A stretch of 64,000 nt of DNA from Candidatus Oxydemutator sp. (GCA_965203445.1 OZ241883.1:1056001-1120000); one strand, 5' to 3'. Positions 1-64,000 are shown, counted from the stretch's first letter. Translations and numbers: made by a program. Notes: generated by a model not told the origin, from the sequence alone.

Positions 1-123
1 TTCATCACCGGCATAGACACCAACCTCGCTTTGCACCGGCAGATTATTGACGACTCGGCGTTCGCCGCCGGCGGTCTCGACATCCACTACCTGGAAAGAA
101 AGCACCCGCACTACAATCTTTGA
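1..123 (+). CDS. accC: Acetyl-CoA carboxylase biotin carboxylase, 3' end (partial)
   Basis: Frame 1 reads FITGIDTNLALHRQIIDDSAFAAGGLDIHYLERKHPHYNL*, matching the AccC C-terminus (GIxTN..LH..I..D..F..GG..IHYLE). The DUF3426/fis neighbourhood fits the usual gammaproteobacterial order. Confidence 0.85.
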   Translation, partial: FITGIDTNLALHRQIIDDSAFAAGGLDIHYLERKHPHYNL

Positions 124-174
124 GGCGCGGCCCGGCTTGGGTATAATTCACCGCGTTCACGCCCCTCGCCCGTC

Positions 175-192
175 GTTCCCGCGCGCGGGAAC
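175..192. repeat. Perfect palindrome GTTCCCGCGCGCGGGAAC, REP-like hairpin
   Basis: Self-complementary 18-mer in the accC-DUF3426 intergenic region; resembles GTCATTCCCGCG..GCGGGAATCC-type extragenic palindromes. Confidence 0.4.
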
Positions 193-267
193 TCGAACGA
201 GACGCGGGCGGCGACGCCGCCGCCGCATATACAAAGAGACGGGCACGGAAGATCGGCGTGCCTCCTG

Positions 268-825
268 ATGGAGAAAGAAGCCACGTTCAGAGTAGACGCG
301 GGCGGCGCCGCCCCGACGGCCGCGATCAAACGCCGCGCGCCGCGGCGTGCGCCGGGCGCGTTGTCCTGGCTGGCGTCGCTCGTATTGGCGGTGCTGGCCG
401 CGGGCAGCCTGTTCGTCGCCTTCGAGCTTCCGGTCGAGCCGCCGCGAAGCCCCTCGACGCCGCTGTTGCGCAAGTTCTGCGACCACGCGGACTGCGCCTT
501 TTTAGGCGCCGAGGTCGTCGCGCGCGACGTTCGCTTGGCGGCGCCCGCGATGCGCGCGGCGGCCGCTACGGGCACGCTGGTGTTCAGCGCCGGGGCGACC
601 GCGGCAAACGCGCGCGCGGAACAACCCTGGCCGACGTTGGTGTTTGAATTTTTCGACGCCGACCGGCGTTCTTTGCAGGTGCGCCGGGTCGCCGGCGATG
701 AGTACGCGCCGCCCGGCGGCGCGCCGGAGGATGCATCGTTCGCGCTCGAGATTACGTTCGCGGGCGTGCCGTCCGAGGCTACGCACTATTCGATAACGCA
801 GGCCGCCGGGGGTGCGCGCCCATGA
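268..825 (+). CDS. DUF3426-like membrane-anchored protein
   Basis: TM segment (WLASLVLAVLAAGSLFVAF), then C..A.C and N.....QPWP.L...F.D motifs. Its position between accC and fis is typical of DUF3426 genes. Confidence 0.65.
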   Translation: MEKEATFRVDAGGAAPTAAIKRRAPRRAPGALSWLASLVLAVLAAGSLFVAFELPVEPPRSPSTPLLRKFCDHADCAFLGAEVVARDVRLAAPAMRAAAATGTLVFSAGATAANARAEQPWPTLVFEFFDADRRSLQVRRVAGDEYAPPGGAPEDASFALEITFAGVPSEATHYSITQAAGGARP

Positions 826-1145
826 CCGCGGCGGCCAGGAAGAAAAAGAAGGGCGCGGCCGGGAGACGCCCGGAAGGCATCAACGGCGTTTTGAAGAAGG
901 GGCTTGCGCGGTATTTCGCGCTGCTCGACGGTCAGCCGCCGGCGCGTCTGCACGGCATGGTCATGGGCGAGGTCGAGAAGGCGCTGCTCGAACACACGAT
1001 GAAGAACGCCGATTTCAACCGCACGCAGGCGGCCCGCATACTCGGCATTAGCCGCGCCACCCTGAGAAAGAAACTCGCGCGCTACAAAATCACCGAAGGC
1101 GGCAACCGGACGCCGAAAAACCGCGCCCGAACCGGCGCAACGTGA
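822..1145 (+). CDS. fis: Fis family DNA-binding protein
   Basis: LARYFALLDG..P..LHGMVMGEVEKALL...M.....N.TQAARILGISRATLRKKL: canonical Fis HTH. Confidence 0.9.
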   Translation: MTAAARKKKKGAAGRRPEGINGVLKKGLARYFALLDGQPPARLHGMVMGEVEKALLEHTMKNADFNRTQAARILGISRATLRKKLARYKITEGGNRTPKNRARTGAT

Positions 1146-1183
1146 CAAATGCGCTATCCGCTCCCCGACGTTTTGGAAAACCC

Positions 1184-1819
1184 CTATGGCTGCCTGCTCT
1201 CGCGCTCGACCAGATGGTTCAGGAGCCGCACCAGCCTGGCGTAATTGCCGGCCATGCGCGGTGACGTCAGATACTTGCCGTTGACGACGAAAGTCGGCAC
1301 GCTCTTGAGGTTGTAGCCCTTGACGCGCGCGTCGGCGCGCCGGACTTTGGTATCCACCAGCAGCGAGTGATACGCCTGCCGGAACTTCTTCTCGGGAACG
1401 TCGTAGCCGGCGAAAAATCCCGCCAGCGACGACAGGTCGTTGAGCCGCAGCTTGCGCTTGTGCAGCGCCTCGAAGAACACCGGGTGCAGATCGGGAAGCC
1501 GCCCCAGCCCCTCGAGCACGAAATACACGCGCGCGTGGGTCGTCCACAGCTCGTTGAAGGTCGCCGGGGTGCGCACGAACTCGGCGTTTTCCGGCACCGG
1601 CCAGTTGTCCAGATACGGTTCGAGCACGTAGCAGTGCGGACACCCGTACCAGAAAAACTCGCGCACCTCGATCTTGTCCGCGGTCTCGGTCTGTTGCGGC
1701 GGTGACACGCGCAGGTAGTGCCGGCCCTCGACAAAATCGGCCGCCTTCGGCGTCTGGGCGACGGCCGGCTGGACGACGGCCACGGCCGCCAGCACCGCCA
1801 AGTGCAGCAGCGTTCCCAT
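1184..1819 (-). CDS. dsbA: Thiol:disulfide interchange protein DsbA
   Basis: Signal peptide, EFFWYGCPHC, VPTFVVNGKY. ATG at 1819 overlaps the c4 stop (TGATG); the ORF-track start at 2431 is an over-extension. Confidence 0.92.
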   Translation of the reverse strand: MGTLLHLAVLAAVAVVQPAVAQTPKAADFVEGRHYLRVSPPQQTETADKIEVREFFWYGCPHCYVLEPYLDNWPVPENAEFVRTPATFNELWTTHARVYFVLEGLGRLPDLHPVFFEALHKRKLRLNDLSSLAGFFAGYDVPEKKFRQAYHSLLVDTKVRRADARVKGYNLKSVPTFVVNGKYLTSPRMAGNYARLVRLLNHLVERESRQP

Positions 1820-2412
1820 CAGTGCAGACCCTGGATGTAGGAGGCCACCGCCTCGATTTCCTCGTCGGTTATCCGCGCCGAGATGCCGTTCATGATTTCC
1901 GCGCCCGGATAGGTATAGGCGCCGGCGCGGTAGTTGCGCAGGCGGGTTGCGACGTAGGCCGCGTGCTGGTGGGAAAGTTTCGGGAAACCCGCCGCCGGAT
2001 TGCCGTTGCCGCGCGGGCCGTGGCAGGCGATGCAGGCCGGCACTCCGGTTTGCGCGTTGCCGCCCTGGTACAGATGGCGCCCGCTTTCCACCAGCGCCTC
2101 GGCGGCGGCGCCGGGGGAGATTTTCATGGATGCGTAATAGGCCGCGAGGTCGTGCATGTCCTGCTCGGACAAGCCTGCCACCAGCGCGTTCATCAGCGGA
2201 TTGACGCGCTCGCCGTTTTTGAAGAACTGCAAGTGTTTGTAGAGATAGGCCGCCGCTTGCCCCGCGATCTTCGGCCACTCGGGATTGACGCTGTTGCCGT
2301 CGGTGCCGTGGCATGCGACGCAGCTTTGCGACTTCTCCCGCCCCTGCTCGACGTCGCCTTGCGCCCACGCCAAGCCACACAGCAGCAGGCCGGAAAGAAG
2401 TACTCTCTTCAC
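1819..2412 (-). CDS. Diheme cytochrome c4
   Basis: Signal peptide, two CxxCH motifs (CVACH, CIACH), WPKIAGQ and FPKLSHQHA. Confidence 0.92.
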   Translation of the reverse strand: MKRVLLSGLLLCGLAWAQGDVEQGREKSQSCVACHGTDGNSVNPEWPKIAGQAAAYLYKHLQFFKNGERVNPLMNALVAGLSEQDMHDLAAYYASMKISPGAAAEALVESGRHLYQGGNAQTGVPACIACHGPRGNGNPAAGFPKLSHQHAAYVATRLRNYRAGAYTYPGAEIMNGISARITDEEIEAVASYIQGLH

Positions 2413-2623
2413 AAGATTCCTGTTTTTTCAAGGGTTTTTAGCCGGGTGAGGCACCGCGCACACGTACGCCGTACGCAATGTATTGTATTCGTCGCCGGCG
2501 GAAAACTCAAGCGCGTGTATGAGGCCACCACATTCTGGTGGCACGCCGGTCGCTCGTCCGCCAAAGCGGCGCGTTCGTCGGCCAAAACCGCGCGCGGGCG
2601 GGTTCGCGTGTGTACTGCGAGGC

Positions 2624-3211
2624 ATGGGCAAATCACGTCCACGCCGCGCGCCCGGGTCCGGTTTCACGCTGCTCGAACTGTTGATCGTGCTGTCGTTGGC
2701 GGCCGTGTTCCTGACCGCGGCCAGCGGCTTTCAGAGCGGCTGGCGGCAGCAGAAACTATTGGACGACAACGTTCTGGCGTTGGCGCGGACGCTGCGTTTT
2801 GCGCGTGGTTACGCGGTCGTGTCCGGCGCGCGCACCGTCGTCTGCAAGAGCGCCGACGGCGCTGCCTGCGGCGGCGACGGTTACGAGCACGGATGGCTGA
2901 TCTTCGCCGAGAGACCGGCGACCGAAAACGGCAGGCTCGACGCCGCCGAGCGCCTGCTGCGCGCGCGCCGTAACGCGCACGGCGGCGCGCGCACCACGAT
3001 CCGCGCCAACGCTCATCTCGAGGACTACGTCGCTTTCAACGCGCGCGGACGTTCCGAGCGCGACGGGCGTTTTATCGTCTGTCTGGACGGAAAAGTGGAC
3101 GGCGCGGCGGCACTGGTCGTAAGCAAGGGCCGGCTGCGCTTGGCGTCGGACGGTGACGGCGACGGCGTCGTCGAGGTGAACGGTGCGAATATCAAGAACT
3201 GCCTGCTGTAA
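2624..3211 (+). CDS. fimT: FimT/GspH family minor pilin
   Basis: Prepilin site G|FTLLELLIVL, C..DG..C and GWLIF motifs of GspH/FimT. Confidence 0.8.
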   Translation: MGKSRPRRAPGSGFTLLELLIVLSLAAVFLTAASGFQSGWRQQKLLDDNVLALARTLRFARGYAVVSGARTVVCKSADGAACGGDGYEHGWLIFAERPATENGRLDAAERLLRARRNAHGGARTTIRANAHLEDYVAFNARGRSERDGRFIVCLDGKVDGAAALVVSKGRLRLASDGDGDGVVEVNGANIKNCLL

Positions 3212-3671
3212 CGGCGTCCGCGCGCGGGTTGCCGGCTACAGCCTGCTCGAACTGCTGGTCGCGCTGGCGCTGGCGGGCGTCGGTCTTTTCGGTTTCGCGC
3301 ACCTGCAGCACCAGGGTCTGATGGCCGAGCGCGAGCAGGCGACGCGCATACACGCGGTGCTGCTGCTCGACGAGATCGCGCGCCATCTGCGCGCCGTCGA
3401 CCATGCCTCGGCCTATGCCGCCGGCTACCGGCGGATGAAGAGCGTGCCCGACTGCCGGGCCGCGGCTTGCACCTCGTCCGCGTTCGCGCGTTTTCAGGTG
3501 GCGGAGTGGAAATGCCGCGCCGGCGGCGGCGCATGCGCAAAACCCCCGGGCACCGCGCCGGCGCAGTTGGAAATAGCGATCTCCGCCACTGGCTTTACGC
3601 TACGCCTGCGGTGGAAGGATGCAAACGGCCGGCGCCGGATCGCGCACCGAAGCGGGGTGCTTTACTTGTGA
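3183..3671 (+). CDS. pilV: PilV-like type IV minor pilin
   Basis: G|YSLLELLVALAL..VGLFG.A.LQ and C....C.....A......W; directly follows fimT. Confidence 0.75.
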   Translation: MRISRTACCNGVRARVAGYSLLELLVALALAGVGLFGFAHLQHQGLMAEREQATRIHAVLLLDEIARHLRAVDHASAYAAGYRRMKSVPDCRAAACTSSAFARFQVAEWKCRAGGGACAKPPGTAPAQLEIAISATGFTLRLRWKDANGRRRIAHRSGVLYL

Positions 3672-3739
3672 CCGCGAACTGCCGCCGGCGCGCGCCGTGC
3701 ATGCGGATACTTCCGGCAGCCACGAAATCGCCCCGGTGT

Positions 3740-4336
3740 TCACTCCCGCTCCAGGCGGTATATCGCGATTTCCCCCATCAGGTTCGGCAGCAGGCGCGCG
3801 CCCGCCGACGCCTGGTGGTTGACGTCCACGGTGGTGCGTTGCAGGCGCCGGTATCCCTGCTCCCGGCACAGCGCCTCGAAGTCGCGCAGCGTGCACAGGT
3901 GGATGTTCTCGGTGTCGTACCACTGCGCCGGCAGCGCGCGCGTCACCGGCATGCGCCCGCCCCAGAGCATTTGCCAGCGGCTCTTCCAGTGCCCCATGTT
4001 GGGGAAGGTGATGATCGCCTGCCCGCCGATGCGCAGCATGTCGTCCAGCAGCAGGTCGGGGCGGCGCATCGCCTGCAGGGCCTGGGTCATGACCACGAAG
4101 TCGAAACTGCGGTCGTCGAAGTACTCGCGCAGCCCCTCGTCGAGGTTGATCTGAATGACCTCGACGCCGCGCTCGATGCAGCGCACGATGTTGTCGTCGT
4201 CTATCTCCAGCCCCAGGCCGCCGACGTTGCGGTGGCGCTGCAAATACCACAGCAACTCGCCGTCGCCGCAGCCCAGATCGAGCACTTTCGATCCGGGAGT
4301 GATCCAGGCCTGGATGATCTCGAGTTCCGGTCTCAT
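3740..4336 (-). CDS. metW: Methionine biosynthesis protein MetW
   Basis: VLDLGCGDG.LL, ITFPNMGHW, WYDTENIHLCT; directly downstream of metX. Confidence 0.93.
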   Translation of the reverse strand: MRPELEIIQAWITPGSKVLDLGCGDGELLWYLQRHRNVGGLGLEIDDDNIVRCIERGVEVIQINLDEGLREYFDDRSFDFVVMTQALQAMRRPDLLLDDMLRIGGQAIITFPNMGHWKSRWQMLWGGRMPVTRALPAQWYDTENIHLCTLRDFEALCREQGYRRLQRTTVDVNHQASAGARLLPNLMGEIAIYRLERE

Positions 4337-5475
4337 CAGGTCTCTGCCAGAATACGGTCGGTGTAGGCGCGCAGCACCGCGAGGTACTGCGGCACCGGCA
4401 TCAGAAACGCATCGTGTCCCTGGCGCGCGCGGATCGCGCAGTAACTGACGCGCTTGCCGGCGCGCAGCAACGCATGCGTGATCTCGCGCGAGCGCGACGG
4501 CGGGAAACGCCAGTCGCTGGTGAACGAGGCGACCAGAAAGCTCGCTTGCGCCGCTCTGAGGGCGGCCGCCAGGTCGCCGCCGAAATCCGCCGCCGGATCG
4601 AAGTAATCGAGCGCCTTGGTCATCAGCAGGTAGGTGTTGGCGTCGAAGCGGTTCACGAAAGACTCGCCCTGATAGCGCAGATAGCTCTCGACCTGAAACT
4701 CGACGTCGAAGCCGAAGTTCAGCTTGCCTTCCTTCAGGTCGCGCCCGAATTTTTCACGCATCGCGTCGTCGGACAGGTAGGTGATGTGGCCGAGCATACG
4801 CGCCAGCATCAGCCCCTTCTTCGGCACCGCCAGATCGTAATAGCGCCCGCCGTTGAAGTCCGGGTCCGACACGATGGCCTGGCGCGCGACCTCGTTGAAG
4901 CCGATGTTCTGCGCCGACAGCTTGGGGGCGGCCGCGATCACCAGCGCGTGGCGCAGACCGTCGGGGTAGTCTATCGCCCACTGCAACGCCTGCATGCCGC
5001 CGAGACTACCGCCGATGACCGCGGCCCAGCGGCCGATGCCGAGCGCCTCGGCCAGGAGCTTCTGGCTTCTGACCCAGTCGCGCACGGTGACGATCGGAAA
5101 GTCCGACGCGTAAAGCTCGCCGCTTTCGGGATTGGTCGTGTTCGGCCCGGTGCTGCCCTTGCAGCCCCCGAGGTTGTTCGGGCACACGACGAAGAATTCG
5201 CGCGTGTCGAAAGGCTTGCCCGGCCCGATGCAGCTGTCCCACCAGCCGGGCTTGGCGTCGTCCATCGAGTGGTAGCCGGCGGCGTGCTGGTCGCTCGACA
5301 GCGCGTGGCAGATCAGCAGTGCGTTCGATTTGTCCTCGTTCAGCGTACCGTAGGTCTCGTAGGCCAGCGTGAAACCGGGCAGGCTGTGCCCGCAATCGAG
5401 CGCCAGCGGCGCGGCGAACGAATGGTGCCTAGTGTCGACGAGGCCGACCGAATCGGCTGGGATTTTTTCCGGCAT
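4336..5475 (-). CDS. metX: Homoserine O-acyltransferase MetX
   Basis: LAYETYG.LN...[19 protein letters not shown] nucleophile, GHDAFL catalytic His. Confidence 0.95.
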
Positions 5476-5529
5476 GGACGTTTCACCCGCGCTTTGCGCG
5501 GCGTGGCCATTGTATTACAACGGGTTTGT

Positions 5530-6354
5530 TCACGCGCGCCGCCGGGCCGCAAACGTCAGGACTTCGTAGCTGGCCGGCACCAGGCCGCGTACGCCGTAGC
5601 GCCGCTGGTAGTTCGCCTCCAGCGCGCGTAGGGCCGCGGGCGTCGTCAGGCCGCGACGACGCGCGGCGTGGTGGTTGGTCGCACCGCTGTTTTTCAGGTT
5701 GCGCAGCAGTTCGCCGACGCCGCGATGGTGGACGACCTCGAGCTGGCGCGTGCACAGGTCGACGTCGAAGCTGCTTTGCCGCAATTTCTTTTTCAGCTCG
5801 GCGGCGTCGGCGAAGTCGAGCGTGTGGCGGTAGCCGTCGGCCTCGCTCCAGCTCCGCCGCAGTTCGTCCAGCGTCTTCGGCCCGTAGGTCGAGAACACCA
5901 GGCGCGCGCCGCGCCGCGCGATGCGCGCGAATTGTGCGAACAGGAAGCCGGGATCGGCGAACCACTGCACCAGCGAGCTGGAGTAGATCAGGTCGAACGT
6001 TCCGTCACCGAACGGCGGGCGCTCGGCGTCGGCGCAGACGAAACGCGACGCCGCGTCGCAGCCTTGCGCGGCGCGCCGGATCATGCGCGGCGCGAAGTCG
6101 AGGCCGACGAGGAAGGCGCGCGGGAAGCGGTCGCGCAGCAGGCGCACGCCGTAGCCGGTGCCGGCGCCGGCGTCGAGTATCACGCGCGGGCCGCGCGCGT
6201 CCTTCGCGCACACGTCCGCGCACGTCTGGATCAGGTCGCAGGCGATTTTCTGCTGCACGCCGCTGTATGCATCGTAGCGAGCCGCGGCCCGGTCGAACGA
6301 ATGCCGCACCGCCCGCTTGCTGATCGAGCGCTCCGGTTTCGATACGATTTTCAC
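5530..6354 (-). CDS. bioC: Malonyl-ACP O-methyltransferase BioC
   Basis: SFDRAAARYD...VQ, LDAGAGTG SAM motif, FSTYGP.TL.ELR.SW. GTG at 6354 overlaps the bioH stop. Confidence 0.85.
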   Translation of the reverse strand: MKIVSKPERSISKRAVRHSFDRAAARYDAYSGVQQKIACDLIQTCADVCAKDARGPRVILDAGAGTGYGVRLLRDRFPRAFLVGLDFAPRMIRRAAQGCDAASRFVCADAERPPFGDGTFDLIYSSSLVQWFADPGFLFAQFARIARRGARLVFSTYGPKTLDELRRSWSEADGYRHTLDFADAAELKKKLRQSSFDVDLCTRQLEVVHHRGVGELLRNLKNSGATNHHAARRRGLTTPAALRALEANYQRRYGVRGLVPASYEVLTFAARRRA

Positions 6355-7124
6355 GCCGCCGCCTTTGCGCGCCCGCGTTCCACGCGTCGTTCGATAATCT
6401 GGCACACCTCGGCGGGGTGCGAGAGCACCAGCGCGTGGCCGGCGCCAGCGACGCGGTGAAAATGCCCGCGTTTCGCCAGGCTGGCGCTTTGCGCAAGCGC
6501 CGCCGGCGCCGCCAGCCGGTCTTGCGCGCCGGCGACGAAGTCCACGTGCCGGCGACAACCGCGCAGCTCCTCGCGCAAGTCGCAGTCGCCGAGAAAGCGC
6601 AGCGCCGCCGCCGCCTCGCGTCCCGGGCGCGCGGCGGCCGCCGTCAATCGCCGCAATACCGCCTTCGCGTTCCCGCACCCGGCGACCTGCCAACCGAGGA
6701 AGCGCGCCACGGCACTTTCGGCGTCATCCGCGAAAGACGCCGCGAAGTCGTCGAACGCGGCCCGCTCGATGCCGTGCGGCCAGTCGTCGCAGGCGACGAA
6801 ACGCGAGGGCGAGGCGAGGCAGACGACGCCCGCGGCGCGCTTTGGATGACGGCAGGCCACCGCCTGCGCCAGCAAGCCGCCGAGCGACCAGCCGACCCAC
6901 AGCGCGGGGCGCGCCACGGCCTCCGCCAGCGCGGCCACCAGCTCGTCGGGACGCGAAAACGACAGGTGCCCGTCGGCGCCCGGCACGCCGCCGGGCAGCG
7001 CGATGGTGACCAGCCGGTGGCGCTTTCGCAGGCGCGTGGCGACGTCCTCCCAGCAGCGGCGGGTCATCATCCAGCCGTGCACCAAAACGACGGGTGGGCG
7101 GATTCCGGCATCGGGCAATTTCAT
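6351..7124 (-). CDS. bioH: Pimeloyl-ACP methyl ester carboxylesterase BioH
   Basis: VHGW, GWSLGG, SPSRF....DWP, GHAL..SHP; coupled to bioC. Confidence 0.85.
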   Translation of the reverse strand: MKLPDAGIRPPVVLVHGWMMTRRCWEDVATRLRKRHRLVTIALPGGVPGADGHLSFSRPDELVAALAEAVARPALWVGWSLGGLLAQAVACRHPKRAAGVVCLASPSRFVACDDWPHGIERAAFDDFAASFADDAESAVARFLGWQVAGCGNAKAVLRRLTAAAARPGREAAAALRFLGDCDLREELRGCRRHVDFVAGAQDRLAAPAALAQSASLAKRGHFHRVAGAGHALVLSHPAEVCQIIERRVERGRAKAAA

Positions 7125-7155
7125 AATTGGATTGTATCCGTAGAATAGCCGCATC

Positions 7156-7758
7156 GTGCCCGTCCCGGAAATTGTCGAAACCTTAGCCGTGTTGCTGGCC
7201 GCCTATCTGGTCGGCTCGATTTCGTTTGCGGTTTTGATCTGCCGTGCGCACGGTCGCCCCGATCCGCGCTCGATCGGGTCGGGCAATCCGGGCGCCACCA
7301 ACGTCGCGCGCGCCGCCGGCAAAACCGCCTCGGCGCTGACGTTGTTGGGCGACGCCGGCAAGGGCTGCGCCGTGGTGCTGGCGGTGCGTTACGCGCGTTT
7401 TTCCGAGCTTGTGGTCGCGCTCGCGGCGGTCGCCGTGTTTCTCGGCCATCTGTATCCGCTGTACCACCGGTTCGAGGGCGGCAAGGGCGTGGCCACCTGC
7501 ATGGGCTGTCTGTTCGGCCTGCATCCGCTCGCGGGCCTCGCCTGGGTCGGCGCGTGGCTGGTCGTCGCCGGCGCGTTTCGCTACGTCGCGCTCGCCGGCG
7601 TCGCAGCCGGCCTGGGCGCGCCGCTGCTGGTCTGGTGGAGCGCCGGTTGGGGGCCGCCGGTCGCAGCCGCGGCCGCGATGGGCGCGCTGATTCTCGTGCG
7701 CCACCGCGACAACCTGCGGCGCATACGGTGCGGCGAGGAGGAAAAACTATTCTCGTAA
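7156..7758 (+). CDS. plsY: Glycerol-3-phosphate acyltransferase PlsY
   Basis: GSGNPGATNV.R, GH.YP....F.GGKGVAT, RH..N..R...G.E. Confidence 0.93.
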   Translation: MPVPEIVETLAVLLAAYLVGSISFAVLICRAHGRPDPRSIGSGNPGATNVARAAGKTASALTLLGDAGKGCAVVLAVRYARFSELVVALAAVAVFLGHLYPLYHRFEGGKGVATCMGCLFGLHPLAGLAWVGAWLVVAGAFRYVALAGVAAGLGAPLLVWWSAGWGPPVAAAAAMGALILVRHRDNLRRIRCGEEEKLFS

Positions 7759-7831
7759 ATGACCACCGCCCGTTGCTTCCACTCTCTTGCCCCCCAGGTG
7801 CGTCGTTACACCCGGCGGCAACGCCGTCTTC

Positions 7832-8860
7832 CTATAATGCGGGTGTCGGCGGGCGCAATTCGGTCAGCGGCCAGCGCGCGTGTACGTGCGGCGCCGGGTC
7901 GGCGGTCTGGCCGGCTTGCAGGCGCAACATTCCGGCGTTGGCGATCATGACGCCGTTGTCGGTGCACCACTTCCTCTTCGGATACGTCACTTCGCAGCCG
8001 TCCGCGCCGAGCTTGGTGAGTTCGGCGCGCAGGCGTTTGTTGGCGGCGACGCCGCCGACGGCGACCAGGCGGTCCATGCCGGTGCGTCCGAGCGCGCGTC
8101 GGCAGCGTTGCGCCAGGGCGCCTACCGCCGCCGTCTCGAAGGCACATGCCAGGTCGGCACGGTCCTGTTCGTCGTCGCCGCCGTTGTCGTGCCGCAGTTT
8201 GTGCAGGGCATGCAGCGCATGGGTCTTCAGGCCGCTGAAGCTGAAGTCCAGGCCCGGATGGTTCGCCATCGGACGCGGGAACACGAGGCGTCCGGCGCGC
8301 CCGCGTCGCGCCAACCGTTCCAGCTCCGGGCCGCCCGGATAGCCCAGGCCCAGCATCCGGGCGACTTTGTCAAAGGCCTCGCCGACCGCGTCGTCGAGCG
8401 TATCTCCGAGCAGTTCGTAGCGGCCCAGGCCGTGCGCCGCGACCAGCTGGGTGTGGCCGCCCGACACCAGCAGCGCCAGGTACGGCAGCGGCGGCGCCTG
8501 CGGCAGCGTGCACGCGAGCATGTGCGCCTCCATGTGGTGCACGCCGATGGCCGGTTTGCCCAGTGCCCACGCCAGGCCGTGTCCGAATACGGCGCCGGCC
8601 AGCAGCGCGCCGCTCAGACCGGGACCGGCGGTGTAGGCCACCGCGTCCACCCGTTCGAGCGGCTCGTCGCAGAGCGCCTCGCGCAAAAGCGGCAGCAATT
8701 TGTGCACGTGGTCGCGCGCCGCCAGTTCCGGCACGACGCCGCCGTGCGGGCGGTGCGTCTCGATCTGGCTGAACAGCGCCTCGGCGACGACGCCTTCCTC
8801 GGAGTCCACCAGTCCAATGCCGGTTTCGTCGCACGAGGTCTCTATGCCGAGAACGCGCAC
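7832..8860 (-). CDS. tsaD: tRNA N6-adenosine threonylcarbamoyltransferase TsaD
   Basis: [43 protein letters not shown]. Confidence 0.97.
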
Positions 8861-8863
8861 GAG

Positions 8864-9424
8864 TCAGTAGAGCGAGCGCAGCGCGTTCAGCGTCAGGTAC
8901 AGCAAAAGCAGCACCGCCAACGCGCTGAAGTCTATCGCTCCGAACGGCGGCAGCAGGCGCCGCGCTGGCTCCAGCAGCGGCTCGGCTATGCCGTGGAGCA
9001 ACGACAGGAACGGGTTGGCAAACGCCTGCGCCCCGCTGACGAACCAGCTGCTGACGGCTATGATAAAGATGCTGACCATGTACGTTTGCACCAACAGTTC
9101 GCCAAGCTGTATCAGCCCCACCGTCAGCAGCGTCGGCGCCGGCGGCGAATATCCCTGAAAGCCGGCGACGAGGAACAATTCGAGCACCTTCACCAAATAG
9201 GCCAGCAGCCAGCAAGAAGAGTCCCATCTGCCGGTGCTTGGAATGATCTTTCGCGCCAGCGCGAGCGGCGGTTCGGTCAGCCGCACGATGGTCTGCGACA
9301 ACGGGTTGTAGAAGTCGGCGTGCGCCATTGCCAGCAGGCCGCGCACCACCAGCAGCAGCGCATAGAAGGTCAGCAGCGTGTCGGTTGCGAACAGCAGGGC
9401 GCGCTCGGGCGTGCCTTCGAACAT
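8864..9424 (-). CDS. yggT: YggT family membrane protein
   Basis: ADFYNPLSQ.IVRLT.P and EPLL.P.RR.LP..G.IDFS duplicated YGGT repeats; follows proC. Confidence 0.9.
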   Translation of the reverse strand: MFEGTPERALLFATDTLLTFYALLLVVRGLLAMAHADFYNPLSQTIVRLTEPPLALARKIIPSTGRWDSSCWLLAYLVKVLELFLVAGFQGYSPPAPTLLTVGLIQLGELLVQTYMVSIFIIAVSSWFVSGAQAFANPFLSLLHGIAEPLLEPARRLLPPFGAIDFSALAVLLLLYLTLNALRSLY

Positions 9425-10257
9425 CAGTCGTGCTCCGGTGCCGCGACGTTCGCGGCGATCTCGGCGGCGCGCGCGGTCGCGGCCGCCAGCACCGCTTCGG
9501 CGAGTTCGGCGATGCCCGCTCGCTCCATTGCCGCCAAGCCGCGTTCGGTGGTGCCGCCCGGCGACGTCACCTGGCGGCGCAGCGCGGCGACGTCGCCGCC
9601 GGCCGCGTCGGTCAGCGCGGCGGCGCCGCGGAAGGTGCCGACCGCGAGCCGCCGCGCGGCGTGCGCTTCAAGCCCCAACCTCGCGGCGGCGTCCGCGAAT
9701 GCCTCGGTTACGCGAAAGAAATAGGCCGGGCCGCTGCCGGACAGCGCGGTGACCAGGTTCATTTGTGTCTCGTCGTCCAGCCATACCGTGGTCGCGGCCG
9801 TGCCCAACAGCGCCTCGACCTCGTCGCGTTGCGCCTGCGACACGCGCGCGCCGGCGCACAACGCGGCGACGCCGCGCGCGGCCGCGACCGGTGTGTTCGG
9901 CATACAACGGATAATCGCGAGGCGTGCGCCGCTCCACGCGTCGAGCAGCGCCAGCGGCACGCCGGCGGCGACCGAGACCAGCGGCGCGCCGCGCCGCGCC
10001 AGCACGCCGGAGACGTCGCGGCAGACCGCCTGGACGGCGTCGGGTTTGACGCACGCGAAGGCCACGTCGCAATCCTCGACCGCGTCGCGGTTCGAGGTCG
10101 CCGTCGCAAGCCCCGGATGGCGCGCGGCCAATTTCGCCAGCCGCCCGGCGTCGGGGTCGGATACGCGAAACGAACCGGCCTCGAGACCGCCGGCGGTGAG
10201 GCCGTCCACCAGGCAGCGCGCTATATTGCCGGCGCCGAGGAACGCGACCTTCGGCAT
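9424..10257 (-). CDS. proC: Pyrroline-5-carboxylate reductase
   Basis: FLGAGN, RCMPNTP, TALSGSGPAY, VTSPGGTT. ATG at 10257 overlaps the dsbB stop. Confidence 0.95.
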   Translation of the reverse strand: MPKVAFLGAGNIARCLVDGLTAGGLEAGSFRVSDPDAGRLAKLAARHPGLATATSNRDAVEDCDVAFACVKPDAVQAVCRDVSGVLARRGAPLVSVAAGVPLALLDAWSGARLAIIRCMPNTPVAAARGVAALCAGARVSQAQRDEVEALLGTAATTVWLDDETQMNLVTALSGSGPAYFFRVTEAFADAAARLGLEAHAARRLAVGTFRGAAALTDAAGGDVAALRRQVTSPGGTTERGLAAMERAGIAELAEAVLAAATARAAEIAANVAAPEHD

Positions 10258-10760
10258 CACGCGGTCTCGCGCTTTTTCAGCAACACCGAGGCGCATACCA
10301 GCGCCAGCGCGATGAACAACAGCAGCGTCTGCTGTGCGAGGGTCAGGCCGAGAAAAGTCCACGCGACTTCAGCACATTCGCCGGCGCTGTTCAGCACCGT
10401 TTGCAGCGCCTCGAGCAGGGGGAATTGGTCGAACAGGTAATCCAGCCCCGGCGTGCACTCCGGCAGTTCCTCGGGCGGCAGGCTTTGCAGCCAGACGTGG
10501 CGTCCGGCCAGACCGATGCCGGCGGCGCAGACCAGCAGGCCGGCCGCGGCGTAGAGGCGTTGGCCGAGCACGCCCGGGTCGTGCAGCGCCGCGGCCAGGA
10601 ACAAGGCCGCGGCCAGCGCGACGACCCAGCGGGCGAGGATGCAAAGCGGGCACGGTTCGAGACCGAGCGCGCCTTGCAGCAGGAAAACCGCGACGGTCAG
10701 CGCGCCGGCGGCGAGAACGAATCCGCCCGTGTGCAGGCTGCGGCAGGAAGGCAGAAGCAT
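10257..10760 (-). CDS. dsbB: Disulfide bond formation protein DsbB
   Basis: LEPCPLCI..R, RHVWLQ.LP...P.C.PGL.Y, GECAEV.W.FLGL; four TM helices. Confidence 0.92.
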   Translation of the reverse strand: MLLPSCRSLHTGGFVLAAGALTVAVFLLQGALGLEPCPLCILARWVVALAAALFLAAALHDPGVLGQRLYAAAGLLVCAAGIGLAGRHVWLQSLPPEELPECTPGLDYLFDQFPLLEALQTVLNSAGECAEVAWTFLGLTLAQQTLLLFIALALVCASVLLKKRETA

Positions 10761-10997
10761 GGCCGCGCATTATACGCCGCCGCAACCGGCCAAAAAACTT
10801 TGTCGTTGTTGGCACTCCGATTGTCGGCGGGCCACTCTCGGTTCTTTTGCGGCGGCCACGGCCGTCGTCGGCGCAACCGTCGTTGGTGTCGGTGTCGGTC
10901 TCGGCGATGCCGATTGATTGTGGCGGGAGGCTGAAAACGGCGCGGATCGTCGGCACGTTGTGCCTCCAGCGGATGATTAAGTGAGGAAGCGCGGGTC

Positions 10998-11028
10998 AAA
11001 AAAGGTGGCGCCCCGGGCGGGGCGCCTT
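10998..11028 (-). terminator. Intrinsic terminator of nrdAB
   Basis: Minus strand GGCGCCCC-GCCC-GGGGCGCC hairpin followed by ACCTTTTTT, about 60 bp after the nrdB stop. Confidence 0.7.
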
Positions 11029-11086
11029 GCTCAAGGAAGAGCAAAAAGATGGAGGAGGAAAGGAATGGAGGAGAAAATGCGGTGGT

Positions 11087-12331
11087 TCAATCCCAGTTGA
11101 GCGCTCCGCCGGTCTGATATTCGATCACCCGCGTCTCGAAGAAGTTCTTCTCTTTCTTCAGGTCCAAGATCTCCGACATCCACGGAAACGGGTTGGTCGC
11201 GCCCGGGAATTGCTCGGGCAGCTCGATCTGCGACAGCCTGCGGTTGGCGATGAACTCGACGTACTGCTTGAACAGGTTGGCGTTCATGCCGAGCATGCCG
11301 CGCGGCATCGTGTCCTCGGCGTAGAGCTGCTCGTAGCGCACGCCCTCCAGAATCAGCTCGGTTACCTCCCGCTGGAAGTCCTCGTTCCACAGGTGGGGGT
11401 TCTCGGTCTTGATCTGGTTGATTACGTCTATGCCGAAGTTCATGTGCATTGACTCGTCGCGCAGGATGTACTGAAACTGCTCGGCCACGCCGGTCATCTT
11501 GTTGCGCTGCCCCATGGACAGGATCTGCGCGAAGCCGACGTAGAAGAAGATGCCCTCGAACACGACGTAGAAGGCGATCAGGTCGCGCAACAGGCGCCGG
11601 TCGTTGTCGGGAGTGCCGGTGCGGAACTCAGGATCGCCCAGGCTCCGCGTGTAGGGCAGCGCCCATTCGGATTTGCGCGCCACCGACGGCAGCTCGCGGT
11701 ACATGTTGAACACCTCGCCCTCGTCCAGGCCGAGCGACTCGATGCAGTACTGGTAGGCGTGGGTGTGCAGCGCCTCCTCGAACGCCTGGCGCAGCAGGTA
11801 CTGGCGGCATTCGGGGTTGGTGATATGGCGGTAGAGCGCGAGCACCAGGTTGTTTGCGACCAGCGAGTCGGCGGTCGAGAAGAAGCCCAGGTTGCGCTTG
11901 ACCACCATGCGCTCGTCCTCGCTCAGGCCGTCCTCGCTCTTCCACAGCGCGATGTCGGCGGTCATGTTGATTTCCTGCGGCATCCAGTGGTTGTTGCAGG
12001 CGGCCAGGTATTTGTCCCAGGCCCACGTGTATTTGAACGGCACCAGCTGGTTCAGGTCGGCGCGGCAGTTGATGATCCGCTTGTCGTCCACCTGGATGCG
12101 CGAGGCGCCCATTTCTATCGCCTCGAGACCGGTGGCGCCGCCCGCGCCCCGCCGGCCCGCGCCGTTGGTGTCCTTTCCGGTCTTGCGCGGCGCATCCGGC
12201 GCGTCGGCGGCGGGCGCCGTCGGCGGCACCGCGCCCGGGGAGGGCGGAGGGCGCGCCGTGCGCGCGCGCATCGGCGGCGGCGCCAAGTCTGCCAGCGGGT
12301 CTTTCCATTCGGACGGGTTTATCGTCTGCAT
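11087..12331 (-). CDS. nrdB: Ribonucleoside-diphosphate reductase beta subunit (class I)
   Basis: [35 protein letters not shown]; GGAGGAGG RBS before ATG 12331. Confidence 0.95.
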
Positions 12332-12356
12332 GTTCGCCTCCTCCTTTTGGGTATCG

Positions 12357-15266
12357 TCATTGGCAGGCCTCACATTCGGCGTCGTCCAGCAGGCACGCGC
12401 GCGACGCGTCGCCCGTGGCGGACGCCTCGGCCGCGGGCGCGGTCGGCACCGCGTTGAGGTTGCCGTCGGTTTTCTCCATCGTGCTTTTCTCGACGTGCGT
12501 GGCACCCAGCGAGCGCAGGTAGTACGTCGTTTTCAGGCCCCTGAGCCACGCCAGCTTGTACAGGCTGTCCATCTTCCTGCCGTCCGGCTCGGCCATGTAC
12601 AGGTTCAGCGACTGCGCCTGGTCTATCCATTTCTGGCGCCTGGCCGCGGCCTCGACCAGCCAGCGCGGGTCAATCTCGAACGCGGTCGCATAGAGCGACT
12701 TGATCTCGTCGGGCACGCGGTCGAGCCGCTGGATGCCGCCGTCGTAGTACTTCAGGTCGTTGACCGTGACCTCGTCCCATAGCTCGAGCTTTTTGAGGTC
12801 GTCCACCAGGTACGAGTTGATGACCGTGAACTCGCCCGACAGGTTGGATTTGACGAACAGGTTGCGGTAGGTCGGCTCTATGCTCTGGGTCACGTTGCAG
12901 ACGTTCGAGATGGTCGCGGTCGGCGCGATCGCCATCGTGTTCGAGTTGCGCATGCCGACCGTCTTGACGCGCTTGCGCAGCGCGTTCCAGTCGAGCGTCG
13001 AGGAGTCGTCCACCTGCAACAGGCCGTCGCGCGCCTTGGCGAGCAGGCGCAGCGAATCAATCGGCAGCACGCCCTGGCTCCACAGCGAGCCCGGGTAGCT
13101 CTGATAAACGCCGCGCTCCTCGGCCAAGTCGGTCGAGGCCTTGATCGCGCAGTAGCTGACCGCCTCCATCGAGCGGTCGGCGAACTCCACCGCCCGTTCG
13201 TCGGCGTACGGCAGGCGCAGCTTGTAGAGCGCGTCCTGAAAGCCCATCAGCCCGAGTCCGACCGGCCGGTGGCGCAGGTTGGAGTCGCGCGCCTTGCGCA
13301 CGCTGTAGTAGTTGTAGTCGATTACGTTGTCGAGCATGCGCATCGCGGTGCCGACGGTTTTCTCGAGCCGCTCCATCAGCAGGCCGTTCTCGTCCACGTG
13401 CAGCGCGAGGTTGACCGATCCTAAGTTGCACACCGCGATCTCGTCGTCCGACGTGTTCAGCGTGATCTCGGTGCACAGGTTGGACGAGTGGACGACGCCG
13501 GCGTGGCGTTGCGGCGAGCGCAGGTTGCACGAGTCCTTGAAGGCCAGCCACGGGTGGCCGGTCTCGTAGAGCATGTTCAGCATCTTGCGCCACAGGTCGG
13601 CGGCGCGCACGCGCTTGAAGTTGGCAATCCTGCCGGCGTCGGCGTCGGCCTCGTACTCGGCGTAGCGCTTCTCGAATTCCTCGCCGCAGAGCTCGTGCAG
13701 ATCGGCCGTCTCGCTCGGCGAGAACAGCGTCCACGTGCCGTCTTCCTTGAGGCGCTTCATGAACAGATCCGGGATCCAATTCGCGGTGTTCATGTCGTGC
13801 GTGCGGCGGCGGTCGTCGCCGGTGTTTTTGCGCAGCTCGAGGAACTCCTCGACGTCCAGGTGCCAGGTTTCGAGGTAAGCGCACACCGCGCCCTTGCGCT
13901 TGCCGCCCTGGTTGACCGCGACCGCGGTGTCGTTGGCCACTTTCAGGAACGGGACGATGCCCTGCGACTTGCCGTTGGTGCTTTTGATGCGCGAACCCAT
14001 CGCGCGCACGCGCGTCCAGTCGTTGCCGAGACCGCCCGCGAACTTCGACAGCATCGCGTTGTCCCGCACGGCCTCGAAGATGCCGTGCAGGTCGTCGGCC
14101 ACCGTGGTCAGGTAGCACGACGACAGTTGCGGGCGCAGCGTGCCGGAGTTGAACAGCGTCGGCGTCGAACTCATAAAGGCGAACGACGACAGCAGATCGT
14201 AGAACTCGACGGCGCGCCGCTCGCGCTCCACCTCGTTCATCGCCAGTCCCATGGCCACGCGCAGGAAGAACGCTTGTGGCAGCTCGAAGCGCACCTCGTC
14301 CCAGTGGATGAAGTAGCGGTCGTAGAGCGTTTGCAGCCCGAGGTAGTTGAAGGCGTGGTCGCGCTCGGGCTTGATGGCCGAGGCCAGGCGGTCGAGGTCG
14401 AATTCGTCGCGCAGCCTCGGGTCGAGCAGCTCCAGCTCGCAGCCGCGCTCGACGTAGCGCTTGAAGTAGTCGGGGTAGCGCGCCGTCATCTCGCCGTGCG
14501 TCGCCTCGTCGGGGCGCCCGGCCAGGAAGCTCAGCGCCTCGCGGCGCAGTTTGTCCAGCAGCAGGCGCGCCGAGACCAGACTGTAGTTCGGCTCCCTCTC
14601 GACCATCGCGCGCGCGCTCATGATCAACGCGACGCTGACGTCCGCGGCCCTCATGCCGCTGAACAGGTTGCGCAGCGTCTCCTCGACGATCGGCTGCGTC
14701 TCGACGCACGCGGTGTCACGGCATGCCTCCTCGACGATAGTGCGCAGGCGCGCGAGGTCGAGCGGCTTCATCGTTCCGTCCTCGTGCTCGACCGCGATCT
14801 CGCCGTCGGTGCCGGCGTCGTCGTCGCGTCGCCGTTGGTCGTCGTCGAGGCGTTCCCGGGCGCGCTGCTCGCGGTAGAGGACGTAGGAGCGCGCGACTTT
14901 GTGGTGGCCGTCGCGCATCAACGCCAGTTCGACCTGATCCTGTATATCCTCTATATGAAAGGATTCTCCGCCGCTGCGATTGCGCGCCAGCGCGGCCACG
15001 ACCTGAGCGGTCAGGCCGTGGACGATCTCGTGGACGCGCGGGGACGCCGCCGCGCTTCTGCCCTCGACGGCCAGAAACGCCTTGGTCAGCGCGAGCGTGA
15101 TCTTCGACGGATCGAACGCGGTGACCTTGCCGTTGCGGCGTATCACCTTATACTGCGTCGCCGCCGTCGTTGTCGTCGCGGTCGTGGAGGGGGCTTCGGT
15201 CGTGGCGACGGCGGCCGGATTTTCGGCGTTCGTGGTCGCAGCCGGCGCGGTCGGTTGTGTTTGCAT
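12357..15266 (-). CDS. nrdA: Ribonucleoside-diphosphate reductase alpha subunit with ATP cones
   Basis: VIRRNG...FD..KI ATP cone, [28 protein letters not shown]-terminal CEACQ. Confidence 0.97.
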
Positions 15267-15310
15267 AAGGAAAAATGCCCCGTCTGGTTGATGAAAGTAA
15301 GGGTTGAAAA

Positions 15311-15358
15311 GCACAACATATGGTAAATAAACCGTCCCGTCAATACAATATGTTGAGT
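15311..15358. promoter_or_regulatory. Tandem NrdR boxes upstream of nrdA
   Basis: GCACAACATATGGTAA (15311-15326) and ATACAATATGTTGAGT (15343-15358) match acaCwAtATaTwGtgt, starts 32 bp apart, in the AT-rich nrdA promoter. Confidence 0.8.
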
Positions 15359-15392
15359 TTTTCTTGTTATTTCCGGTCGCAAAGCTTGTCTA

Positions 15393-17393
15393 ATGCCTGT
15401 GGATAACCGCGAGAGACCCCATCGCCATAAGGCACATATCGGCGCCGACACCGGGGGTACGTTCACCGACCTCGTCCTGTTCGACGGCAAGCGCCTGCGC
15501 ACGCACAAGATTCTGTCGACGCCGGACGGCCCGGAGCGGGCGATAGTCGCCGGGGTGCGCGCCGTCGGTGCCGACGTCGGTGGCGCGCTCGAGCTGACGC
15601 AAGGTTCGACCGTCGGCACCAACGCGGTGCTCGAAGGCAAGGGCGCCAGGACCGCCTACGTCACGAACCGCGGCTTCGCCGATACGCTGGCGATAGCGCG
15701 CCAGGCGCGCACTGGACTGTATAACTTGAAACCGGCGCCGCGACCGAACCCGGTGCCGCCGCAACTGTGCCTGGAGACCGGCGGGCGCGTGGCCGCGGAC
15801 GGTGCGGTGTTGGAGGACTTGAGCGTCGCCGACGTCGCGGCGCTGGGGCGGCGCCTGAAGGCATTGGCGCCGGACGCGGTCGCCGTCAACCTGCTGTTTT
15901 CGTTCCTCGACGCGCGTTTCGAGGAGCAACTGGCGGCGGCGTTCGGGTGCGACTACTTTGTGTCGTTGTCGTCGCGCGTCTGCCCGATGCCCGGCGAATA
16001 CGAACGCGGCGTCGCCACTTGGTTGAACGCCTATATCGGGCCACTGATGCGCGCGTGGCTCCTGAAGTTATGCTCGGCCCTGCCGCGCGCGACGATCCGC
16101 GTGATGCAAAGCCACGGCAAGACCGCCGCGGCCACGCGGGCCGCCGACCAGGCGGTGCATCTGTTGCTGTCCGGCCCGGCCGGCGGCGTCATCGCGGTGG
16201 ACTATCTGGCGCGCCTGATCGGCGAGCGCAAGGTGCTCAGCTTCGACATGGGCGGCACCTCGACCGACGTGTCGGTGTTGAACGGCGGCGTCGCGCTGAC
16301 GACCGAAGGGAGCGTCGGCCCTTACCCGGTGGCGGTACCGATGGCGGACGTGCATACCATAGGCGCCGGCGGCGGTTCCATCGTGCGTGTGGACGAAGGC
16401 GGGCTGCTGCAAGTCGGCCCCGAATCCGCCGGCGCCTCGCCCGGCCCCGCCTGCTATGGTTTGGGCGGGCTGCGTCCGACGGTCACCGATGCCAACCTGC
16501 TGCTCGGGCGCCTGCCGGTCTCGCTGCGCGGCCTCGAGTTGAGCCGCGCCGCGGCCGCGCGCGCCTTTCACCCGCTGGCGGCCGCGTTGGGAAAGGATGA
16601 GACGGAGACCGCGCACGGCGTCGTTGCGACCGTCAACGAACAGATGATACGCGCGCTGCGCGCGATGTCGGCGGAGAGGACCTACGACCCTTCGGAGTTC
16701 CTGCTGGTCGGTTTCGGCGCCGCCGGCGGCTTGCACGTCTGCGCGCTGGCCGACGGTATCGGCATCAGGCGGGCGCTGGTGCCGGCGCACGCGGGCGTGC
16801 TGTCGGCGCTCGGCATGTTGGTCGCGTCGCGCGGCCTGGAGAAGACTGCCGCCGTCTGCGAGTTGCTGCGTGAGTTGTCGGCCGGGCGCGCGACGGCGGT
16901 GCGTCGCAGGTTGGAGACCGCCGCCGCCGCCGATCTGCGCGCGCAGGGAATCAACGACTATGAAACGCGCCTGTTTGCCGATCTGCGCTATCGCGGACAA
17001 TGGTCGTGCCTGACGCTGCCGTGGCAGTCTCTGGTGCGCCTCGAGGAGGCTTTTCACGAGGCGCACGAGGCGCGTTACGGCCATCGTTTGAAAATTCCGG
17101 TCGAGCTGGCGGCGTTGAAACTCCAGGCGTACGCGGCCGCTGCGGTGGACGTGGCCGCGGCGCTGCGGCGCGCGGCGGCCGACGTCAATCGGGCACGCAC
17201 TTTGCAACGGAAGACAGCCTTTGCGGTTGGTGCCGAGTTGCCCGTCTATCAACGCCGCAACCTGTCGTTGACCGGGGTCGTGTCGGGCCCCGCGGTCATC
17301 GTCGAGGACACCGGGACGGTGTACCTGGCGCCCGGTTGGAACGCGCGCCTTGATGATTACGGCAATCTGACGTTGGCCGGATCGTCGGACTAA
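15393..17393 (+). CDS. Hydantoinase/5-oxoprolinase A-type subunit
   Basis: GADTGGTFTD, GSTVGTNA.LE.KG, LLSGPAGG, FDMGGTSTD, TIGAGGGS, SAGA.PGPACY. Confidence 0.9.
   Translation: MPVDNRERPHRHKAHIGADTGGTFTDLVLFDGKRLRTHKILSTPDGPERAIVAGVRAVGADVGGALELTQGSTVGTNAVLEGKGARTAYVTNRGFADTLAIARQARTGLYNLKPAPRPNPVPPQLCLETGGRVAADGAVLEDLSVADVAALGRRLKALAPDAVAVNLLFSFLDARFEEQLAAAFGCDYFVSLSSRVCPMPGEYERGVATWLNAYIGPLMRAWLLKLCSALPRATIRVMQSHGKTAAATRAADQAVHLLLSGPAGGVIAVDYLARLIGERKVLSFDMGGTSTDVSVLNGGVALTTEGSVGPYPVAVPMADVHTIGAGGGSIVRVDEGGLLQVGPESAGASPGPACYGLGGLRPTVTDANLLLGRLPVSLRGLELSRAAAARAFHPLAAALGKDETETAHGVVATVNEQMIRALRAMSAERTYDPSEFLLVGFGAAGGLHVCALADGIGIRRALVPAHAGVLSALGMLVASRGLEKTAAVCELLRELSAGRATAVRRRLETAAAADLRAQGINDYETRLFADLRYRGQWSCLTLPWQSLVRLEEAFHEAHEARYGHRLKIPVELAALKLQAYAAAAVDVAAALRRAAADVNRARTLQRKTAFAVGAELPVYQRRNLSLTGVVSGPAVIVEDTGTVYLAPGWNARLDDYGNLTLAGSSD
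15398..15406 (-). promoter_or_regulatory. Consensus DnaA box (TTATCCACA)
   Basis: TGTGGATAA on +, 40 bp beyond the NrdR boxes. DnaA control of nrdAB is established in E. coli. Confidence 0.5.
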
Positions 17394-17449
17394 GCCGGAT
17401 GGCGCGCGAATATGGACAACGGCGGATGATACTGGTTTAATCGGCGACT

Positions 17450-18436
17450 ATGGAATCTCGCGTGGAAACGATCACCCGACGTTATCCGATCACACTGGTG
17501 ACGGCGTACTTTAATCTGGGAGACAGGTCCGGGTTGGGAAGAGACCATCATTTTTATGATGACCGGATGCGTTACTTTTTCCCGCATATACAATGGCCTC
17601 TGGTGATTTTCTGTGATAAGGAATCTTTGGATGGAATCAAGCAGTTAAGGGGGGGGAAGCCGGCGACCTATATCGTCACCACGCTCGAAGAGTTCCACGT
17701 CTATAAGTACTATGGGCGCTTCTATTACGAGGGCATCTGTGGGCAATGGGCTTTTGGATACCAGGATTTACTTATGGTCTGGAATGAAAAGCTCAATTTC
17801 GTTCGACGCGCGATAAAGTTGAATCCCTATGAATCGGATATGTTTTTCTGGTGTGACGCGGGCTGCTTCAGGGGAGCAGGGGTAGGCGGGGCTGGCATTA
17901 TGAGACTGTCTGATCGAACGGAGTGGCCTAATTTTCAAGTCTGTCGAAAGCTGCCCCAGGACAAGGCCATTTTTATGCGAGCAAGTCAAGTCGGCGAAAA
18001 AATTTACGTTCGCGCGACTTTTTTCGGTGGTGCAGCCAAACCCATGCTGCGGTGGTGTGATGCTTTTTATCAGCACCTTGCTGATCGGGTTGATAAGAAC
18101 CTGCTGTTATTCGCTGATGAGCGTAGCATGTCTGACGTTTGCGACGAGCGGCCGGACGTTGTACACCTGCTGTCTCCGGACGATGTTGCATGGGTAACAA
18201 AGGTGGTAGGAAATGATTGGCAGGGAGATTGGCAGGGCTTTTTCAAGTGGTATTTTTTGAACGGCGGTAAGTTTCCGTTGGGCTTTTTGTGCATAAGAAT
18301 TTCTTATTACCTGAGGAACCGACAATTGATGAAGTGGCTGCTGTCAGAACTTCTTTATCAATCGAGGCGCTGGTTAAGAAGTTCACCGGATCGGTCACCG
18401 CAAAATCTTCGCATGAGACCGCCGCGATGGAAGTGA
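17450..18436 (+). CDS. HtrL/YibB (WlaTC)-like putative glycosyltransferase, lower GC
   Basis: ITLVTAYFNLG, WNEKLNFV.RAI..NPY.SD.FFWCDAGCFR; visibly more AT-rich than flanking genes. Confidence 0.6.
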   Translation: MESRVETITRRYPITLVTAYFNLGDRSGLGRDHHFYDDRMRYFFPHIQWPLVIFCDKESLDGIKQLRGGKPATYIVTTLEEFHVYKYYGRFYYEGICGQWAFGYQDLLMVWNEKLNFVRRAIKLNPYESDMFFWCDAGCFRGAGVGGAGIMRLSDRTEWPNFQVCRKLPQDKAIFMRASQVGEKIYVRATFFGGAAKPMLRWCDAFYQHLADRVDKNLLLFADERSMSDVCDERPDVVHLLSPDDVAWVTKVVGNDWQGDWQGFFKWYFLNGGKFPLGFLCIRISYYLRNRQLMKWLLSELLYQSRRWLRSSPDRSPQNLRMRPPRWK

Positions 18437-18439
18437 CGT

Positions 18440-18649
18440 TCGGCGATGGACTCGACCGCGCGCAGTGCTCGTGTGTCCGGCGATGATTTCCGCGATGTGC
18501 AAGGGCCTGCGCGCGGGGCTGGAGGGAGTAGAAGGCGTCGAATGCGGCGCGCGTCGGCCAAGTCCCCTTTCGACATGTGCGCGGCGGACGTCGGGAACCG
18601 CTTCGTCGCGCGCGGATTTCGCGTGCCTGATCAAGAGCAGTGTTTTCAC
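18440..18649 (-). pseudogene. Degenerate SixA-like histidine phosphatase
   Basis: VKTLLLIRHAKS (RHAK active-site motif) and SSPARR...AEIIA are retained. The middle is scrambled and the 3' part is missing where it meets the HtrL-like gene. Confidence 0.6.
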
Positions 18650-18718
18650 GAGGGCGGGGCGGGCGCGGACGAGAACGGGGACGCGCCTCATGCGCCCGGG
18701 ACGGTGCTCTCGCTCGAA

Positions 18719-19918
18719 TCAGCGTTTGGCCGTGTGTTTCGGAACCCGTTCGCGCGCCTCTTTGATGAGAACCCTCTGATTGTTGCCCAACCCCTCGACG
18801 TCGCGCAGCACGATGCGCTCGCCCGCTTTGAGGCCGTGCTCGATGATGATTTCATCGCCGTTGCGTCCGCCTACGGTGACGCGGCGACGCAACACGATTT
18901 CGTCTTCCTCGACGAACACGAACGGTTGGCCGTTGATGTATTGGATCGAGGTTACCGGCACGACGACGGCGCCCGTGCGCGAGTGCCCCGGCAGACGCGC
19001 CTGCGCGGCCGCGCCGGCTTGCAGGCCGTCCCCTTGCAACCTGATCTTCGCGGCATGGGTGTAGGTTTCGCGGTTGGGATCGGTTTGCAGCGACATCAGC
19101 GTGCCGATGTGCGTCCGCCCGCCGACCGTCACCTCGACCGCAAGCCCCAGTTCGAGCGCCGCGGCCCGTTCGTTGCTGACGTTCAGAAACAGGTCGAGTT
19201 CGTCTGCCACCACCAATTCGGCGACCGACTTGTCCTTGCCGACGTAGTCGCCGACGTCGGCCTCGATTTTGTTGACGGTGCCGGCGAAGGGAGCGTGCAG
19301 CGTGGTGCGGTCGAGGTTGCGCCGCGCCTGGTCGTGCAGGCTGCGGTTGAGCCTGGCGTTGAGCTTGCCTTCCTCGACCGCGTGCGTGAGCCGCACCCGT
19401 TCGGAGCGCAAGTCCACCAGTTTTTGGCGTTCGGCGTCGAGCAGCGAGGACGAGGCCAGCTGCTGTTCGCCTAGCCTCTCGATGCGCGCGACTTCGCGCT
19501 TGCGCAGTTCGACGTTTTGCGCGGCGAGTTCGAGCAGGCGCGCGTCTCTTTCGAGTTTCTTCTCGATCAGTTCGAGGCGGGTTTGCGCCTGCACCAGGGC
19601 GTCGCGGTAATCGCCGTCGTCGAGTTGCAGCAGCGCCTGCCCCTGGCGCACGCGCGTGCCGGCCTCGACGTTTTTGGCGACGACGCGCCCCGCCACCTCG
19701 AACCGCAATTCGCCGACGCGCGCCGGTTGCAGGCGTCCGGTCAGCAGATGGCTCGGCGTGATTTCACGCGCGACGATCCGGCCGACCTCGACCAGCCGCG
19801 GTGCGTCCACGACGCTTTGCTGCGCTCCTTGTGGACGCAGCCACGTCAGCAGACTGGCGACGACTGCGATGGTTACGGCGACAATCGCGCCTGAGGCGAG
19901 CTTTTGTGACATGCGCAT
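18719..19918 (-). CDS. RND-type efflux periplasmic adaptor (membrane fusion protein)
   Basis: N-terminal TM, LRFEVAGRV....V..G..V..GQ.L lipoyl half, coiled coil, LHAPFAGTV, GL..GERIV. Confidence 0.85.
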   Translation of the reverse strand: MRMSQKLASGAIVAVTIAVVASLLTWLRPQGAQQSVVDAPRLVEVGRIVAREITPSHLLTGRLQPARVGELRFEVAGRVVAKNVEAGTRVRQGQALLQLDDGDYRDALVQAQTRLELIEKKLERDARLLELAAQNVELRKREVARIERLGEQQLASSSLLDAERQKLVDLRSERVRLTHAVEEGKLNARLNRSLHDQARRNLDRTTLHAPFAGTVNKIEADVGDYVGKDKSVAELVVADELDLFLNVSNERAAALELGLAVEVTVGGRTHIGTLMSLQTDPNRETYTHAAKIRLQGDGLQAGAAAQARLPGHSRTGAVVVPVTSIQYINGQPFVFVEEDEIVLRRRVTVGGRNGDEIIIEHGLKAGERIVLRDVEGLGNNQRVLIKEARERVPKHTAKR

Positions 19919-19989
19919 GTCCCCTGAAAGGGATTATATACGCGAGGGATGGAGGATGAACGGGGACTTCAGGACGACGCACCGCAACT

Positions 19990-21216
19990 TCAGACGTTTT
20001 CGACGGGCAGGCGGGCGACGGCGAGCGTCGGTTTCAGCGCGTAGCCCTGGATCCTCCTCGAAAACTCCTGAAGTTTGTGCAAACCGGTCGCTTCGGCCTG
20101 GGTGCACCACTCGCGCAGCGAGCTGCACAAGTGGTGGTGGTCGCCGTGGTGTGTGCTCCACAGCTTGTGCAGCCTGTGGTTGAACTCGTGCACCTGTTTC
20201 AACCTCGGATTGTTCACCAGCACCCGTTTCAGGGTGGCACGGTCTTTCGCGCTGACGTGGCGCTCGTGGCGCAGCATCGCGCGCCTGGCTCTCAACAGCA
20301 GCTGGCGATGGGCGCCTTCGGCGACCGCCAGCTCGGCGCGTACGACCGGCACGACCACGGTCGCGGCGTATTCACGCATCACGTGAAGGCGGCCGTGGAA
20401 CAGCGCCGCGGCGGTTTTCAGATCGAGGGGGCCGTCGTGCGCCGAAGTGCGCTTCGGCATCGGCGCAAGACGCAACACCCGCGCCAAACCGAGTGCGCGC
20501 AACACGCGGATGTAGAGCCAGCCGACGTCGAACTCCCACCACTTGATCGAGAACTTCGCGGAACTCGGAAAGGCGTGATGGTTGTTGTGCATTTCCTCAC
20601 CGCCGATCAGGACGCCGACGTTGCAGAAGTTGGTCGAGTCGTCGTCGGTGGCGAAGTTGCGGTAACCGCCGAAATGCCCGATGCCGTTGACGACGCCGGC
20701 GGCGAAAAACGGTATCCACATCATCTGCAAGGCCCACAGGGCGATACCGAAAAAACCGAGCAGGACGTATTCCAGCACCAGTAGCACCGCGATGCCGATA
20801 CTCGGATGACGCGAGTAGAGGCGCTGCTCCAGCGCGTCGCCCGGCGTGCCGCGCCCGTAGTCCTCAAGCGTCGCCTCGTTGTACGCCTCGTTGCGGTAGA
20901 GGTCGGCACCGCGCAGCAGCACCGAGAGTATGCCCTTGAAGGCGGGGCTGTGCGGATCGTCGGCGGTCTCGCACTTGGCGTGGTGCTTGCGGTGTATCGC
21001 AACCCACTCTTTGGTGACCATGCCGGTCGTAAGCCACAGCCAGAAACGCATCACGTGGTTGACGGCGGGATGGAAATCCACGCTGCGATGCGCCTGCGAA
21101 CGATGCAAAAACAACGTTACACAGGCTATCGTCACATGCGACAACGAGAGCGCCAGGATCAGATAGCCCCACCACGGGAGTTGCACCAGCCCGTGTCCGG
21201 TCAGTAATTCAAGCAT
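19990..21216 (-). CDS. desA: DesA-family fatty acid (delta-9) desaturase
   Basis: His boxes HRSQAH, HRKHH, HNNHH; SAKFS.KWWEFD.GW; Pseudomonas-type C-terminal extension. Confidence 0.88.
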   Translation of the reverse strand: MLELLTGHGLVQLPWWGYLILALSLSHVTIACVTLFLHRSQAHRSVDFHPAVNHVMRFWLWLTTGMVTKEWVAIHRKHHAKCETADDPHSPAFKGILSVLLRGADLYRNEAYNEATLEDYGRGTPGDALEQRLYSRHPSIGIAVLLVLEYVLLGFFGIALWALQMMWIPFFAAGVVNGIGHFGGYRNFATDDDSTNFCNVGVLIGGEEMHNNHHAFPSSAKFSIKWWEFDVGWLYIRVLRALGLARVLRLAPMPKRTSAHDGPLDLKTAAALFHGRLHVMREYAATVVVPVVRAELAVAEGAHRQLLLRARRAMLRHERHVSAKDRATLKRVLVNNPRLKQVHEFNHRLHKLWSTHHGDHHHLCSSLREWCTQAEATGLHKLQEFSRRIQGYALKPTLAVARLPVENV

Positions 21217-21404
21217 AGCGCGCTACGATACCCCAAAAACGCCGCCAGTCAACCGACAATGTCTCCGGCCGCCCAGGCGTCGCTTATGCCAGATGTTTTT
21301 GAGCGGCAAAACGGGGCAAAAGCCGCGCCGGCGCGTGTATAATCCGGCAACGGGGTTTGCTTCATGCCGAACGCATTGTGCGAGCAAAACAAATGGAGGG
21401 ACTT

Positions 21405-21776
21405 GTGAACCAGGATAAAACACCAGTAAGCTTCCTGAAGACAAAGGAAACTATGGCAATAGCAGTGGCCGATCGCTATTGTGGGGATGAAAAATTCCGG
21501 AACCTGTTTGACCATGATCCGAAAGCGGCTTTCGCCCAGTATTTGGATATTGATCGTAAACATTGGCCGCCCGACATGGGGCTGGTAATACTGCGCAACG
21601 ATGACAAATGTATGCATATAGGAGTACCGGCGTCGCATACGGACGACAATGCGGAAATTTCCGATTCGGATCTGGACAATCTGTCGGGAGGTTCTGGCTA
21701 TGCCCTGTACTTCGCCCTATGGGGGAGACCCCCGACGGCGGCGGTAAACGATGGTTCGGGGTGGAGGTACATTTAG
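21405..21776 (+). CDS. NHLP (nitrile hydratase-like leader) / proteusin-type RiPP precursor
   Basis: Leader DEKFRNLFDHDPKAAF...PPDMGLVILRNDDKCMHIGVP...EISDSDLDNLSGG (double-glycine site) plus a 27-aa core. GGAGG RBS before GTG 21405 and TATAAT at 21338-21343. Confidence 0.8.
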   Translation: MNQDKTPVSFLKTKETMAIAVADRYCGDEKFRNLFDHDPKAAFAQYLDIDRKHWPPDMGLVILRNDDKCMHIGVPASHTDDNAEISDSDLDNLSGGSGYALYFALWGRPPTAAVNDGSGWRYI

Positions 21777-21944
21777 TGACATCGCAGACGTGATACGTCC
21801 AGTTCCTGATCGAGGAGCAACAACTATAAATACTACCCATGAAGGCACATGGAGCGATACGCTACTCGATAAGGCGATACTGAACACCGGCCGCTACAAA
21901 CTCGAACTATGCTTGGCATAGTCGTACATGGAAAGGAGTATCCG

Positions 21945-22307
21945 ATGCCCACAATAGAAATTACCCACGACAACTTTCAGCAGACGCTGCAAGACAACGA
22001 CGTCGTGGTGCTCGATTTTTGGGCCTCGTGGTGCGGGCCGTGTCGTTCGTTTGCGCCGGTGTTCGAGGCGGTTTCCGACAATCACGCGGACGTTGCGTTC
22101 GGCAAGGTCAACACCGAGGAGCAGCAGGATCTGGCCGCGGCCTACCGCATCCGTTCGATTCCGACGCTGATGCTGTTTCGTGAGCGCGTGGTGTTGTTTT
22201 CGCAGCCGGGTGCGTTGTCGGCGGCGCAGCTTGAGGATCTGGTTGCAAAGGCCCAGGCGCTCGACATGGACGAGGTGCGCGAGGAGATCAGGAAGCAGGC
22301 GGAATAG
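21945..22307 (+). CDS. Thioredoxin
   Basis: DFWASWCGPC, IRSIPTLM; AAGGAG RBS. Confidence 0.93.
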   Translation: MPTIEITHDNFQQTLQDNDVVVLDFWASWCGPCRSFAPVFEAVSDNHADVAFGKVNTEEQQDLAAAYRIRSIPTLMLFRERVVLFSQPGALSAAQLEDLVAKAQALDMDEVREEIRKQAE

Positions 22308-22328
22308 CGCCGCCCGCGGCCCGCGCCT

Positions 22329-23624
22329 CTACGCCGATTCCTGAGCCAGCCCCCGAAACGCGATCTCCGCCGCGTGCAGCGTATCGTCGACGTCGTCGCG
22401 GGTATGCGCGGCGGACACGAAGCCGGCCTCGAACGGCGACGGCGCGAGATAGATTCCTTGTTCGAGCATGCGCGTGAAGAAGCGCTTGAACTTTTCGTCG
22501 GCGCAGCGTTGAACCTGCTCGAACGAGACCACCGGCGCCTCGTCGGTGAAGAAGTAGCCGAACATCGCACCTTGCGCGTCACAGTAAAACGGCACGCCGG
22601 CGGCGGCGGCGCGCTCGCCCAAGCCGCGCGCCAGCGCGCTCGTCCTCTCGGCGATGGCATCGAACGTGCCGGGTTGCAGCAGCAGTTCGAGCGTTTTCAG
22701 GCCGGCGGCGGTCGCCACCGGGTTGCCGGACAGCGTGCCGGCCTGATAGACCGGGCCTTCGGGCGCCACGCGATCCATCACTTCGGCGCGCCCGCCGAAG
22801 GCGCCGACCGGCAGGCCGCCGCCGATGATTTTGCCGAACGTCGTCACATCGGGCGCAATCCCGTACATCGCCTGCGCGCCACCGGGCGCGACGCGAAAGC
22901 CGCTCATGACCTCGTCGAAAATCAGCAGGGCGCCGTGGGCGCGGCAGCATTCGCGCAGGGTTTGCAGAAACTCGCGCGCCCCCGGCACGAGGTTCATGTT
23001 GCCGGCGACCGGCTCGACGATGACGCAGGCGATTTTGTCGCCCTCCCGCGAAAACGTCTCGCGCACCTGGGCCGCGTCGTTGTAGCGCAGCACAATCGTT
23101 CGTTCGGCAAACGCCGCGGGCACGCCGGCAGAATCGGGAACGCCCGACGTCAGCGCGCCCGAACCGGCACCGACCAGCAGCGAGTCGGCGTGGCCGTGAT
23201 AGCAGCCCTCGAACTTGACGATGCGTTCGCGCCCGGTATAGCCGCGCGCCAGGCGAATCGCGCTCATCGTCGCCTCGGTGCCGGAGTTGACCAGGCGCAG
23301 CTTCTCGACCGACGGCACCGCCGCGCGGATTTTTTCGGCGAGCAGGGTCTCGGCCTCGGTCGGCGCGCCGAACCCAAGCCCGTTGCGCGCCGCCTCGCAC
23401 ACCGCCGCGACCACTTGCGGGTGGGCGTGGCCCATGATCATCGCCCCCCACGAACCGACGTAATCAATGTAGCCGCGCCCGTCGGCATCGAACAGACGCG
23501 CACCTTCGGCGCGGCGCATGAACGGCGGCGAACCGCCGACCGCGCCGAACGCGCGCACCGGCGAGTTGACGCCGCCGGGAATGGACAGGCAGGCGCGACG
23601 ATACAGTTGTCGTGACAGGTTCAT
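22329..23624 (-). CDS. hemL: Glutamate-1-semialdehyde 2,1-aminomutase
   Basis: [57 protein letters not shown]. Confidence 0.97.
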
Positions 23625-23741
23625 GCGGCGCAGCCGCGCAAAGTCAATCGTTTTCCGAAGTCGCGAGGTCCTGTTGCTTTTTGGCGTCTTTTCGACCGGT
23701 AATGAGGAGGGTGGCAAGGCCGATCAGTGGCACGGCGAAAA

Positions 23742-24230
23742 TCAAGCTGGCATAGCGGTTGCTTTGATTTGTCGTTGTCCTCCGACACGCCTGTTTTCGA
23801 TTGTCCGTGCTTCTTTTAAGAATGCCAGATAGAAATCCTCAAAAACATTGGCCCAGTCCGATTGTATGCCGTCGGCCGAGTCTGATTCCCAGTCAGCCGT
23901 TTGCATATCATGTTGAGAATCATATTGGGGATATGGGGGCATGAGACGAAATGAGGATATTATATTCCGCCAGGAGGACCTTTTCCCTTGCCATTGTCGC
24001 TGTCTCTTTTCTAAAAGCCGGGCCAATTCTTTGTCATAGATTTCCAGTGTCTTGGCGGCGTTGTCTTCCCGGTCGGGAGATGCAAAAAGATCCAACTGTT
24101 TGTCCACCATCAGCGTCTTGGCGTCTTTGATCTGGTTTGATTGCTCGACGTAGCGGACAAGCAATTCGGCGAGTTCGATATAGTTTTTTTCCATGATTCT
24201 CGCAAGAACCTCTTTTTCCGCGAGTCTCAT
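23742..24230 (-). CDS. Hypothetical protein, lower GC
   Basis: 162-aa ORF with AT-rich codons; upstream TGcTACAAT. No family recognised with confidence. Confidence 0.55.
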   Translation of the reverse strand: MRLAEKEVLARIMEKNYIELAELLVRYVEQSNQIKDAKTLMVDKQLDLFASPDREDNAAKTLEIYDKELARLLEKRQRQWQGKRSSWRNIISSFRLMPPYPQYDSQHDMQTADWESDSADGIQSDWANVFEDFYLAFLKEARTIENRRVGGQRQIKATAMPA

Positions 24231-24455
24231 TGCTCGCGGGTCGGGTTATTGTAGCACCGACGGCCACAACGCCAGGATCGGGAACATCGGTGCCCCCCGC
24301 CACTCGCCGTTCCTGGTTCGGTCGTCGTCCACCGGCGTCCGCGCGCAAGCGCCACGCGCAAGGGCTTGGTGTAGAATGCCAGGCACTGGAAGCGTCGCTT
24401 TTCAACGCCGCTAAGGCGCCGGTGACGTGGTCTCGACGGTCGCCTCCCGAACCCG

Positions 24456-25808
24456 ATGCTGATTCGTCTCAAGAAAGGTCTTGAAATTCCGATCCCCGGC
24501 GCGCCACAACAGCGTATCGAGGAAGCGCCGCCGGTGTCGCGCTTTGCATTGACGGCGCACGAGTACCGTGGTCTGTCGCCGAAGATGATGACCGAGGTCG
24601 GGGCCAAGGTGGCGCTCGGCCAGCCGCTGTTCGCACACAAGGCGCACCCCGAGATCCGCTACGTCGCGCCGGCGGCGGGCACCGTCGTCGCGATCAACCG
24701 CGGCGCGCGGCGCGTCCTGCAATCCATCGTCATCGAGGCCGAAGGCGACGAGCGCCGCGAGTTCGAGCCGCACCACGTCACCCGCGCGATGAGGCTAGAG
24801 CGCGACCAGATTGTCGAGCATCTGCTCGCGGGCGGTCTGTGGCCGGCGTTCAGAACGCGCCCGTACAGCAAGACACCGGTACCCGATGCCGTGCCGCAAG
24901 CCATCTTCGTCAATGCGATGGACACCGAACCGCTCGCCGCCGACCCGCAGGCCGTCATCGCCGTCGTGGCCGAGCATTTCAACCTCGGTCTGCATCTGAT
25001 CGAGAAGCTCACCGACGGCCCGGTGTACGTCTGCGTCGCCCGGGGGTCCGATATCGAGGCGGCGCCGGAAGAAGCGCAGGTGCATCGCGTTGAGTTCGGC
25101 GGCCCGCACCCCGCCGGCCTGGCCGGCACCCATATCCATCACCTAGACCCGGTGCACGGCGACAAGACCGTATGGACGATTCATTACCAGGACGCGATTG
25201 CGATTGGCGAGTTTTTCCTGACCGGAGTGTATCCGACCACGCGCGTCGTCGCGCTCGGCGGCCCCGCGGTGCGCGAACCGTGCCTGCTGCGCACGCGCCT
25301 GGGCGCCTCGATAGAGGAATTGTGCCGCGACCGCCTGAGGCCGGGGCAGGTTCGCCTGATCGCCGGTTCGCCGTTGTCCGGTTGCAAGGCGCAGGGCTGG
25401 TCGGCCTACGTCGGGCGCTTCCACTTGCAGATCGCGGCGTTGCTCGAGCATGGGGAAACTCCGTTTTTGGCGTGGATCCGCCCCGGCCTGCGCCTGTTTT
25501 CGATCAGCCGCGCGTTTCTGCCGGCGTGGTTGCGGCGCAACAAGCGGCTTGCGTTCAGCTGCATGCAAAACGGCAGCCCGCGCGCGATTGTGCCGATCGG
25601 CCTCTACGAGCGCGTGCTGCCGCTCGATTTGCCGGCGACGCAACTGCTGAAGGCGCTGGTGGTGATGGACACCGACGTGGCGCAGCAGCTCGGCTGTCTC
25701 GAACTCGACGAGGAAGATCTGGCGTTGTGCTCCTACGTGTGCCCGAGCAAGCACGAGTTCGGGCCGTTGCTGCGCGCGACCCTCGACAAGATCGAAAAGG
25801 AGGGCTGA
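24456..25808 (+). CDS. nqrA: Na+-translocating NADH:quinone reductase subunit A
   Basis: IRLKKGL.IPI.GAP.Q, FRTRPYSK, GPHPAGL.GTHIH, LGCLELDEEDLALCSYVCPSK. Confidence 0.96.
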   Translation: MLIRLKKGLEIPIPGAPQQRIEEAPPVSRFALTAHEYRGLSPKMMTEVGAKVALGQPLFAHKAHPEIRYVAPAAGTVVAINRGARRVLQSIVIEAEGDERREFEPHHVTRAMRLERDQIVEHLLAGGLWPAFRTRPYSKTPVPDAVPQAIFVNAMDTEPLAADPQAVIAVVAEHFNLGLHLIEKLTDGPVYVCVARGSDIEAAPEEAQVHRVEFGGPHPAGLAGTHIHHLDPVHGDKTVWTIHYQDAIAIGEFFLTGVYPTTRVVALGGPAVREPCLLRTRLGASIEELCRDRLRPGQVRLIAGSPLSGCKAQGWSAYVGRFHLQIAALLEHGETPFLAWIRPGLRLFSISRAFLPAWLRRNKRLAFSCMQNGSPRAIVPIGLYERVLPLDLPATQLLKALVVMDTDVAQQLGCLELDEEDLALCSYVCPSKHEFGPLLRATLDKIEKEG

Positions 25809-27019
25809 TGGCGCGGTTGCGGAACATGCTCAAGTCGAAGGCGCCGCTGTTCGAGCCGGGCGGGCGCTGGCAGCGGTGGTATCCGATCTACGAGATGGTG
25901 GACACCTTCCTCTATTGGACGCCCGCGACCACCGCGCGCGCGCCGCACATACGCGACGGCCTGGACATCAAGCGCGTCATGAGTTACGTCGTCGTCGCGA
26001 CGCTGCCGTGCGCCGTGATGTCGTGGTTCAACACCGGCTATCAGGCAAACGTCGCGCTCGCCGAGATGGGGTTGGCGTCGCTCGCCGGATGGCGCGGCGC
26101 GCTGACCGCGGCTTTCGGCGTCGGCCACGATCCGGCCAGCGTGCTCGCGTGCCTGTGGCTCGGCTTCGCCCACTTTCTGCCGGTCTACGTCGTGACGCTG
26201 CTGGCCGGCGGCTTGTGGGAGGTCGTGTTTGCGACGGTGCGCGGCCACGACGTCAACGAGGGCTTCTTCGTAACCTCGATATTGTTCACGCTGACGCTGC
26301 CGCCCGATATTCCGCTGTGGATGGTCGCGCTCGGCATCTCGTTCGGCGTCGTCATCGGCAAGGAGGTGTTCGGCGGCACCGGCAAGAATTTTCTGAACCC
26401 GGCGCTGACCGGGCGCGCCTTTTTGTTTTTCGCCTATCCCGCCTTTATGTCCGGCGACGAGGTGTGGGTCGCGGTCGACGGCTACAGCGGCGCGACGCCG
26501 CTCGCCGCGGCCGCCGTCGGCGGCATGGACGCCGTCGCGCGCGAGGGCTACACCTGGTGGCAGGCGTTCGTCGGCGTCATTCCGGGTTCGCTCGGCGAGA
26601 CTTCGACGCTCGCGTGCCTGCTCGGCGGCCTGTTTCTGGTGTACACGCGCATCGCGTCGTGGCGCATCATACTCGGCGTGCTCTTAGGCATGGTCTCGAC
26701 GTCGTTGTTGTTCAACTGGATCGGCGGCACCAACCCGATGCTCGCGACGCCGTGGTACTGGCACCTGGTGCTCGGCGGTTTCGCGTTCGGCACGGTGTAC
26801 ATGGCGACCGACCCGGTGTCCGCGGCCGCCACCGACGCCGGGCGCTGGATCTTCGGTTTTCTGATCGGCTTCATGACGGTGCTGATCCGCGCCGTCAACC
26901 CGGCTTTCCCGGAAGGCATCATGCTGGCGATCCTGTTCGCCAACGTCTTCGCGCCGACGATAGACCACTTCGTGGTGCGCGCCAACACCCGCAGAAGAAG
27001 GAAGCGCTACACCCGCTGA
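25808..27019 (+). CDS. nqrB: Na+-NQR subunit B
   Basis: VNEGFFVTS, KEVFGGTGKNFLNPAL, DGYSGATPL FMN site, MATDPVS; TGATG coupling to nqrA. Confidence 0.96.
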   Translation: MARLRNMLKSKAPLFEPGGRWQRWYPIYEMVDTFLYWTPATTARAPHIRDGLDIKRVMSYVVVATLPCAVMSWFNTGYQANVALAEMGLASLAGWRGALTAAFGVGHDPASVLACLWLGFAHFLPVYVVTLLAGGLWEVVFATVRGHDVNEGFFVTSILFTLTLPPDIPLWMVALGISFGVVIGKEVFGGTGKNFLNPALTGRAFLFFAYPAFMSGDEVWVAVDGYSGATPLAAAAVGGMDAVAREGYTWWQAFVGVIPGSLGETSTLACLLGGLFLVYTRIASWRIILGVLLGMVSTSLLFNWIGGTNPMLATPWYWHLVLGGFAFGTVYMATDPVSAAATDAGRWIFGFLIGFMTVLIRAVNPAFPEGIMLAILFANVFAPTIDHFVVRANTRRRRKRYTR

Positions 27020-27065
27020 CGGATTGGGGACGAAGCAGGGAAGCGGCGCCGCACGCAACAAAAAT

Positions 27066-27100
27066 CCCTCTCCCTTTGGGAGAAGGGCAGGGGTGGGGGC
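27066..27100. repeat. REP-like palindrome (CCCTCTCCC-TTT-GGGAGAAGGG..GGGGTGGGGG), copy A
   Basis: Hairpin of the ccctctccc-nnn-gggagaggg extragenic family; related copies at 37806 and 61143. Confidence 0.65.
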
Positions 27101-27186
27101 AGCGCCGTCCCTGCGACTGCGTCGGGCCGGGAACTTTCTTTGGTGGCGCCGGGGCCGAAGCAAAAAGAGGGAGAGACTATGCCGGC

Positions 27187-30054
27187 TTAGTTTGCCGCGT
27201 GATGAGATTCCATCGGGCGCGTATACGTACACGGCGGTTCGGCCCGATACTCGGAACATCCCCAGAACGAGCCGTATTTCCCCTCGATCATCCGCAGGAC
27301 GCCGATCTTGCATCTCGGGCAGACGCGAGCGGCAGCACCGCATGCGTCGTTGGAGCATTTCGCCTGGCGGCCTGCGACGATCAGGTAGCCTTCGGAACAT
27401 TCGTCGCAACGCGGTGCCCGGTAATCGCAGAGCGGGTGATTGGTGCAGCGTCTTGTCCTGCCGCTCCGTGATACAACCAGGCTGCCGCCGCAGCGCGGAC
27501 GCGGACAGGGCGGCGCGTCTTCGTCCATGAACCGGCCGATCCGGCGAACGTCGTGATGCTTGCGGCGCAGTTCCTGCACAAACACGGATGGACGCGCGGC
27601 GTCGGTGATCAGATAGACTTGACGTCGCGCCCGCGTCATCGCCACGTAGAAAAGACGGCGTTCCTCGGCGTGCGCGAACGTGCCTGGTTCGCTGCGCACG
27701 ATGTTGAGCAGCGGATCGTCTTCTCGTTTCGCCGGGAGGCCGTAGAAACCGTCCATCAGATCGAGCACGATGATGTAGTCGGCCTCGCGCCCTTTGGCAC
27801 GGTGGATTGTGCTGAGCTCGATGCGAATGTTCGGGCGCGGCGAGCGATACCTTCTTTCCTCCAAGCTTTTTCGGTAGCGCCCCAGCAGCAGTACCGAGGC
27901 CTTCCGTGACGGCGGGACACGACGGACGACGTCGGCGAGCGCATCGGCGACGCCCGCGGGTTGTTCGTCCGTCGCGACGATGGTCACGCCGTCGTCCGCG
28001 CCCGCCGTTTTGCCGCGCAATGTGCGTCGCGTCTGCTCCGGGTTGCGCTGGATGAACGCGCTCGACGGGCGAATGATCGGCTCGCCGTAACGGAACGTGC
28101 GCGTCAGCTCGCGTCGCTGCACAAAACCGAGATGATCGCCGCACGAGGTCATAAGATTGACGTCGCTGCCCGCGAATCGGTTGATAGACTGCCAGTCGTC
28201 GCCGACCAGAAAGTAGCGGACGTCGGGCGCGTTCAACGCCTGGATCAGGGCCATGCGTCCCGCCGAGATGTCCTGAAACTCGTCGACAAGCACGTAGCGG
28301 AACGGCGACGCCCAGCGCCCGCCTCGGATGGCGTCGACGGCACGGTTGATCAGATCATCGAAATCAATCGCGCCTTCCTTCTTGAGTATTTTCTCGTAAC
28401 GATCCCAGACCTGCTCGAACAGGTTGAGAAACGCGGTGCTGCGCAGCGCGTGCGGCAGAGCCTTGGCGCGCTTGCGCAATTCCTCCATCGTGAGCCCGGC
28501 CGTCTTGACCAGACTCAGGAACGTCGCCAGCAGTCGTGCCAGCCACGACTCGATGATTTTGCGCAGATTGTCTATGAAACGCTCAATCGGTGTCGGTTTG
28601 AAATGCACACCTTGTTCTCGCAGTTGTTGCTCCAGCTCCGGGAGCAGCGTGTTGTCCTGGTTTTGCCAGCTGAACGTCTCGATCAACCGCGTTCCGTATT
28701 GTTCGTGAATACTGCGTTTCCAGCGGACGCTCTCGAGGTAGCCCTTGAACCACGGTGGCGCCTGCCCGTCTGCGTTCAGCGCGAAGTGCTCGATGTAGAT
28801 GTCGTGCCCAGGCAGGTAGAAGTCGGGTTGATACTGACGGTGCCGCGACGTGGCCGTGTCGACCTGGTAGGGCGCTTCGTATCGGTAAGAAACCCCTTTG
28901 AGCGCGAGGAAGTTGGCGATCTTGAGCTCCTCGTGGCTCTTGACCAGCTCGCCGTTCAAGGTCCGCTTTTCGATGCCGCGCACGTGGTTCATATAGTCGG
29001 AGAGGTTGTTGAATTCAAACGGCGAGCGGTACGGCTGGCCGTGGTAGACCGCGAACTCGGCAATCTCTTTCGCGTCGGTGGGAGAGATCAGCAGGCCGTC
29101 GAGGATTTTGTCGAACGCCCGATTGCGCACCCGCTGATCCTCCGCCAGGAGCGAGATTGTCGGGGCCGTGGAAACTTGGCCGATGATGTAGCGCCCGAAG
29201 GCGTGAAACGTGCTGACCGCGGCGCCGGCGAGGTCGCGTCCGAGGCGTTTGTGGATTTCTTTCGCCGCATCCCGGTTGTAGGCCAGGACGAGAATCTCAT
29301 CGGGCCGCGCGCCCTCGTTGTGGATGAGGTGCGCGATCTTGCCGGTGATCACCCCCGTCTTGCCGGTTCCCGCGCCCGCCAGCACCAGCGTGGTGTCCTC
29401 GTCGGTGGCGATGGCCTTCGCCTGCTCGTCCGTCGGCGTCATATCGAGTGACGTCTTCATCGCATCGCCTACGTCGGCGACCGCCGTCGTGATATATCGG
29501 TTGTTCGCGTCTTCGCGCGCGCGCGCAAAGTCGTCGGCTGCGGCCACGGAGTGAAGATGACCGAATGCCCGAAGTGCCGCCTCGTCCAGCTGGGCGCGCA
29601 CGATTGTAGATGTGACCAGCGACAACGTCCGCTCCATCTCTTCGCGCAGTCGTTCGCCGTCGCCGTACCGCAGATAGCGCTCGCCCGCGAGCGAGCGTTC
29701 CAGTTGCCTCTGTCGTTCGACCAGTTGCCCGCCATGGCGCTCGGCAAGTGCATGGGCCTCGTCGCGCAACGACGCCGCAAGCGATGCGGCCGCTCCTTTG
29801 GGCAGTCCGCCGATGGAATACTCAAGTCCGTCCAGGCGACGAAACGTCAGCCGCGTCCAAAACCATGACGGTTTTTCGATGACCTGGTCGAGCGCGTCAA
29901 ACGGCAGCTCAACGCGCCCGCGCCGCGGCACGCCTTCGATACTGAGCAGCCGTTCAGAGAACGTGACGGAGGCCGCGGTGCGGGCGATAAGGCGGTACGG
30001 CCACCACGCACGAGCGACAATGGCGGGGGCCGGGCATTCAGCGGTCATCCGCAC
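27187..30054 (-). CDS. Helicase IV (HelD)-like UvrD/SF1A helicase with internal nuclease-like segment and C-terminal Zn fingers
   Basis: LVLAGAGTGKT, LAYN, STFHAFG, LVDEFQDIS, VGDDWQSINRF, TIHRAKGREAD, EERRLFYVAMTRAR. Insert KSHEELKIANFL...YQPDFYL...YIEHF. CxxC clusters and FWGCS.Y...C at the C-terminus. Confidence 0.88.
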   Translation of the reverse strand: MRMTAECPAPAIVARAWWPYRLIARTAASVTFSERLLSIEGVPRRGRVELPFDALDQVIEKPSWFWTRLTFRRLDGLEYSIGGLPKGAAASLAASLRDEAHALAERHGGQLVERQRQLERSLAGERYLRYGDGERLREEMERTLSLVTSTIVRAQLDEAALRAFGHLHSVAAADDFARAREDANNRYITTAVADVGDAMKTSLDMTPTDEQAKAIATDEDTTLVLAGAGTGKTGVITGKIAHLIHNEGARPDEILVLAYNRDAAKEIHKRLGRDLAGAAVSTFHAFGRYIIGQVSTAPTISLLAEDQRVRNRAFDKILDGLLISPTDAKEIAEFAVYHGQPYRSPFEFNNLSDYMNHVRGIEKRTLNGELVKSHEELKIANFLALKGVSYRYEAPYQVDTATSRHRQYQPDFYLPGHDIYIEHFALNADGQAPPWFKGYLESVRWKRSIHEQYGTRLIETFSWQNQDNTLLPELEQQLREQGVHFKPTPIERFIDNLRKIIESWLARLLATFLSLVKTAGLTMEELRKRAKALPHALRSTAFLNLFEQVWDRYEKILKKEGAIDFDDLINRAVDAIRGGRWASPFRYVLVDEFQDISAGRMALIQALNAPDVRYFLVGDDWQSINRFAGSDVNLMTSCGDHLGFVQRRELTRTFRYGEPIIRPSSAFIQRNPEQTRRTLRGKTAGADDGVTIVATDEQPAGVADALADVVRRVPPSRKASVLLLGRYRKSLEERRYRSPRPNIRIELSTIHRAKGREADYIIVLDLMDGFYGLPAKREDDPLLNIVRSEPGTFAHAEERRLFYVAMTRARRQVYLITDAARPSVFVQELRRKHHDVRRIGRFMDEDAPPCPRPRCGGSLVVSRSGRTRRCTNHPLCDYRAPRCDECSEGYLIVAGRQAKCSNDACGAAARVCPRCKIGVLRMIEGKYGSFWGCSEYRAEPPCTYTRPMESHHAAN

Positions 30055-30167
30055 TTCAACTGTTTCTTAACCATATCAAGATGTACAAGTATAAGGCCAG
30101 TAAAGACACCAGACGAGGCCTTGCGCGAAAAAGAGTGGCCGACGCGCAAATCAATTTCTTCTTTTGG

Positions 30168-31169
<1,002 letters not shown>

Positions 31170-31351
31170 TCAAGTGAAAAGTAGATTGAAAAAATCTGCA
31201 TAATCAGTATAAATGTTCTATCAAGTTCTCTTGCCTTTTTTCGCTCAATAGTTTGTCTATGTTTCTGGTCTTATACACTTGTTGGAGGAGGCGGCTTGAT
31301 ACAATGGGATTCCGCTCAACAATGGTGGGCCTGATTCAGGGGGAATAGCTG

Positions 31352-32188
31352 ATGGATTGCCGATACTGCGGGCAGCCGGCCGGTTTCCTGCGCACGAAAC
31401 ACAAGAAATGCGAAACTCGGCACGAGGAAGCGGTCGCCGAGGCGGTGCTTCTGGTGCAGCGCGCCGCCTGCGGCGGAAGGCGATGGCCCGATGTCCGGGG
31501 CGCGGTGCGACGGGTCATGAGCGCGGGCGCGGTGGAGGACGGGGTGCTCACTGGCATCGTTGTCCAGGGGCTCGCCGCGGCCGAAGCCGAAGTGCTCGAC
31601 GACCACCATCTCGACGAGACCGAGGAGGCGCATGTCACCGCGTTCCTGAATTCCCTGGAGAAATCCGGGATCAGGAACGAGGACCTGGATCTCCTGCGCG
31701 AGCGCATGGCCAAGGCGTCGGTGCTGCGGCGCGTGATGCAGGGAGAAAACCCGGCGGCGGCGCAGGGAATCGAGCGCTATCCGGGGTTCCGGTTCATGAA
31801 GTCCGAGTCCCCGATCTGGATGTTCGAGGGCGTGGCGTACGAGATCACAAAGACGCGGGTTCGCTATCGCGGCGGCAGCCGCGGAATGTCGGTGCGCGTG
31901 GCGCGCGGGGTCTATGTGCGCGCCGGGGGATTTCGCGGCGAGCGCGAACTCGAGGAAGAGCGGCACATCGTGGACGAGGGCGACCTGGTGGTCACCACCA
32001 AGCACGTCTATTTCCGCGGCGAAAGCCACCGCTTCCGGGTGCGGCACGACAAGGTGGTGAGCTACGACCCGTTGCCCGACGGTTTCGAGTTGACTCGAGA
32101 TCGGATGAACGCCCGCCCGGAGCGTTTCTACGTCGGCGACGGCTGGTTCGTCTACAACTTGTTGATAAACGCCCAGGATCTGGAATGA
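31352..32188 (+). CDS. Hypothetical protein with N-terminal CxxC-HxxC motif and beta-rich C-terminal domain
   Basis: MDCRYCG...HKKC; C-terminal GGSRGMSVRVARGV...DEGDLVVTTKHVYF; AGGGGG RBS; strong GC3 bias. Confidence 0.7.
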   Translation: MDCRYCGQPAGFLRTKHKKCETRHEEAVAEAVLLVQRAACGGRRWPDVRGAVRRVMSAGAVEDGVLTGIVVQGLAAAEAEVLDDHHLDETEEAHVTAFLNSLEKSGIRNEDLDLLRERMAKASVLRRVMQGENPAAAQGIERYPGFRFMKSESPIWMFEGVAYEITKTRVRYRGGSRGMSVRVARGVYVRAGGFRGERELEEERHIVDEGDLVVTTKHVYFRGESHRFRVRHDKVVSYDPLPDGFELTRDRMNARPERFYVGDGWFVYNLLINAQDLE

Positions 32189-32317
32189 ACCGCCTCGCCC
32201 GCACCGATGGGCGGTAGCGGCAAGCGCGCGCAAACGTGATAATATTGAGGGTCGCTGGACGGACTCGTCCGCAAGCCGGAAGACCGCAACCACAGGAGGG
32301 AGGAATAACACGGAAAC

Positions 32318-32524
32318 ATGAAGAAAAAACGCAACTCCGACAACGACGAATACAACCCTGACCGGTTGTATACGGTGCATGAACACGGTATGAGATTGAA
32401 CTACGACGAACTGCTGAAACAACCGGGGTTCAAAGAAAAGCTCAAAAGACTGAAGGAAGTTGGCGATGCCGCAATCAAGGCAAGAGAGGCGCAGCTCCGG
32501 CGGGATAATAAGAGTGGCAAGTGA
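32318..32524 (+). CDS. Small charged hypothetical protein
   Basis: 68 aa with GGAGG upstream; stop overlaps the next start (GTGA). Confidence 0.55.
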   Translation: MKKKRNSDNDEYNPDRLYTVHEHGMRLNYDELLKQPGFKEKLKRLKEVGDAAIKAREAQLRRDNKSGK

Positions 32525-33300
32525 ACCAGGTTGGTTTTGGTGCATTGCTGCCCCTTCTGCTCGTGCTGACGAGCGGATGGGGGCTGTTGCAGTCGCACTA
32601 CGGCAAAACTTTTGTCTGGTGGCAATCAGGCTATAACCTGTATTTTCGCATTGCTTTCGCCGGCCTCCTCTGCTTCTTTTTCACCATCATCCTGGTGGTG
32701 GCCTTTGCGCCACTTGGTTTCCTGCTCGAATTTCCTTGTACTGGCGGCGACGATGCCTTCGTCTCGTCGCTCCTCCAGTGCCGAAACGAGATACTTTTTA
32801 TCGCTGCCTGGATGACTCCGGTACTCGGGCTGTCTGGCTATATCCTCGCCAACGTTATTTGGCAAGCAGATAGTCAGAGCATAGAAAAAAAACACAAGGT
32901 GATTATTCAGGGGAAAGAATTAGAGGGATATATCAAGAGAACTCTGGAGAAACATCCTTTTTTGTCGATCACGTTGGATAACAGAAAAGTATATGTCGGC
33001 ATAGTATCCAATACTTTCCACTTTAACGAGTTGGATAAGGAAGAGAAATATCTTCGATTGAAAGTAAATTTCAGCGGATACCGGGGCGATGCTGATTTGC
33101 AGTTCCGAATCTCCGTGGGATATATGAATGAAAAACCACAAACTGGTGGTGAGAATTTGGGAAGTGAAGCCTCGCTGATGGAAGGCCAGGAAATAATCGT
33201 TCCCGTCAGGAAAGTCGTGTCTATCCAGCCCTTTGACCCGGAAGTCTATGCAAAATATGCAGAAAAATTCCCCAGGATGCAGCAAGCCCATGTCCAATGA
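32521..33300 (+). CDS. Hypothetical membrane protein (3 TM plus SITLDNRKVYVG...SGYR domain), lower GC
   Basis: Hydrophobic N-terminal half, soluble C-terminal half; stop overlaps the first nqrC codons. Confidence 0.7.
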   Translation: MNQVGFGALLPLLLVLTSGWGLLQSHYGKTFVWWQSGYNLYFRIAFAGLLCFFFTIILVVAFAPLGFLLEFPCTGGDDAFVSSLLQCRNEILFIAAWMTPVLGLSGYILANVIWQADSQSIEKKHKVIIQGKELEGYIKRTLEKHPFLSITLDNRKVYVGIVSNTFHFNELDKEEKYLRLKVNFSGYRGDADLQFRISVGYMNEKPQTGGENLGSEASLMEGQEIIVPVRKVVSIQPFDPEVYAKYAEKFPRMQQAHVQ

Positions 33301-34060
33301 TTCCGTTCTGAAGACGCTGATCGTCACGGTCACGTTGTGCGTGGTTTGTTCGGTGGTGGTGTCGACCGCGGCCGTGGCGTTGCGGCCGTTGCAGGAGCGC
33401 AATCAGGTCGCGGCGTTGAACGAGAGCGTCCGCGAGGTCGCGGGGCTGCCCGCGGCGCCGTCCGGCGGCGCCAACGCGCCCACGGTGGAGGCGCGGGTCG
33501 TCAGCCTGATCAGCGGCAGATACGTGGATGATCCCGCGGCCGCCGATTTCGACATGATCGAGGCCGCGCGCGACCCGGAGTTGAGCGGCACCCTGGCCGA
33601 CGCCGACGACGTCGCCCGCATCCGGCGCCTGCCGCATTTTGCGAAGATCTATTTAGTGCGCCGCGGCGCCGAGGTGAGCAGGATGGTGCTGCCGCTGTAC
33701 GGCTACGGCCTGTGGTCCACGCTCTACGGTTTTATCGCGCTGGAGGCTGACGCCAACACGGTGCATGGGCTACAATTCTACCAGCACGGCGAGACGCCCG
33801 GCCTGGGCGGGCGCGTGGACGATCCGGCGTGGCGCGCGCTGTGGGAGGGCAAGCGGATCTATGACGAAGGCCCGCATCCGGTGCTCGAAGTCGTCAAGGG
33901 CAGGGTGCGTGCCGGCGACGGGCGCGCCGCCTGGAAGGTGGACGGCCTGTCGGGGGCGACGATAACCGGCAACGGCGTCGGCAACATGATCCGATTCTGG
34001 TTCGGCGATCTGGGCTATCGGAGATTTCTCGAAAACTACCGCTCCGGGGAGGCGGGTTGA
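33290..34060 (+). CDS. nqrC: Na+-NQR subunit C
   Basis: MSNDS..KTL.V...[42 protein letters not shown] site. Confidence 0.95.
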
Positions 34061-34062
34061 CG

Positions 34063-34716
34063 ATGGCATGGCGTGACAACAAAAAGGTTCTGCTCGATCC
34101 GTTGGTCGACGACAATCCGATCACGCTGCAAATTCTGGGGATTTGCTCGGCGCTTGCGGTCACGACGACGCTGGCGGCCTCGCTTATCATGTGTCTTGCG
34201 CTGACGTCGGTGCTGGCGCTGTCCAACGCCTCGATCAGCATGATCCGGCGCCACGTCCCGACCAACGTGCGCATCATCGTGCAGATGACGATCATCGCCT
34301 CGCTGGTGATCCTGGCCGACCAGATATTGAAGGCCTACGTCTATGACATCAGCAAGACGCTGTCGGTTTTCGTCGGTCTCATCATCACCAACTGCATCGT
34401 GCTCGGGCGCGCCGAGGCGTACGCGATGAAGAACCCGCCGGGGCCGAGTTTCCTCGACGGACTGGGCAACGGTCTCGGCTACAGTTTCGTGTTGATCGTC
34501 GTCGGCGGCGTGCGCGAGCTGTTCGGTTCCGGCACGCTCCTGGGCTACCCGCTGCTGCCGCTGGTTTCCGACGGCGGCTGGTATCAGGCCAACGGTCTGC
34601 TGCTGCTGCCGCCGAGCGCGTTTTTCATCATCGGCGGCATGATCTGGGTCATCCGCTCGTGCCGGCCGCAGCAGGTCGAGCAGCCCGAGTTCCGCATCCG
34701 AACCCAGGCGGCCTGA
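34063..34716 (+). CDS. nqrD: Na+-NQR subunit D
   Basis: [35 protein letters not shown]. Confidence 0.96.
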
Positions 34717-34734
34717 GACGATGGAAGCGTAGCC

Positions 34735-35343
34735 ATGGAAGCGTATCTGCAACTGCTGGTGCAGTCGGTTTTCGTCGAGAACCTGGCGCTCGCCTTTTTC
34801 CTCGGCATGTGCACCTTTCTTGCGATCTCGAAGAAGATCGAGAACGCGGTCGGGCTGGGCATAGCCGTCACCGTGGTGCAGGGGTTGACGGTGCCGGTCA
34901 ACAACCTGATCTACCAGTTTCTGCTGAAAAAGGGCGCGCTGGCGTGGGCCGGCCTGCCGGCGCTCGATCTGTCCTTCCTCGGTTTCATCAGCTACATCGG
35001 CGTCATCGCCGCGGTCGTGCAGATATTGGAAATGCTGCTCGACCGTTTCTTCCCGGCGCTCTACAACGCGCTCGGCATCTTCCTGCCGCTGATCACGGTC
35101 AACTGCGCGATCCTCGGCGGCTCGCTGTTCATGGTCGAGCGCAGTTACGACTTCGGCGAGAGCGTCGTCTATGGTTTCGGCAGCGGCCTCGGCTGGGCGC
35201 TTGCGATTGTGGCCCTCGCCGGCATCCGCGAGAAGCTCAAATACAGCGACGTGCCGCCGGCGTTGCAGGGGCTCGGCATCACGTTCATCACGGTCGGCCT
35301 GATGTCGCTCGGCTTCATGGCGTTTTCGGGCATCCAGTTCTGA
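34735..35343 (+). CDS. nqrE: Na+-NQR subunit E
   Basis: [41 protein letters not shown]. Confidence 0.96.
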
Positions 35344-35364
35344 TGCGGGCGGTGTAGCGCGGCC

Positions 35365-36579
35365 ATGCTGGAAATCGCACTCGGAGTCGGGTTTTTCACC
35401 GCCATAGTGTTGTTGCTGGTGTTCGTGATACTCGCCGCCAGGGCGCGTCTGGTGGTGCTCGGCGACGCGCGCCTGGTGGTCAACAGCGAGAAAGAGTTTC
35501 GCGTGCCGGTGGGTTCCAGGCTGCTGACCGCGCTCGCCGACAACCAGCTGTTCGTGTCCTCGGCCTGCGGCGGCGGCGGCACCTGCGCGCTGTGCCGCGT
35601 GCGCGTACTGTCCGGCGGCGGCGCCATCCTGCCGACCGAGACCGCCCACATCACCAAGCGCGAGGCGCGCAACGGCGAGCGCCTGTCGTGCCAGGTCGCG
35701 GTCAAGCGCGACATGGAGATCGAGGTGCCGCCCGAGGTCTTCGGCTGCCGCCAGTGGCGTTGCCGCGTGCGCTCGAACGACAACGTCGCCACCTTCATCA
35801 AGAATCTGGTGCTCGAACTGCCGTCGGGCGAGGCCGTGGATTTCCGCGCCGGCGGCTACGTCCAGATCGAATGTCCGCCGCACGCGGTCTCGTTCGCCGA
35901 CTTCGACGTCGCCGAGGAATACCGCGACGCCTGGGATCGGTTCGATTTCTGGAAATGCCGGTCGCTCTGCGACGCGCCCGTGTCGCGCGCCTACTCGATG
36001 GCCAACTACCCGGACGAGAAGGGCGTCATCATGTTGAACGTGCGCATCGCGACGCCGCCGCGCCCGGAACTGCCGCCGGGCGTCATGAGCTCGTATCTGT
36101 TCAGCCTGAAGCCGGGCGACGAGGTCACAATCTCGGGCCCCTTCGGCGAGTTCTTCGCCAAGGACACCGCCAACGAAATGATCTTCATCGGCGGCGGCGC
36201 CGGCATGGCGCCGATGCGCTCGCACATCTTCGATCAGTTGCAGCGCATCCACAGCGACCGCCGCATCGGTTTCTGGTACGGTGCGCGCAGCTACCGCGAG
36301 CTGTTCTTCGTCGAGGACTTCGACCGCCTGGCGCGCGAGCACGACAACTTCGACTGGAAGATCGCGCTGTCCGATCCGCAGCCCGAGGACGACTGGGACG
36401 GGCTGACCGGCTTCATCCACCAGGTGCTCTACGAGCGCTACCTGAAATCGCATCCGGCGCCGGAGGACTGCGAGTACTACATCTGCGGGCCGCCGATGAT
36501 GAACGCCGCCGTCATCAACATGCTCCACGATCTGGGCGTCGAGGAAGAAAACATTCTGTTCGACGACTTCGGGGGCTGA
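35365..36579 (+). CDS. nqrF: Na+-NQR subunit F
   Basis: [10 protein letters not shown] 2Fe-2[11 protein letters not shown] motif, [24 protein letters not shown] end. Confidence 0.97.
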
Positions 36580-37625
36580 TGCTCGTGCGCCGCAAGCAGC
36601 CGCTTCGCCGTCTCGCCGCCGCGCTCGTCGCCGTCATCACGACGCTCGCCGCCTGCGACTCTGCGCCGCCGCCGGCGCAGCACGCGCTTGCGGGCGAGAC
36701 CATGGGCACGACGTGGTCGGTCAAACTGTTCGACGCCGTCTCCGACGCCGAATACGAGCGTCTGGCCGCGGATCTGGGCGCGTTGTTCGACGATCTGGAC
36801 GCCAAGCTTTCCACATGGGACGAGGACTCCGAGCTGAGCCGCTTCAACCGCTCGCGCGACACCGGATGGCGCCCGGTTTCGGTCGAGATCGCGGAAATCG
36901 TCGGCGCGGCGCGGCGCATCAGCGATCATACGCGCGGCGCCTTCGACGTTACGGTGGCGCCGGTCGTCGCGTTGTGGGGTTTTGGCGCGGACGCCGGCGA
37001 GCGCTATGTCCCGGCGCGCGAGTTGCTGGCCGAGCGCATGGCCGCGGTCGGTTACCGCCATCTGTCGGCGCGCCTCGACCCGCCCGCGCTGCGCAAGGCG
37101 CTGCCGGCGTTGCAGGTGGATTTGTCGGCCATCGCCAAGGGCTACGCCGCCGACCGCGCGGCGTCGCTGATAGCGGCGCGCGGCGTCGTCAATTACCTGG
37201 CCGAGGTCGGCGGCGAACTGCGGGCCTCGGGCGTCAGCCGGCAGTTGCAGCCGTGGCGCGTCGGCGTCGAGAAGCCGGCGCCCGGCTGGCGCGAGACGAT
37301 GCGCGTGGTCGAGTTACAGGGGCGCGGCATCGCCACCTCCGGCGATTATCGCAACTTTATCGAGCTCGACGGCAGGCGCTATTCGCACGAGATTGATCCG
37401 CGCACCGGAGAGCCGGTGCCGTACCGCGGCGCGTCGCTTACGGTCATCGCCGACACCGCGATGGAGGCGGACGCCTGGGCCACCGGCCTGTTCGTGCTCG
37501 GCGGCGACGAGGCGCTGTCCATCGCCGAGGCGCACGGGCTTGCGGTGTATTTCATAGAGCAGAAGGCGGACGGTTTTTCGCAGGTATTCAACGACGCCTT
37601 CGCCGAACATATAGTGACGCCGTGA
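36579..37625 (+). CDS. apbE: FAD:protein FMN transferase ApbE
   Basis: Lipobox TLAAC, GETMGTT, DLSAIAKGY, EVGGE, ATSGDYRNF, ADAWAT. Confidence 0.93.
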   Translation: MLVRRKQPLRRLAAALVAVITTLAACDSAPPPAQHALAGETMGTTWSVKLFDAVSDAEYERLAADLGALFDDLDAKLSTWDEDSELSRFNRSRDTGWRPVSVEIAEIVGAARRISDHTRGAFDVTVAPVVALWGFGADAGERYVPARELLAERMAAVGYRHLSARLDPPALRKALPALQVDLSAIAKGYAADRAASLIAARGVVNYLAEVGGELRASGVSRQLQPWRVGVEKPAPGWRETMRVVELQGRGIATSGDYRNFIELDGRRYSHEIDPRTGEPVPYRGASLTVIADTAMEADAWATGLFVLGGDEALSIAEAHGLAVYFIEQKADGFSQVFNDAFAEHIVTP

Positions 37626-37652
37626 ACGTTCCCGTCCGGCTATGATGTACCC

Positions 37653-37850
37653 ATGATTTACGTTGTCAGTTGCATTGTGCTGCTGCTTGCGGTCGCGGGC
37701 ATGGCGGTGGGCGTCCTGTTCGGCGGCAAGCCGATTCGCGGCAGTTGCGGCGGTCTCGGTTGTTCCGCCTGTGCCGGCGACCGCTCGCGCTGTCCGCGCG
37801 CCGCGCCCTCACCGCCGTCCCTGTCCCAGAGGGAGAGGGGAGAAGATTGA
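37653..37850 (+). CDS. nqrM: Na+-NQR maturation protein NqrM
   Basis: TM plus MAVGVLFG.KPI.GSCGG...C..C....C; follows apbE. Confidence 0.85.
   Translation: MIYVVSCIVLLLAVAGMAVGVLFGGKPIRGSCGGLGCSACAGDRSRCPRAAPSPPSLSQRERGED
37806..37846. repeat. REP-like palindrome, copy B (inside the nqrM 3' end)
   Basis: CCCTCACCGCCGT-CCCTGTCCC-AGA-GGGAGAGGG-GAGAAGA. Confidence 0.65.
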
Positions 37851-38015
37851 CCTGTCCCCCATAATCAGGGCCGCGCCACGTGAGAGATTATTCCCGTTAC
37901 AGTCGAAGCATGGGGGAATGGATGTAAGCGAAGCGAAATGCTTGAAGCAGTTGGAGGTCGAGAACACCGAGCGGAAGCACGTGCTAGCGGAAGTAGCGTT
38001 AGACAACAAAGCGTC
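37848..38015 (+). mobile_element. IS3-family (IS407-group-like) remnant
   Basis: Begins TGACCTGTCCCCC (IS407-like left end as recalled). An OrfA fragment KHGGMDVSEAKCLKQLEVEN..RKHVLAE..LDNKA follows; the HTH N-terminus and OrfB are absent. Confidence 0.75.
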
Positions 38016-38258
38016 GGATTATGTTGCGCCGGCCGTATTCCTGGAGAAGGCGGCCTGACGTGACGGAATTTCTCTCGATGGCGGTTGCCCTGATTTAAGC
38101 GAGAGATCAACCATTTGTCCAGAATGTGGCAGCCCTGGTACGGGGTTGCGCTAATCTACGAAATATGATATAGGCTGGCACTAACAACAGCGAGGTGCAT
38201 CCCGCTGAGACGTCTGCAGAGACCACGTGGCTTACTGAGGTTCCCGGCTTGTTTTTGG

Positions 38259-41200
38259 TTGGGAGGGGGGGTGGCTTGTTGCTTGAGTATTTGCACGGTA
38301 GCATTTGCGCAGACGACCGATTCCTATCAAGTCGGGTTTTCAGGCGGATCTATCTTCCACTCAGAGTCATTCTTCTCTCCCAGACCGAGTTTCATTCAAC
38401 TTTCCATCGGAGCGGGTTCAAGCCTGCCTACCACGTTGACCGCCGACGTCGTCATGCGTTGGCGGGTGACCACCCGCTCCGGCGTGGACAACCCGGCGGA
38501 ACCGGAAGATTTCCTGATCACCAGCGGCACGGTCACGTTTTCCGCCGGCATCGACGTCAGGCGTCCCGTATACCAGTCATTTTACGTGCCGATGCGTGAC
38601 GATAATCTCAACGAAGGTCAGGAGCAGTTCACTCTGCTCCTGGAAGTACTCGCCGGGCCCGCGACGACGTCGCTCGTACTTGCAAATACTCGAGACTCCG
38701 TAATTTTCGGGGACGAAAACGACCGGGCCGGCGTCGCCTTTGACTTCGAGGTCGGCGATCTTGCGGAAGGCTCGGCGACCACTTGGCATATCACGCTGTC
38801 GGATAGCGTACCGTTGGTGCCTTGGACTATGGATTACAGCGAGACGGGCGACGACGTTACGGACGCGGACTACAGGCTGATAGCCGTCTCCGGCGTCCGT
38901 TTCGAGGCGACGACTATAGGTGGCGGGTACGTCCACGTCGAGGCTGGCCCACTCACCAAGACCTTTATCGTCGAGATCGTGGACGACGGCTACAACGAAG
39001 CCCGCGAGGAGTTGAGGCTGCGATTTCGCAGACCCAAGAATCGCGAGGAAATCTATACGAACGCGATAGACGTGTCTCAGACGCTCACCATTCCCGCCAA
39101 CGACCCGACCACGTATTCGATGGAGGCGTCGTACCCGGGGATAGCCGAAGGCACTACCGCGGCATTTGTGGTGATCGCCGGCGGCGGCACGCCGACGGCG
39201 CCGGTGACCCTCGCGTGGAGCCTCGAAGGCACCGGCGTGAACCCCGCTAGCGCGTCTGATTTCGCACGTGTCTCGGGCATGGTGACGGTAACGCCCGGCG
39301 AGGCCCCGGCAATTCCGATACACGCGGTAAGGGACCGGTTCGCCGAGGAGAACGAGCAGTTCCGGTTGAACTTGGACGGCGCCTCTGGCGGGCGCCCGCA
39401 AGGCGGGGGCGCCATCGTCACCGGCCGGTCTTCGGGGTTGACGATGATCCTGTACAGCCTCGGGTCGGAAACGATGGGCCTGGAACGGGCCGCCTACACA
39501 ATCGAGGAAGGAAAAACCACGCAGGTGTGCGTAGTGGCGTCGCATCCCGTGCAGATGGATCGCGACGACTTCTATCTGTCGTTGTCCACCACGGCGACCG
39601 GGAGCGCCGTCGCCGATAGTCATTACGCCGCCTTTAGCGACCGCCTGGTCGGACCATTCAACGCCACCACGCAGCGCGCCTGTACGAGCGTCGAGGCGTT
39701 GGTGAACCTGCACGACGGCGGCGTCGAGGACTTTTCATTGGAGCTGAAGAAACCCGCCGGCCTTGCGCGGGTGGAGATCTCGACCGCCAGTGCGGCGGTG
39801 ACGATAACCAAAGGGGACGTGGTGGTGGCGGCGCTGAGCCGGGAATCGAGGTTCGGCGGAGCAGTCACCGATGAAAGCGAGTTTTCCATTATTCTCCACG
39901 TTGTATTGCTCGATACCGACGGCGGGAAGAATCCCATACAGTCACCTTGGCGAGAGGGCGCGATAATCGAATACAGATTGTCGGGCACGGCGCGCAGCGG
40001 GACGGAGACCGATGCCGCCCGCGATTACGCGGTCTTCTATATTCCCCCGGATAGCAGTGTATACGAGCCAGACGCCAAGTCATTTGACGTGGCGTCCTCG
40101 ACCGGGACGTTGCCGATCAACGTCAATAGTCAGCGGGGCGAGATCATCCTGGATCTGCACCAGGACAATCGCAACGAGGACGACGAGTATGTCACGATCG
40201 AATTGCTTCGGGTGGTGACCGGATCTTCGCGCATCCGCATTTTCGACTACGTCAGCAAGACCGCGACCACCATCATCGTCGACGACGATCCGATTGTGGT
40301 GCACGTGCAACCGCCGCCGCCGGCGGCGGAAGGCACCACCGCGGTGTACACCGTGTCGCTCGGCGCCGTCCCGACGCGCCCGGTGCGCGTTCCGTACCTC
40401 GTTACCACGAGCACCGAGACGACGACGCCGCGCGCCGCGCCACAGGACTTCGTCGGAACCTTCCCGCGCGCGGGCGCGCTGGTGTTCACGGAGGACGATT
40501 TTGCGACCAGGAGCGTGTCCGTTCCGGTCAGCCACGACGGCCTGACGGAAGATGCCGAGTATTTTCATCTGGTTGTGACGTCGAGCGCGATTACCGGGAG
40601 CTACGGGGCTGCGCGCACGCCGACGACGAGGTCTGAAGCGACGATACTTGCGAGCAATCAGCTCGACGTGTCGGCGGGCATCCTGCCGATGGATCTCTTT
40701 GGCGGTAGCGGTACCGAGTTTGATCTTGCGTTCGACGGTGTAACGCTGACGATAGACCTGACCGATGCCAATGGCAATCTGACGACGCCGACGGCACCGG
40801 TGGCGATTGCCTACAGGCTGTCGGGGACCGCCGTGGGCGGCGCGGCCAGAGGCGCCGGGATAGACTACCACTACACGTTCGACTACGACGAGGCGACGTC
40901 ATTGGGCGTGGCGATGATCACTCCGAGCAACCGATTCCCGGGCCGGGCGCTTTTGCCGATAACGGTAGTACCCGATCTGGTGAACGAGCCGAGCGAGGAA
41001 GTCAGGATAGAGTTGCGCGAGGTAACGATGGGCGGTTTGCTGGTGTCGTGGCCGCCGACGACGCCGAGCGCGAGTTTCACGATCCTGGACGATGATGCGA
41101 TTCGCTACGGGGTGGTCGTTGATCGGGTGCGCGTGTCCGAGGATGCGCAGGCGGTGGTGCGTTTCACGCTGGAGTTCAGGGAGGACAATCCCCGATACGC

Positions 41201-44200
41201 GTTGTTGAGGTCTGCGGGGGACATCGAGGTGCCCTATACGCTGACGGGTTCGGCGACGTATGGGGAGGATTACCGCGTCGTCGGATTGTCGTCGTCTAGG
41301 ACGATCCCGATAGCGGCGAGGGAGACGAGCACGTCGTTCGAGGTGGTGGTTTTGGATGACGCCAGCAACGAGGGTAGCGAGACGATCACGGTGTCGTTGG
41401 GTGAGCCGCCGATTATCGGCGTGGGTGCGGGGATAGTCTCGCGCAGCGCGACGCGGGGCGTGGCGACGGTAGTGATAGAGCGCAGTGATGCGGTTACGTA
41501 TTCGGTGGCGTCGCTGGTGTCGCGCGTGCGCGAGGGCGAGGACGCGGAGTTTGTGGTGGGATTGGAGGGCGGCGTGGCGGGTGCGCCGATAACGCTGACG
41601 TATGCGGTGTCTAGCAGCGATCCGAATCCGGGCGGTGCGGCGGACTTCGTGGGCGCGGCGACGGGCGAGGTGGCGATAGCGGCGGGCGTTAGCAGCGCGT
41701 CGCTGGCGATCCGTGTGGCGCAGGACGCGCGCGCGGAGTCCACCGAGACGCTGACGGTGCGCTTGACGGGTGTCGCGGTCGGCGACGGTGGCGGCGTCGT
41801 GGTCGCGGGGGTCACGTCGGCAAGCGTCGAGGTGTCGGCGAACGCGGCGACGTTGCGCACGTTCAGGGTTACCACGCGCACCGAGGTTGCGAGCGTCGGG
41901 GAGGGAGCCGTCGTCGGCTACGTGGTGACGTTGAGCGGCGCCGCGCCGGGCGCGGACGTGGACGTGGCGTGGGGGGTTGCGGGTATCGGTGTCAATCCGG
42001 CGTCGTCGGAAGATTTCGTGGCGGTGTCGGGCACGGTGAGGTTCACGCCGATGGATGCGTCGGGCAGCACGAGGGGTTTCGTGGTCGGGATAGCCGAGGA
42101 CACGCTGAACGAGGGAGACGAGAGATACGCGGTAGGGCTTACGATGCCGGACGCGGACTCGGCGGTGTCGGGGATGCCGGAGTTGACGATAACGGACGAC
42201 GTTGCTGATCGCCTGGAGCTTTCGATCAGTCGCATAGACGCCGGCGACTTGTCGGAGGGTGCGGTGGACGCGGCGGATCGTCGCGCCGAGTTTCGGGTGC
42301 AGGTGGGGGCCTCGACGGCCACGGCGGCGGTTACGTTTTCGTTGACGGTTACTGGAAGCGGGGTTACGTCCGGGGACTACGGCGGTGTGGTGGATGGCGC
42401 GCCGCTTGTGATTCGTGCGCCGAGCACGCGCATGGTGGTGGTGTTGGAGGCGTTGGACGACAACTTGAACGAGGGGGACGAGGAGTTGATAGTGGGTTTG
42501 GACGCCGGGGTGCGCAGCGCGGGTGCTGCGGGTCTGGTATCGGACGCGCGGATGACGACGGCCACGGCGACGATCAGTCGCAACGATGCGACGCTGGTGT
42601 CGGTGTCGGGGGTGGCGAGCGTCGGCGTGTCCGAGGGCAGCAGCGCGGTGTTTGCGTTGAGTCTGTCGGGCGGCGAGGCGACGTTGCCGGTGCTGGTTGA
42701 ATGGAGGGTTACGACGGGGGCGTCGGTCGGCGAGGCGTCGGACGAGGACTTTGAGCGAACGTCTGGGGTCTCGGAGTTTGCGGTGGGGACGACGACGGTT
42801 CGGGTGTATGTTGCGATACGCAGCGACGGTCTGGCCGAGGGGGTCGAGACGTATGATTTGAGGTTGTCGCGTGCGCGCGGCGGCGGTGGCGGGGGTGCGT
42901 CGGTGGATGCGGCGTCCGGGTCGGCGACGGGGACGATACTTGCGAGCAATCAGCTCGACGTGTCGGCTGGCATCCTGCCGATGGATCTCTTTGGCGGTAG
43001 CGGTACCGAGTTTGATCTTGCGTTCGACGGTGTAACGCTGACGATAGACCTGACCGATGCCAATGGCAATCTGACGACGCCGACGGCACCGGTGGCGATC
43101 ACCTACAGGCTGTCGGGGACGGCCGTGGGCGGCGCGGCTACCGAGGCGAGGCGGGATTACACGTGGCCCGTGGGTTACAGCTCGACGGCGTCATCGGGCG
43201 TGGCGGTGATCACTCCGAGCAACCGATTCCCGGGCCGGGCGCTTTTGCCGATAACGGTAGTACCCGATCTGGTGAACGAGCCGAGCGAGGAAGTCAGGAT
43301 AGAGTTGCGCGAGGTAACGATGGGCGGTTTGCTGGTGTCGTGGCCGCCGACGACGCCGAGCGCGAGTTTCACGATCCTGGACGATGATGCGATTCGCTAC
43401 GGGGTGGTCGTTGATCGGGTGCGCGTGTCCGAGGATGCGCAGGCGGTGGTGCGTTTCACGCTGGAGTTCAGGGAGGACAATCCCCGATACGCGTTGTTGA
43501 GGTCTGCGGGGGACATCGAGGTGCCCTATACGCTGACGGGTTCGGCGACGTATGGGGAGGATTACCGCGTCGTCGGATTGTCGTCGTCTAGGACGATCCC
43601 GATAGCGGCGAGGGAGACGAGCACGTCGTTCGAGGTGGTGGTTTTGGATGACGCCAGCAACGAGGGTAGCGAGACGATCACGGTGTCGTTGGGTGAGCCG
43701 CCGGTGGTGAGCACGGGCGCGGGGGTGGTTACGCGCAGCGCGACGCAGTTCATGGCGACGGTAGTGATAGAGCGCAGCGATGCGGTTACGTATTCGGTGG
43801 CGTCGCTGGTGTCGCGCGTGCGCGAGGGCGAGGACGCGGAGTTTGTGGTGGGATTGGAGGGCGGTGTGGCGGGTGCGCCGATAACGCTGACGTATGCGGT
43901 GTCTAGCAGCGATCCGAATCCGGGCGGTGCGGCGGACTTCGTGGGCGCGGCGACGGGCGAGGTGGCGATAGCGGCGGGCGTTAGCAGCGCGTCGCTGGCG
44001 ATCCGTGTGGCGCAGGACGCGCGTGCGGAGTCCGCCGAGACGCTGACGGTGCGCTTGACGGGTGTCGTGGTCGGCGCCGGCGGCGGCGTCGTGGTCGCGG
44101 GGGTCACGTCGGCAAGCGTCGAGGTGTCGGCGAACGCGGCGACGTTGCGCACGTTCAGGGTTACCACGCGCACCGAGGTTGCGAGCGTCGGGGAGGGCGC

Positions 44201-47200
44201 CGTCGTCGGCTACGTGGTGACGTTGAGCGGCGCCGCGCCGGGCGCGGACGTGGACGTGGCGTGGGGGGTCGCGGGTATCGGTGTCAATCCGGCGTCGTCG
44301 GAGGATTTCGTGGCAGTGTCGGGCACGGTGAGGTTCACGCCGTCGGATGCGTCGGGCAGCACGAGGGGTTTTGTGGTCGGGATAGCCGAGGACACGCTGA
44401 ACGAGGGAGACGAGAGATACGCGGTAAGGCTTACGATGCCGGACGCGGACTCGGCGGTGTCGGGGATGCCGGAGTTGACGATAACGGACGATGTTGCTGA
44501 TCGCCTGGAGCTTTCGATCAGTCGCATAGACGCCGGCGACTTGTCGGAGGGTGCGGTGGACGCGGCGGATCGTCGCGCCGAGTTTCGGGTGCAGGTGGGG
44601 GCCTCGACGGCCACGGCGGCGGTTACGTTTTCGTTGACGGTTACTGGAAGCGGGGTTACGTCCGGGGACTACGGCGGTGTGGTGGATGGCGCGCCGCTTG
44701 TGATTCGTGCGCCGAGCACGCGCATGGTGGTGGTGTTGGAGGCGTTGGACGACAACTTGAACGAGGGGGACGAGGAGTTGATAGTGGGTTTGGACGCCGG
44801 GGTGCGCAGCGCGGGTGCTGCGGGTCTGGTATCGGACGCGCGGATGACGACGGCCACGGCGACGATCAGTCGCAACGATGCGACGCTGGTGTCGGTGTCG
44901 GGGGTGGCGAGCGTCGGCGTGTCCGAGGGCAGCAGCGCGGTGTTTGCGTTGAGTCTGTCGGGCGGCGAGGCGACGTTGCCGGTGCTGGTTGAATGGCGTG
45001 TTACGACGGGGGCGTCGGTCGGCGAGGCGTCGGACGAGGACTTTGAGCGAACGTCTGGGGTCTCGGAGTTTGCGGTGGGGACGACGACGGTTCGGGTGTA
45101 TGTTGCGATACGCAGCGACGGTCTGGCCGAGGGGGTCGAGACGTATGATTTGAGGTTGTCGCGTGCGCGCGGCGGTGGCGGCGGCGGTGCGTCGGTGGAT
45201 GCGGCGTCCGGGTCGGCGACGGGGACGATACTTGCGAACGATCCGCTCGCGGTGTCGCTTTCGGTGCTGCCCGCGAACATACCGTCCGACGGTCTTCGAG
45301 AAGCCGAATATGCCGTTGTTCCTCCGGCGTTTCGGATAGGCCTGCTGGATGCCTTCGGGACGCCGACGCGGGCGCCGTCGCCGGTGGCGATCACCTACAG
45401 GCTGTCGGGTGCGGCCGCGGGCGGAACGGCTACCGAGGCGAGGCGGGATTACACGTGGCCCGTGGGTTACAGCGCGGCGTCGGCGTCCGGCGTGGCGCGG
45501 ATCACAGGCGCCGCCAGTTCGGCGCGGGTCGTGGTAGTCGTAGTGGACGATATGTTGAACGAGTCGAGTGAGAGGGTCGGCATCGAATTGCTCGAAGTTG
45601 CGACGGGCGGTGCGCTGGTGTCGTGGCCGCCGCCGACGACGGGCACGGGTTTCACGATCCTGGACGATGATGCGATTGGCTACGGGGTGGTCGTTGATCG
45701 CGCGCGCGTATCCGAAGCGGCGTCGTCGCGGGCGACGTTCACGTTGGAGTTGAGGAGCGCTTTGAACCGGCCGCTGGCGTCGGCGGGCGACGTCGAGGTG
45801 CCCTATACGCTGACGGGTTCGGCGGCGTATGGGGAGGACTACCGCGTTGGTTTGTCGTCGTCTGGGATGATCCGTTTGGCGGCGGGGTCGACGAGCGCGT
45901 CGTTCGAGGTGGTGGTTTTGGATGACGCCAGCAACGAGGGTAGCGAGACGATCACGGTGTCGTTGGGTGAGCCGCCGGTGGTGAGCACGGGCGCGGGGGT
46001 GGTTACGCGCAGCGCGACGCAGTTCATGGCGACGGTAGTGATAGAGCGCAGCGATGCGGTTACGTATTCGGTGGCGTCGCTGGTGTCGCGCGTGCGCGAG
46101 GGCGAGGACGCGGAGTTTGTGGTGGGATTGGAGGGCGGTGTGGCGGGTGCGCCGATAACGCTGACGTATGCGGTGTCTAGCAGCGATCCGAATCCGGGCG
46201 GTGCGGCGGACTTCGTGGGCGCGGCGACGGGCGAGGTGGCGATAGCGGCAGGTGTTAGCAGCGCGTCGCTGGCGATCCGTGTGGCGCAGGACGCGCGCGC
46301 GGAGTCCGCCGAGACGCTGACGGTGCGCTTGACGGGTGTCGCGGTCGGCGCCGGCGGCGGCGTCGTGGTCGCGGGCGTCACGTCGGCAAGCGTCGAGGTG
46401 TCGGCGAACGCGGCGACGTTGCGCACGTTCAGGGTTACCACGCGCACCGAGGTTGCGAGCGTCGGGGAGGGAGCCGTCGTCGGCTACGTGGTGACGTTGA
46501 GCGGCGCCGCGCCGGGCGCGGACGTGGACGTGGCGTGGGGGGTTGCGGGTATCGGTGTCAATCCGGCGTCGTCGGAAGATTTCGTGGCGGTGTCGGGCAC
46601 GGTGAGGTTCACGCCGTCGGATGCGTCGGGCAGCACGAGGGGTTTCGTGGTCGGGATAGCCGAGGACACGCTGAACGAGGGAGACGAGAGATACGCGGTA
46701 AGGCTTACGATGCCGGACGCGGACTCGGCGGTGTCGGGGATGCCGGAGTTGACGATAACGGACGACGTTGCTGATCGCCTGGAGCTTTCGATCAGTCGCA
46801 TAGACGCCGGCGATTTGTCGGAGGGTGCGGTGGACGCGGCGGATCGTCGCGCCGAGTTTCGGGTGCAGGTGGGGGCCTCGACGGCCACGGCGGCGGTTAC
46901 GTTTTCGTTGACGGTTACTGGAAGCGGGGTTACGTCCGGGGACTACGGCGGTGTGGTGGATGGCGCGCCGCTTACGATCCGTGCGCCGAGCACGCGCATG
47001 GTGGTGGTGTTGGAGGCGTTGGACGACAACTTGAACGAGGGGGACGAGGAGTTGATAGTGGGTTTGGACGCCGGGGTGCGCAGCGCGGGTGCTGCGGGTC
47101 TGGTATCGGACGCGCGGATGACGACGGCCACGGCGACGATCAGCCGCAACGATGCGACGCTGGTGTCGGTGTCGGGGGTGGCGAGCGTCGGCGTGTCCGA

Positions 47201-50200
47201 GGGCAGCAGCGCGGTGTTTGCGTTGAGTCTGTCGGGCGGCGAGGCGACGTTGCCGGTGCTGGTTGAATGGCGTGTTACGACGGGGGCGTCGGTCGGCGAG
47301 GCGTCGGACGAGGACTTTGAGCGAACGTCTGGGGTTTCGGAGTTTGCGGTGGGGACGACGACGGTTCGGGTGTATGTTGCGATACGCAGCGACGGTCTGG
47401 CCGAGGGGGTCGAGACGTATGATTTGAGGTTGTCGCGTGCGCGCGGCGGCGGTGGCGGCGGTGCGTCGGTGGATGCGGCGTCCGGGTCGGCGACGGGGAC
47501 GATACTTGCGAACGATCCGCTCACGGTGTCGCTTTCGGTGCTGCCCGCGAACATACCGTCCGACGGTCTTCGAGAGACCGAATATGCCGGTGTTCCTCCG
47601 GCGTTTCGGATAGGCCTGCTGGATGCCTTCGGGACGCCGTCGCGGGCGCCGTCGCCGGTGGCGATTACCTACAGGCTGTCGGGGGCGGCCGCGGGCGGAA
47701 CGGCTACCGAGGCGAGGCGGGATTACACGTGGCCCGTGGGTTACAGCGCGGCGTCGGCGTCCGGGGTGGCGCGTATCACAGGCGCCGCCAGTTCGGCGCG
47801 GGTCGTGGTAGTCGTAGTGGACGATGTGTTGAACGAGTCGAGCGAGAGGGTCGGCATCGAATTGCTCGAAGTTGCGACGGGCGGTGCGCTGGTGTCGTGG
47901 CCGCCGCCGACGACGGGCACGGGTTTCACGATCCTGGACGATGATGCGATTGGCTACGGGGTGGTCGTTGATCGCGCGCGCGTATCTGAAGCGTCGTCGT
48001 CGCGGGCGACGTTCACGTTGGAGTTGAGGGGCGCTTTGAACCGGCCGCTGGCGTCGGCGGGCGACGTCGAGGTGCCCTATACGCTGACGGGTTCGGCGGC
48101 GTATGGGGAGGACTACCGCGTTGGTTTGTCGTCGTCTGGGATGATCCGTTTGGCGGCGGGGTCGACGAGCGCGTCGTTCGAGGTGGTGGTTTTGGATGAC
48201 GCCAGCAACGAGGGTAGCGAGACGATCACGGTGTCGTTGGGTGAGCCGCCGGTGGTGAGCACGGGCGCGGGGGTGGTTACGCGCAGCGCGACGCAGTTCA
48301 TGGCGACGGTAGTGATAGAGCGCAGCGATGCGGTTACGTATTCGGTGGCGTCGCTGGTGTCGCGCGTGCGCGAGGGCGAGGACGCGGAGTTTGTGGTGGG
48401 ATTGGAGGGCGGTGTGGCGGGTGCGCCGATAACGCTGACGTATGCGGTGTCTAGCAGCGATCCGAATCCGGGCGGTGCGGCGGACTTCGTGGGCGCGGCG
48501 ACGGGCGAGGTGGCGATAGCGGCGGGCGTTAGCAGCGCGTCGCTGGCGATCCGTGTGGCGCAGGACGCGCGCGCGGAGTCCGCCGAGACGCTGACGGTGC
48601 GCTTGACGGGTGTCGCGGTCGGCGCCGGCGGCGGCGTCGTGGTCGCGGGGGTCACGTCGGCAAGCGTCGAGGTGTCGGCGAACGCGGCGACGTTGCGCAC
48701 GTTCAGGGTTACCACGCGCACCGAGGTTGCGAGCGTCGGGGAGGGCGCCGTCGTCGGCTACGTGGTGACGTTGAGCGGCGCCGCGCCGGGCGCGGACGTG
48801 GACGTGGCGTGGGGGGTTGCGGGTATCGGTGTCAATCCGGCGTCGTCGGAAGATTTCATGGCGGTGTCGGGCACGGTGAGGTTCACGCCGTCGGATGCGT
48901 CGGGCAGCACGAGGGGTTTTGTGGTCGGGATAGCCGAGGACACGCTGAACGAGGGAGACGAGAGATACGCGGTAAGGCTTACGATGCCGGACGCGGACTC
49001 GGCGGTGTCGGGGATGCCGGAGTTGACGATAACGGACGACGTTGCTGATCGCCTGGAGCTTTCGATCAGTCGCATAGACGCCGGCGATTTGTCGGAGGGT
49101 GCGGTGGACGCGGCGGATCGTCGCGCCGAGTTTCGGGTGCAGGTGGGGGCCTCGACGGCCACGGCGGCGGTTACGTTTTCGTTGACGGTTACTGGAAGCG
49201 GGGTTACGTCCGGGGACTACGGCGGTGTGGTGGATGGCGCGCCGCTTGTGATCCGTGCGCCGAGCACGCGCATGGTGGTGGTGTTGGAGGCGTTGGACGA
49301 CAACTTGAACGAGGGGGACGAGGAGTTGATAGTGGGTTTGGACGCCGGGGTGCGCAGCGCGGGTGCTGCGGGTCTGGTATCGGACGCGCGGATGACGACG
49401 GCCACGGCGACGATCAGCCGCAACGATGCGACGCTGGTGTCGGTGTCGGGGGTGGCGAGCGTCGGCGTGTCCGAGGGCAGCAGCGCGGTGTTTGCGTTGA
49501 GTCTGTCGGGCGGCGAGGCGACGTTGCCGGTGCTGGTTGAATGGCGTGTTACGACGGGGGCGTCGGTCGGCGAGGCGTCGGACGAGGACTTTGAGCGAAC
49601 GTCTGGGGTCTCGGAGTTTGCGGTGGGGACGACGACGGTTCGGGTGTATGTTGCGATACGCAGCGACGGTCTGGCCGAGGGGGTCGAGACGTATGATTTG
49701 AGGTTGTCGCGTGCGCGCGGCGGTGGCGGCGGCGGTGCGTCGGTGGATGCGGCGTCCGGGTCGGCGACGGGGACGATACTTGCGAACGATCCGCTCACGG
49801 TGTCGCTTTCGGTGCTGCCCGCGAACATACCGTCCGACGGTCTTCGAGAGACCGAATATGCCGTTGTTCCTCCGGCGTTTCGGATAGGCCTGCTGGATGC
49901 CTTCGGGACGCCGACGCGGGCGCCGTCGCCGGTGGCGATCACCTACAGGCTGTCGGGTGCGGCCGCGGGCGGAACGGCTACCGAGGCGAGGCGGGATTAC
50001 ACGTGGCCCGTGGGTTACAGCGCGGCGTCGGCGTCCGGCGTGGCGCGTATCACAGGCGCCGCCAGTTCGGCGCGGGTCGTGGTAGTCGTAGTGGACGATA
50101 TGTTGAACGAGTCGAGTGAGAGGGTCGGCATCGAATTGCTCGAAGTTGCGACGGGCGGTGCGCTGGTGTCGTGGCCGCCGCCGACGACGGGCACGGGTTT

Positions 50201-53200
50201 CACGATCCTGGACGATGATGCGATTGGCTACGGGGTGGTCGTTGATCGCGCGCGCGTATCCGAAGCGGCGTCGTCGCGGGCGACGTTCACGTTGGAGTTG
50301 AGGAGCGCTTTGAACCGGCCGCTGGCGTCGGCGGGCGACGTCGAGGTGCCCTATACGCTGACGGGTTCGGCGGCGTATGGGGAGGACTACCGCGTTGGTT
50401 TGTCGTCGTCTGGGATGATCCGTTTGGCGGCGGGGTCGACGAGCGCGTCGTTCGAGGTGGTGGTTTTGGATGACGCCAGCAACGAGGGTAGCGAGACGAT
50501 CACGGTGTCGTTGGGCGAACCGCCGATTATCGGCGTGGGTGCGGGGATAGTCTCGCGCAGCGCGACGCAGTTCATGGCGACGGTAGTGATAGAGCGCAGC
50601 GATGCGGTTACGTATTCGGTGGCGTCGCTGGTGTCGCGCGTGCGCGAGGGCGAGGACGCGGAGTTTGTGGTGGGATTGGAGGGCGGTGTGGCGGGTGCGC
50701 CGATAACGCTGACGTATGCGGTGTCTAGCAGCGATCCGAATCCGGGCGGTGCGGCGGACTTCGTGGGCGCGGCGACGGGCGAGGTGGCGATAGCGGCGGG
50801 TGTTAGCAGCGCGTCGCTGGCGATCCGTGTGGCGCAGGACGCGCGCGCGGAGTCCACCGAGACGCTGACGGTGCGCTTGACGGGTGTCGCGGTCGGCGCC
50901 GGCGGCGGCGTCGTGGTCGCGGGCGTCACGTCGGCAAGCGTCGAGGTGTCGGCGAACGCGGCGACGTTGCGCACGTTCAGGGTTACCACGCGCACCGAGG
51001 TTGCGAGCGTCGGGGAGGGAGCCGTCGTCGGCTACGTGGTGACGTTGAGCGGCGCCGCGCCGGGCGCGGACGTGGACGTGGCGTGGGGGGTCGCGGGTAT
51101 CGGTGTCAATCCGGCGTCGTCGGAAGATTTCGTGGCGGTGTCGGGCACGGTGAGGTTCACGCCGATGGATGCGTCGGGCAGCACGAGGGGTTTCGTGGTC
51201 GGGATAGCCGAGGACACGCTGAACGAGGGAGACGAGAGATACGCGGTAAGGCTTACGATGCCGGACGCGGACTCGGCGGTGTCGGGGATGCCGGAGTTGA
51301 CGATAACGGACGACGTTGCTGATCGCCTGGAGCTTTCGATCAGTCGCATAGACGCCGGCGATTTGTCGGAGGGTGCGGTGGACGCGGCGGATCGTCGCGC
51401 CGAGTTTCGGGTGCAGGTGGGGGCCTCGACGGCCACGGCGGCGGTTACGTTTTCGTTGACGGTTACTGGAAGCGGGGTTACGTCCGGGGACTACGGCGGT
51501 GTGGTGGATGGCGCGCCGCTTACGATCCGTGCGCCGAGCACGCGCATGGTGGTGGTGTTGGAGGCGTTGGACGACAACTTGAACGAGGGGGACGAGGAGT
51601 TGATAGTGGGTTTGGACGCCGGGGTGCGCAGCGCGGGTGCTGCGGGTCTGGTATCGGACGCGCGGATGACGACGGCCACGGCGACGATCAGCCGCAACGA
51701 TGCGACGCTGGTGTCGGTGTCGGGGGTGGCGAGCGTCGGCGTGTCCGAGGGCAGCAGCGCGGTGTTTGCGTTGAGTCTGTCGGGCGGCGAGGCGACGTTG
51801 CCGGTGCTGGTTGAATGGCGTGTTACGACGGGGGCGTCGGTCGGCGAGGCGTCGGACGAGGACTTTGAGCGAACGTCTGGGGTCTCGGAGTTTGCGGTGG
51901 GGACGACGACGGTTCGGGTGTATGTTGCGATACGCAGCGACGGTCTGGCCGAGGGGGTCGAGACGTATGATTTGAGGTTGTCGCGTGCGCGCGGCGGTGG
52001 CGGCGGCGGTGCGTCGGTGGATGCGGCGTCCGGGTCGGCGACGGGGACGATACTTGCGAACGATCCGCTCACGGTGTCGCTTTCGGTGCTGCCCGCGAAC
52101 ATACCGTCCGACGGTCTTCGAGAGACCGAATATGCCGTTGTTCCTCCGGCGTTTCGGATAGGCCTGCTGGATGCCTTCGGGACGCCGACGCGGGCGCCGT
52201 CGCCGGTGGCGATCACCTACAGGCTGTCGGGTGCGGCCGCGGGCGGAACGGCTACCGAGGCGAGGCGGGATTACACGTGGCCCGTGGGTTACAGCGCGGC
52301 GTCGGCGTCCGGCGTGGCGCGTATCACAGGCGCCGCCAGTTCGGCGCGGGTCGTGGTAGTCGTAGTGGACGATATGTTGAACGAGTCGAGCGAGGGGGTC
52401 GGCATCGAATTGCTCGGAGTTGCGACGGGCGGTGCGCTGGTGTCGTGGCCGCCGACGACGACGGGCACGGGTTTCACGATCCTGGACGATGATGCGATTG
52501 GCTACGGGGTGGTCGTTGATCGCGCGCGCGTATCCGAAGCGGCGTCGTCGCGGGCGACGTTCACGTTGGAGTTGAGGAGTGCTTTGAACCGGCCGCTGGC
52601 GTCGGCGGGCGACGTCGAGGTGCCCTATACGCTGACGGGTTCGGCGACGTATGGGGAGGACTACCGCGCCGGGTTGTCGTCGTCTGGGATGATCCGTTTG
52701 GCGGCGGGGTCGACGAGCGCGTCGTTCGAGGTGGCGGTTTTGGATGACGCCAGCAACGAGGATAGCGAGACGATCACGGTGTCGTTGGGCGAACCGCCGA
52801 TTATCGGCATCGGTGCGGGGATAGTCTCGCGCAGCGCGACGCAGTTCATGGCGACGGTAGTGATAGAGCGCAGCGATGCGGTTACGTATTCGGTGGCGTC
52901 GCTGGTGTCGCGCGTGCGCGAGGGCGAGGACGCGGAGTTTGTGGTGGGATTGGAGGGCGGTGTGGCGGGTGCGCCGATAACGCTGACGTATGCGGTGTCT
53001 AGCAGCGATCCGAATCCGGGCGGTGCGGCGGACTTCGTGGGCGCGGCGACGGGCGAGGTGGCGATAGCGGCGGGCGTTAGCAGCGCGTCGCTGGCGATCC
53101 GTGTGGCGCAGGACGCGCGTGCGGAGTCCGCCGAGACGCTGACGGTGCGCTTGACGGGTGTCGTGGTCGGCGCCGGCGGCGGCGTCGTGGTCGCGGGGGT

Positions 53201-56200
53201 CACGTCGGCAAGCGTCGAGGTGTCGGCGAACGCGGCGACGTTGCGCACGTTCAGGGTTACCACGCGCACCGAGGTTGCGAGCGTCGGGGAGGGAGCCGTC
53301 GTCGGCTACGTGGTGACGTTGAGCGGCGCCGCGCCGGGCGCGGACGTGGACGTGGCGTGGGGGGTCGCGGGTATCGGTGTCAATCCGGCGTCGTCGGAGG
53401 ATTTCGTGGCAGTGTCGGGCACGGTGAGGTTCACGCCGTCGGATGCGTCGGGCAGCACGAGGGGTTTTGTGGTCGGGATAGCCGAGGACACGCTGAACGA
53501 GGGAGACGAGAGATACGCGGTAAGGCTTACGATGCCGGACGCGGACTCGGCGGTGTCGGGGATGCCGGAGTTGACGATAACGGACGATGTTGCTGATCGC
53601 CTGGAGCTTTCGATCAGTCGCATAGACGCCGGCGACTTGTCGGAGGGTGCGGTGGACGCGGCGGATCGTCGCGCCGAGTTTCGGGTGCAGGTGGGGGCCT
53701 CGACGGCCACGGCGGCGGTTACGTTTTCGTTGACGGTTACTGGAAGCGGGGTTACGTCCGGGGACTACGGCGGTGTGGTGGATGGCGCGCCGCTTGTGAT
53801 TCGTGCGCCGAGCACGCGCATGGTGGTGGTGTTGGAGGCGTTGGACGACAACTTGAACGAGGGGGACGAGGAGTTGATAGTGGGTTTGGACGCCGGGGTG
53901 CGCAGCGCGGGTGCTGCGGGTCTGGTATCGGACGCGCGGATGACGACGGCCACGGCGACGATCAGCCGCAACGATGCGACGCTGGTGTCGGTGGAGGGCA
54001 CGGCGCAGAGCGTCGGCGTGTCCGAGGGCAGCAGCGCGGTGTTTGTGTTGAGTCTGTCGGGCGGCGAGGCGACGTTGCCGGTGCTGGTTGAATGGCGTGT
54101 TACGACGGGGGCGTCGGTCGGCGAGGCGTCGGACGAGGACTTTGAGCGAACGTCTGGGGTCTCGGAGTTTGCGGTGGGGACGACGACGGTTCGGGTGTAT
54201 GTTGCGATACGCAGCGACGGTTTGGCCGAGGGGGTCGAGACGTATGATTTGAGGTTGTCGCGTGCGCGCGGCGGCGGTGGCGGGGGTGCGTCGGTGGATG
54301 CGGCGTCCGGGTCGGCGACGGGGACGATACTTGCGAACGATCCGCTCACGGTGTCGCTTTCGGCCCCGTCCAGGCGGGTGGAGGAAGGTGCGACGGCGGT
54401 ATTCCAGGTGCGACTGACCAATGCCCGGAACGTGCCGACGCGAGCGCCGCTGCCGGTTACGGTTGAGTACGCGCTGTCGGGAGCGGCAATGGGCGGGGCC
54501 GCGGGCGACGTGGCGCGCGATTATGATTACCCGTCGGGCTATGGTGCCACCACCGGCACCGGAACGGTGACCATCAGCACCGGTACCACCGACGCCGCAA
54601 TCGCGTTGACGGTCGCAAACGACGGGCGCAACGAAGCCGACGAAGACATAGAGATCACTTTGCTCAGGCTGGTCGCCGGTTCCGACGTCGCCGGCTTGGC
54701 CACGATCGTCAGCGCGGTGGTTACAGTTGCCGACGCCGATCCGATAGTGGCCGCCGTCGCCGCGCGCGAGTCGCGGAAGAACGAAGGCGAGGACTTTCTG
54801 TTCACGGTGACCTTGTCCGGTGGTTCGCGTGAGGCCCCGGTTACGGTTCCGTACCGGATAATGGGCATCGGTGCCGATCCGGCGGAGGCCACCGATTGGA
54901 GAGACCGTAGCGGCGGCGGTATCGAGATCGCCGCCACCGCCACGACCGGGCTTATCATCGTCCGGGCGCTGATAGACGATGAAGGGGAGGGTGCCGAGGG
55001 CCTCCGCGTAACGCTGAGCACGCCGACGGGCGTGGGTGTCGTCGGCGTCGCGCGGGTTGATGGCGCAAGGGCTTCGGCGACCGTCGAAATCAATCCGAGT
55101 ATGCAGATCAATCTGTCGTTTGCTCTCGCGGGGCCGGCCGACGCCGCCGAGGGGACGACCGCGACCTACCGCGTCGTATTCACCGGCAACGGCGGACGCA
55201 GCGCGCCGCCGACCACGTTCACGGTAACGGTAACGGCCGTCACCGCCCAGGGCGCCGACTTTGTCGGCGCCGGCGTCGCGACCGTCGCCGACGTTGTTTT
55301 TTCGGGCGAAGCCACCGGAGCCGCGAAGAGTTTTGGCGTGGCGCTCCTTGACGACGACCTCTCCGAAGGCACGGAGACCTACCGCGTGGTTATCGCCCCC
55401 GTCGGCGGCGCCCCCGTGATTACCAACGACACGGTCGAGACCGCGATCGCGGCGAGCGATCCGTTGCAGGTCGAGTTGGTGCCGCCCGGCGTGGCGCTGA
55501 GAGACGAGGGCGCCGCCGGCGCCACGACGCGGGTGTCGTTTGGCGTGAGCCTGACGCCGTCCCCGAACGTGCCGGACGGCGACGTGGTGATACGTTACGC
55601 GCTAAGCGGCGACGCCGGCGCCGCCGACTACGGCGACGACACCGGCGGCAGCGTGACCGTCGCCACGGGCGAGACGACGACGCAAATCCGAATAACCATC
55701 GTCGGCGACGACGCGTACGAGCCGGACGAGGAGTTGGTAGTCGCGCTACAAAGCGTGCAGGGCGCCAACGTGAGCCTTTCGGCGTCGAGCCGCGCGAGCG
55801 TTACCATAGTCAACGACGACCCGTTGCCGGTAGTTTCGTTCGCGCTGGAAGGCCCGCGCCGAGCCGCCGAGAACACGACGGCGACCTACGTGGTTACGTT
55901 CACCGACAGCGCAGGTCGGAGCGCGCCTTCGACGAACGTCGCTATCGGGGTGCTCGCCGGCGCCGGCGTCGAAGGCGCCGATTTTGACGGCGGCGTGCTG
56001 CCGTCGCGGACGCTCGCGTTCGACGGCGAGGCGTCCGGCAGCACCAAGAGTTTCTTCGTCAAGATCATAGATGACTCGTTGTCGGAGACCACCGAGAGTT
56101 ACGTTGTGCGCATCAGCGACGCGGCGGTCGGCGCGAGCGCTACCGTAGCCACGGCGATAGCCCGTAGCAATCCGTTGACGACGGTGTTAAGGCGCACCGC

Positions 56201-59200
56201 TCCCGTCGGCGCGGGTGCGCGACTTGAGGAAAACGCCGCGGCGACGTTCGTCGTCGAGTTTCGGCCGTTTAACCACCGTGCCGCGGGCGCGGTTACGATG
56301 GCGTGGAGCGCCACGGTCGACGCCCAGGCGAACACCGGCGCGGCGAACGCCCCGGGCAACGCCGACCTGTCGCCGGATTCCGGTATCGCGCGGATAGAGG
56401 CGGGCGACACGAACGCCGCGTTCACGGTAACGGCGCGCCAGGACGCGCTTGCGGAAGGCGAGGAGACCTTTACCGTCGGTCTTGGAGCCGTCGGCGCCGA
56501 GACCGGCGTCGGCGTCGTTACGCCGGGGGCTTCGACGACGGTGCAAACGACGATAGCGGCGAACGCCGCGGCCACGCGCTTTGTATCGGTGCGCGCTCCG
56601 GCGGGAGTGACGACGGTGGACGAGGCGGCATTGGTTACGTTCACGGTCGAGTTGGCGGGCGAGGCGCCGGAGGCCGGGGCGCCGCTGCTGGTGGATTGGA
56701 ACCTTGCCGGCGAAGCCGAAGAAGGCGCGGATTACGCCGCCGTTGCGACGACGGCGTTGCGTTTTACGACCACGGGCTCTCAGACGGTGTCGGTGCGGTT
56801 GACCGACGATCAGCTGAACGAGGCGCGGGAGGCTCTGATACTCGAGATCACCGGCGCCCGCGGTGGCGGCGCTCCGCCGCCGGCGGTGGCTACGTCGAGG
56901 GCCCTGGTGTGGATCATTGACGACGATCCGGTCGCGTATCGTATCGGCGCGGCACCGGGCGGTTTCGTGAGCGTTTCCGAGGCTGCCGGCGCGCGCCCGT
57001 CGCTACGCGTTGACCTTGACCGTGCCTCCGCCGGCGACGTTCGCGTCTCTTATACGGTAGTCGCCGGCAGCGCCGTCGGCGGTGTCGACTACGACGGCGC
57101 CGCGGGCGTGGTCACGATAGGCGCGGGCCGGACGAGTACCGAGTTTCGGCCGATTGCGGTAATAGACGACAACCGCAACGAACCGACCGAGACGCTCGTT
57201 GTAGCCTTGGACGCGGCGCCGATCGCGCAGCTCGATCCGCGCACGGGTTCCGTCGTTCCCGCGACGAGTCCGCCGTCGCGTGCCGAAGTGCGGATTATTG
57301 ACGACGACGCGGCACGCTACTCGATCGCGGCGTTGTCCTCAATCGTGGCGGAAGGCGCCACCGCCAATTTTGACGCGGGCCTCGGGAACGTCGTCGCGAA
57401 CGCACCGGTTACGCTGACCTATACGGTGGCGAGCAGCGCCCCGAACCCGGGCGACGCCCGCGCGGATTTCCATGACCCCGGCGACGGGCGCGCGGTCATC
57501 GCCGCCGGGAGCGGCGGTACGCGCGTTATGGTTCACGTCGCCCGCGACGGCGTCGCCGAAGCCGCGGAAACGCTGACGCTACGGTTGACCGGCGTCGCCG
57601 GTACTTGCGCCGGCTGCGGCATCATGGGTGCGGGCGATCCGTTGTCCGCGCAAGTGACGATACCGGCCAACGCGACCGCGGCGCGCACGTTCGCGGTGGT
57701 GACGCGCAGCGACGTTTTGCGCGTCGCCGAAGGCGACGCCATTTCCTACAACGTCGAGCTGGACGGGGCAGCTTTGGTCGCCGACGTCCGCTTGACGTGG
57801 CGCGTGGTCGGCGTCGGCGGCAATCCGACGGAAGCCGCCGATTTCACGGCCGTCACCGGGGCCGTGACGTTCACGTCGGGCGCCGCCGCCGGCAGTACGC
57901 GGGCGTTCACGGTTTCCATTGCATCGGATACGTTGAACGAGGGTGCCGAGCAATACGTGATCCTGTTGGAGACGGACGACGTTGATTCGGCGGTGGCCGC
58001 GCCGCGTTTTCGCACGACGGTAGAGGACGATGCCGGTGATCGCATAGTGCTCTCGATCAGCCGTATAGACGGCGGCGATTTGTCGGAGGGTGCCGTGGAT
58101 GCCGCTGATCGGCGCGCCGAGTTTCAGATCGAGGCCGGGAACGCGACGGCCACGGCGGTGGTCACGTTTTCGTTGACGGTTAGCGGAAGCGGCGTTACGT
58201 CCGAGGACTACGGCGGGGTGGTCAGCGGGGCGTCGCTTACGATCAGTCCGCCGAGCACGCGCCTAGTGGTGACGTTGGAGGCGTTGGACGACGATTTGAA
58301 CGAAGGCGACGAGACGCTCAGGCTTGCGCTACGGGGCGACGGGCGCAGCGCGGGCGCCGTCTCCCTGGCGGCGCCTCCGTTGGCCGCGGCCGTCGCGACC
58401 ATCGCGCGCAGCGATCCGACCACGGTTTCGCTGGAACGTACCGCGGTGAGCGACATGGGGGAGGCGGACATGGCCAGGTTTGCGGCGCGCCTGAGCGGTG
58501 GCAGGATCGCGCGCCCGGTGGCGATGGAATGGCGCGTCGTAACCGGGAGCGGCGCCGGGCGCGCGTCGAACGAGGACTTTGGGAATATGGGCGGCAACCT
58601 GGAGATAGAGGCCGGGCGCACGCGCGGCGAGATCGGCGTCGCGCTGTTGGAAGACAACGTTCGGGAACCGGACGAGCGCTATTGGGTGAAGCTCGCCAAC
58701 CCGCGCGGCGGCGGCGGCGCCGGGGTCGTGCTCGGGGTGTCTCAGGTGAGCGCAATCATCAGGCAGCTGGATCGTACGCCGCCGGTGCTCGAAGGGGTGG
58801 CTTACGCCCCCCGCCAGAAGCACGTGTGGCTGAAATCGGTCGGCGACGAGGCGCTCGGTATTTTGTTGCCTTCCGAGGCGCGTTTGCCGGACGTGCTGCG
58901 CGAGGACGGCGTCGCTCTGGATGGCTTCACGATGTGGACGATGGTCGGCGGCGAGCGCCGGATGATCGACGTAGTCAGCACGAGTTACCACGCCCCGCAC
59001 GCGGTGGTGCTGAATCTTGCGCGTGAAATAAGCGAGGACGCCGGCGGGCTGTTCGCGGACTACGTGTATCCGGGAGACGGTCTCGGCATCTTCGACCGCG
59101 CGCTCGAGGCGGGGGTCGCGGACGCGCGCTTCGGGCGCAGCCAGATCGTGTCGCAGATCGGTATCACGATACCGTTCAGCACGACCAGCGACCTCGACAA

Positions 59201-61187
59201 GGATTGCTTTCCGGACGCCGCCGAGGCGCGCCTGAACTTGAACCCGCTGGCGCCGCCGACGCCGAAGCAGCAGGCCGAGATACCGCGCGTGCGTCTAAGC
59301 CGCGGCGTCGGCGGCGTCGCGTACATCGCGTATTCGGGCATGCGCCGGGAGAACGTCGCCACGCACCTGGGGGTGGCGACGACCGGCGCGACGCCGGTGA
59401 GCCTCGCCGCGTACTACCTGTCGGACACTTTCGGCTACAGCGGAGCGTATCCGCCGGGCGGTTATGGTTGCACCGGTCTGTTTCCCGCCAACGGTTATCA
59501 GCAGAATCTGGCGCGTGGCGGTTGCGCGCTGGTGGATTTCGCCAACGTGCCGACCGGGGTCGAGCACCGCATCGGCTGGCTGGCGAAGGGATCGTCGGGT
59601 TACTGGCACGTGACGACGGGCAGCGGTTCGGCGACGGACAGCTGCCTGCCGGAGCAGAGGATCTGGCGCGTGCGCGAGGTTCACGTGGATGATGAGCGCC
59701 TGTTTTTTGCACCCGGAGCGGTGGCCACGGCTACGCTCCCGGTTGGCGCGCGTCACGACGGCGCGGCGGCCGTGGCGCCGTTGACGCTCGATTTCTCGAA
59801 CGTGGCGCCGGCTGTGAACGCGGTCGAACGCACGTTCAGCGCCGAGGTGTCGAAAGGCGCGGGCACGCGCGCCTCGACGCATGGTATCTTGGATTTGCGG
59901 GCGGGCCGGTCGTCGGTGTTGTGGCGCGCCGACGAGGCTGCGGGCGTTTTGGACCCGAATCGCTTTTCGCTGGGTCTGGCTACGCAAACGCACGTGATAC
60001 GCGCGGTGCCCGCGAACCTGCCGCCGGCGCTTGGGCGGCCGCGGCTGATGCACGGGGGCGGAGTGCGCAGCGTGCTGGTCCATGGGCGCGCGGGCTACGT
60101 CCTCGAGGTCGCGGCGGCCAACCTGGCGGCGCGAGCGGCGCCCGAGGCGTTCGATGAAAGCGGGGCGCTGTCGGGGTTGACGGTGACGCCGCGCGCGGAT
60201 TCGTTCGAGGTTGGTTTCGACGTGCGCGATGGTTTGGCGACGACCACGGCGGCGTTGCGCGTGGTCGCGTACGCGGCGGGCGGCGCCTCGGCGACGGTCG
60301 CGTACAGTTGGCCGCTGGTGGCGGCGTCGAACCCGCTGGCCGAGGCCGCGCGCGATACGGACGGCGACGGCGACGGCATCCCCGATGCATACGACTGGTG
60401 GCGTGCAAGTACGGAAATGCGCGGCGCGTTGTTGCCGGTGCCGGTATCGGATCGGTCGCGTGATTCGGCGGGCAGGTACCCCGGCCACCATATCCGCCCG
60501 GCGCTGCCGTTGCATCGGCTGCGCAGCGGAGCCGAGACGCGCGAACACGCGCGCGAACGCTCGGCGGCGGGAGAGCCGCTGCGCTACGGCGATTATTCGG
60601 CGGCGATGCTCGGCGCCGCCACCGCCGACTATAGCTTCGAGTTGTACGGCGTAGATCACGACGTGGGCGAAGACGGCGTGGCGCGCGGCGGCGCCGGGGG
60701 CGTGATCATCGCGTTGCCGTTGTATCTGCGCGAGGCCGGCATGCACCTGTCCCAGGCGTTCGACGTTTCCGCCGGCGACGGCTACGGCTTTGCGCGCCAG
60801 GGCCTAAGCGGAGGTTGCCCCGACGATACCCGGGACGCCGGCAGCCCCTACCGCGACGATGCCGGCAATCTCAAAAACAGCGCCGGGGCCCCGGGCGACG
60901 GCTGCCTCGCGCTGTATATAGTGGATGGCGGCGCCAATGACGGAGACGGCGTCCTCAACGGTTCGATCCGCGAGCCGTTCGGGAGACTGATCATCATGAG
61001 CGGCACGGGTAGTTTCGAAACCAGTGGCGGGTATTTCGGCTTTGCCGATCTGTCGCTATTGGCGCTGATGCTGCTGTTGCTGCTGTTGCTGTCGCTTGGC
61101 GGGAGAAACCGTCGTCGCAAACCGGCCCATGGAGCAGCCCGGTCTTCTCCCAGAGGGACAGGGGAAAGGTACTGTTTCGGGAGATGA
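38259..61187 (+). CDS. Giant (7642 aa) Calx-beta-like repeat surface protein / putative adhesin with GlyGly-CTERM-like anchor
   Basis: 22.9 kb uninterrupted ORF; signal-like CTVAFA|Q; recurring DD..NE..E / A....DY domains; DxDxDG motifs; YIVDGGANDGDG..NG.I.EP; SGG..G-hydrophobic-RNRRRK tail. The exact start is uncertain. Confidence 0.85.
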   Translation: MGGGVACCLSICTVAFAQTTDSYQVGFSGGSIFHSESFFSPRPSFIQLSIGAGSSLPTTLTADVVMRWRVTTRSGVDNPAEPEDFLITSGTVTFSAGIDVRRPVYQSFYVPMRDDNLNEGQEQFTLLLEVLAGPATTSLVLANTRDSVIFGDENDRAGVAFDFEVGDLAEGSATTWHITLSDSVPLVPWTMDYSETGDDVTDADYRLIAVSGVRFEATTIGGGYVHVEAGPLTKTFIVEIVDDGYNEAREELRLRFRRPKNREEIYTNAIDVSQTLTIPANDPTTYSMEASYPGIAEGTTAAFVVIAGGGTPTAPVTLAWSLEGTGVNPASASDFARVSGMVTVTPGEAPAIPIHAVRDRFAEENEQFRLNLDGASGGRPQGGGAIVTGRSSGLTMILYSLGSETMGLERAAYTIEEGKTTQVCVVASHPVQMDRDDFYLSLSTTATGSAVADSHYAAFSDRLVGPFNATTQRACTSVEALVNLHDGGVEDFSLELKKPAGLARVEISTASAAVTITKGDVVVAALSRESRFGGAVTDESEFSIILHVVLLDTDGGKNPIQSPWREGAIIEYRLSGTARSGTETDAARDYAVFYIPPDSSVYEPDAKSFDVASSTGTLPINVNSQRGEIILDLHQDNRNEDDEYVTIELLRVVTGSSRIRIFDYVSKTATTIIVDDDPIVVHVQPPPPAAEGTTAVYTVSLGAVPTRPVRVPYLVTTSTETTTPRAAPQDFVGTFPRAGALVFTEDDFATRSVSVPVSHDGLTEDAEYFHLVVTSSAITGSYGAARTPTTRSEATILASNQLDVSAGILPMDLFGGSGTEFDLAFDGVTLTIDLTDANGNLTTPTAPVAIAYRLSGTAVGGAARGAGIDYHYTFDYDEATSLGVAMITPSNRFPGRALLPITVVPDLVNEPSEEVRIELREVTMGGLLVSWPPTTPSASFTILDDDAIRYGVVVDRVRVSEDAQAVVRFTLEFREDNPRYALLRSAGDIEVPYTLTGSATYGEDYRVVGLSSSRTIPIAARETSTSFEVVVLDDASNEGSETITVSLGEPPIIGVGAGIVSRSATRGVATVVIERSDAVTYSVASLVSRVREGEDAEFVVGLEGGVAGAPITLTYAVSSSDPNPGGAADFVGAATGEVAIAAGVSSASLAIRVAQDARAESTETLTVRLTGVAVGDGGGVVVAGVTSASVEVSANAATLRTFRVTTRTEVASVGEGAVVGYVVTLSGAAPGADVDVAWGVAGIGVNPASSEDFVAVSGTVRFTPMDASGSTRGFVVGIAEDTLNEGDERYAVGLTMPDADSAVSGMPELTITDDVADRLELSISRIDAGDLSEGAVDAADRRAEFRVQVGASTATAAVTFSLTVTGSGVTSGDYGGVVDGAPLVIRAPSTRMVVVLEALDDNLNEGDEELIVGLDAGVRSAGAAGLVSDARMTTATATISRNDATLVSVSGVASVGVSEGSSAVFALSLSGGEATLPVLVEWRVTTGASVGEASDEDFERTSGVSEFAVGTTTVRVYVAIRSDGLAEGVETYDLRLSRARGGGGGGASVDAASGSATGTILASNQLDVSAGILPMDLFGGSGTEFDLAFDGVTLTIDLTDANGNLTTPTAPVAITYRLSGTAVGGAATEARRDYTWPVGYSSTASSGVAVITPSNRFPGRALLPITVVPDLVNEPSEEVRIELREVTMGGLLVSWPPTTPSASFTILDDDAIRYGVVVDRVRVSEDAQAVVRFTLEFREDNPRYALLRSAGDIEVPYTLTGSATYGEDYRVVGLSSSRTIPIAARETSTSFEVVVLDDASNEGSETITVSLGEPPVVSTGAGVVTRSATQFMATVVIERSDAVTYSVASLVSRVREGEDAEFVVGLEGGVAGAPITLTYAVSSSDPNPGGAADFVGAATGEVAIAAGVSSASLAIRVAQDARAESAETLTVRLTGVVVGAGGGVVVAGVTSASVEVSANAATLRTFRVTTRTEVASVGEGAVVGYVVTLSGAAPGADVDVAWGVAGIGVNPASSEDFVAVSGTVRFTPSDASGSTRGFVVGIAEDTLNEGDERYAVRLTMPDADSAVSGMPELTITDDVADRLELSISRIDAGDLSEGAVDAADRRAEFRVQVGASTATAAVTFSLTVTGSGVTSGDYGGVVDGAPLVIRAPSTRMVVVLEALDDNLNEGDEELIVGLDAGVRSAGAAGLVSDARMTTATATISRNDATLVSVSGVASVGVSEGSSAVFALSLSGGEATLPVLVEWRVTTGASVGEASDEDFERTSGVSEFAVGTTTVRVYVAIRSDGLAEGVETYDLRLSRARGGGGGGASVDAASGSATGTILANDPLAVSLSVLPANIPSDGLREAEYAVVPPAFRIGLLDAFGTPTRAPSPVAITYRLSGAAAGGTATEARRDYTWPVGYSAASASGVARITGAASSARVVVVVVDDMLNESSERVGIELLEVATGGALVSWPPPTTGTGFTILDDDAIGYGVVVDRARVSEAASSRATFTLELRSALNRPLASAGDVEVPYTLTGSAAYGEDYRVGLSSSGMIRLAAGSTSASFEVVVLDDASNEGSETITVSLGEPPVVSTGAGVVTRSATQFMATVVIERSDAVTYSVASLVSRVREGEDAEFVVGLEGGVAGAPITLTYAVSSSDPNPGGAADFVGAATGEVAIAAGVSSASLAIRVAQDARAESAETLTVRLTGVAVGAGGGVVVAGVTSASVEVSANAATLRTFRVTTRTEVASVGEGAVVGYVVTLSGAAPGADVDVAWGVAGIGVNPASSEDFVAVSGTVRFTPSDASGSTRGFVVGIAEDTLNEGDERYAVRLTMPDADSAVSGMPELTITDDVADRLELSISRIDAGDLSEGAVDAADRRAEFRVQVGASTATAAVTFSLTVTGSGVTSGDYGGVVDGAPLTIRAPSTRMVVVLEALDDNLNEGDEELIVGLDAGVRSAGAAGLVSDARMTTATATISRNDATLVSVSGVASVGVSEGSSAVFALSLSGGEATLPVLVEWRVTTGASVGEASDEDFERTSGVSEFAVGTTTVRVYVAIRSDGLAEGVETYDLRLSRARGGGGGGASVDAASGSATGTILANDPLTVSLSVLPANIPSDGLRETEYAGVPPAFRIGLLDAFGTPSRAPSPVAITYRLSGAAAGGTATEARRDYTWPVGYSAASASGVARITGAASSARVVVVVVDDVLNESSERVGIELLEVATGGALVSWPPPTTGTGFTILDDDAIGYGVVVDRARVSEASSSRATFTLELRGALNRPLASAGDVEVPYTLTGSAAYGEDYRVGLSSSGMIRLAAGSTSASFEVVVLDDASNEGSETITVSLGEPPVVSTGAGVVTRSATQFMATVVIERSDAVTYSVASLVSRVREGEDAEFVVGLEGGVAGAPITLTYAVSSSDPNPGGAADFVGAATGEVAIAAGVSSASLAIRVAQDARAESAETLTVRLTGVAVGAGGGVVVAGVTSASVEVSANAATLRTFRVTTRTEVASVGEGAVVGYVVTLSGAAPGADVDVAWGVAGIGVNPASSEDFMAVSGTVRFTPSDASGSTRGFVVGIAEDTLNEGDERYAVRLTMPDADSAVSGMPELTITDDVADRLELSISRIDAGDLSEGAVDAADRRAEFRVQVGASTATAAVTFSLTVTGSGVTSGDYGGVVDGAPLVIRAPSTRMVVVLEALDDNLNEGDEELIVGLDAGVRSAGAAGLVSDARMTTATATISRNDATLVSVSGVASVGVSEGSSAVFALSLSGGEATLPVLVEWRVTTGASVGEASDEDFERTSGVSEFAVGTTTVRVYVAIRSDGLAEGVETYDLRLSRARGGGGGGASVDAASGSATGTILANDPLTVSLSVLPANIPSDGLRETEYAVVPPAFRIGLLDAFGTPTRAPSPVAITYRLSGAAAGGTATEARRDYTWPVGYSAASASGVARITGAASSARVVVVVVDDMLNESSERVGIELLEVATGGALVSWPPPTTGTGFTILDDDAIGYGVVVDRARVSEAASSRATFTLELRSALNRPLASAGDVEVPYTLTGSAAYGEDYRVGLSSSGMIRLAAGSTSASFEVVVLDDASNEGSETITVSLGEPPIIGVGAGIVSRSATQFMATVVIERSDAVTYSVASLVSRVREGEDAEFVVGLEGGVAGAPITLTYAVSSSDPNPGGAADFVGAATGEVAIAAGVSSASLAIRVAQDARAESTETLTVRLTGVAVGAGGGVVVAGVTSASVEVSANAATLRTFRVTTRTEVASVGEGAVVGYVVTLSGAAPGADVDVAWGVAGIGVNPASSEDFVAVSGTVRFTPMDASGSTRGFVVGIAEDTLNEGDERYAVRLTMPDADSAVSGMPELTITDDVADRLELSISRIDAGDLSEGAVDAADRRAEFRVQVGASTATAAVTFSLTVTGSGVTSGDYGGVVDGAPLTIRAPSTRMVVVLEALDDNLNEGDEELIVGLDAGVRSAGAAGLVSDARMTTATATISRNDATLVSVSGVASVGVSEGSSAVFALSLSGGEATLPVLVEWRVTTGASVGEASDEDFERTSGVSEFAVGTTTVRVYVAIRSDGLAEGVETYDLRLSRARGGGGGGASVDAASGSATGTILANDPLTVSLSVLPANIPSDGLRETEYAVVPPAFRIGLLDAFGTPTRAPSPVAITYRLSGAAAGGTATEARRDYTWPVGYSAASASGVARITGAASSARVVVVVVDDMLNESSEGVGIELLGVATGGALVSWPPTTTGTGFTILDDDAIGYGVVVDRARVSEAASSRATFTLELRSALNRPLASAGDVEVPYTLTGSATYGEDYRAGLSSSGMIRLAAGSTSASFEVAVLDDASNEDSETITVSLGEPPIIGIGAGIVSRSATQFMATVVIERSDAVTYSVASLVSRVREGEDAEFVVGLEGGVAGAPITLTYAVSSSDPNPGGAADFVGAATGEVAIAAGVSSASLAIRVAQDARAESAETLTVRLTGVVVGAGGGVVVAGVTSASVEVSANAATLRTFRVTTRTEVASVGEGAVVGYVVTLSGAAPGADVDVAWGVAGIGVNPASSEDFVAVSGTVRFTPSDASGSTRGFVVGIAEDTLNEGDERYAVRLTMPDADSAVSGMPELTITDDVADRLELSISRIDAGDLSEGAVDAADRRAEFRVQVGASTATAAVTFSLTVTGSGVTSGDYGGVVDGAPLVIRAPSTRMVVVLEALDDNLNEGDEELIVGLDAGVRSAGAAGLVSDARMTTATATISRNDATLVSVEGTAQSVGVSEGSSAVFVLSLSGGEATLPVLVEWRVTTGASVGEASDEDFERTSGVSEFAVGTTTVRVYVAIRSDGLAEGVETYDLRLSRARGGGGGGASVDAASGSATGTILANDPLTVSLSAPSRRVEEGATAVFQVRLTNARNVPTRAPLPVTVEYALSGAAMGGAAGDVARDYDYPSGYGATTGTGTVTISTGTTDAAIALTVANDGRNEADEDIEITLLRLVAGSDVAGLATIVSAVVTVADADPIVAAVAARESRKNEGEDFLFTVTLSGGSREAPVTVPYRIMGIGADPAEATDWRDRSGGGIEIAATATTGLIIVRALIDDEGEGAEGLRVTLSTPTGVGVVGVARVDGARASATVEINPSMQINLSFALAGPADAAEGTTATYRVVFTGNGGRSAPPTTFTVTVTAVTAQGADFVGAGVATVADVVFSGEATGAAKSFGVALLDDDLSEGTETYRVVIAPVGGAPVITNDTVETAIAASDPLQVELVPPGVALRDEGAAGATTRVSFGVSLTPSPNVPDGDVVIRYALSGDAGAADYGDDTGGSVTVATGETTTQIRITIVGDDAYEPDEELVVALQSVQGANVSLSASSRASVTIVNDDPLPVVSFALEGPRRAAENTTATYVVTFTDSAGRSAPSTNVAIGVLAGAGVEGADFDGGVLPSRTLAFDGEASGSTKSFFVKIIDDSLSETTESYVVRISDAAVGASATVATAIARSNPLTTVLRRTAPVGAGARLEENAAATFVVEFRPFNHRAAGAVTMAWSATVDAQANTGAANAPGNADLSPDSGIARIEAGDTNAAFTVTARQDALAEGEETFTVGLGAVGAETGVGVVTPGASTTVQTTIAANAAATRFVSVRAPAGVTTVDEAALVTFTVELAGEAPEAGAPLLVDWNLAGEAEEGADYAAVATTALRFTTTGSQTVSVRLTDDQLNEAREALILEITGARGGGAPPPAVATSRALVWIIDDDPVAYRIGAAPGGFVSVSEAAGARPSLRVDLDRASAGDVRVSYTVVAGSAVGGVDYDGAAGVVTIGAGRTSTEFRPIAVIDDNRNEPTETLVVALDAAPIAQLDPRTGSVVPATSPPSRAEVRIIDDDAARYSIAALSSIVAEGATANFDAGLGNVVANAPVTLTYTVASSAPNPGDARADFHDPGDGRAVIAAGSGGTRVMVHVARDGVAEAAETLTLRLTGVAGTCAGCGIMGAGDPLSAQVTIPANATAARTFAVVTRSDVLRVAEGDAISYNVELDGAALVADVRLTWRVVGVGGNPTEAADFTAVTGAVTFTSGAAAGSTRAFTVSIASDTLNEGAEQYVILLETDDVDSAVAAPRFRTTVEDDAGDRIVLSISRIDGGDLSEGAVDAADRRAEFQIEAGNATATAVVTFSLTVSGSGVTSEDYGGVVSGASLTISPPSTRLVVTLEALDDDLNEGDETLRLALRGDGRSAGAVSLAAPPLAAAVATIARSDPTTVSLERTAVSDMGEADMARFAARLSGGRIARPVAMEWRVVTGSGAGRASNEDFGNMGGNLEIEAGRTRGEIGVALLEDNVREPDERYWVKLANPRGGGGAGVVLGVSQVSAIIRQLDRTPPVLEGVAYAPRQKHVWLKSVGDEALGILLPSEARLPDVLREDGVALDGFTMWTMVGGERRMIDVVSTSYHAPHAVVLNLAREISEDAGGLFADYVYPGDGLGIFDRALEAGVADARFGRSQIVSQIGITIPFSTTSDLDKDCFPDAAEARLNLNPLAPPTPKQQAEIPRVRLSRGVGGVAYIAYSGMRRENVATHLGVATTGATPVSLAAYYLSDTFGYSGAYPPGGYGCTGLFPANGYQQNLARGGCALVDFANVPTGVEHRIGWLAKGSSGYWHVTTGSGSATDSCLPEQRIWRVREVHVDDERLFFAPGAVATATLPVGARHDGAAAVAPLTLDFSNVAPAVNAVERTFSAEVSKGAGTRASTHGILDLRAGRSSVLWRADEAAGVLDPNRFSLGLATQTHVIRAVPANLPPALGRPRLMHGGGVRSVLVHGRAGYVLEVAAANLAARAAPEAFDESGALSGLTVTPRADSFEVGFDVRDGLATTTAALRVVAYAAGGASATVAYSWPLVAASNPLAEAARDTDGDGDGIPDAYDWWRASTEMRGALLPVPVSDRSRDSAGRYPGHHIRPALPLHRLRSGAETREHARERSAAGEPLRYGDYSAAMLGAATADYSFELYGVDHDVGEDGVARGGAGGVIIALPLYLREAGMHLSQAFDVSAGDGYGFARQGLSGGCPDDTRDAGSPYRDDAGNLKNSAGAPGDGCLALYIVDGGANDGDGVLNGSIREPFGRLIIMSGTGSFETSGGYFGFADLSLLALMLLLLLLLSLGGRNRRRKPAHGAARSSPRGTGERYCFGR
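40641..54323 (+). repeat. Six near-identical tandem units of 2274-2292 bp inside the giant gene
   Basis: Anchor ACGATACTTGCGA recurs at 40641, 42933, 45225, 47499, 49773, 52047 and 54324 (spacings 2292, 2292, 2274, 2274, 2274, 2277). Confidence 0.95.
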
Positions 61188-61200
61188 GTAGCGGTGAGGG
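61143..61200. repeat. REP-like palindrome, copy C (3' end of the giant gene)
   Basis: TCTTCTCCC-AGA-GGGACAGGGG...GCGGTGAGGG. Shares TCCCAGAGGGA with copy B and ends in the reverse complement of its CCCTCACCGC. Confidence 0.55.
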
Positions 61201-61233
61201 GACATCCGTCGGGCGTATCCGGCGCGGCGGCGG

Positions 61234-61242
61234 TGTTATAAT
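61234..61242 (+). promoter_or_regulatory. Extended -10 promoter (TGtTATAAT), probably leaderless
   Basis: Perfect TGnTATAAT 6 nt before ATG 61249, with no Shine-Dalgarno. Confidence 0.6.
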
Positions 61243-61248
61243 CGGGCC

Positions 61249-62085
61249 ATGTACAAGACGCTGGTTTCGACCGAGGTACTGGCACGGCATCTGGACGACC
61301 GCCGGTGGGTCGTGTTCGACTGCCGCTTTGACGTAACCCGCCCCGAATGGGGGCGGCGGGAGTACGCCAAACAACATATCGCCGGCGCCATTTACGCCGA
61401 TCTTGATAAGGATTTGTCGTCGCCGCCGGGTGCGGGCGACGGGCGCCATCCGTTGCCGGCGCCCGACGCGCTGTGCGCGCGGCTTTCTGCGTGGGGCGTC
61501 GGCGCCGACACCCAGGTGGTCGTCTATGACGAGAGCGTCGGCGCCGTCGCCGCGCGCACGTGGTGGTCGCTGCGCTGGCTGGGACACGAGGCGGTGGCGC
61601 TGCTCGACGGCTGCCTCGGCAAGTGGCTGAAAGAAGGGCGCCCGGTCAGCGACGAGGCGCCGCGCCCGGTGCCCGCGGTCTTTCGCGGGCGCGCCGACGA
61701 TACCGCGTGGGTTGCGACCGACGACGTCTTGCGCCAACTCGACGACGCCGATTCGGTCGTGATAGACGCGCGCCCGCCCGAACGTTTCTCCGGCGAGCGC
61801 GAGACCGTGGACGCGGTCGGCGGCCACATCCCGAACGCGGTCAATCACCCGCTGATGGAAAACGTCGGCGACGACGGCTGCTTCTTGTCGCCGCAACTGC
61901 TGCGCCGGCGATACCAGCCGTTGCACAAACAAACGACGATACATTCCTGCGGTTCGGGCGTGACCGCGTGCCACAATCTGTTGGCGATGGAGGCCGCCGG
62001 CCTGCCCGGCTCCAAGCTCTACGTCGGTTCGTGGAGCGAGTGGATCCGCTCGCCGCAAAGACCCGTCGCCAGGGGGAAGGAATAA
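61249..62085 (+). CDS. sseA: 3-mercaptopyruvate/thiosulfate sulfurtransferase (tandem rhodanese)
   Basis: HIAGA, GRHPLP, DAR..ERFSGE, GHIPNA.N, CGSGVTAC, LYVGSWSEW. Confidence 0.88.
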   Translation: MYKTLVSTEVLARHLDDRRWVVFDCRFDVTRPEWGRREYAKQHIAGAIYADLDKDLSSPPGAGDGRHPLPAPDALCARLSAWGVGADTQVVVYDESVGAVAARTWWSLRWLGHEAVALLDGCLGKWLKEGRPVSDEAPRPVPAVFRGRADDTAWVATDDVLRQLDDADSVVIDARPPERFSGERETVDAVGGHIPNAVNHPLMENVGDDGCFLSPQLLRRRYQPLHKQTTIHSCGSGVTACHNLLAMEAAGLPGSKLYVGSWSEWIRSPQRPVARGKE

Positions 62086-62086
62086 C

Positions 62087-62623
62087 GTGAAAACAATAAA
62101 CGTGGATGAATTGAAAGAGGCCTTGGATCGCGGCGACGATATTCTGCTGGTGGACGTAAGGACGCCGCAGGAGTATCTGGCGTCGAAGATCGCCGCGGCC
62201 GTATCCATGCCGCTGACGCATTTCGATCATTTCGCGCCGTCGCTCGACAAGGGGCGCGCGGTGCACGTGACGTGCGGTTCCGGCGCGCGTGCCGCGGAAT
62301 TCTGCCGGCGGCTCGAGCGCTTGGGCCATGCGCCGGTGTTAGTCGAGGGCGGGCTTTCGGCGTGGACGAAGCGCGGTTATCCGGTCGAGACTGGCCCCAG
62401 GCAACCGTGGTCCATCGAGCGCCAGGTTCGTTTCGGCACCGGGGCGCTGGTGCTGCTCGGCGTCGTTCTCGGCGTCGTCGCAGACCCTCGTTACGTCTAT
62501 CTTGCGGGCTTTATCGGGCTGGGATTGATGGTCGCCGCGGTGACCAATTTTTGCGGCTTGTCGGTGTTGCTGTCGAAGATGCCGTGGAACAGGATGGACG
62601 CGCCCGGGAAGCCGGCGGCGTGA
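62087..62623 (+). CDS. Rhodanese + DUF2892 membrane protein (YgaP-like)
   Basis: LVDVRTPQEY, CGSG.RA, EGGL.AW, SIERQVR, FCG...LL.KMPWN. Confidence 0.85.
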   Translation: MKTINVDELKEALDRGDDILLVDVRTPQEYLASKIAAAVSMPLTHFDHFAPSLDKGRAVHVTCGSGARAAEFCRRLERLGHAPVLVEGGLSAWTKRGYPVETGPRQPWSIERQVRFGTGALVLLGVVLGVVADPRYVYLAGFIGLGLMVAAVTNFCGLSVLLSKMPWNRMDAPGKPAA

Positions 62624-63189
62624 AGTTTTGCAGCCGCTGCGGATGCTCCAGGCTGACTGTAAAAATTCCCCCCGGCGACACGACGCCGCGCACCACGTGC
62701 GACGGCTGCGATGCGGTGTTCTATGAAAACCCGAAGATCGTCGCCGGCTGTATCCTCGAATGGCGCGGCAAAGTGCTGCTGTGCAAGCGCGCGATAGAGC
62801 CGCGCGCCGGATTGTGGACGGTGCCGGCGGGTTTCATGGAAAACGGCGAGTCGGTGGTCGAGGCCGCGGCCCGCGAGGCCTGGGAAGAGGCCGGCGCGAA
62901 GAGCGGCGATCTGGCGCTGCACACGATGTACAACCTGAAGCACGTGAACCAGGTGTACATGCTGTACCGCGGCGAATTGAGCGACGGGCGTTACGCGCCG
63001 GGGCACGAGACCGCGGCGGCCGATTTGTGCGCCGAGGAGGAGATTCCGTGGTCCGAGATCGCGTTCCCGGTCGTGGGCGAGGCGCTCGCGCTGTACTTCG
63101 ATGATCGCCGGCGCCGGCATTTTCGGCTGCACCAGGGCGACATCCTGCGCGACGACGCCCGCCGTCTGCGGATTATTCGTTACCCCTGA
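62620..63189 (+). CDS. NUDIX hydrolase with N-terminal Zn ribbon
   Basis: KFCSRCG...C..C...FYENPKIV, PAGFMENGE....AA.REAWEEA; GTGA overlap with the upstream gene. Confidence 0.9.
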   Translation: MKFCSRCGCSRLTVKIPPGDTTPRTTCDGCDAVFYENPKIVAGCILEWRGKVLLCKRAIEPRAGLWTVPAGFMENGESVVEAAAREAWEEAGAKSGDLALHTMYNLKHVNQVYMLYRGELSDGRYAPGHETAAADLCAEEEIPWSEIAFPVVGEALALYFDDRRRRHFRLHQGDILRDDARRLRIIRYP

Positions 63190-63505
63190 CGTCGCCGCCG
63201 CCGCGGCACGGCGGCGACGCCGGAATTTCGCCGTGGCGCTGTTTCCATTCCGCCGGTGTCAGCGTATGCAGGGCCAGCGCGTGGACGCCGCCGGCCAGTT
63301 CCTCGGCCAGCAGTTCGTTCAGCGCGCGGTGTCGCTCGAGCAGTCTGCGATTCTCGAACGAGCGCGAGACGACGACGACCTTGAAATGCGACTCCGAACC
63401 CGGCGCCACGTTGTGGCGGTGGCTTTCGTTGGTCACCTCGAGGTAGGCCGGGTCGAGGCGGCGCGTTATTTTTTCCTCTATCGTGGTCTGTACGCGGCGG
63501 TTCAT
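63173..63505 (-). CDS. bolA: BolA family protein
   Basis: NESH.HNV..GSESHFKVV.VS, HR.....LA.EL..GVHALALH, SPPC.GG. Confidence 0.92.
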   Translation of the reverse strand: MNRRVQTTIEEKITRRLDPAYLEVTNESHRHNVAPGSESHFKVVVVSRSFENRRLLERHRALNELLAEELAGGVHALALHTLTPAEWKQRHGEIPASPPCRGGGDVRGNE

Positions 63506-63558
63506 CGAAGGTCTCCGTGTTTTCTCATTTCGTTGTTTCCCTCATCAGGGCGGAGACA

Positions 63559-64000
63559 TTATAGCGGCGACGTGCGCTCGGGCGCGGCGACGTTGTAGAA
63601 GCGGCGCGCGTTGGCCGCGGTCATCTCGCCCAAGGCCGCCGGCGTCGTGTCGCGGCGGGCCGCGATCTCGCGCGCGACGTGCGCCAGAAAGGCGGGTTCG
63701 TTGCGGCGTCCGCGCGGGCGCGGTCGCAGGTCGCGCGGCAGCAGGTACGGCGCGTCGGTCTCTATCATCAGGCGTTCGTCGGGGATGGCGGCGACGGCCT
63801 CGCGCAGCGTCCGGGCGCGGCGCTCGTCGCAGATCCAACCGGTTACGCCTATGTGCAGGTTGAGCGCCAGATAATCCGACAACGTCGCGCGGTCGCCGGT
63901 GAAGCAGTGCACGACGGCGTTGCCGACGCGCTCGCGCAACGGCGCCAGCAGCGAGACAAAATCGTCGTGCGCGTCGCGCTGGTGCATGAACAGCGGCAGC
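63559..64000 (-). CDS. tatD: TatD family DNase, 3' part (partial)
   Basis: HQRDAH, VVHCFTG, GVTGWICDERR, ETDAPYL.P, RNEP. Confidence 0.9.
   Translation of the reverse strand, partial: LPLFMHQRDAHDDFVSLLAPLRERVGNAVVHCFTGDRATLSDYLALNLHIGVTGWICDERRARTLREAVAAIPDERLMIETDAPYLLPRDLRPRPRGRRNEPAFLAHVAREIAARRDTTPAALGEMTAANARRFYNVAAPERTSPL

Follow-up and report, generated by a model that had tools for sequence, protein, structure and literature searches.

A stranded proteusin-type precursor gene in Candidatus Oxydemutator sp. is probably the relic of a maturation system still carried by its congeners

In the account of Haft and co-workers (2010, PMC2887384), precursors of the NHLP family carry a long leader that is related to nitrile hydratase alpha, without the CxxCSC metal site of that enzyme. 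The same source describes 1-12 paralogues per genome that may lie far from their enzymes, an export trio (TIGR03794/03796/03797) that co-varies with them (Haft, Basu and Mitchell, 2010), and NHLPs in species where enzymes of the TOMM or lanthionine type have not been identified; remote precursors, multi-copy families and NHLPs for which a species has no identified maturase are therefore already described. Polytheonamides and landornamides are also named as proteusins in a study of nostatin A, the cluster of which holds a predicted precursor, cyclodehydratase, oxidase and epimerase (NstC, NstD, NstE and NstF; PMC11583998). The case of one enzyme facing many substrates is represented by the prochlorosins, in the description of which a single promiscuous ProcM serves many precursors with a shared leader and differing cores (PMC10783134). 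Here we describe a precursor gene that shares features with each of these systems and compare it with its relatives in the same genus.

The stretch analyzed here, referred to as the window, comprises 64,000 nucleotides of Candidatus Oxydemutator sp. (GCA_965203445.1 OZ241883.1:1056001-1120000) and lies within a single 2,378,814-bp contig that is rated 100% complete. It contains the NHLP/proteusin-type precursor gene F (21405..21776, + strand), which encodes 123 amino acids plus a stop in a stop-free translation. Alignment with homologues and an AlphaFold model place the leader at residues 1-96 (21405..21692, +), ending in ISDSDLDNLSGG with a double-glycine cleavage motif, while translation and homologue comparison place the core peptide at residues 97-123 (21693..21773, +). 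The C-terminal part of the protein translated from 21405-21776 (+) reads ...EISDSDLDNLSGG followed by the core, SGYALYFALWGRPPTAAVNDGSGWRYI. An earlier reading of this DNA from the sequence only (the sequence-only reading) had described a Cys-free core of 27 residues that contains 3 Tyr, 2 Trp and 1 Phe, which is exact. It had also placed the gene alone between a desaturase and a thioredoxin gene, and Pfam searches with the neighbors agree: a fatty-acid desaturase lies to the left (19990..21216, - strand; PF00487, E 2.5e-17) and a thioredoxin to the right (21945..22307, +; PF00085, E 1.7e-26). The desaturase is an odd pairing, as its FA_desaturase match covers residues 14-228 and residues 269-391 match the ISL3 transposase family (PF01610, E 1.3e-11).

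A GGAGG ribosome-binding site (21395..21399, +) can be read 5 nt before the GTG start of F. The TATAAT hexamer that had been assigned to F as its own is likewise there (21338..21343, +) and could be a -10 element, but it has no -35 partner and a two-hexamer sigma-70 scan returned no + strand promoter upstream of F; no + strand terminator was found after F in the scan. The database model of F (P0002) starts four codons earlier, at ATG 21393. We prefer GTG 21405 because it coincides with the position at which the two closest homologues begin, with MNQDK.. in one and MNQNK.. in the other. The GC content of F by codon position is 0.57/0.41/0.56, in a genome with 63.6% GC overall. Its third-position value (GC3) of 0.56 compares with 0.74-0.90 for typical genes of the genome and about 0.8-0.9 for the adjoining housekeeping genes, so that the lower GC remarked on earlier is confirmed. 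A contig from a second study spans 20909-22004 with zero differences, and runs X4, X8 and X10 match parts of the F flanks with small shares, X8 including one short, divergent piece over 21620-21760. Two further low-GC3 ORFs lie nearby, one encoding 162 aa without a Pfam match (23742-24230, -; GC3 0.51) and the other 328 aa with a weak HtrL_YibB match (17450-18436, +; GC3 0.55); in the congener genome G001, a 141-aa low-GC ORF with similar C-terminal sequence adjoins a likely hemL gene (locus L034, 5507-5932).

Searched alone against the NHLP leader model TIGR03793, as had been proposed, F gives a match over model positions 9-77 of 77 (E 9.2e-5), the score of which, 22.2 bits, is below the curated cut-off of 50.9 bits. 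F also matches TIGR04509 (E 2.8e-4), and a Pfam search with the protein returned no match. A HMMER search of 1.84 billion representatives retrieved 31 proteins at E<=0.001, including F's own record, with E values down to 4e-27; because 30 other representatives match at this level, the NHLP assignment is more than chance. F and 27 of these 30 matches were analyzed as a set of 28 sequences, with three proteins of 803-882 aa left out. The long proteins P0006, P0020 and P0022 (800-880 aa), which contain several NHLP-like stretches, gave only incoherent, zero-stretch Pfam matches, and these were rejected. The closest homologues are P0003, with 53% identity to F, and P0004, with 56%, in both cases over residues 1-98 only. 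All 28 analyzed sequences consist of a leader, then GG or AG, and then an unrelated core. A scan of metagenome contigs with the three closest sequences gave 281 pattern matches and no relative.

The alignment of F with 15 homologues (A1) strengthens the assignment. TIGR03793 is matched by all 16 members, at best with E 1.3e-13, and TIGR04509 by 14 of them. In the PDB, the A1 profile finds two NHLP precursors of solved structure, 8tb1_A at E 1e-9 and 9cjx_A at E 9.6e-8, aligning over positions 13-94 including the ...sdedL..v.GG end. Eleven leader positions are invariant in A1 (Y25, F31, R32, F35, D36, P39, K40, N65, H71, P75 and G96) and G95 is nearly so, the SGG of F being residues 94-96. F has just two Cys residues, C26 and C69, and thus no CxxCSC motif like that of the metal site in nitrile hydratase. 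Leader positions -12, -7, -4, -2 and -1 are I, L, L, G and G, which fits the double-glycine leader pattern. An AlphaFold model of F built on A1 has a mean pLDDT of 66.5, with blocks within 11-80 at 65-90, so the leader is moderately confident, and values below 50 for residues 107-123, the core being disordered in the model. Foldseek against the PDB placed the same two structures, 8tb1 and 9cjx, on top with non-significant scores (E 0.28 and 0.41, TM 0.28-0.42). At the level of profiles, F is therefore assigned to the NHLP/proteusin family, as the sequence-only reading had it, below the curated cut-off for single sequences. It shares the Gly-Gly leader end and the hypervariable core of that family; its own core is poor in heterocyclizable residues.

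The core of F cannot be aligned with those of its homologues. It had been singled out as unusually aromatic, but with an aromatic fraction of 0.22 it comes third among the 28 family cores (median 0.10), 23 of which lack Cys, so that it is not exceptional. Ser, Thr and Cys are scarce in most cores, with a median fraction of 0.13. Although the cores are otherwise unrelated, F (..FALWGRPPTAA..) and the homologue P0008 (..SDLWGRPDPEA..) both have LWGRP in theirs, which may be a vestige of shared ancestry.

F has company elsewhere in the host genome. A genome-wide search with TIGR03793 gave six NHLP-like frames, none at the cut-off (best 45.7 bits), and a three-sequence profile added a seventh, so the suggestion to look for solo genes of this type yielded six besides F, with GC3 values of 0.74-0.86. 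In genome coordinates, genes A (419008-419382, +) and B (93035-93454, -) are intact, with ..SGG ends and long hydrophobic, transmembrane-like cores; C (2114887-2115252, -) is an NHLP-like frame; D (1154854-1155159, +), 35 kb past the end of the window, has an ..SGG end and the aromatic core THVQFDTFWRSPQYYGYP; E (1854543-1854893, +) is without a GG end; and G (311064-311426, -) is intact with an ..SGG end plus core. Five genes (A, B, D, F and G) thus have an ..SGG end plus core, and all five are intact. In congener G001, a gene with a tail like the hydrophobic core of A occupies a similar position near a topoisomerase gene, where A sits. Within 9 kb on either side of genes A-F, we found housekeeping or mobile-element genes and no recognizable RiPP maturase.

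The statement that no RiPP maturase lies within the 64 kb holds for the families searched, none of which matched inside the window. Extended to the whole genome, the searches returned no Peptidase_C39 domain (PF03412), YcaO, SagB, PoyD-like radical-SAM, P450 or LanC-like match, and tblastn of the genome with the HlyD, SagB, PoyD-like and YcaO proteins of G001 found nothing. The best match to the exporter model TIGR03796 scores 297 bits against a cut-off of 853 and starts at model position 160, after the peptidase domain. The ABC exporters of the genome are ordinary proteins of about 600 aa; three frames upstream of them, considered as hidden C39-like domains, were rejected as Arg/Pro-rich and spurious. 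The Trp-halogenase model, which has 458 positions, is matched over positions 1-35 and 1-36 only and also gives matches in 12 of 14 control genomes. The one SPASM and the one PqqD protein are encoded by adjacent genes and are PqqE and PqqD; as PQQ synthesis genes, they were rejected as maturases of F. Of the ten radical-SAM matches found, nine reach the cut-off of a curated, named family or exceed it (MoaA, MiaB, BioB, PqqE, HemW, LipA, QueE, EpmB and the functionally uncharacterized PA0069 family). The remaining one, an enzyme of 460 aa encoded about 2 kb from gene E beside a Gfo/Idh/MocA oxidoreductase, was rejected, its homologues occurring in 9 of 41 genomes, including precursor-free genera. 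A DUF692/MNIO enzyme is present and was also rejected, because its occurrence, in 31 of 41 relatives, is independent of NHLP presence. PqqE and DUF692/MNIO are the RiPP-type enzymes left in the genome. The scan for RRE-containing enzymes, halogenases, radical-SAM or P450 enzymes and C39 transporters that had been called for therefore retrieved no candidate maturase, PqqD-PqqE being the only SPASM/RRE pair, and every enzyme that tracks F's family is missing, an outcome that the sequence-only reading itself had equated with a relic gene.

The enzymes that do track the family are found in the congeners. Across 41 genomes (the host genome and 40 relatives) searched with P0001, matches besides the host were confined to three congeners (G001, G002 and G003) and G022, a member of another family. 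A three-sequence profile (A2), run on 19 genomes of the host's family, counted 21 precursors in G001, 14 in G003, 3 in G002, which is 85% complete, 4 in the host and 0 in 15 genomes of other genera. The NHLP genes of G001 occur in arrays and as singles among housekeeping genes, with GC3 of 0.55-0.72, and a public MAG chromosome labeled 'uncultured candidatus Porisulfidus sp.' has four such loci. One array, at about 10721-14807 of L034 (636000-655999) in G001, places about five NHLP genes, along with a transposase-like ORF, between nqrE- and nqrF-like ORFs; it seems to split a Na+-NQR operon, the nqr names being given from gene order and similarity to the window.

The three congener genomes each encode a single C39 ABC transporter, which exceeds the TIGR03796 cut-off, as well as two SagB-family proteins over cut-off and one YcaO protein. 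PoyD-like radical-SAM enzymes score 319 bits in G001 and 324 bits in G002 against a cut-off of 325, with a partial match in G003, and none was found in the other genomes of the 41. In G001, this set is split over two loci. The exporter locus runs TolC, HlyD, ABC1 with C39, ABC2 and two 510-aa SagB/ThcOx-like proteins, preceded on the other strand before TolC by a response-regulator/SpoIIE gene and a histidine-kinase gene. The second locus, beside nrdB, holds a Gly-Gly precursor with a core rich in Ser, Thr and Cys, a PoyD-like epimerase (TIGR04517, E 3.4e-95, full length) and an 803-aa protein in which a TOMM leader-binding domain (TIGR03882) is fused to a SagD/YcaO cyclodehydratase (TIGR03604). 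The congeners hold the exact NHLP export trio over the cut-offs, with G001 scoring 220 bits against 156 for TIGR03794, 957 against 853 for TIGR03796 and 752 against 709 for TIGR03797, whereas F's host lacks the trio. They also have the same four functions as the nostatin A cluster; here, these are split over two loci and face 14-21 scattered precursors instead of being clustered with one, and the nostatin core, as given in its published description, is rich in Ser, Thr and Cys, which the F core is not. The prochlorosins resemble this arrangement in their economy of enzymes and differ in having a Nif11 leader and lanthionine and in belonging to another phylum; F's host has no LanC-like protein. 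A different arrangement again is seen in G022 (L064, 1072000-1091999), where ABC2, a C39 ABC transporter, HlyD, two fused YcaO proteins and one SagB adjoin two NHLP precursors with Ser/Thr-rich cores, which on its gene content is a compact classical TOMM cluster unlike that of F's genus. The proposal of a dispersed system with maturases in trans is consequently sound for the genus, with its split enzyme set, and fails for the host genome, from which the enzymes are gone.

PoyD-type radical-SAM epimerases act without a need for Cys, Ser or Thr, and the Cys-free aromatic cores are therefore plausible epimerase substrates. A pathway is proposed for the congeners in which the leader would dock both on the epimerase and on the YcaO fusion, there via its leader-binding domain, the core would receive D-residues, as well as azol(in)es where Ser, Thr or Cys allow, and the two SagB-like dehydrogenases would oxidize these azol(in)es. 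The C39 domain would then cut after Gly-Gly during export via ABC, HlyD and TolC. The precursors of the genus are fast-evolving, low in GC3 and scattered over the chromosome, combine a leader that is conserved with cores that are unrelated, and would depend on a single enzyme set acting in trans; we infer that the congener enzymes act on F-type cores. The host would have lost both enzyme loci, leaving F transcribable and translatable without its cognate modification, cleavage and export.

The loss is visible at the exporter locus. The G001 flanks are conserved in the host at 1296306-1301847 and 1302090-1302623 (tblastn), and by blastn the host (G000) positions 1301438-1301994 and 1302083-1302622 correspond to 4168-4693 and 19330-19869 of L048 in G001. 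Between them, about 88 bp in the host stand against about 14.6 kb in G001 (L048 about 4694-19329), all of which is absent. Beside this gap, a 43-codon remnant (1301908-1302036, -) corresponds to residues 344-386 of the 392-aa response-regulator/SpoIIE protein, with 60% identity (E 4e-11), and is the scar of a deletion of the exporter/SagB cassette. The intact flanking genes are 54-87% identical to those of G001; because the remnant falls within this range, the loss would be fairly recent. A plasmid or other unassembled replicon that carries the cassette is possible.

The counterpart of the epimerase/YcaO locus lies inside the window. Flank orthologues (tblastn) and ORF limits define an empty site, a 317-bp spacer (10770..11086) between the end of an nrdB-like gene at 11087 and the end of a 196-aa gene at 10769, where the G001 interval is about 5.2 kb. 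No remnant of the three G001 genes was detected in this spacer by blastn or tblastx. As the site has no scar, the locus could equally be a gain in the other three lineages, and from this site alone loss and gain are indistinguishable. A frame in the spacer (10833-10917, +) ends ...AAATAVVGATVVGVGVGLGDAD*, and a 42-nt stretch has a match of 76% (E 0.003) in an NHLP gene of G001, at its hydrophobic tail (L066 14025-14066). By this weak match, the frame may be a remnant of an NHLP gene with a hydrophobic core.

Because every step after translation lacks its enzyme, we read F as an orphaned relic, stranded but not yet decayed, and assign this a probability of roughly 0.7; we infer that no mature peptide is made from F. 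Against decay, the ORF is intact, the ribosome-binding site is strong and all invariant leader residues are kept. Since the five Gly-Gly genes, F among them, and the second-study contig show no decay, either the loss is recent or F is still used. Continued use would mean that F works without the canonical machinery, as an unprocessed 123-residue protein or after release by an unrelated protease or exporter. Such a role would agree with the intact gene and signals, with the persistence of five intact GG-type genes, three of which have GC3 values nearer native (0.74-0.86), with the identical sequence in a second study's contig, and with the NHLPs that Haft et al. (2010, PMC2887384) mention in species for which no enzymes of the TOMM or lanthionine type are identified. 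It is nevertheless unlikely, as the genome yielded no candidate enzyme or C39 domain, its ABC exporters are ordinary with spurious N-terminal extensions, and the 4 copies against 21 and 14 in two of the three congeners fit attrition. That all five Gly-Gly genes are under selection, whether as substrates of an enzyme family so far unconnected with RiPPs or as unprocessed proteins of about 120 residues, is a still more doubtful proposition.

F itself could have been acquired recently, by transfer or recombination from a co-resident strain with the machinery, and never have functioned here. None of the other six NHLP-like genes has a GC3 as low, its closest homologues (53-56% over the leader) lie outside the congeners, where the best match reaches 40-46%, and the locus is rearranged relative to G001, as shown by the desaturase and thioredoxin genes being about 200 kb apart there. 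Low GC3 alone is no proof of transfer, however, because values of 0.55-0.72 are typical of the scattered genes of G001, and no mobile-element gene adjoins F; we consider this history improbable. Very improbable is the product envisaged in the sequence-only reading, in which maturases elsewhere in the genome halogenate Trp or Tyr or cross-link the aromatic residues of the core. The YxxY, WGR and WxY spacings of the core and the similar core of paralogue D speak for such chemistry. Against it, and largely refuting it, the genome encodes no P450, no true halogenase and no spare SPASM enzyme, PqqE and PqqD being its only SPASM/RRE proteins; the Trp-halogenase matches are partial and non-specific in the controls, no C39 domain was found for leader removal, the MNIO enzyme does not track F's family, and comparable aromatic cores occur in other family members. 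That F is a chance frame, or that the antisense ORF at 21249-21638 (-) favored by a crude GC3-based gene picker is the real gene, is hardly credible given + strand homologues at E values down to 4e-27 and an antisense ORF without a Pfam match.

Read as a relic, F is a stranded member of a known family, which corrects its description as an orphan with an exotic core, and a pursuit of aromatic cross-links or halogenation in this organism is unlikely to repay the effort. If the five Gly-Gly genes were instead under selection without maturases, they would represent a second life for proteusin precursors. The host genome may serve as a matched natural knockout, in which the enzymes were lost first and the precursors linger. 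The more interesting lead lies beyond the window of F, in the arrangement of its congeners: genomes of 1.6-1.8 Mb with one split enzyme set and up to 21 scattered precursors with hypervariable cores that mostly lack Cys, a system that would amount to a natural combinatorial library and could supply leader/enzyme pairs for the engineering of D-amino-acid peptides.
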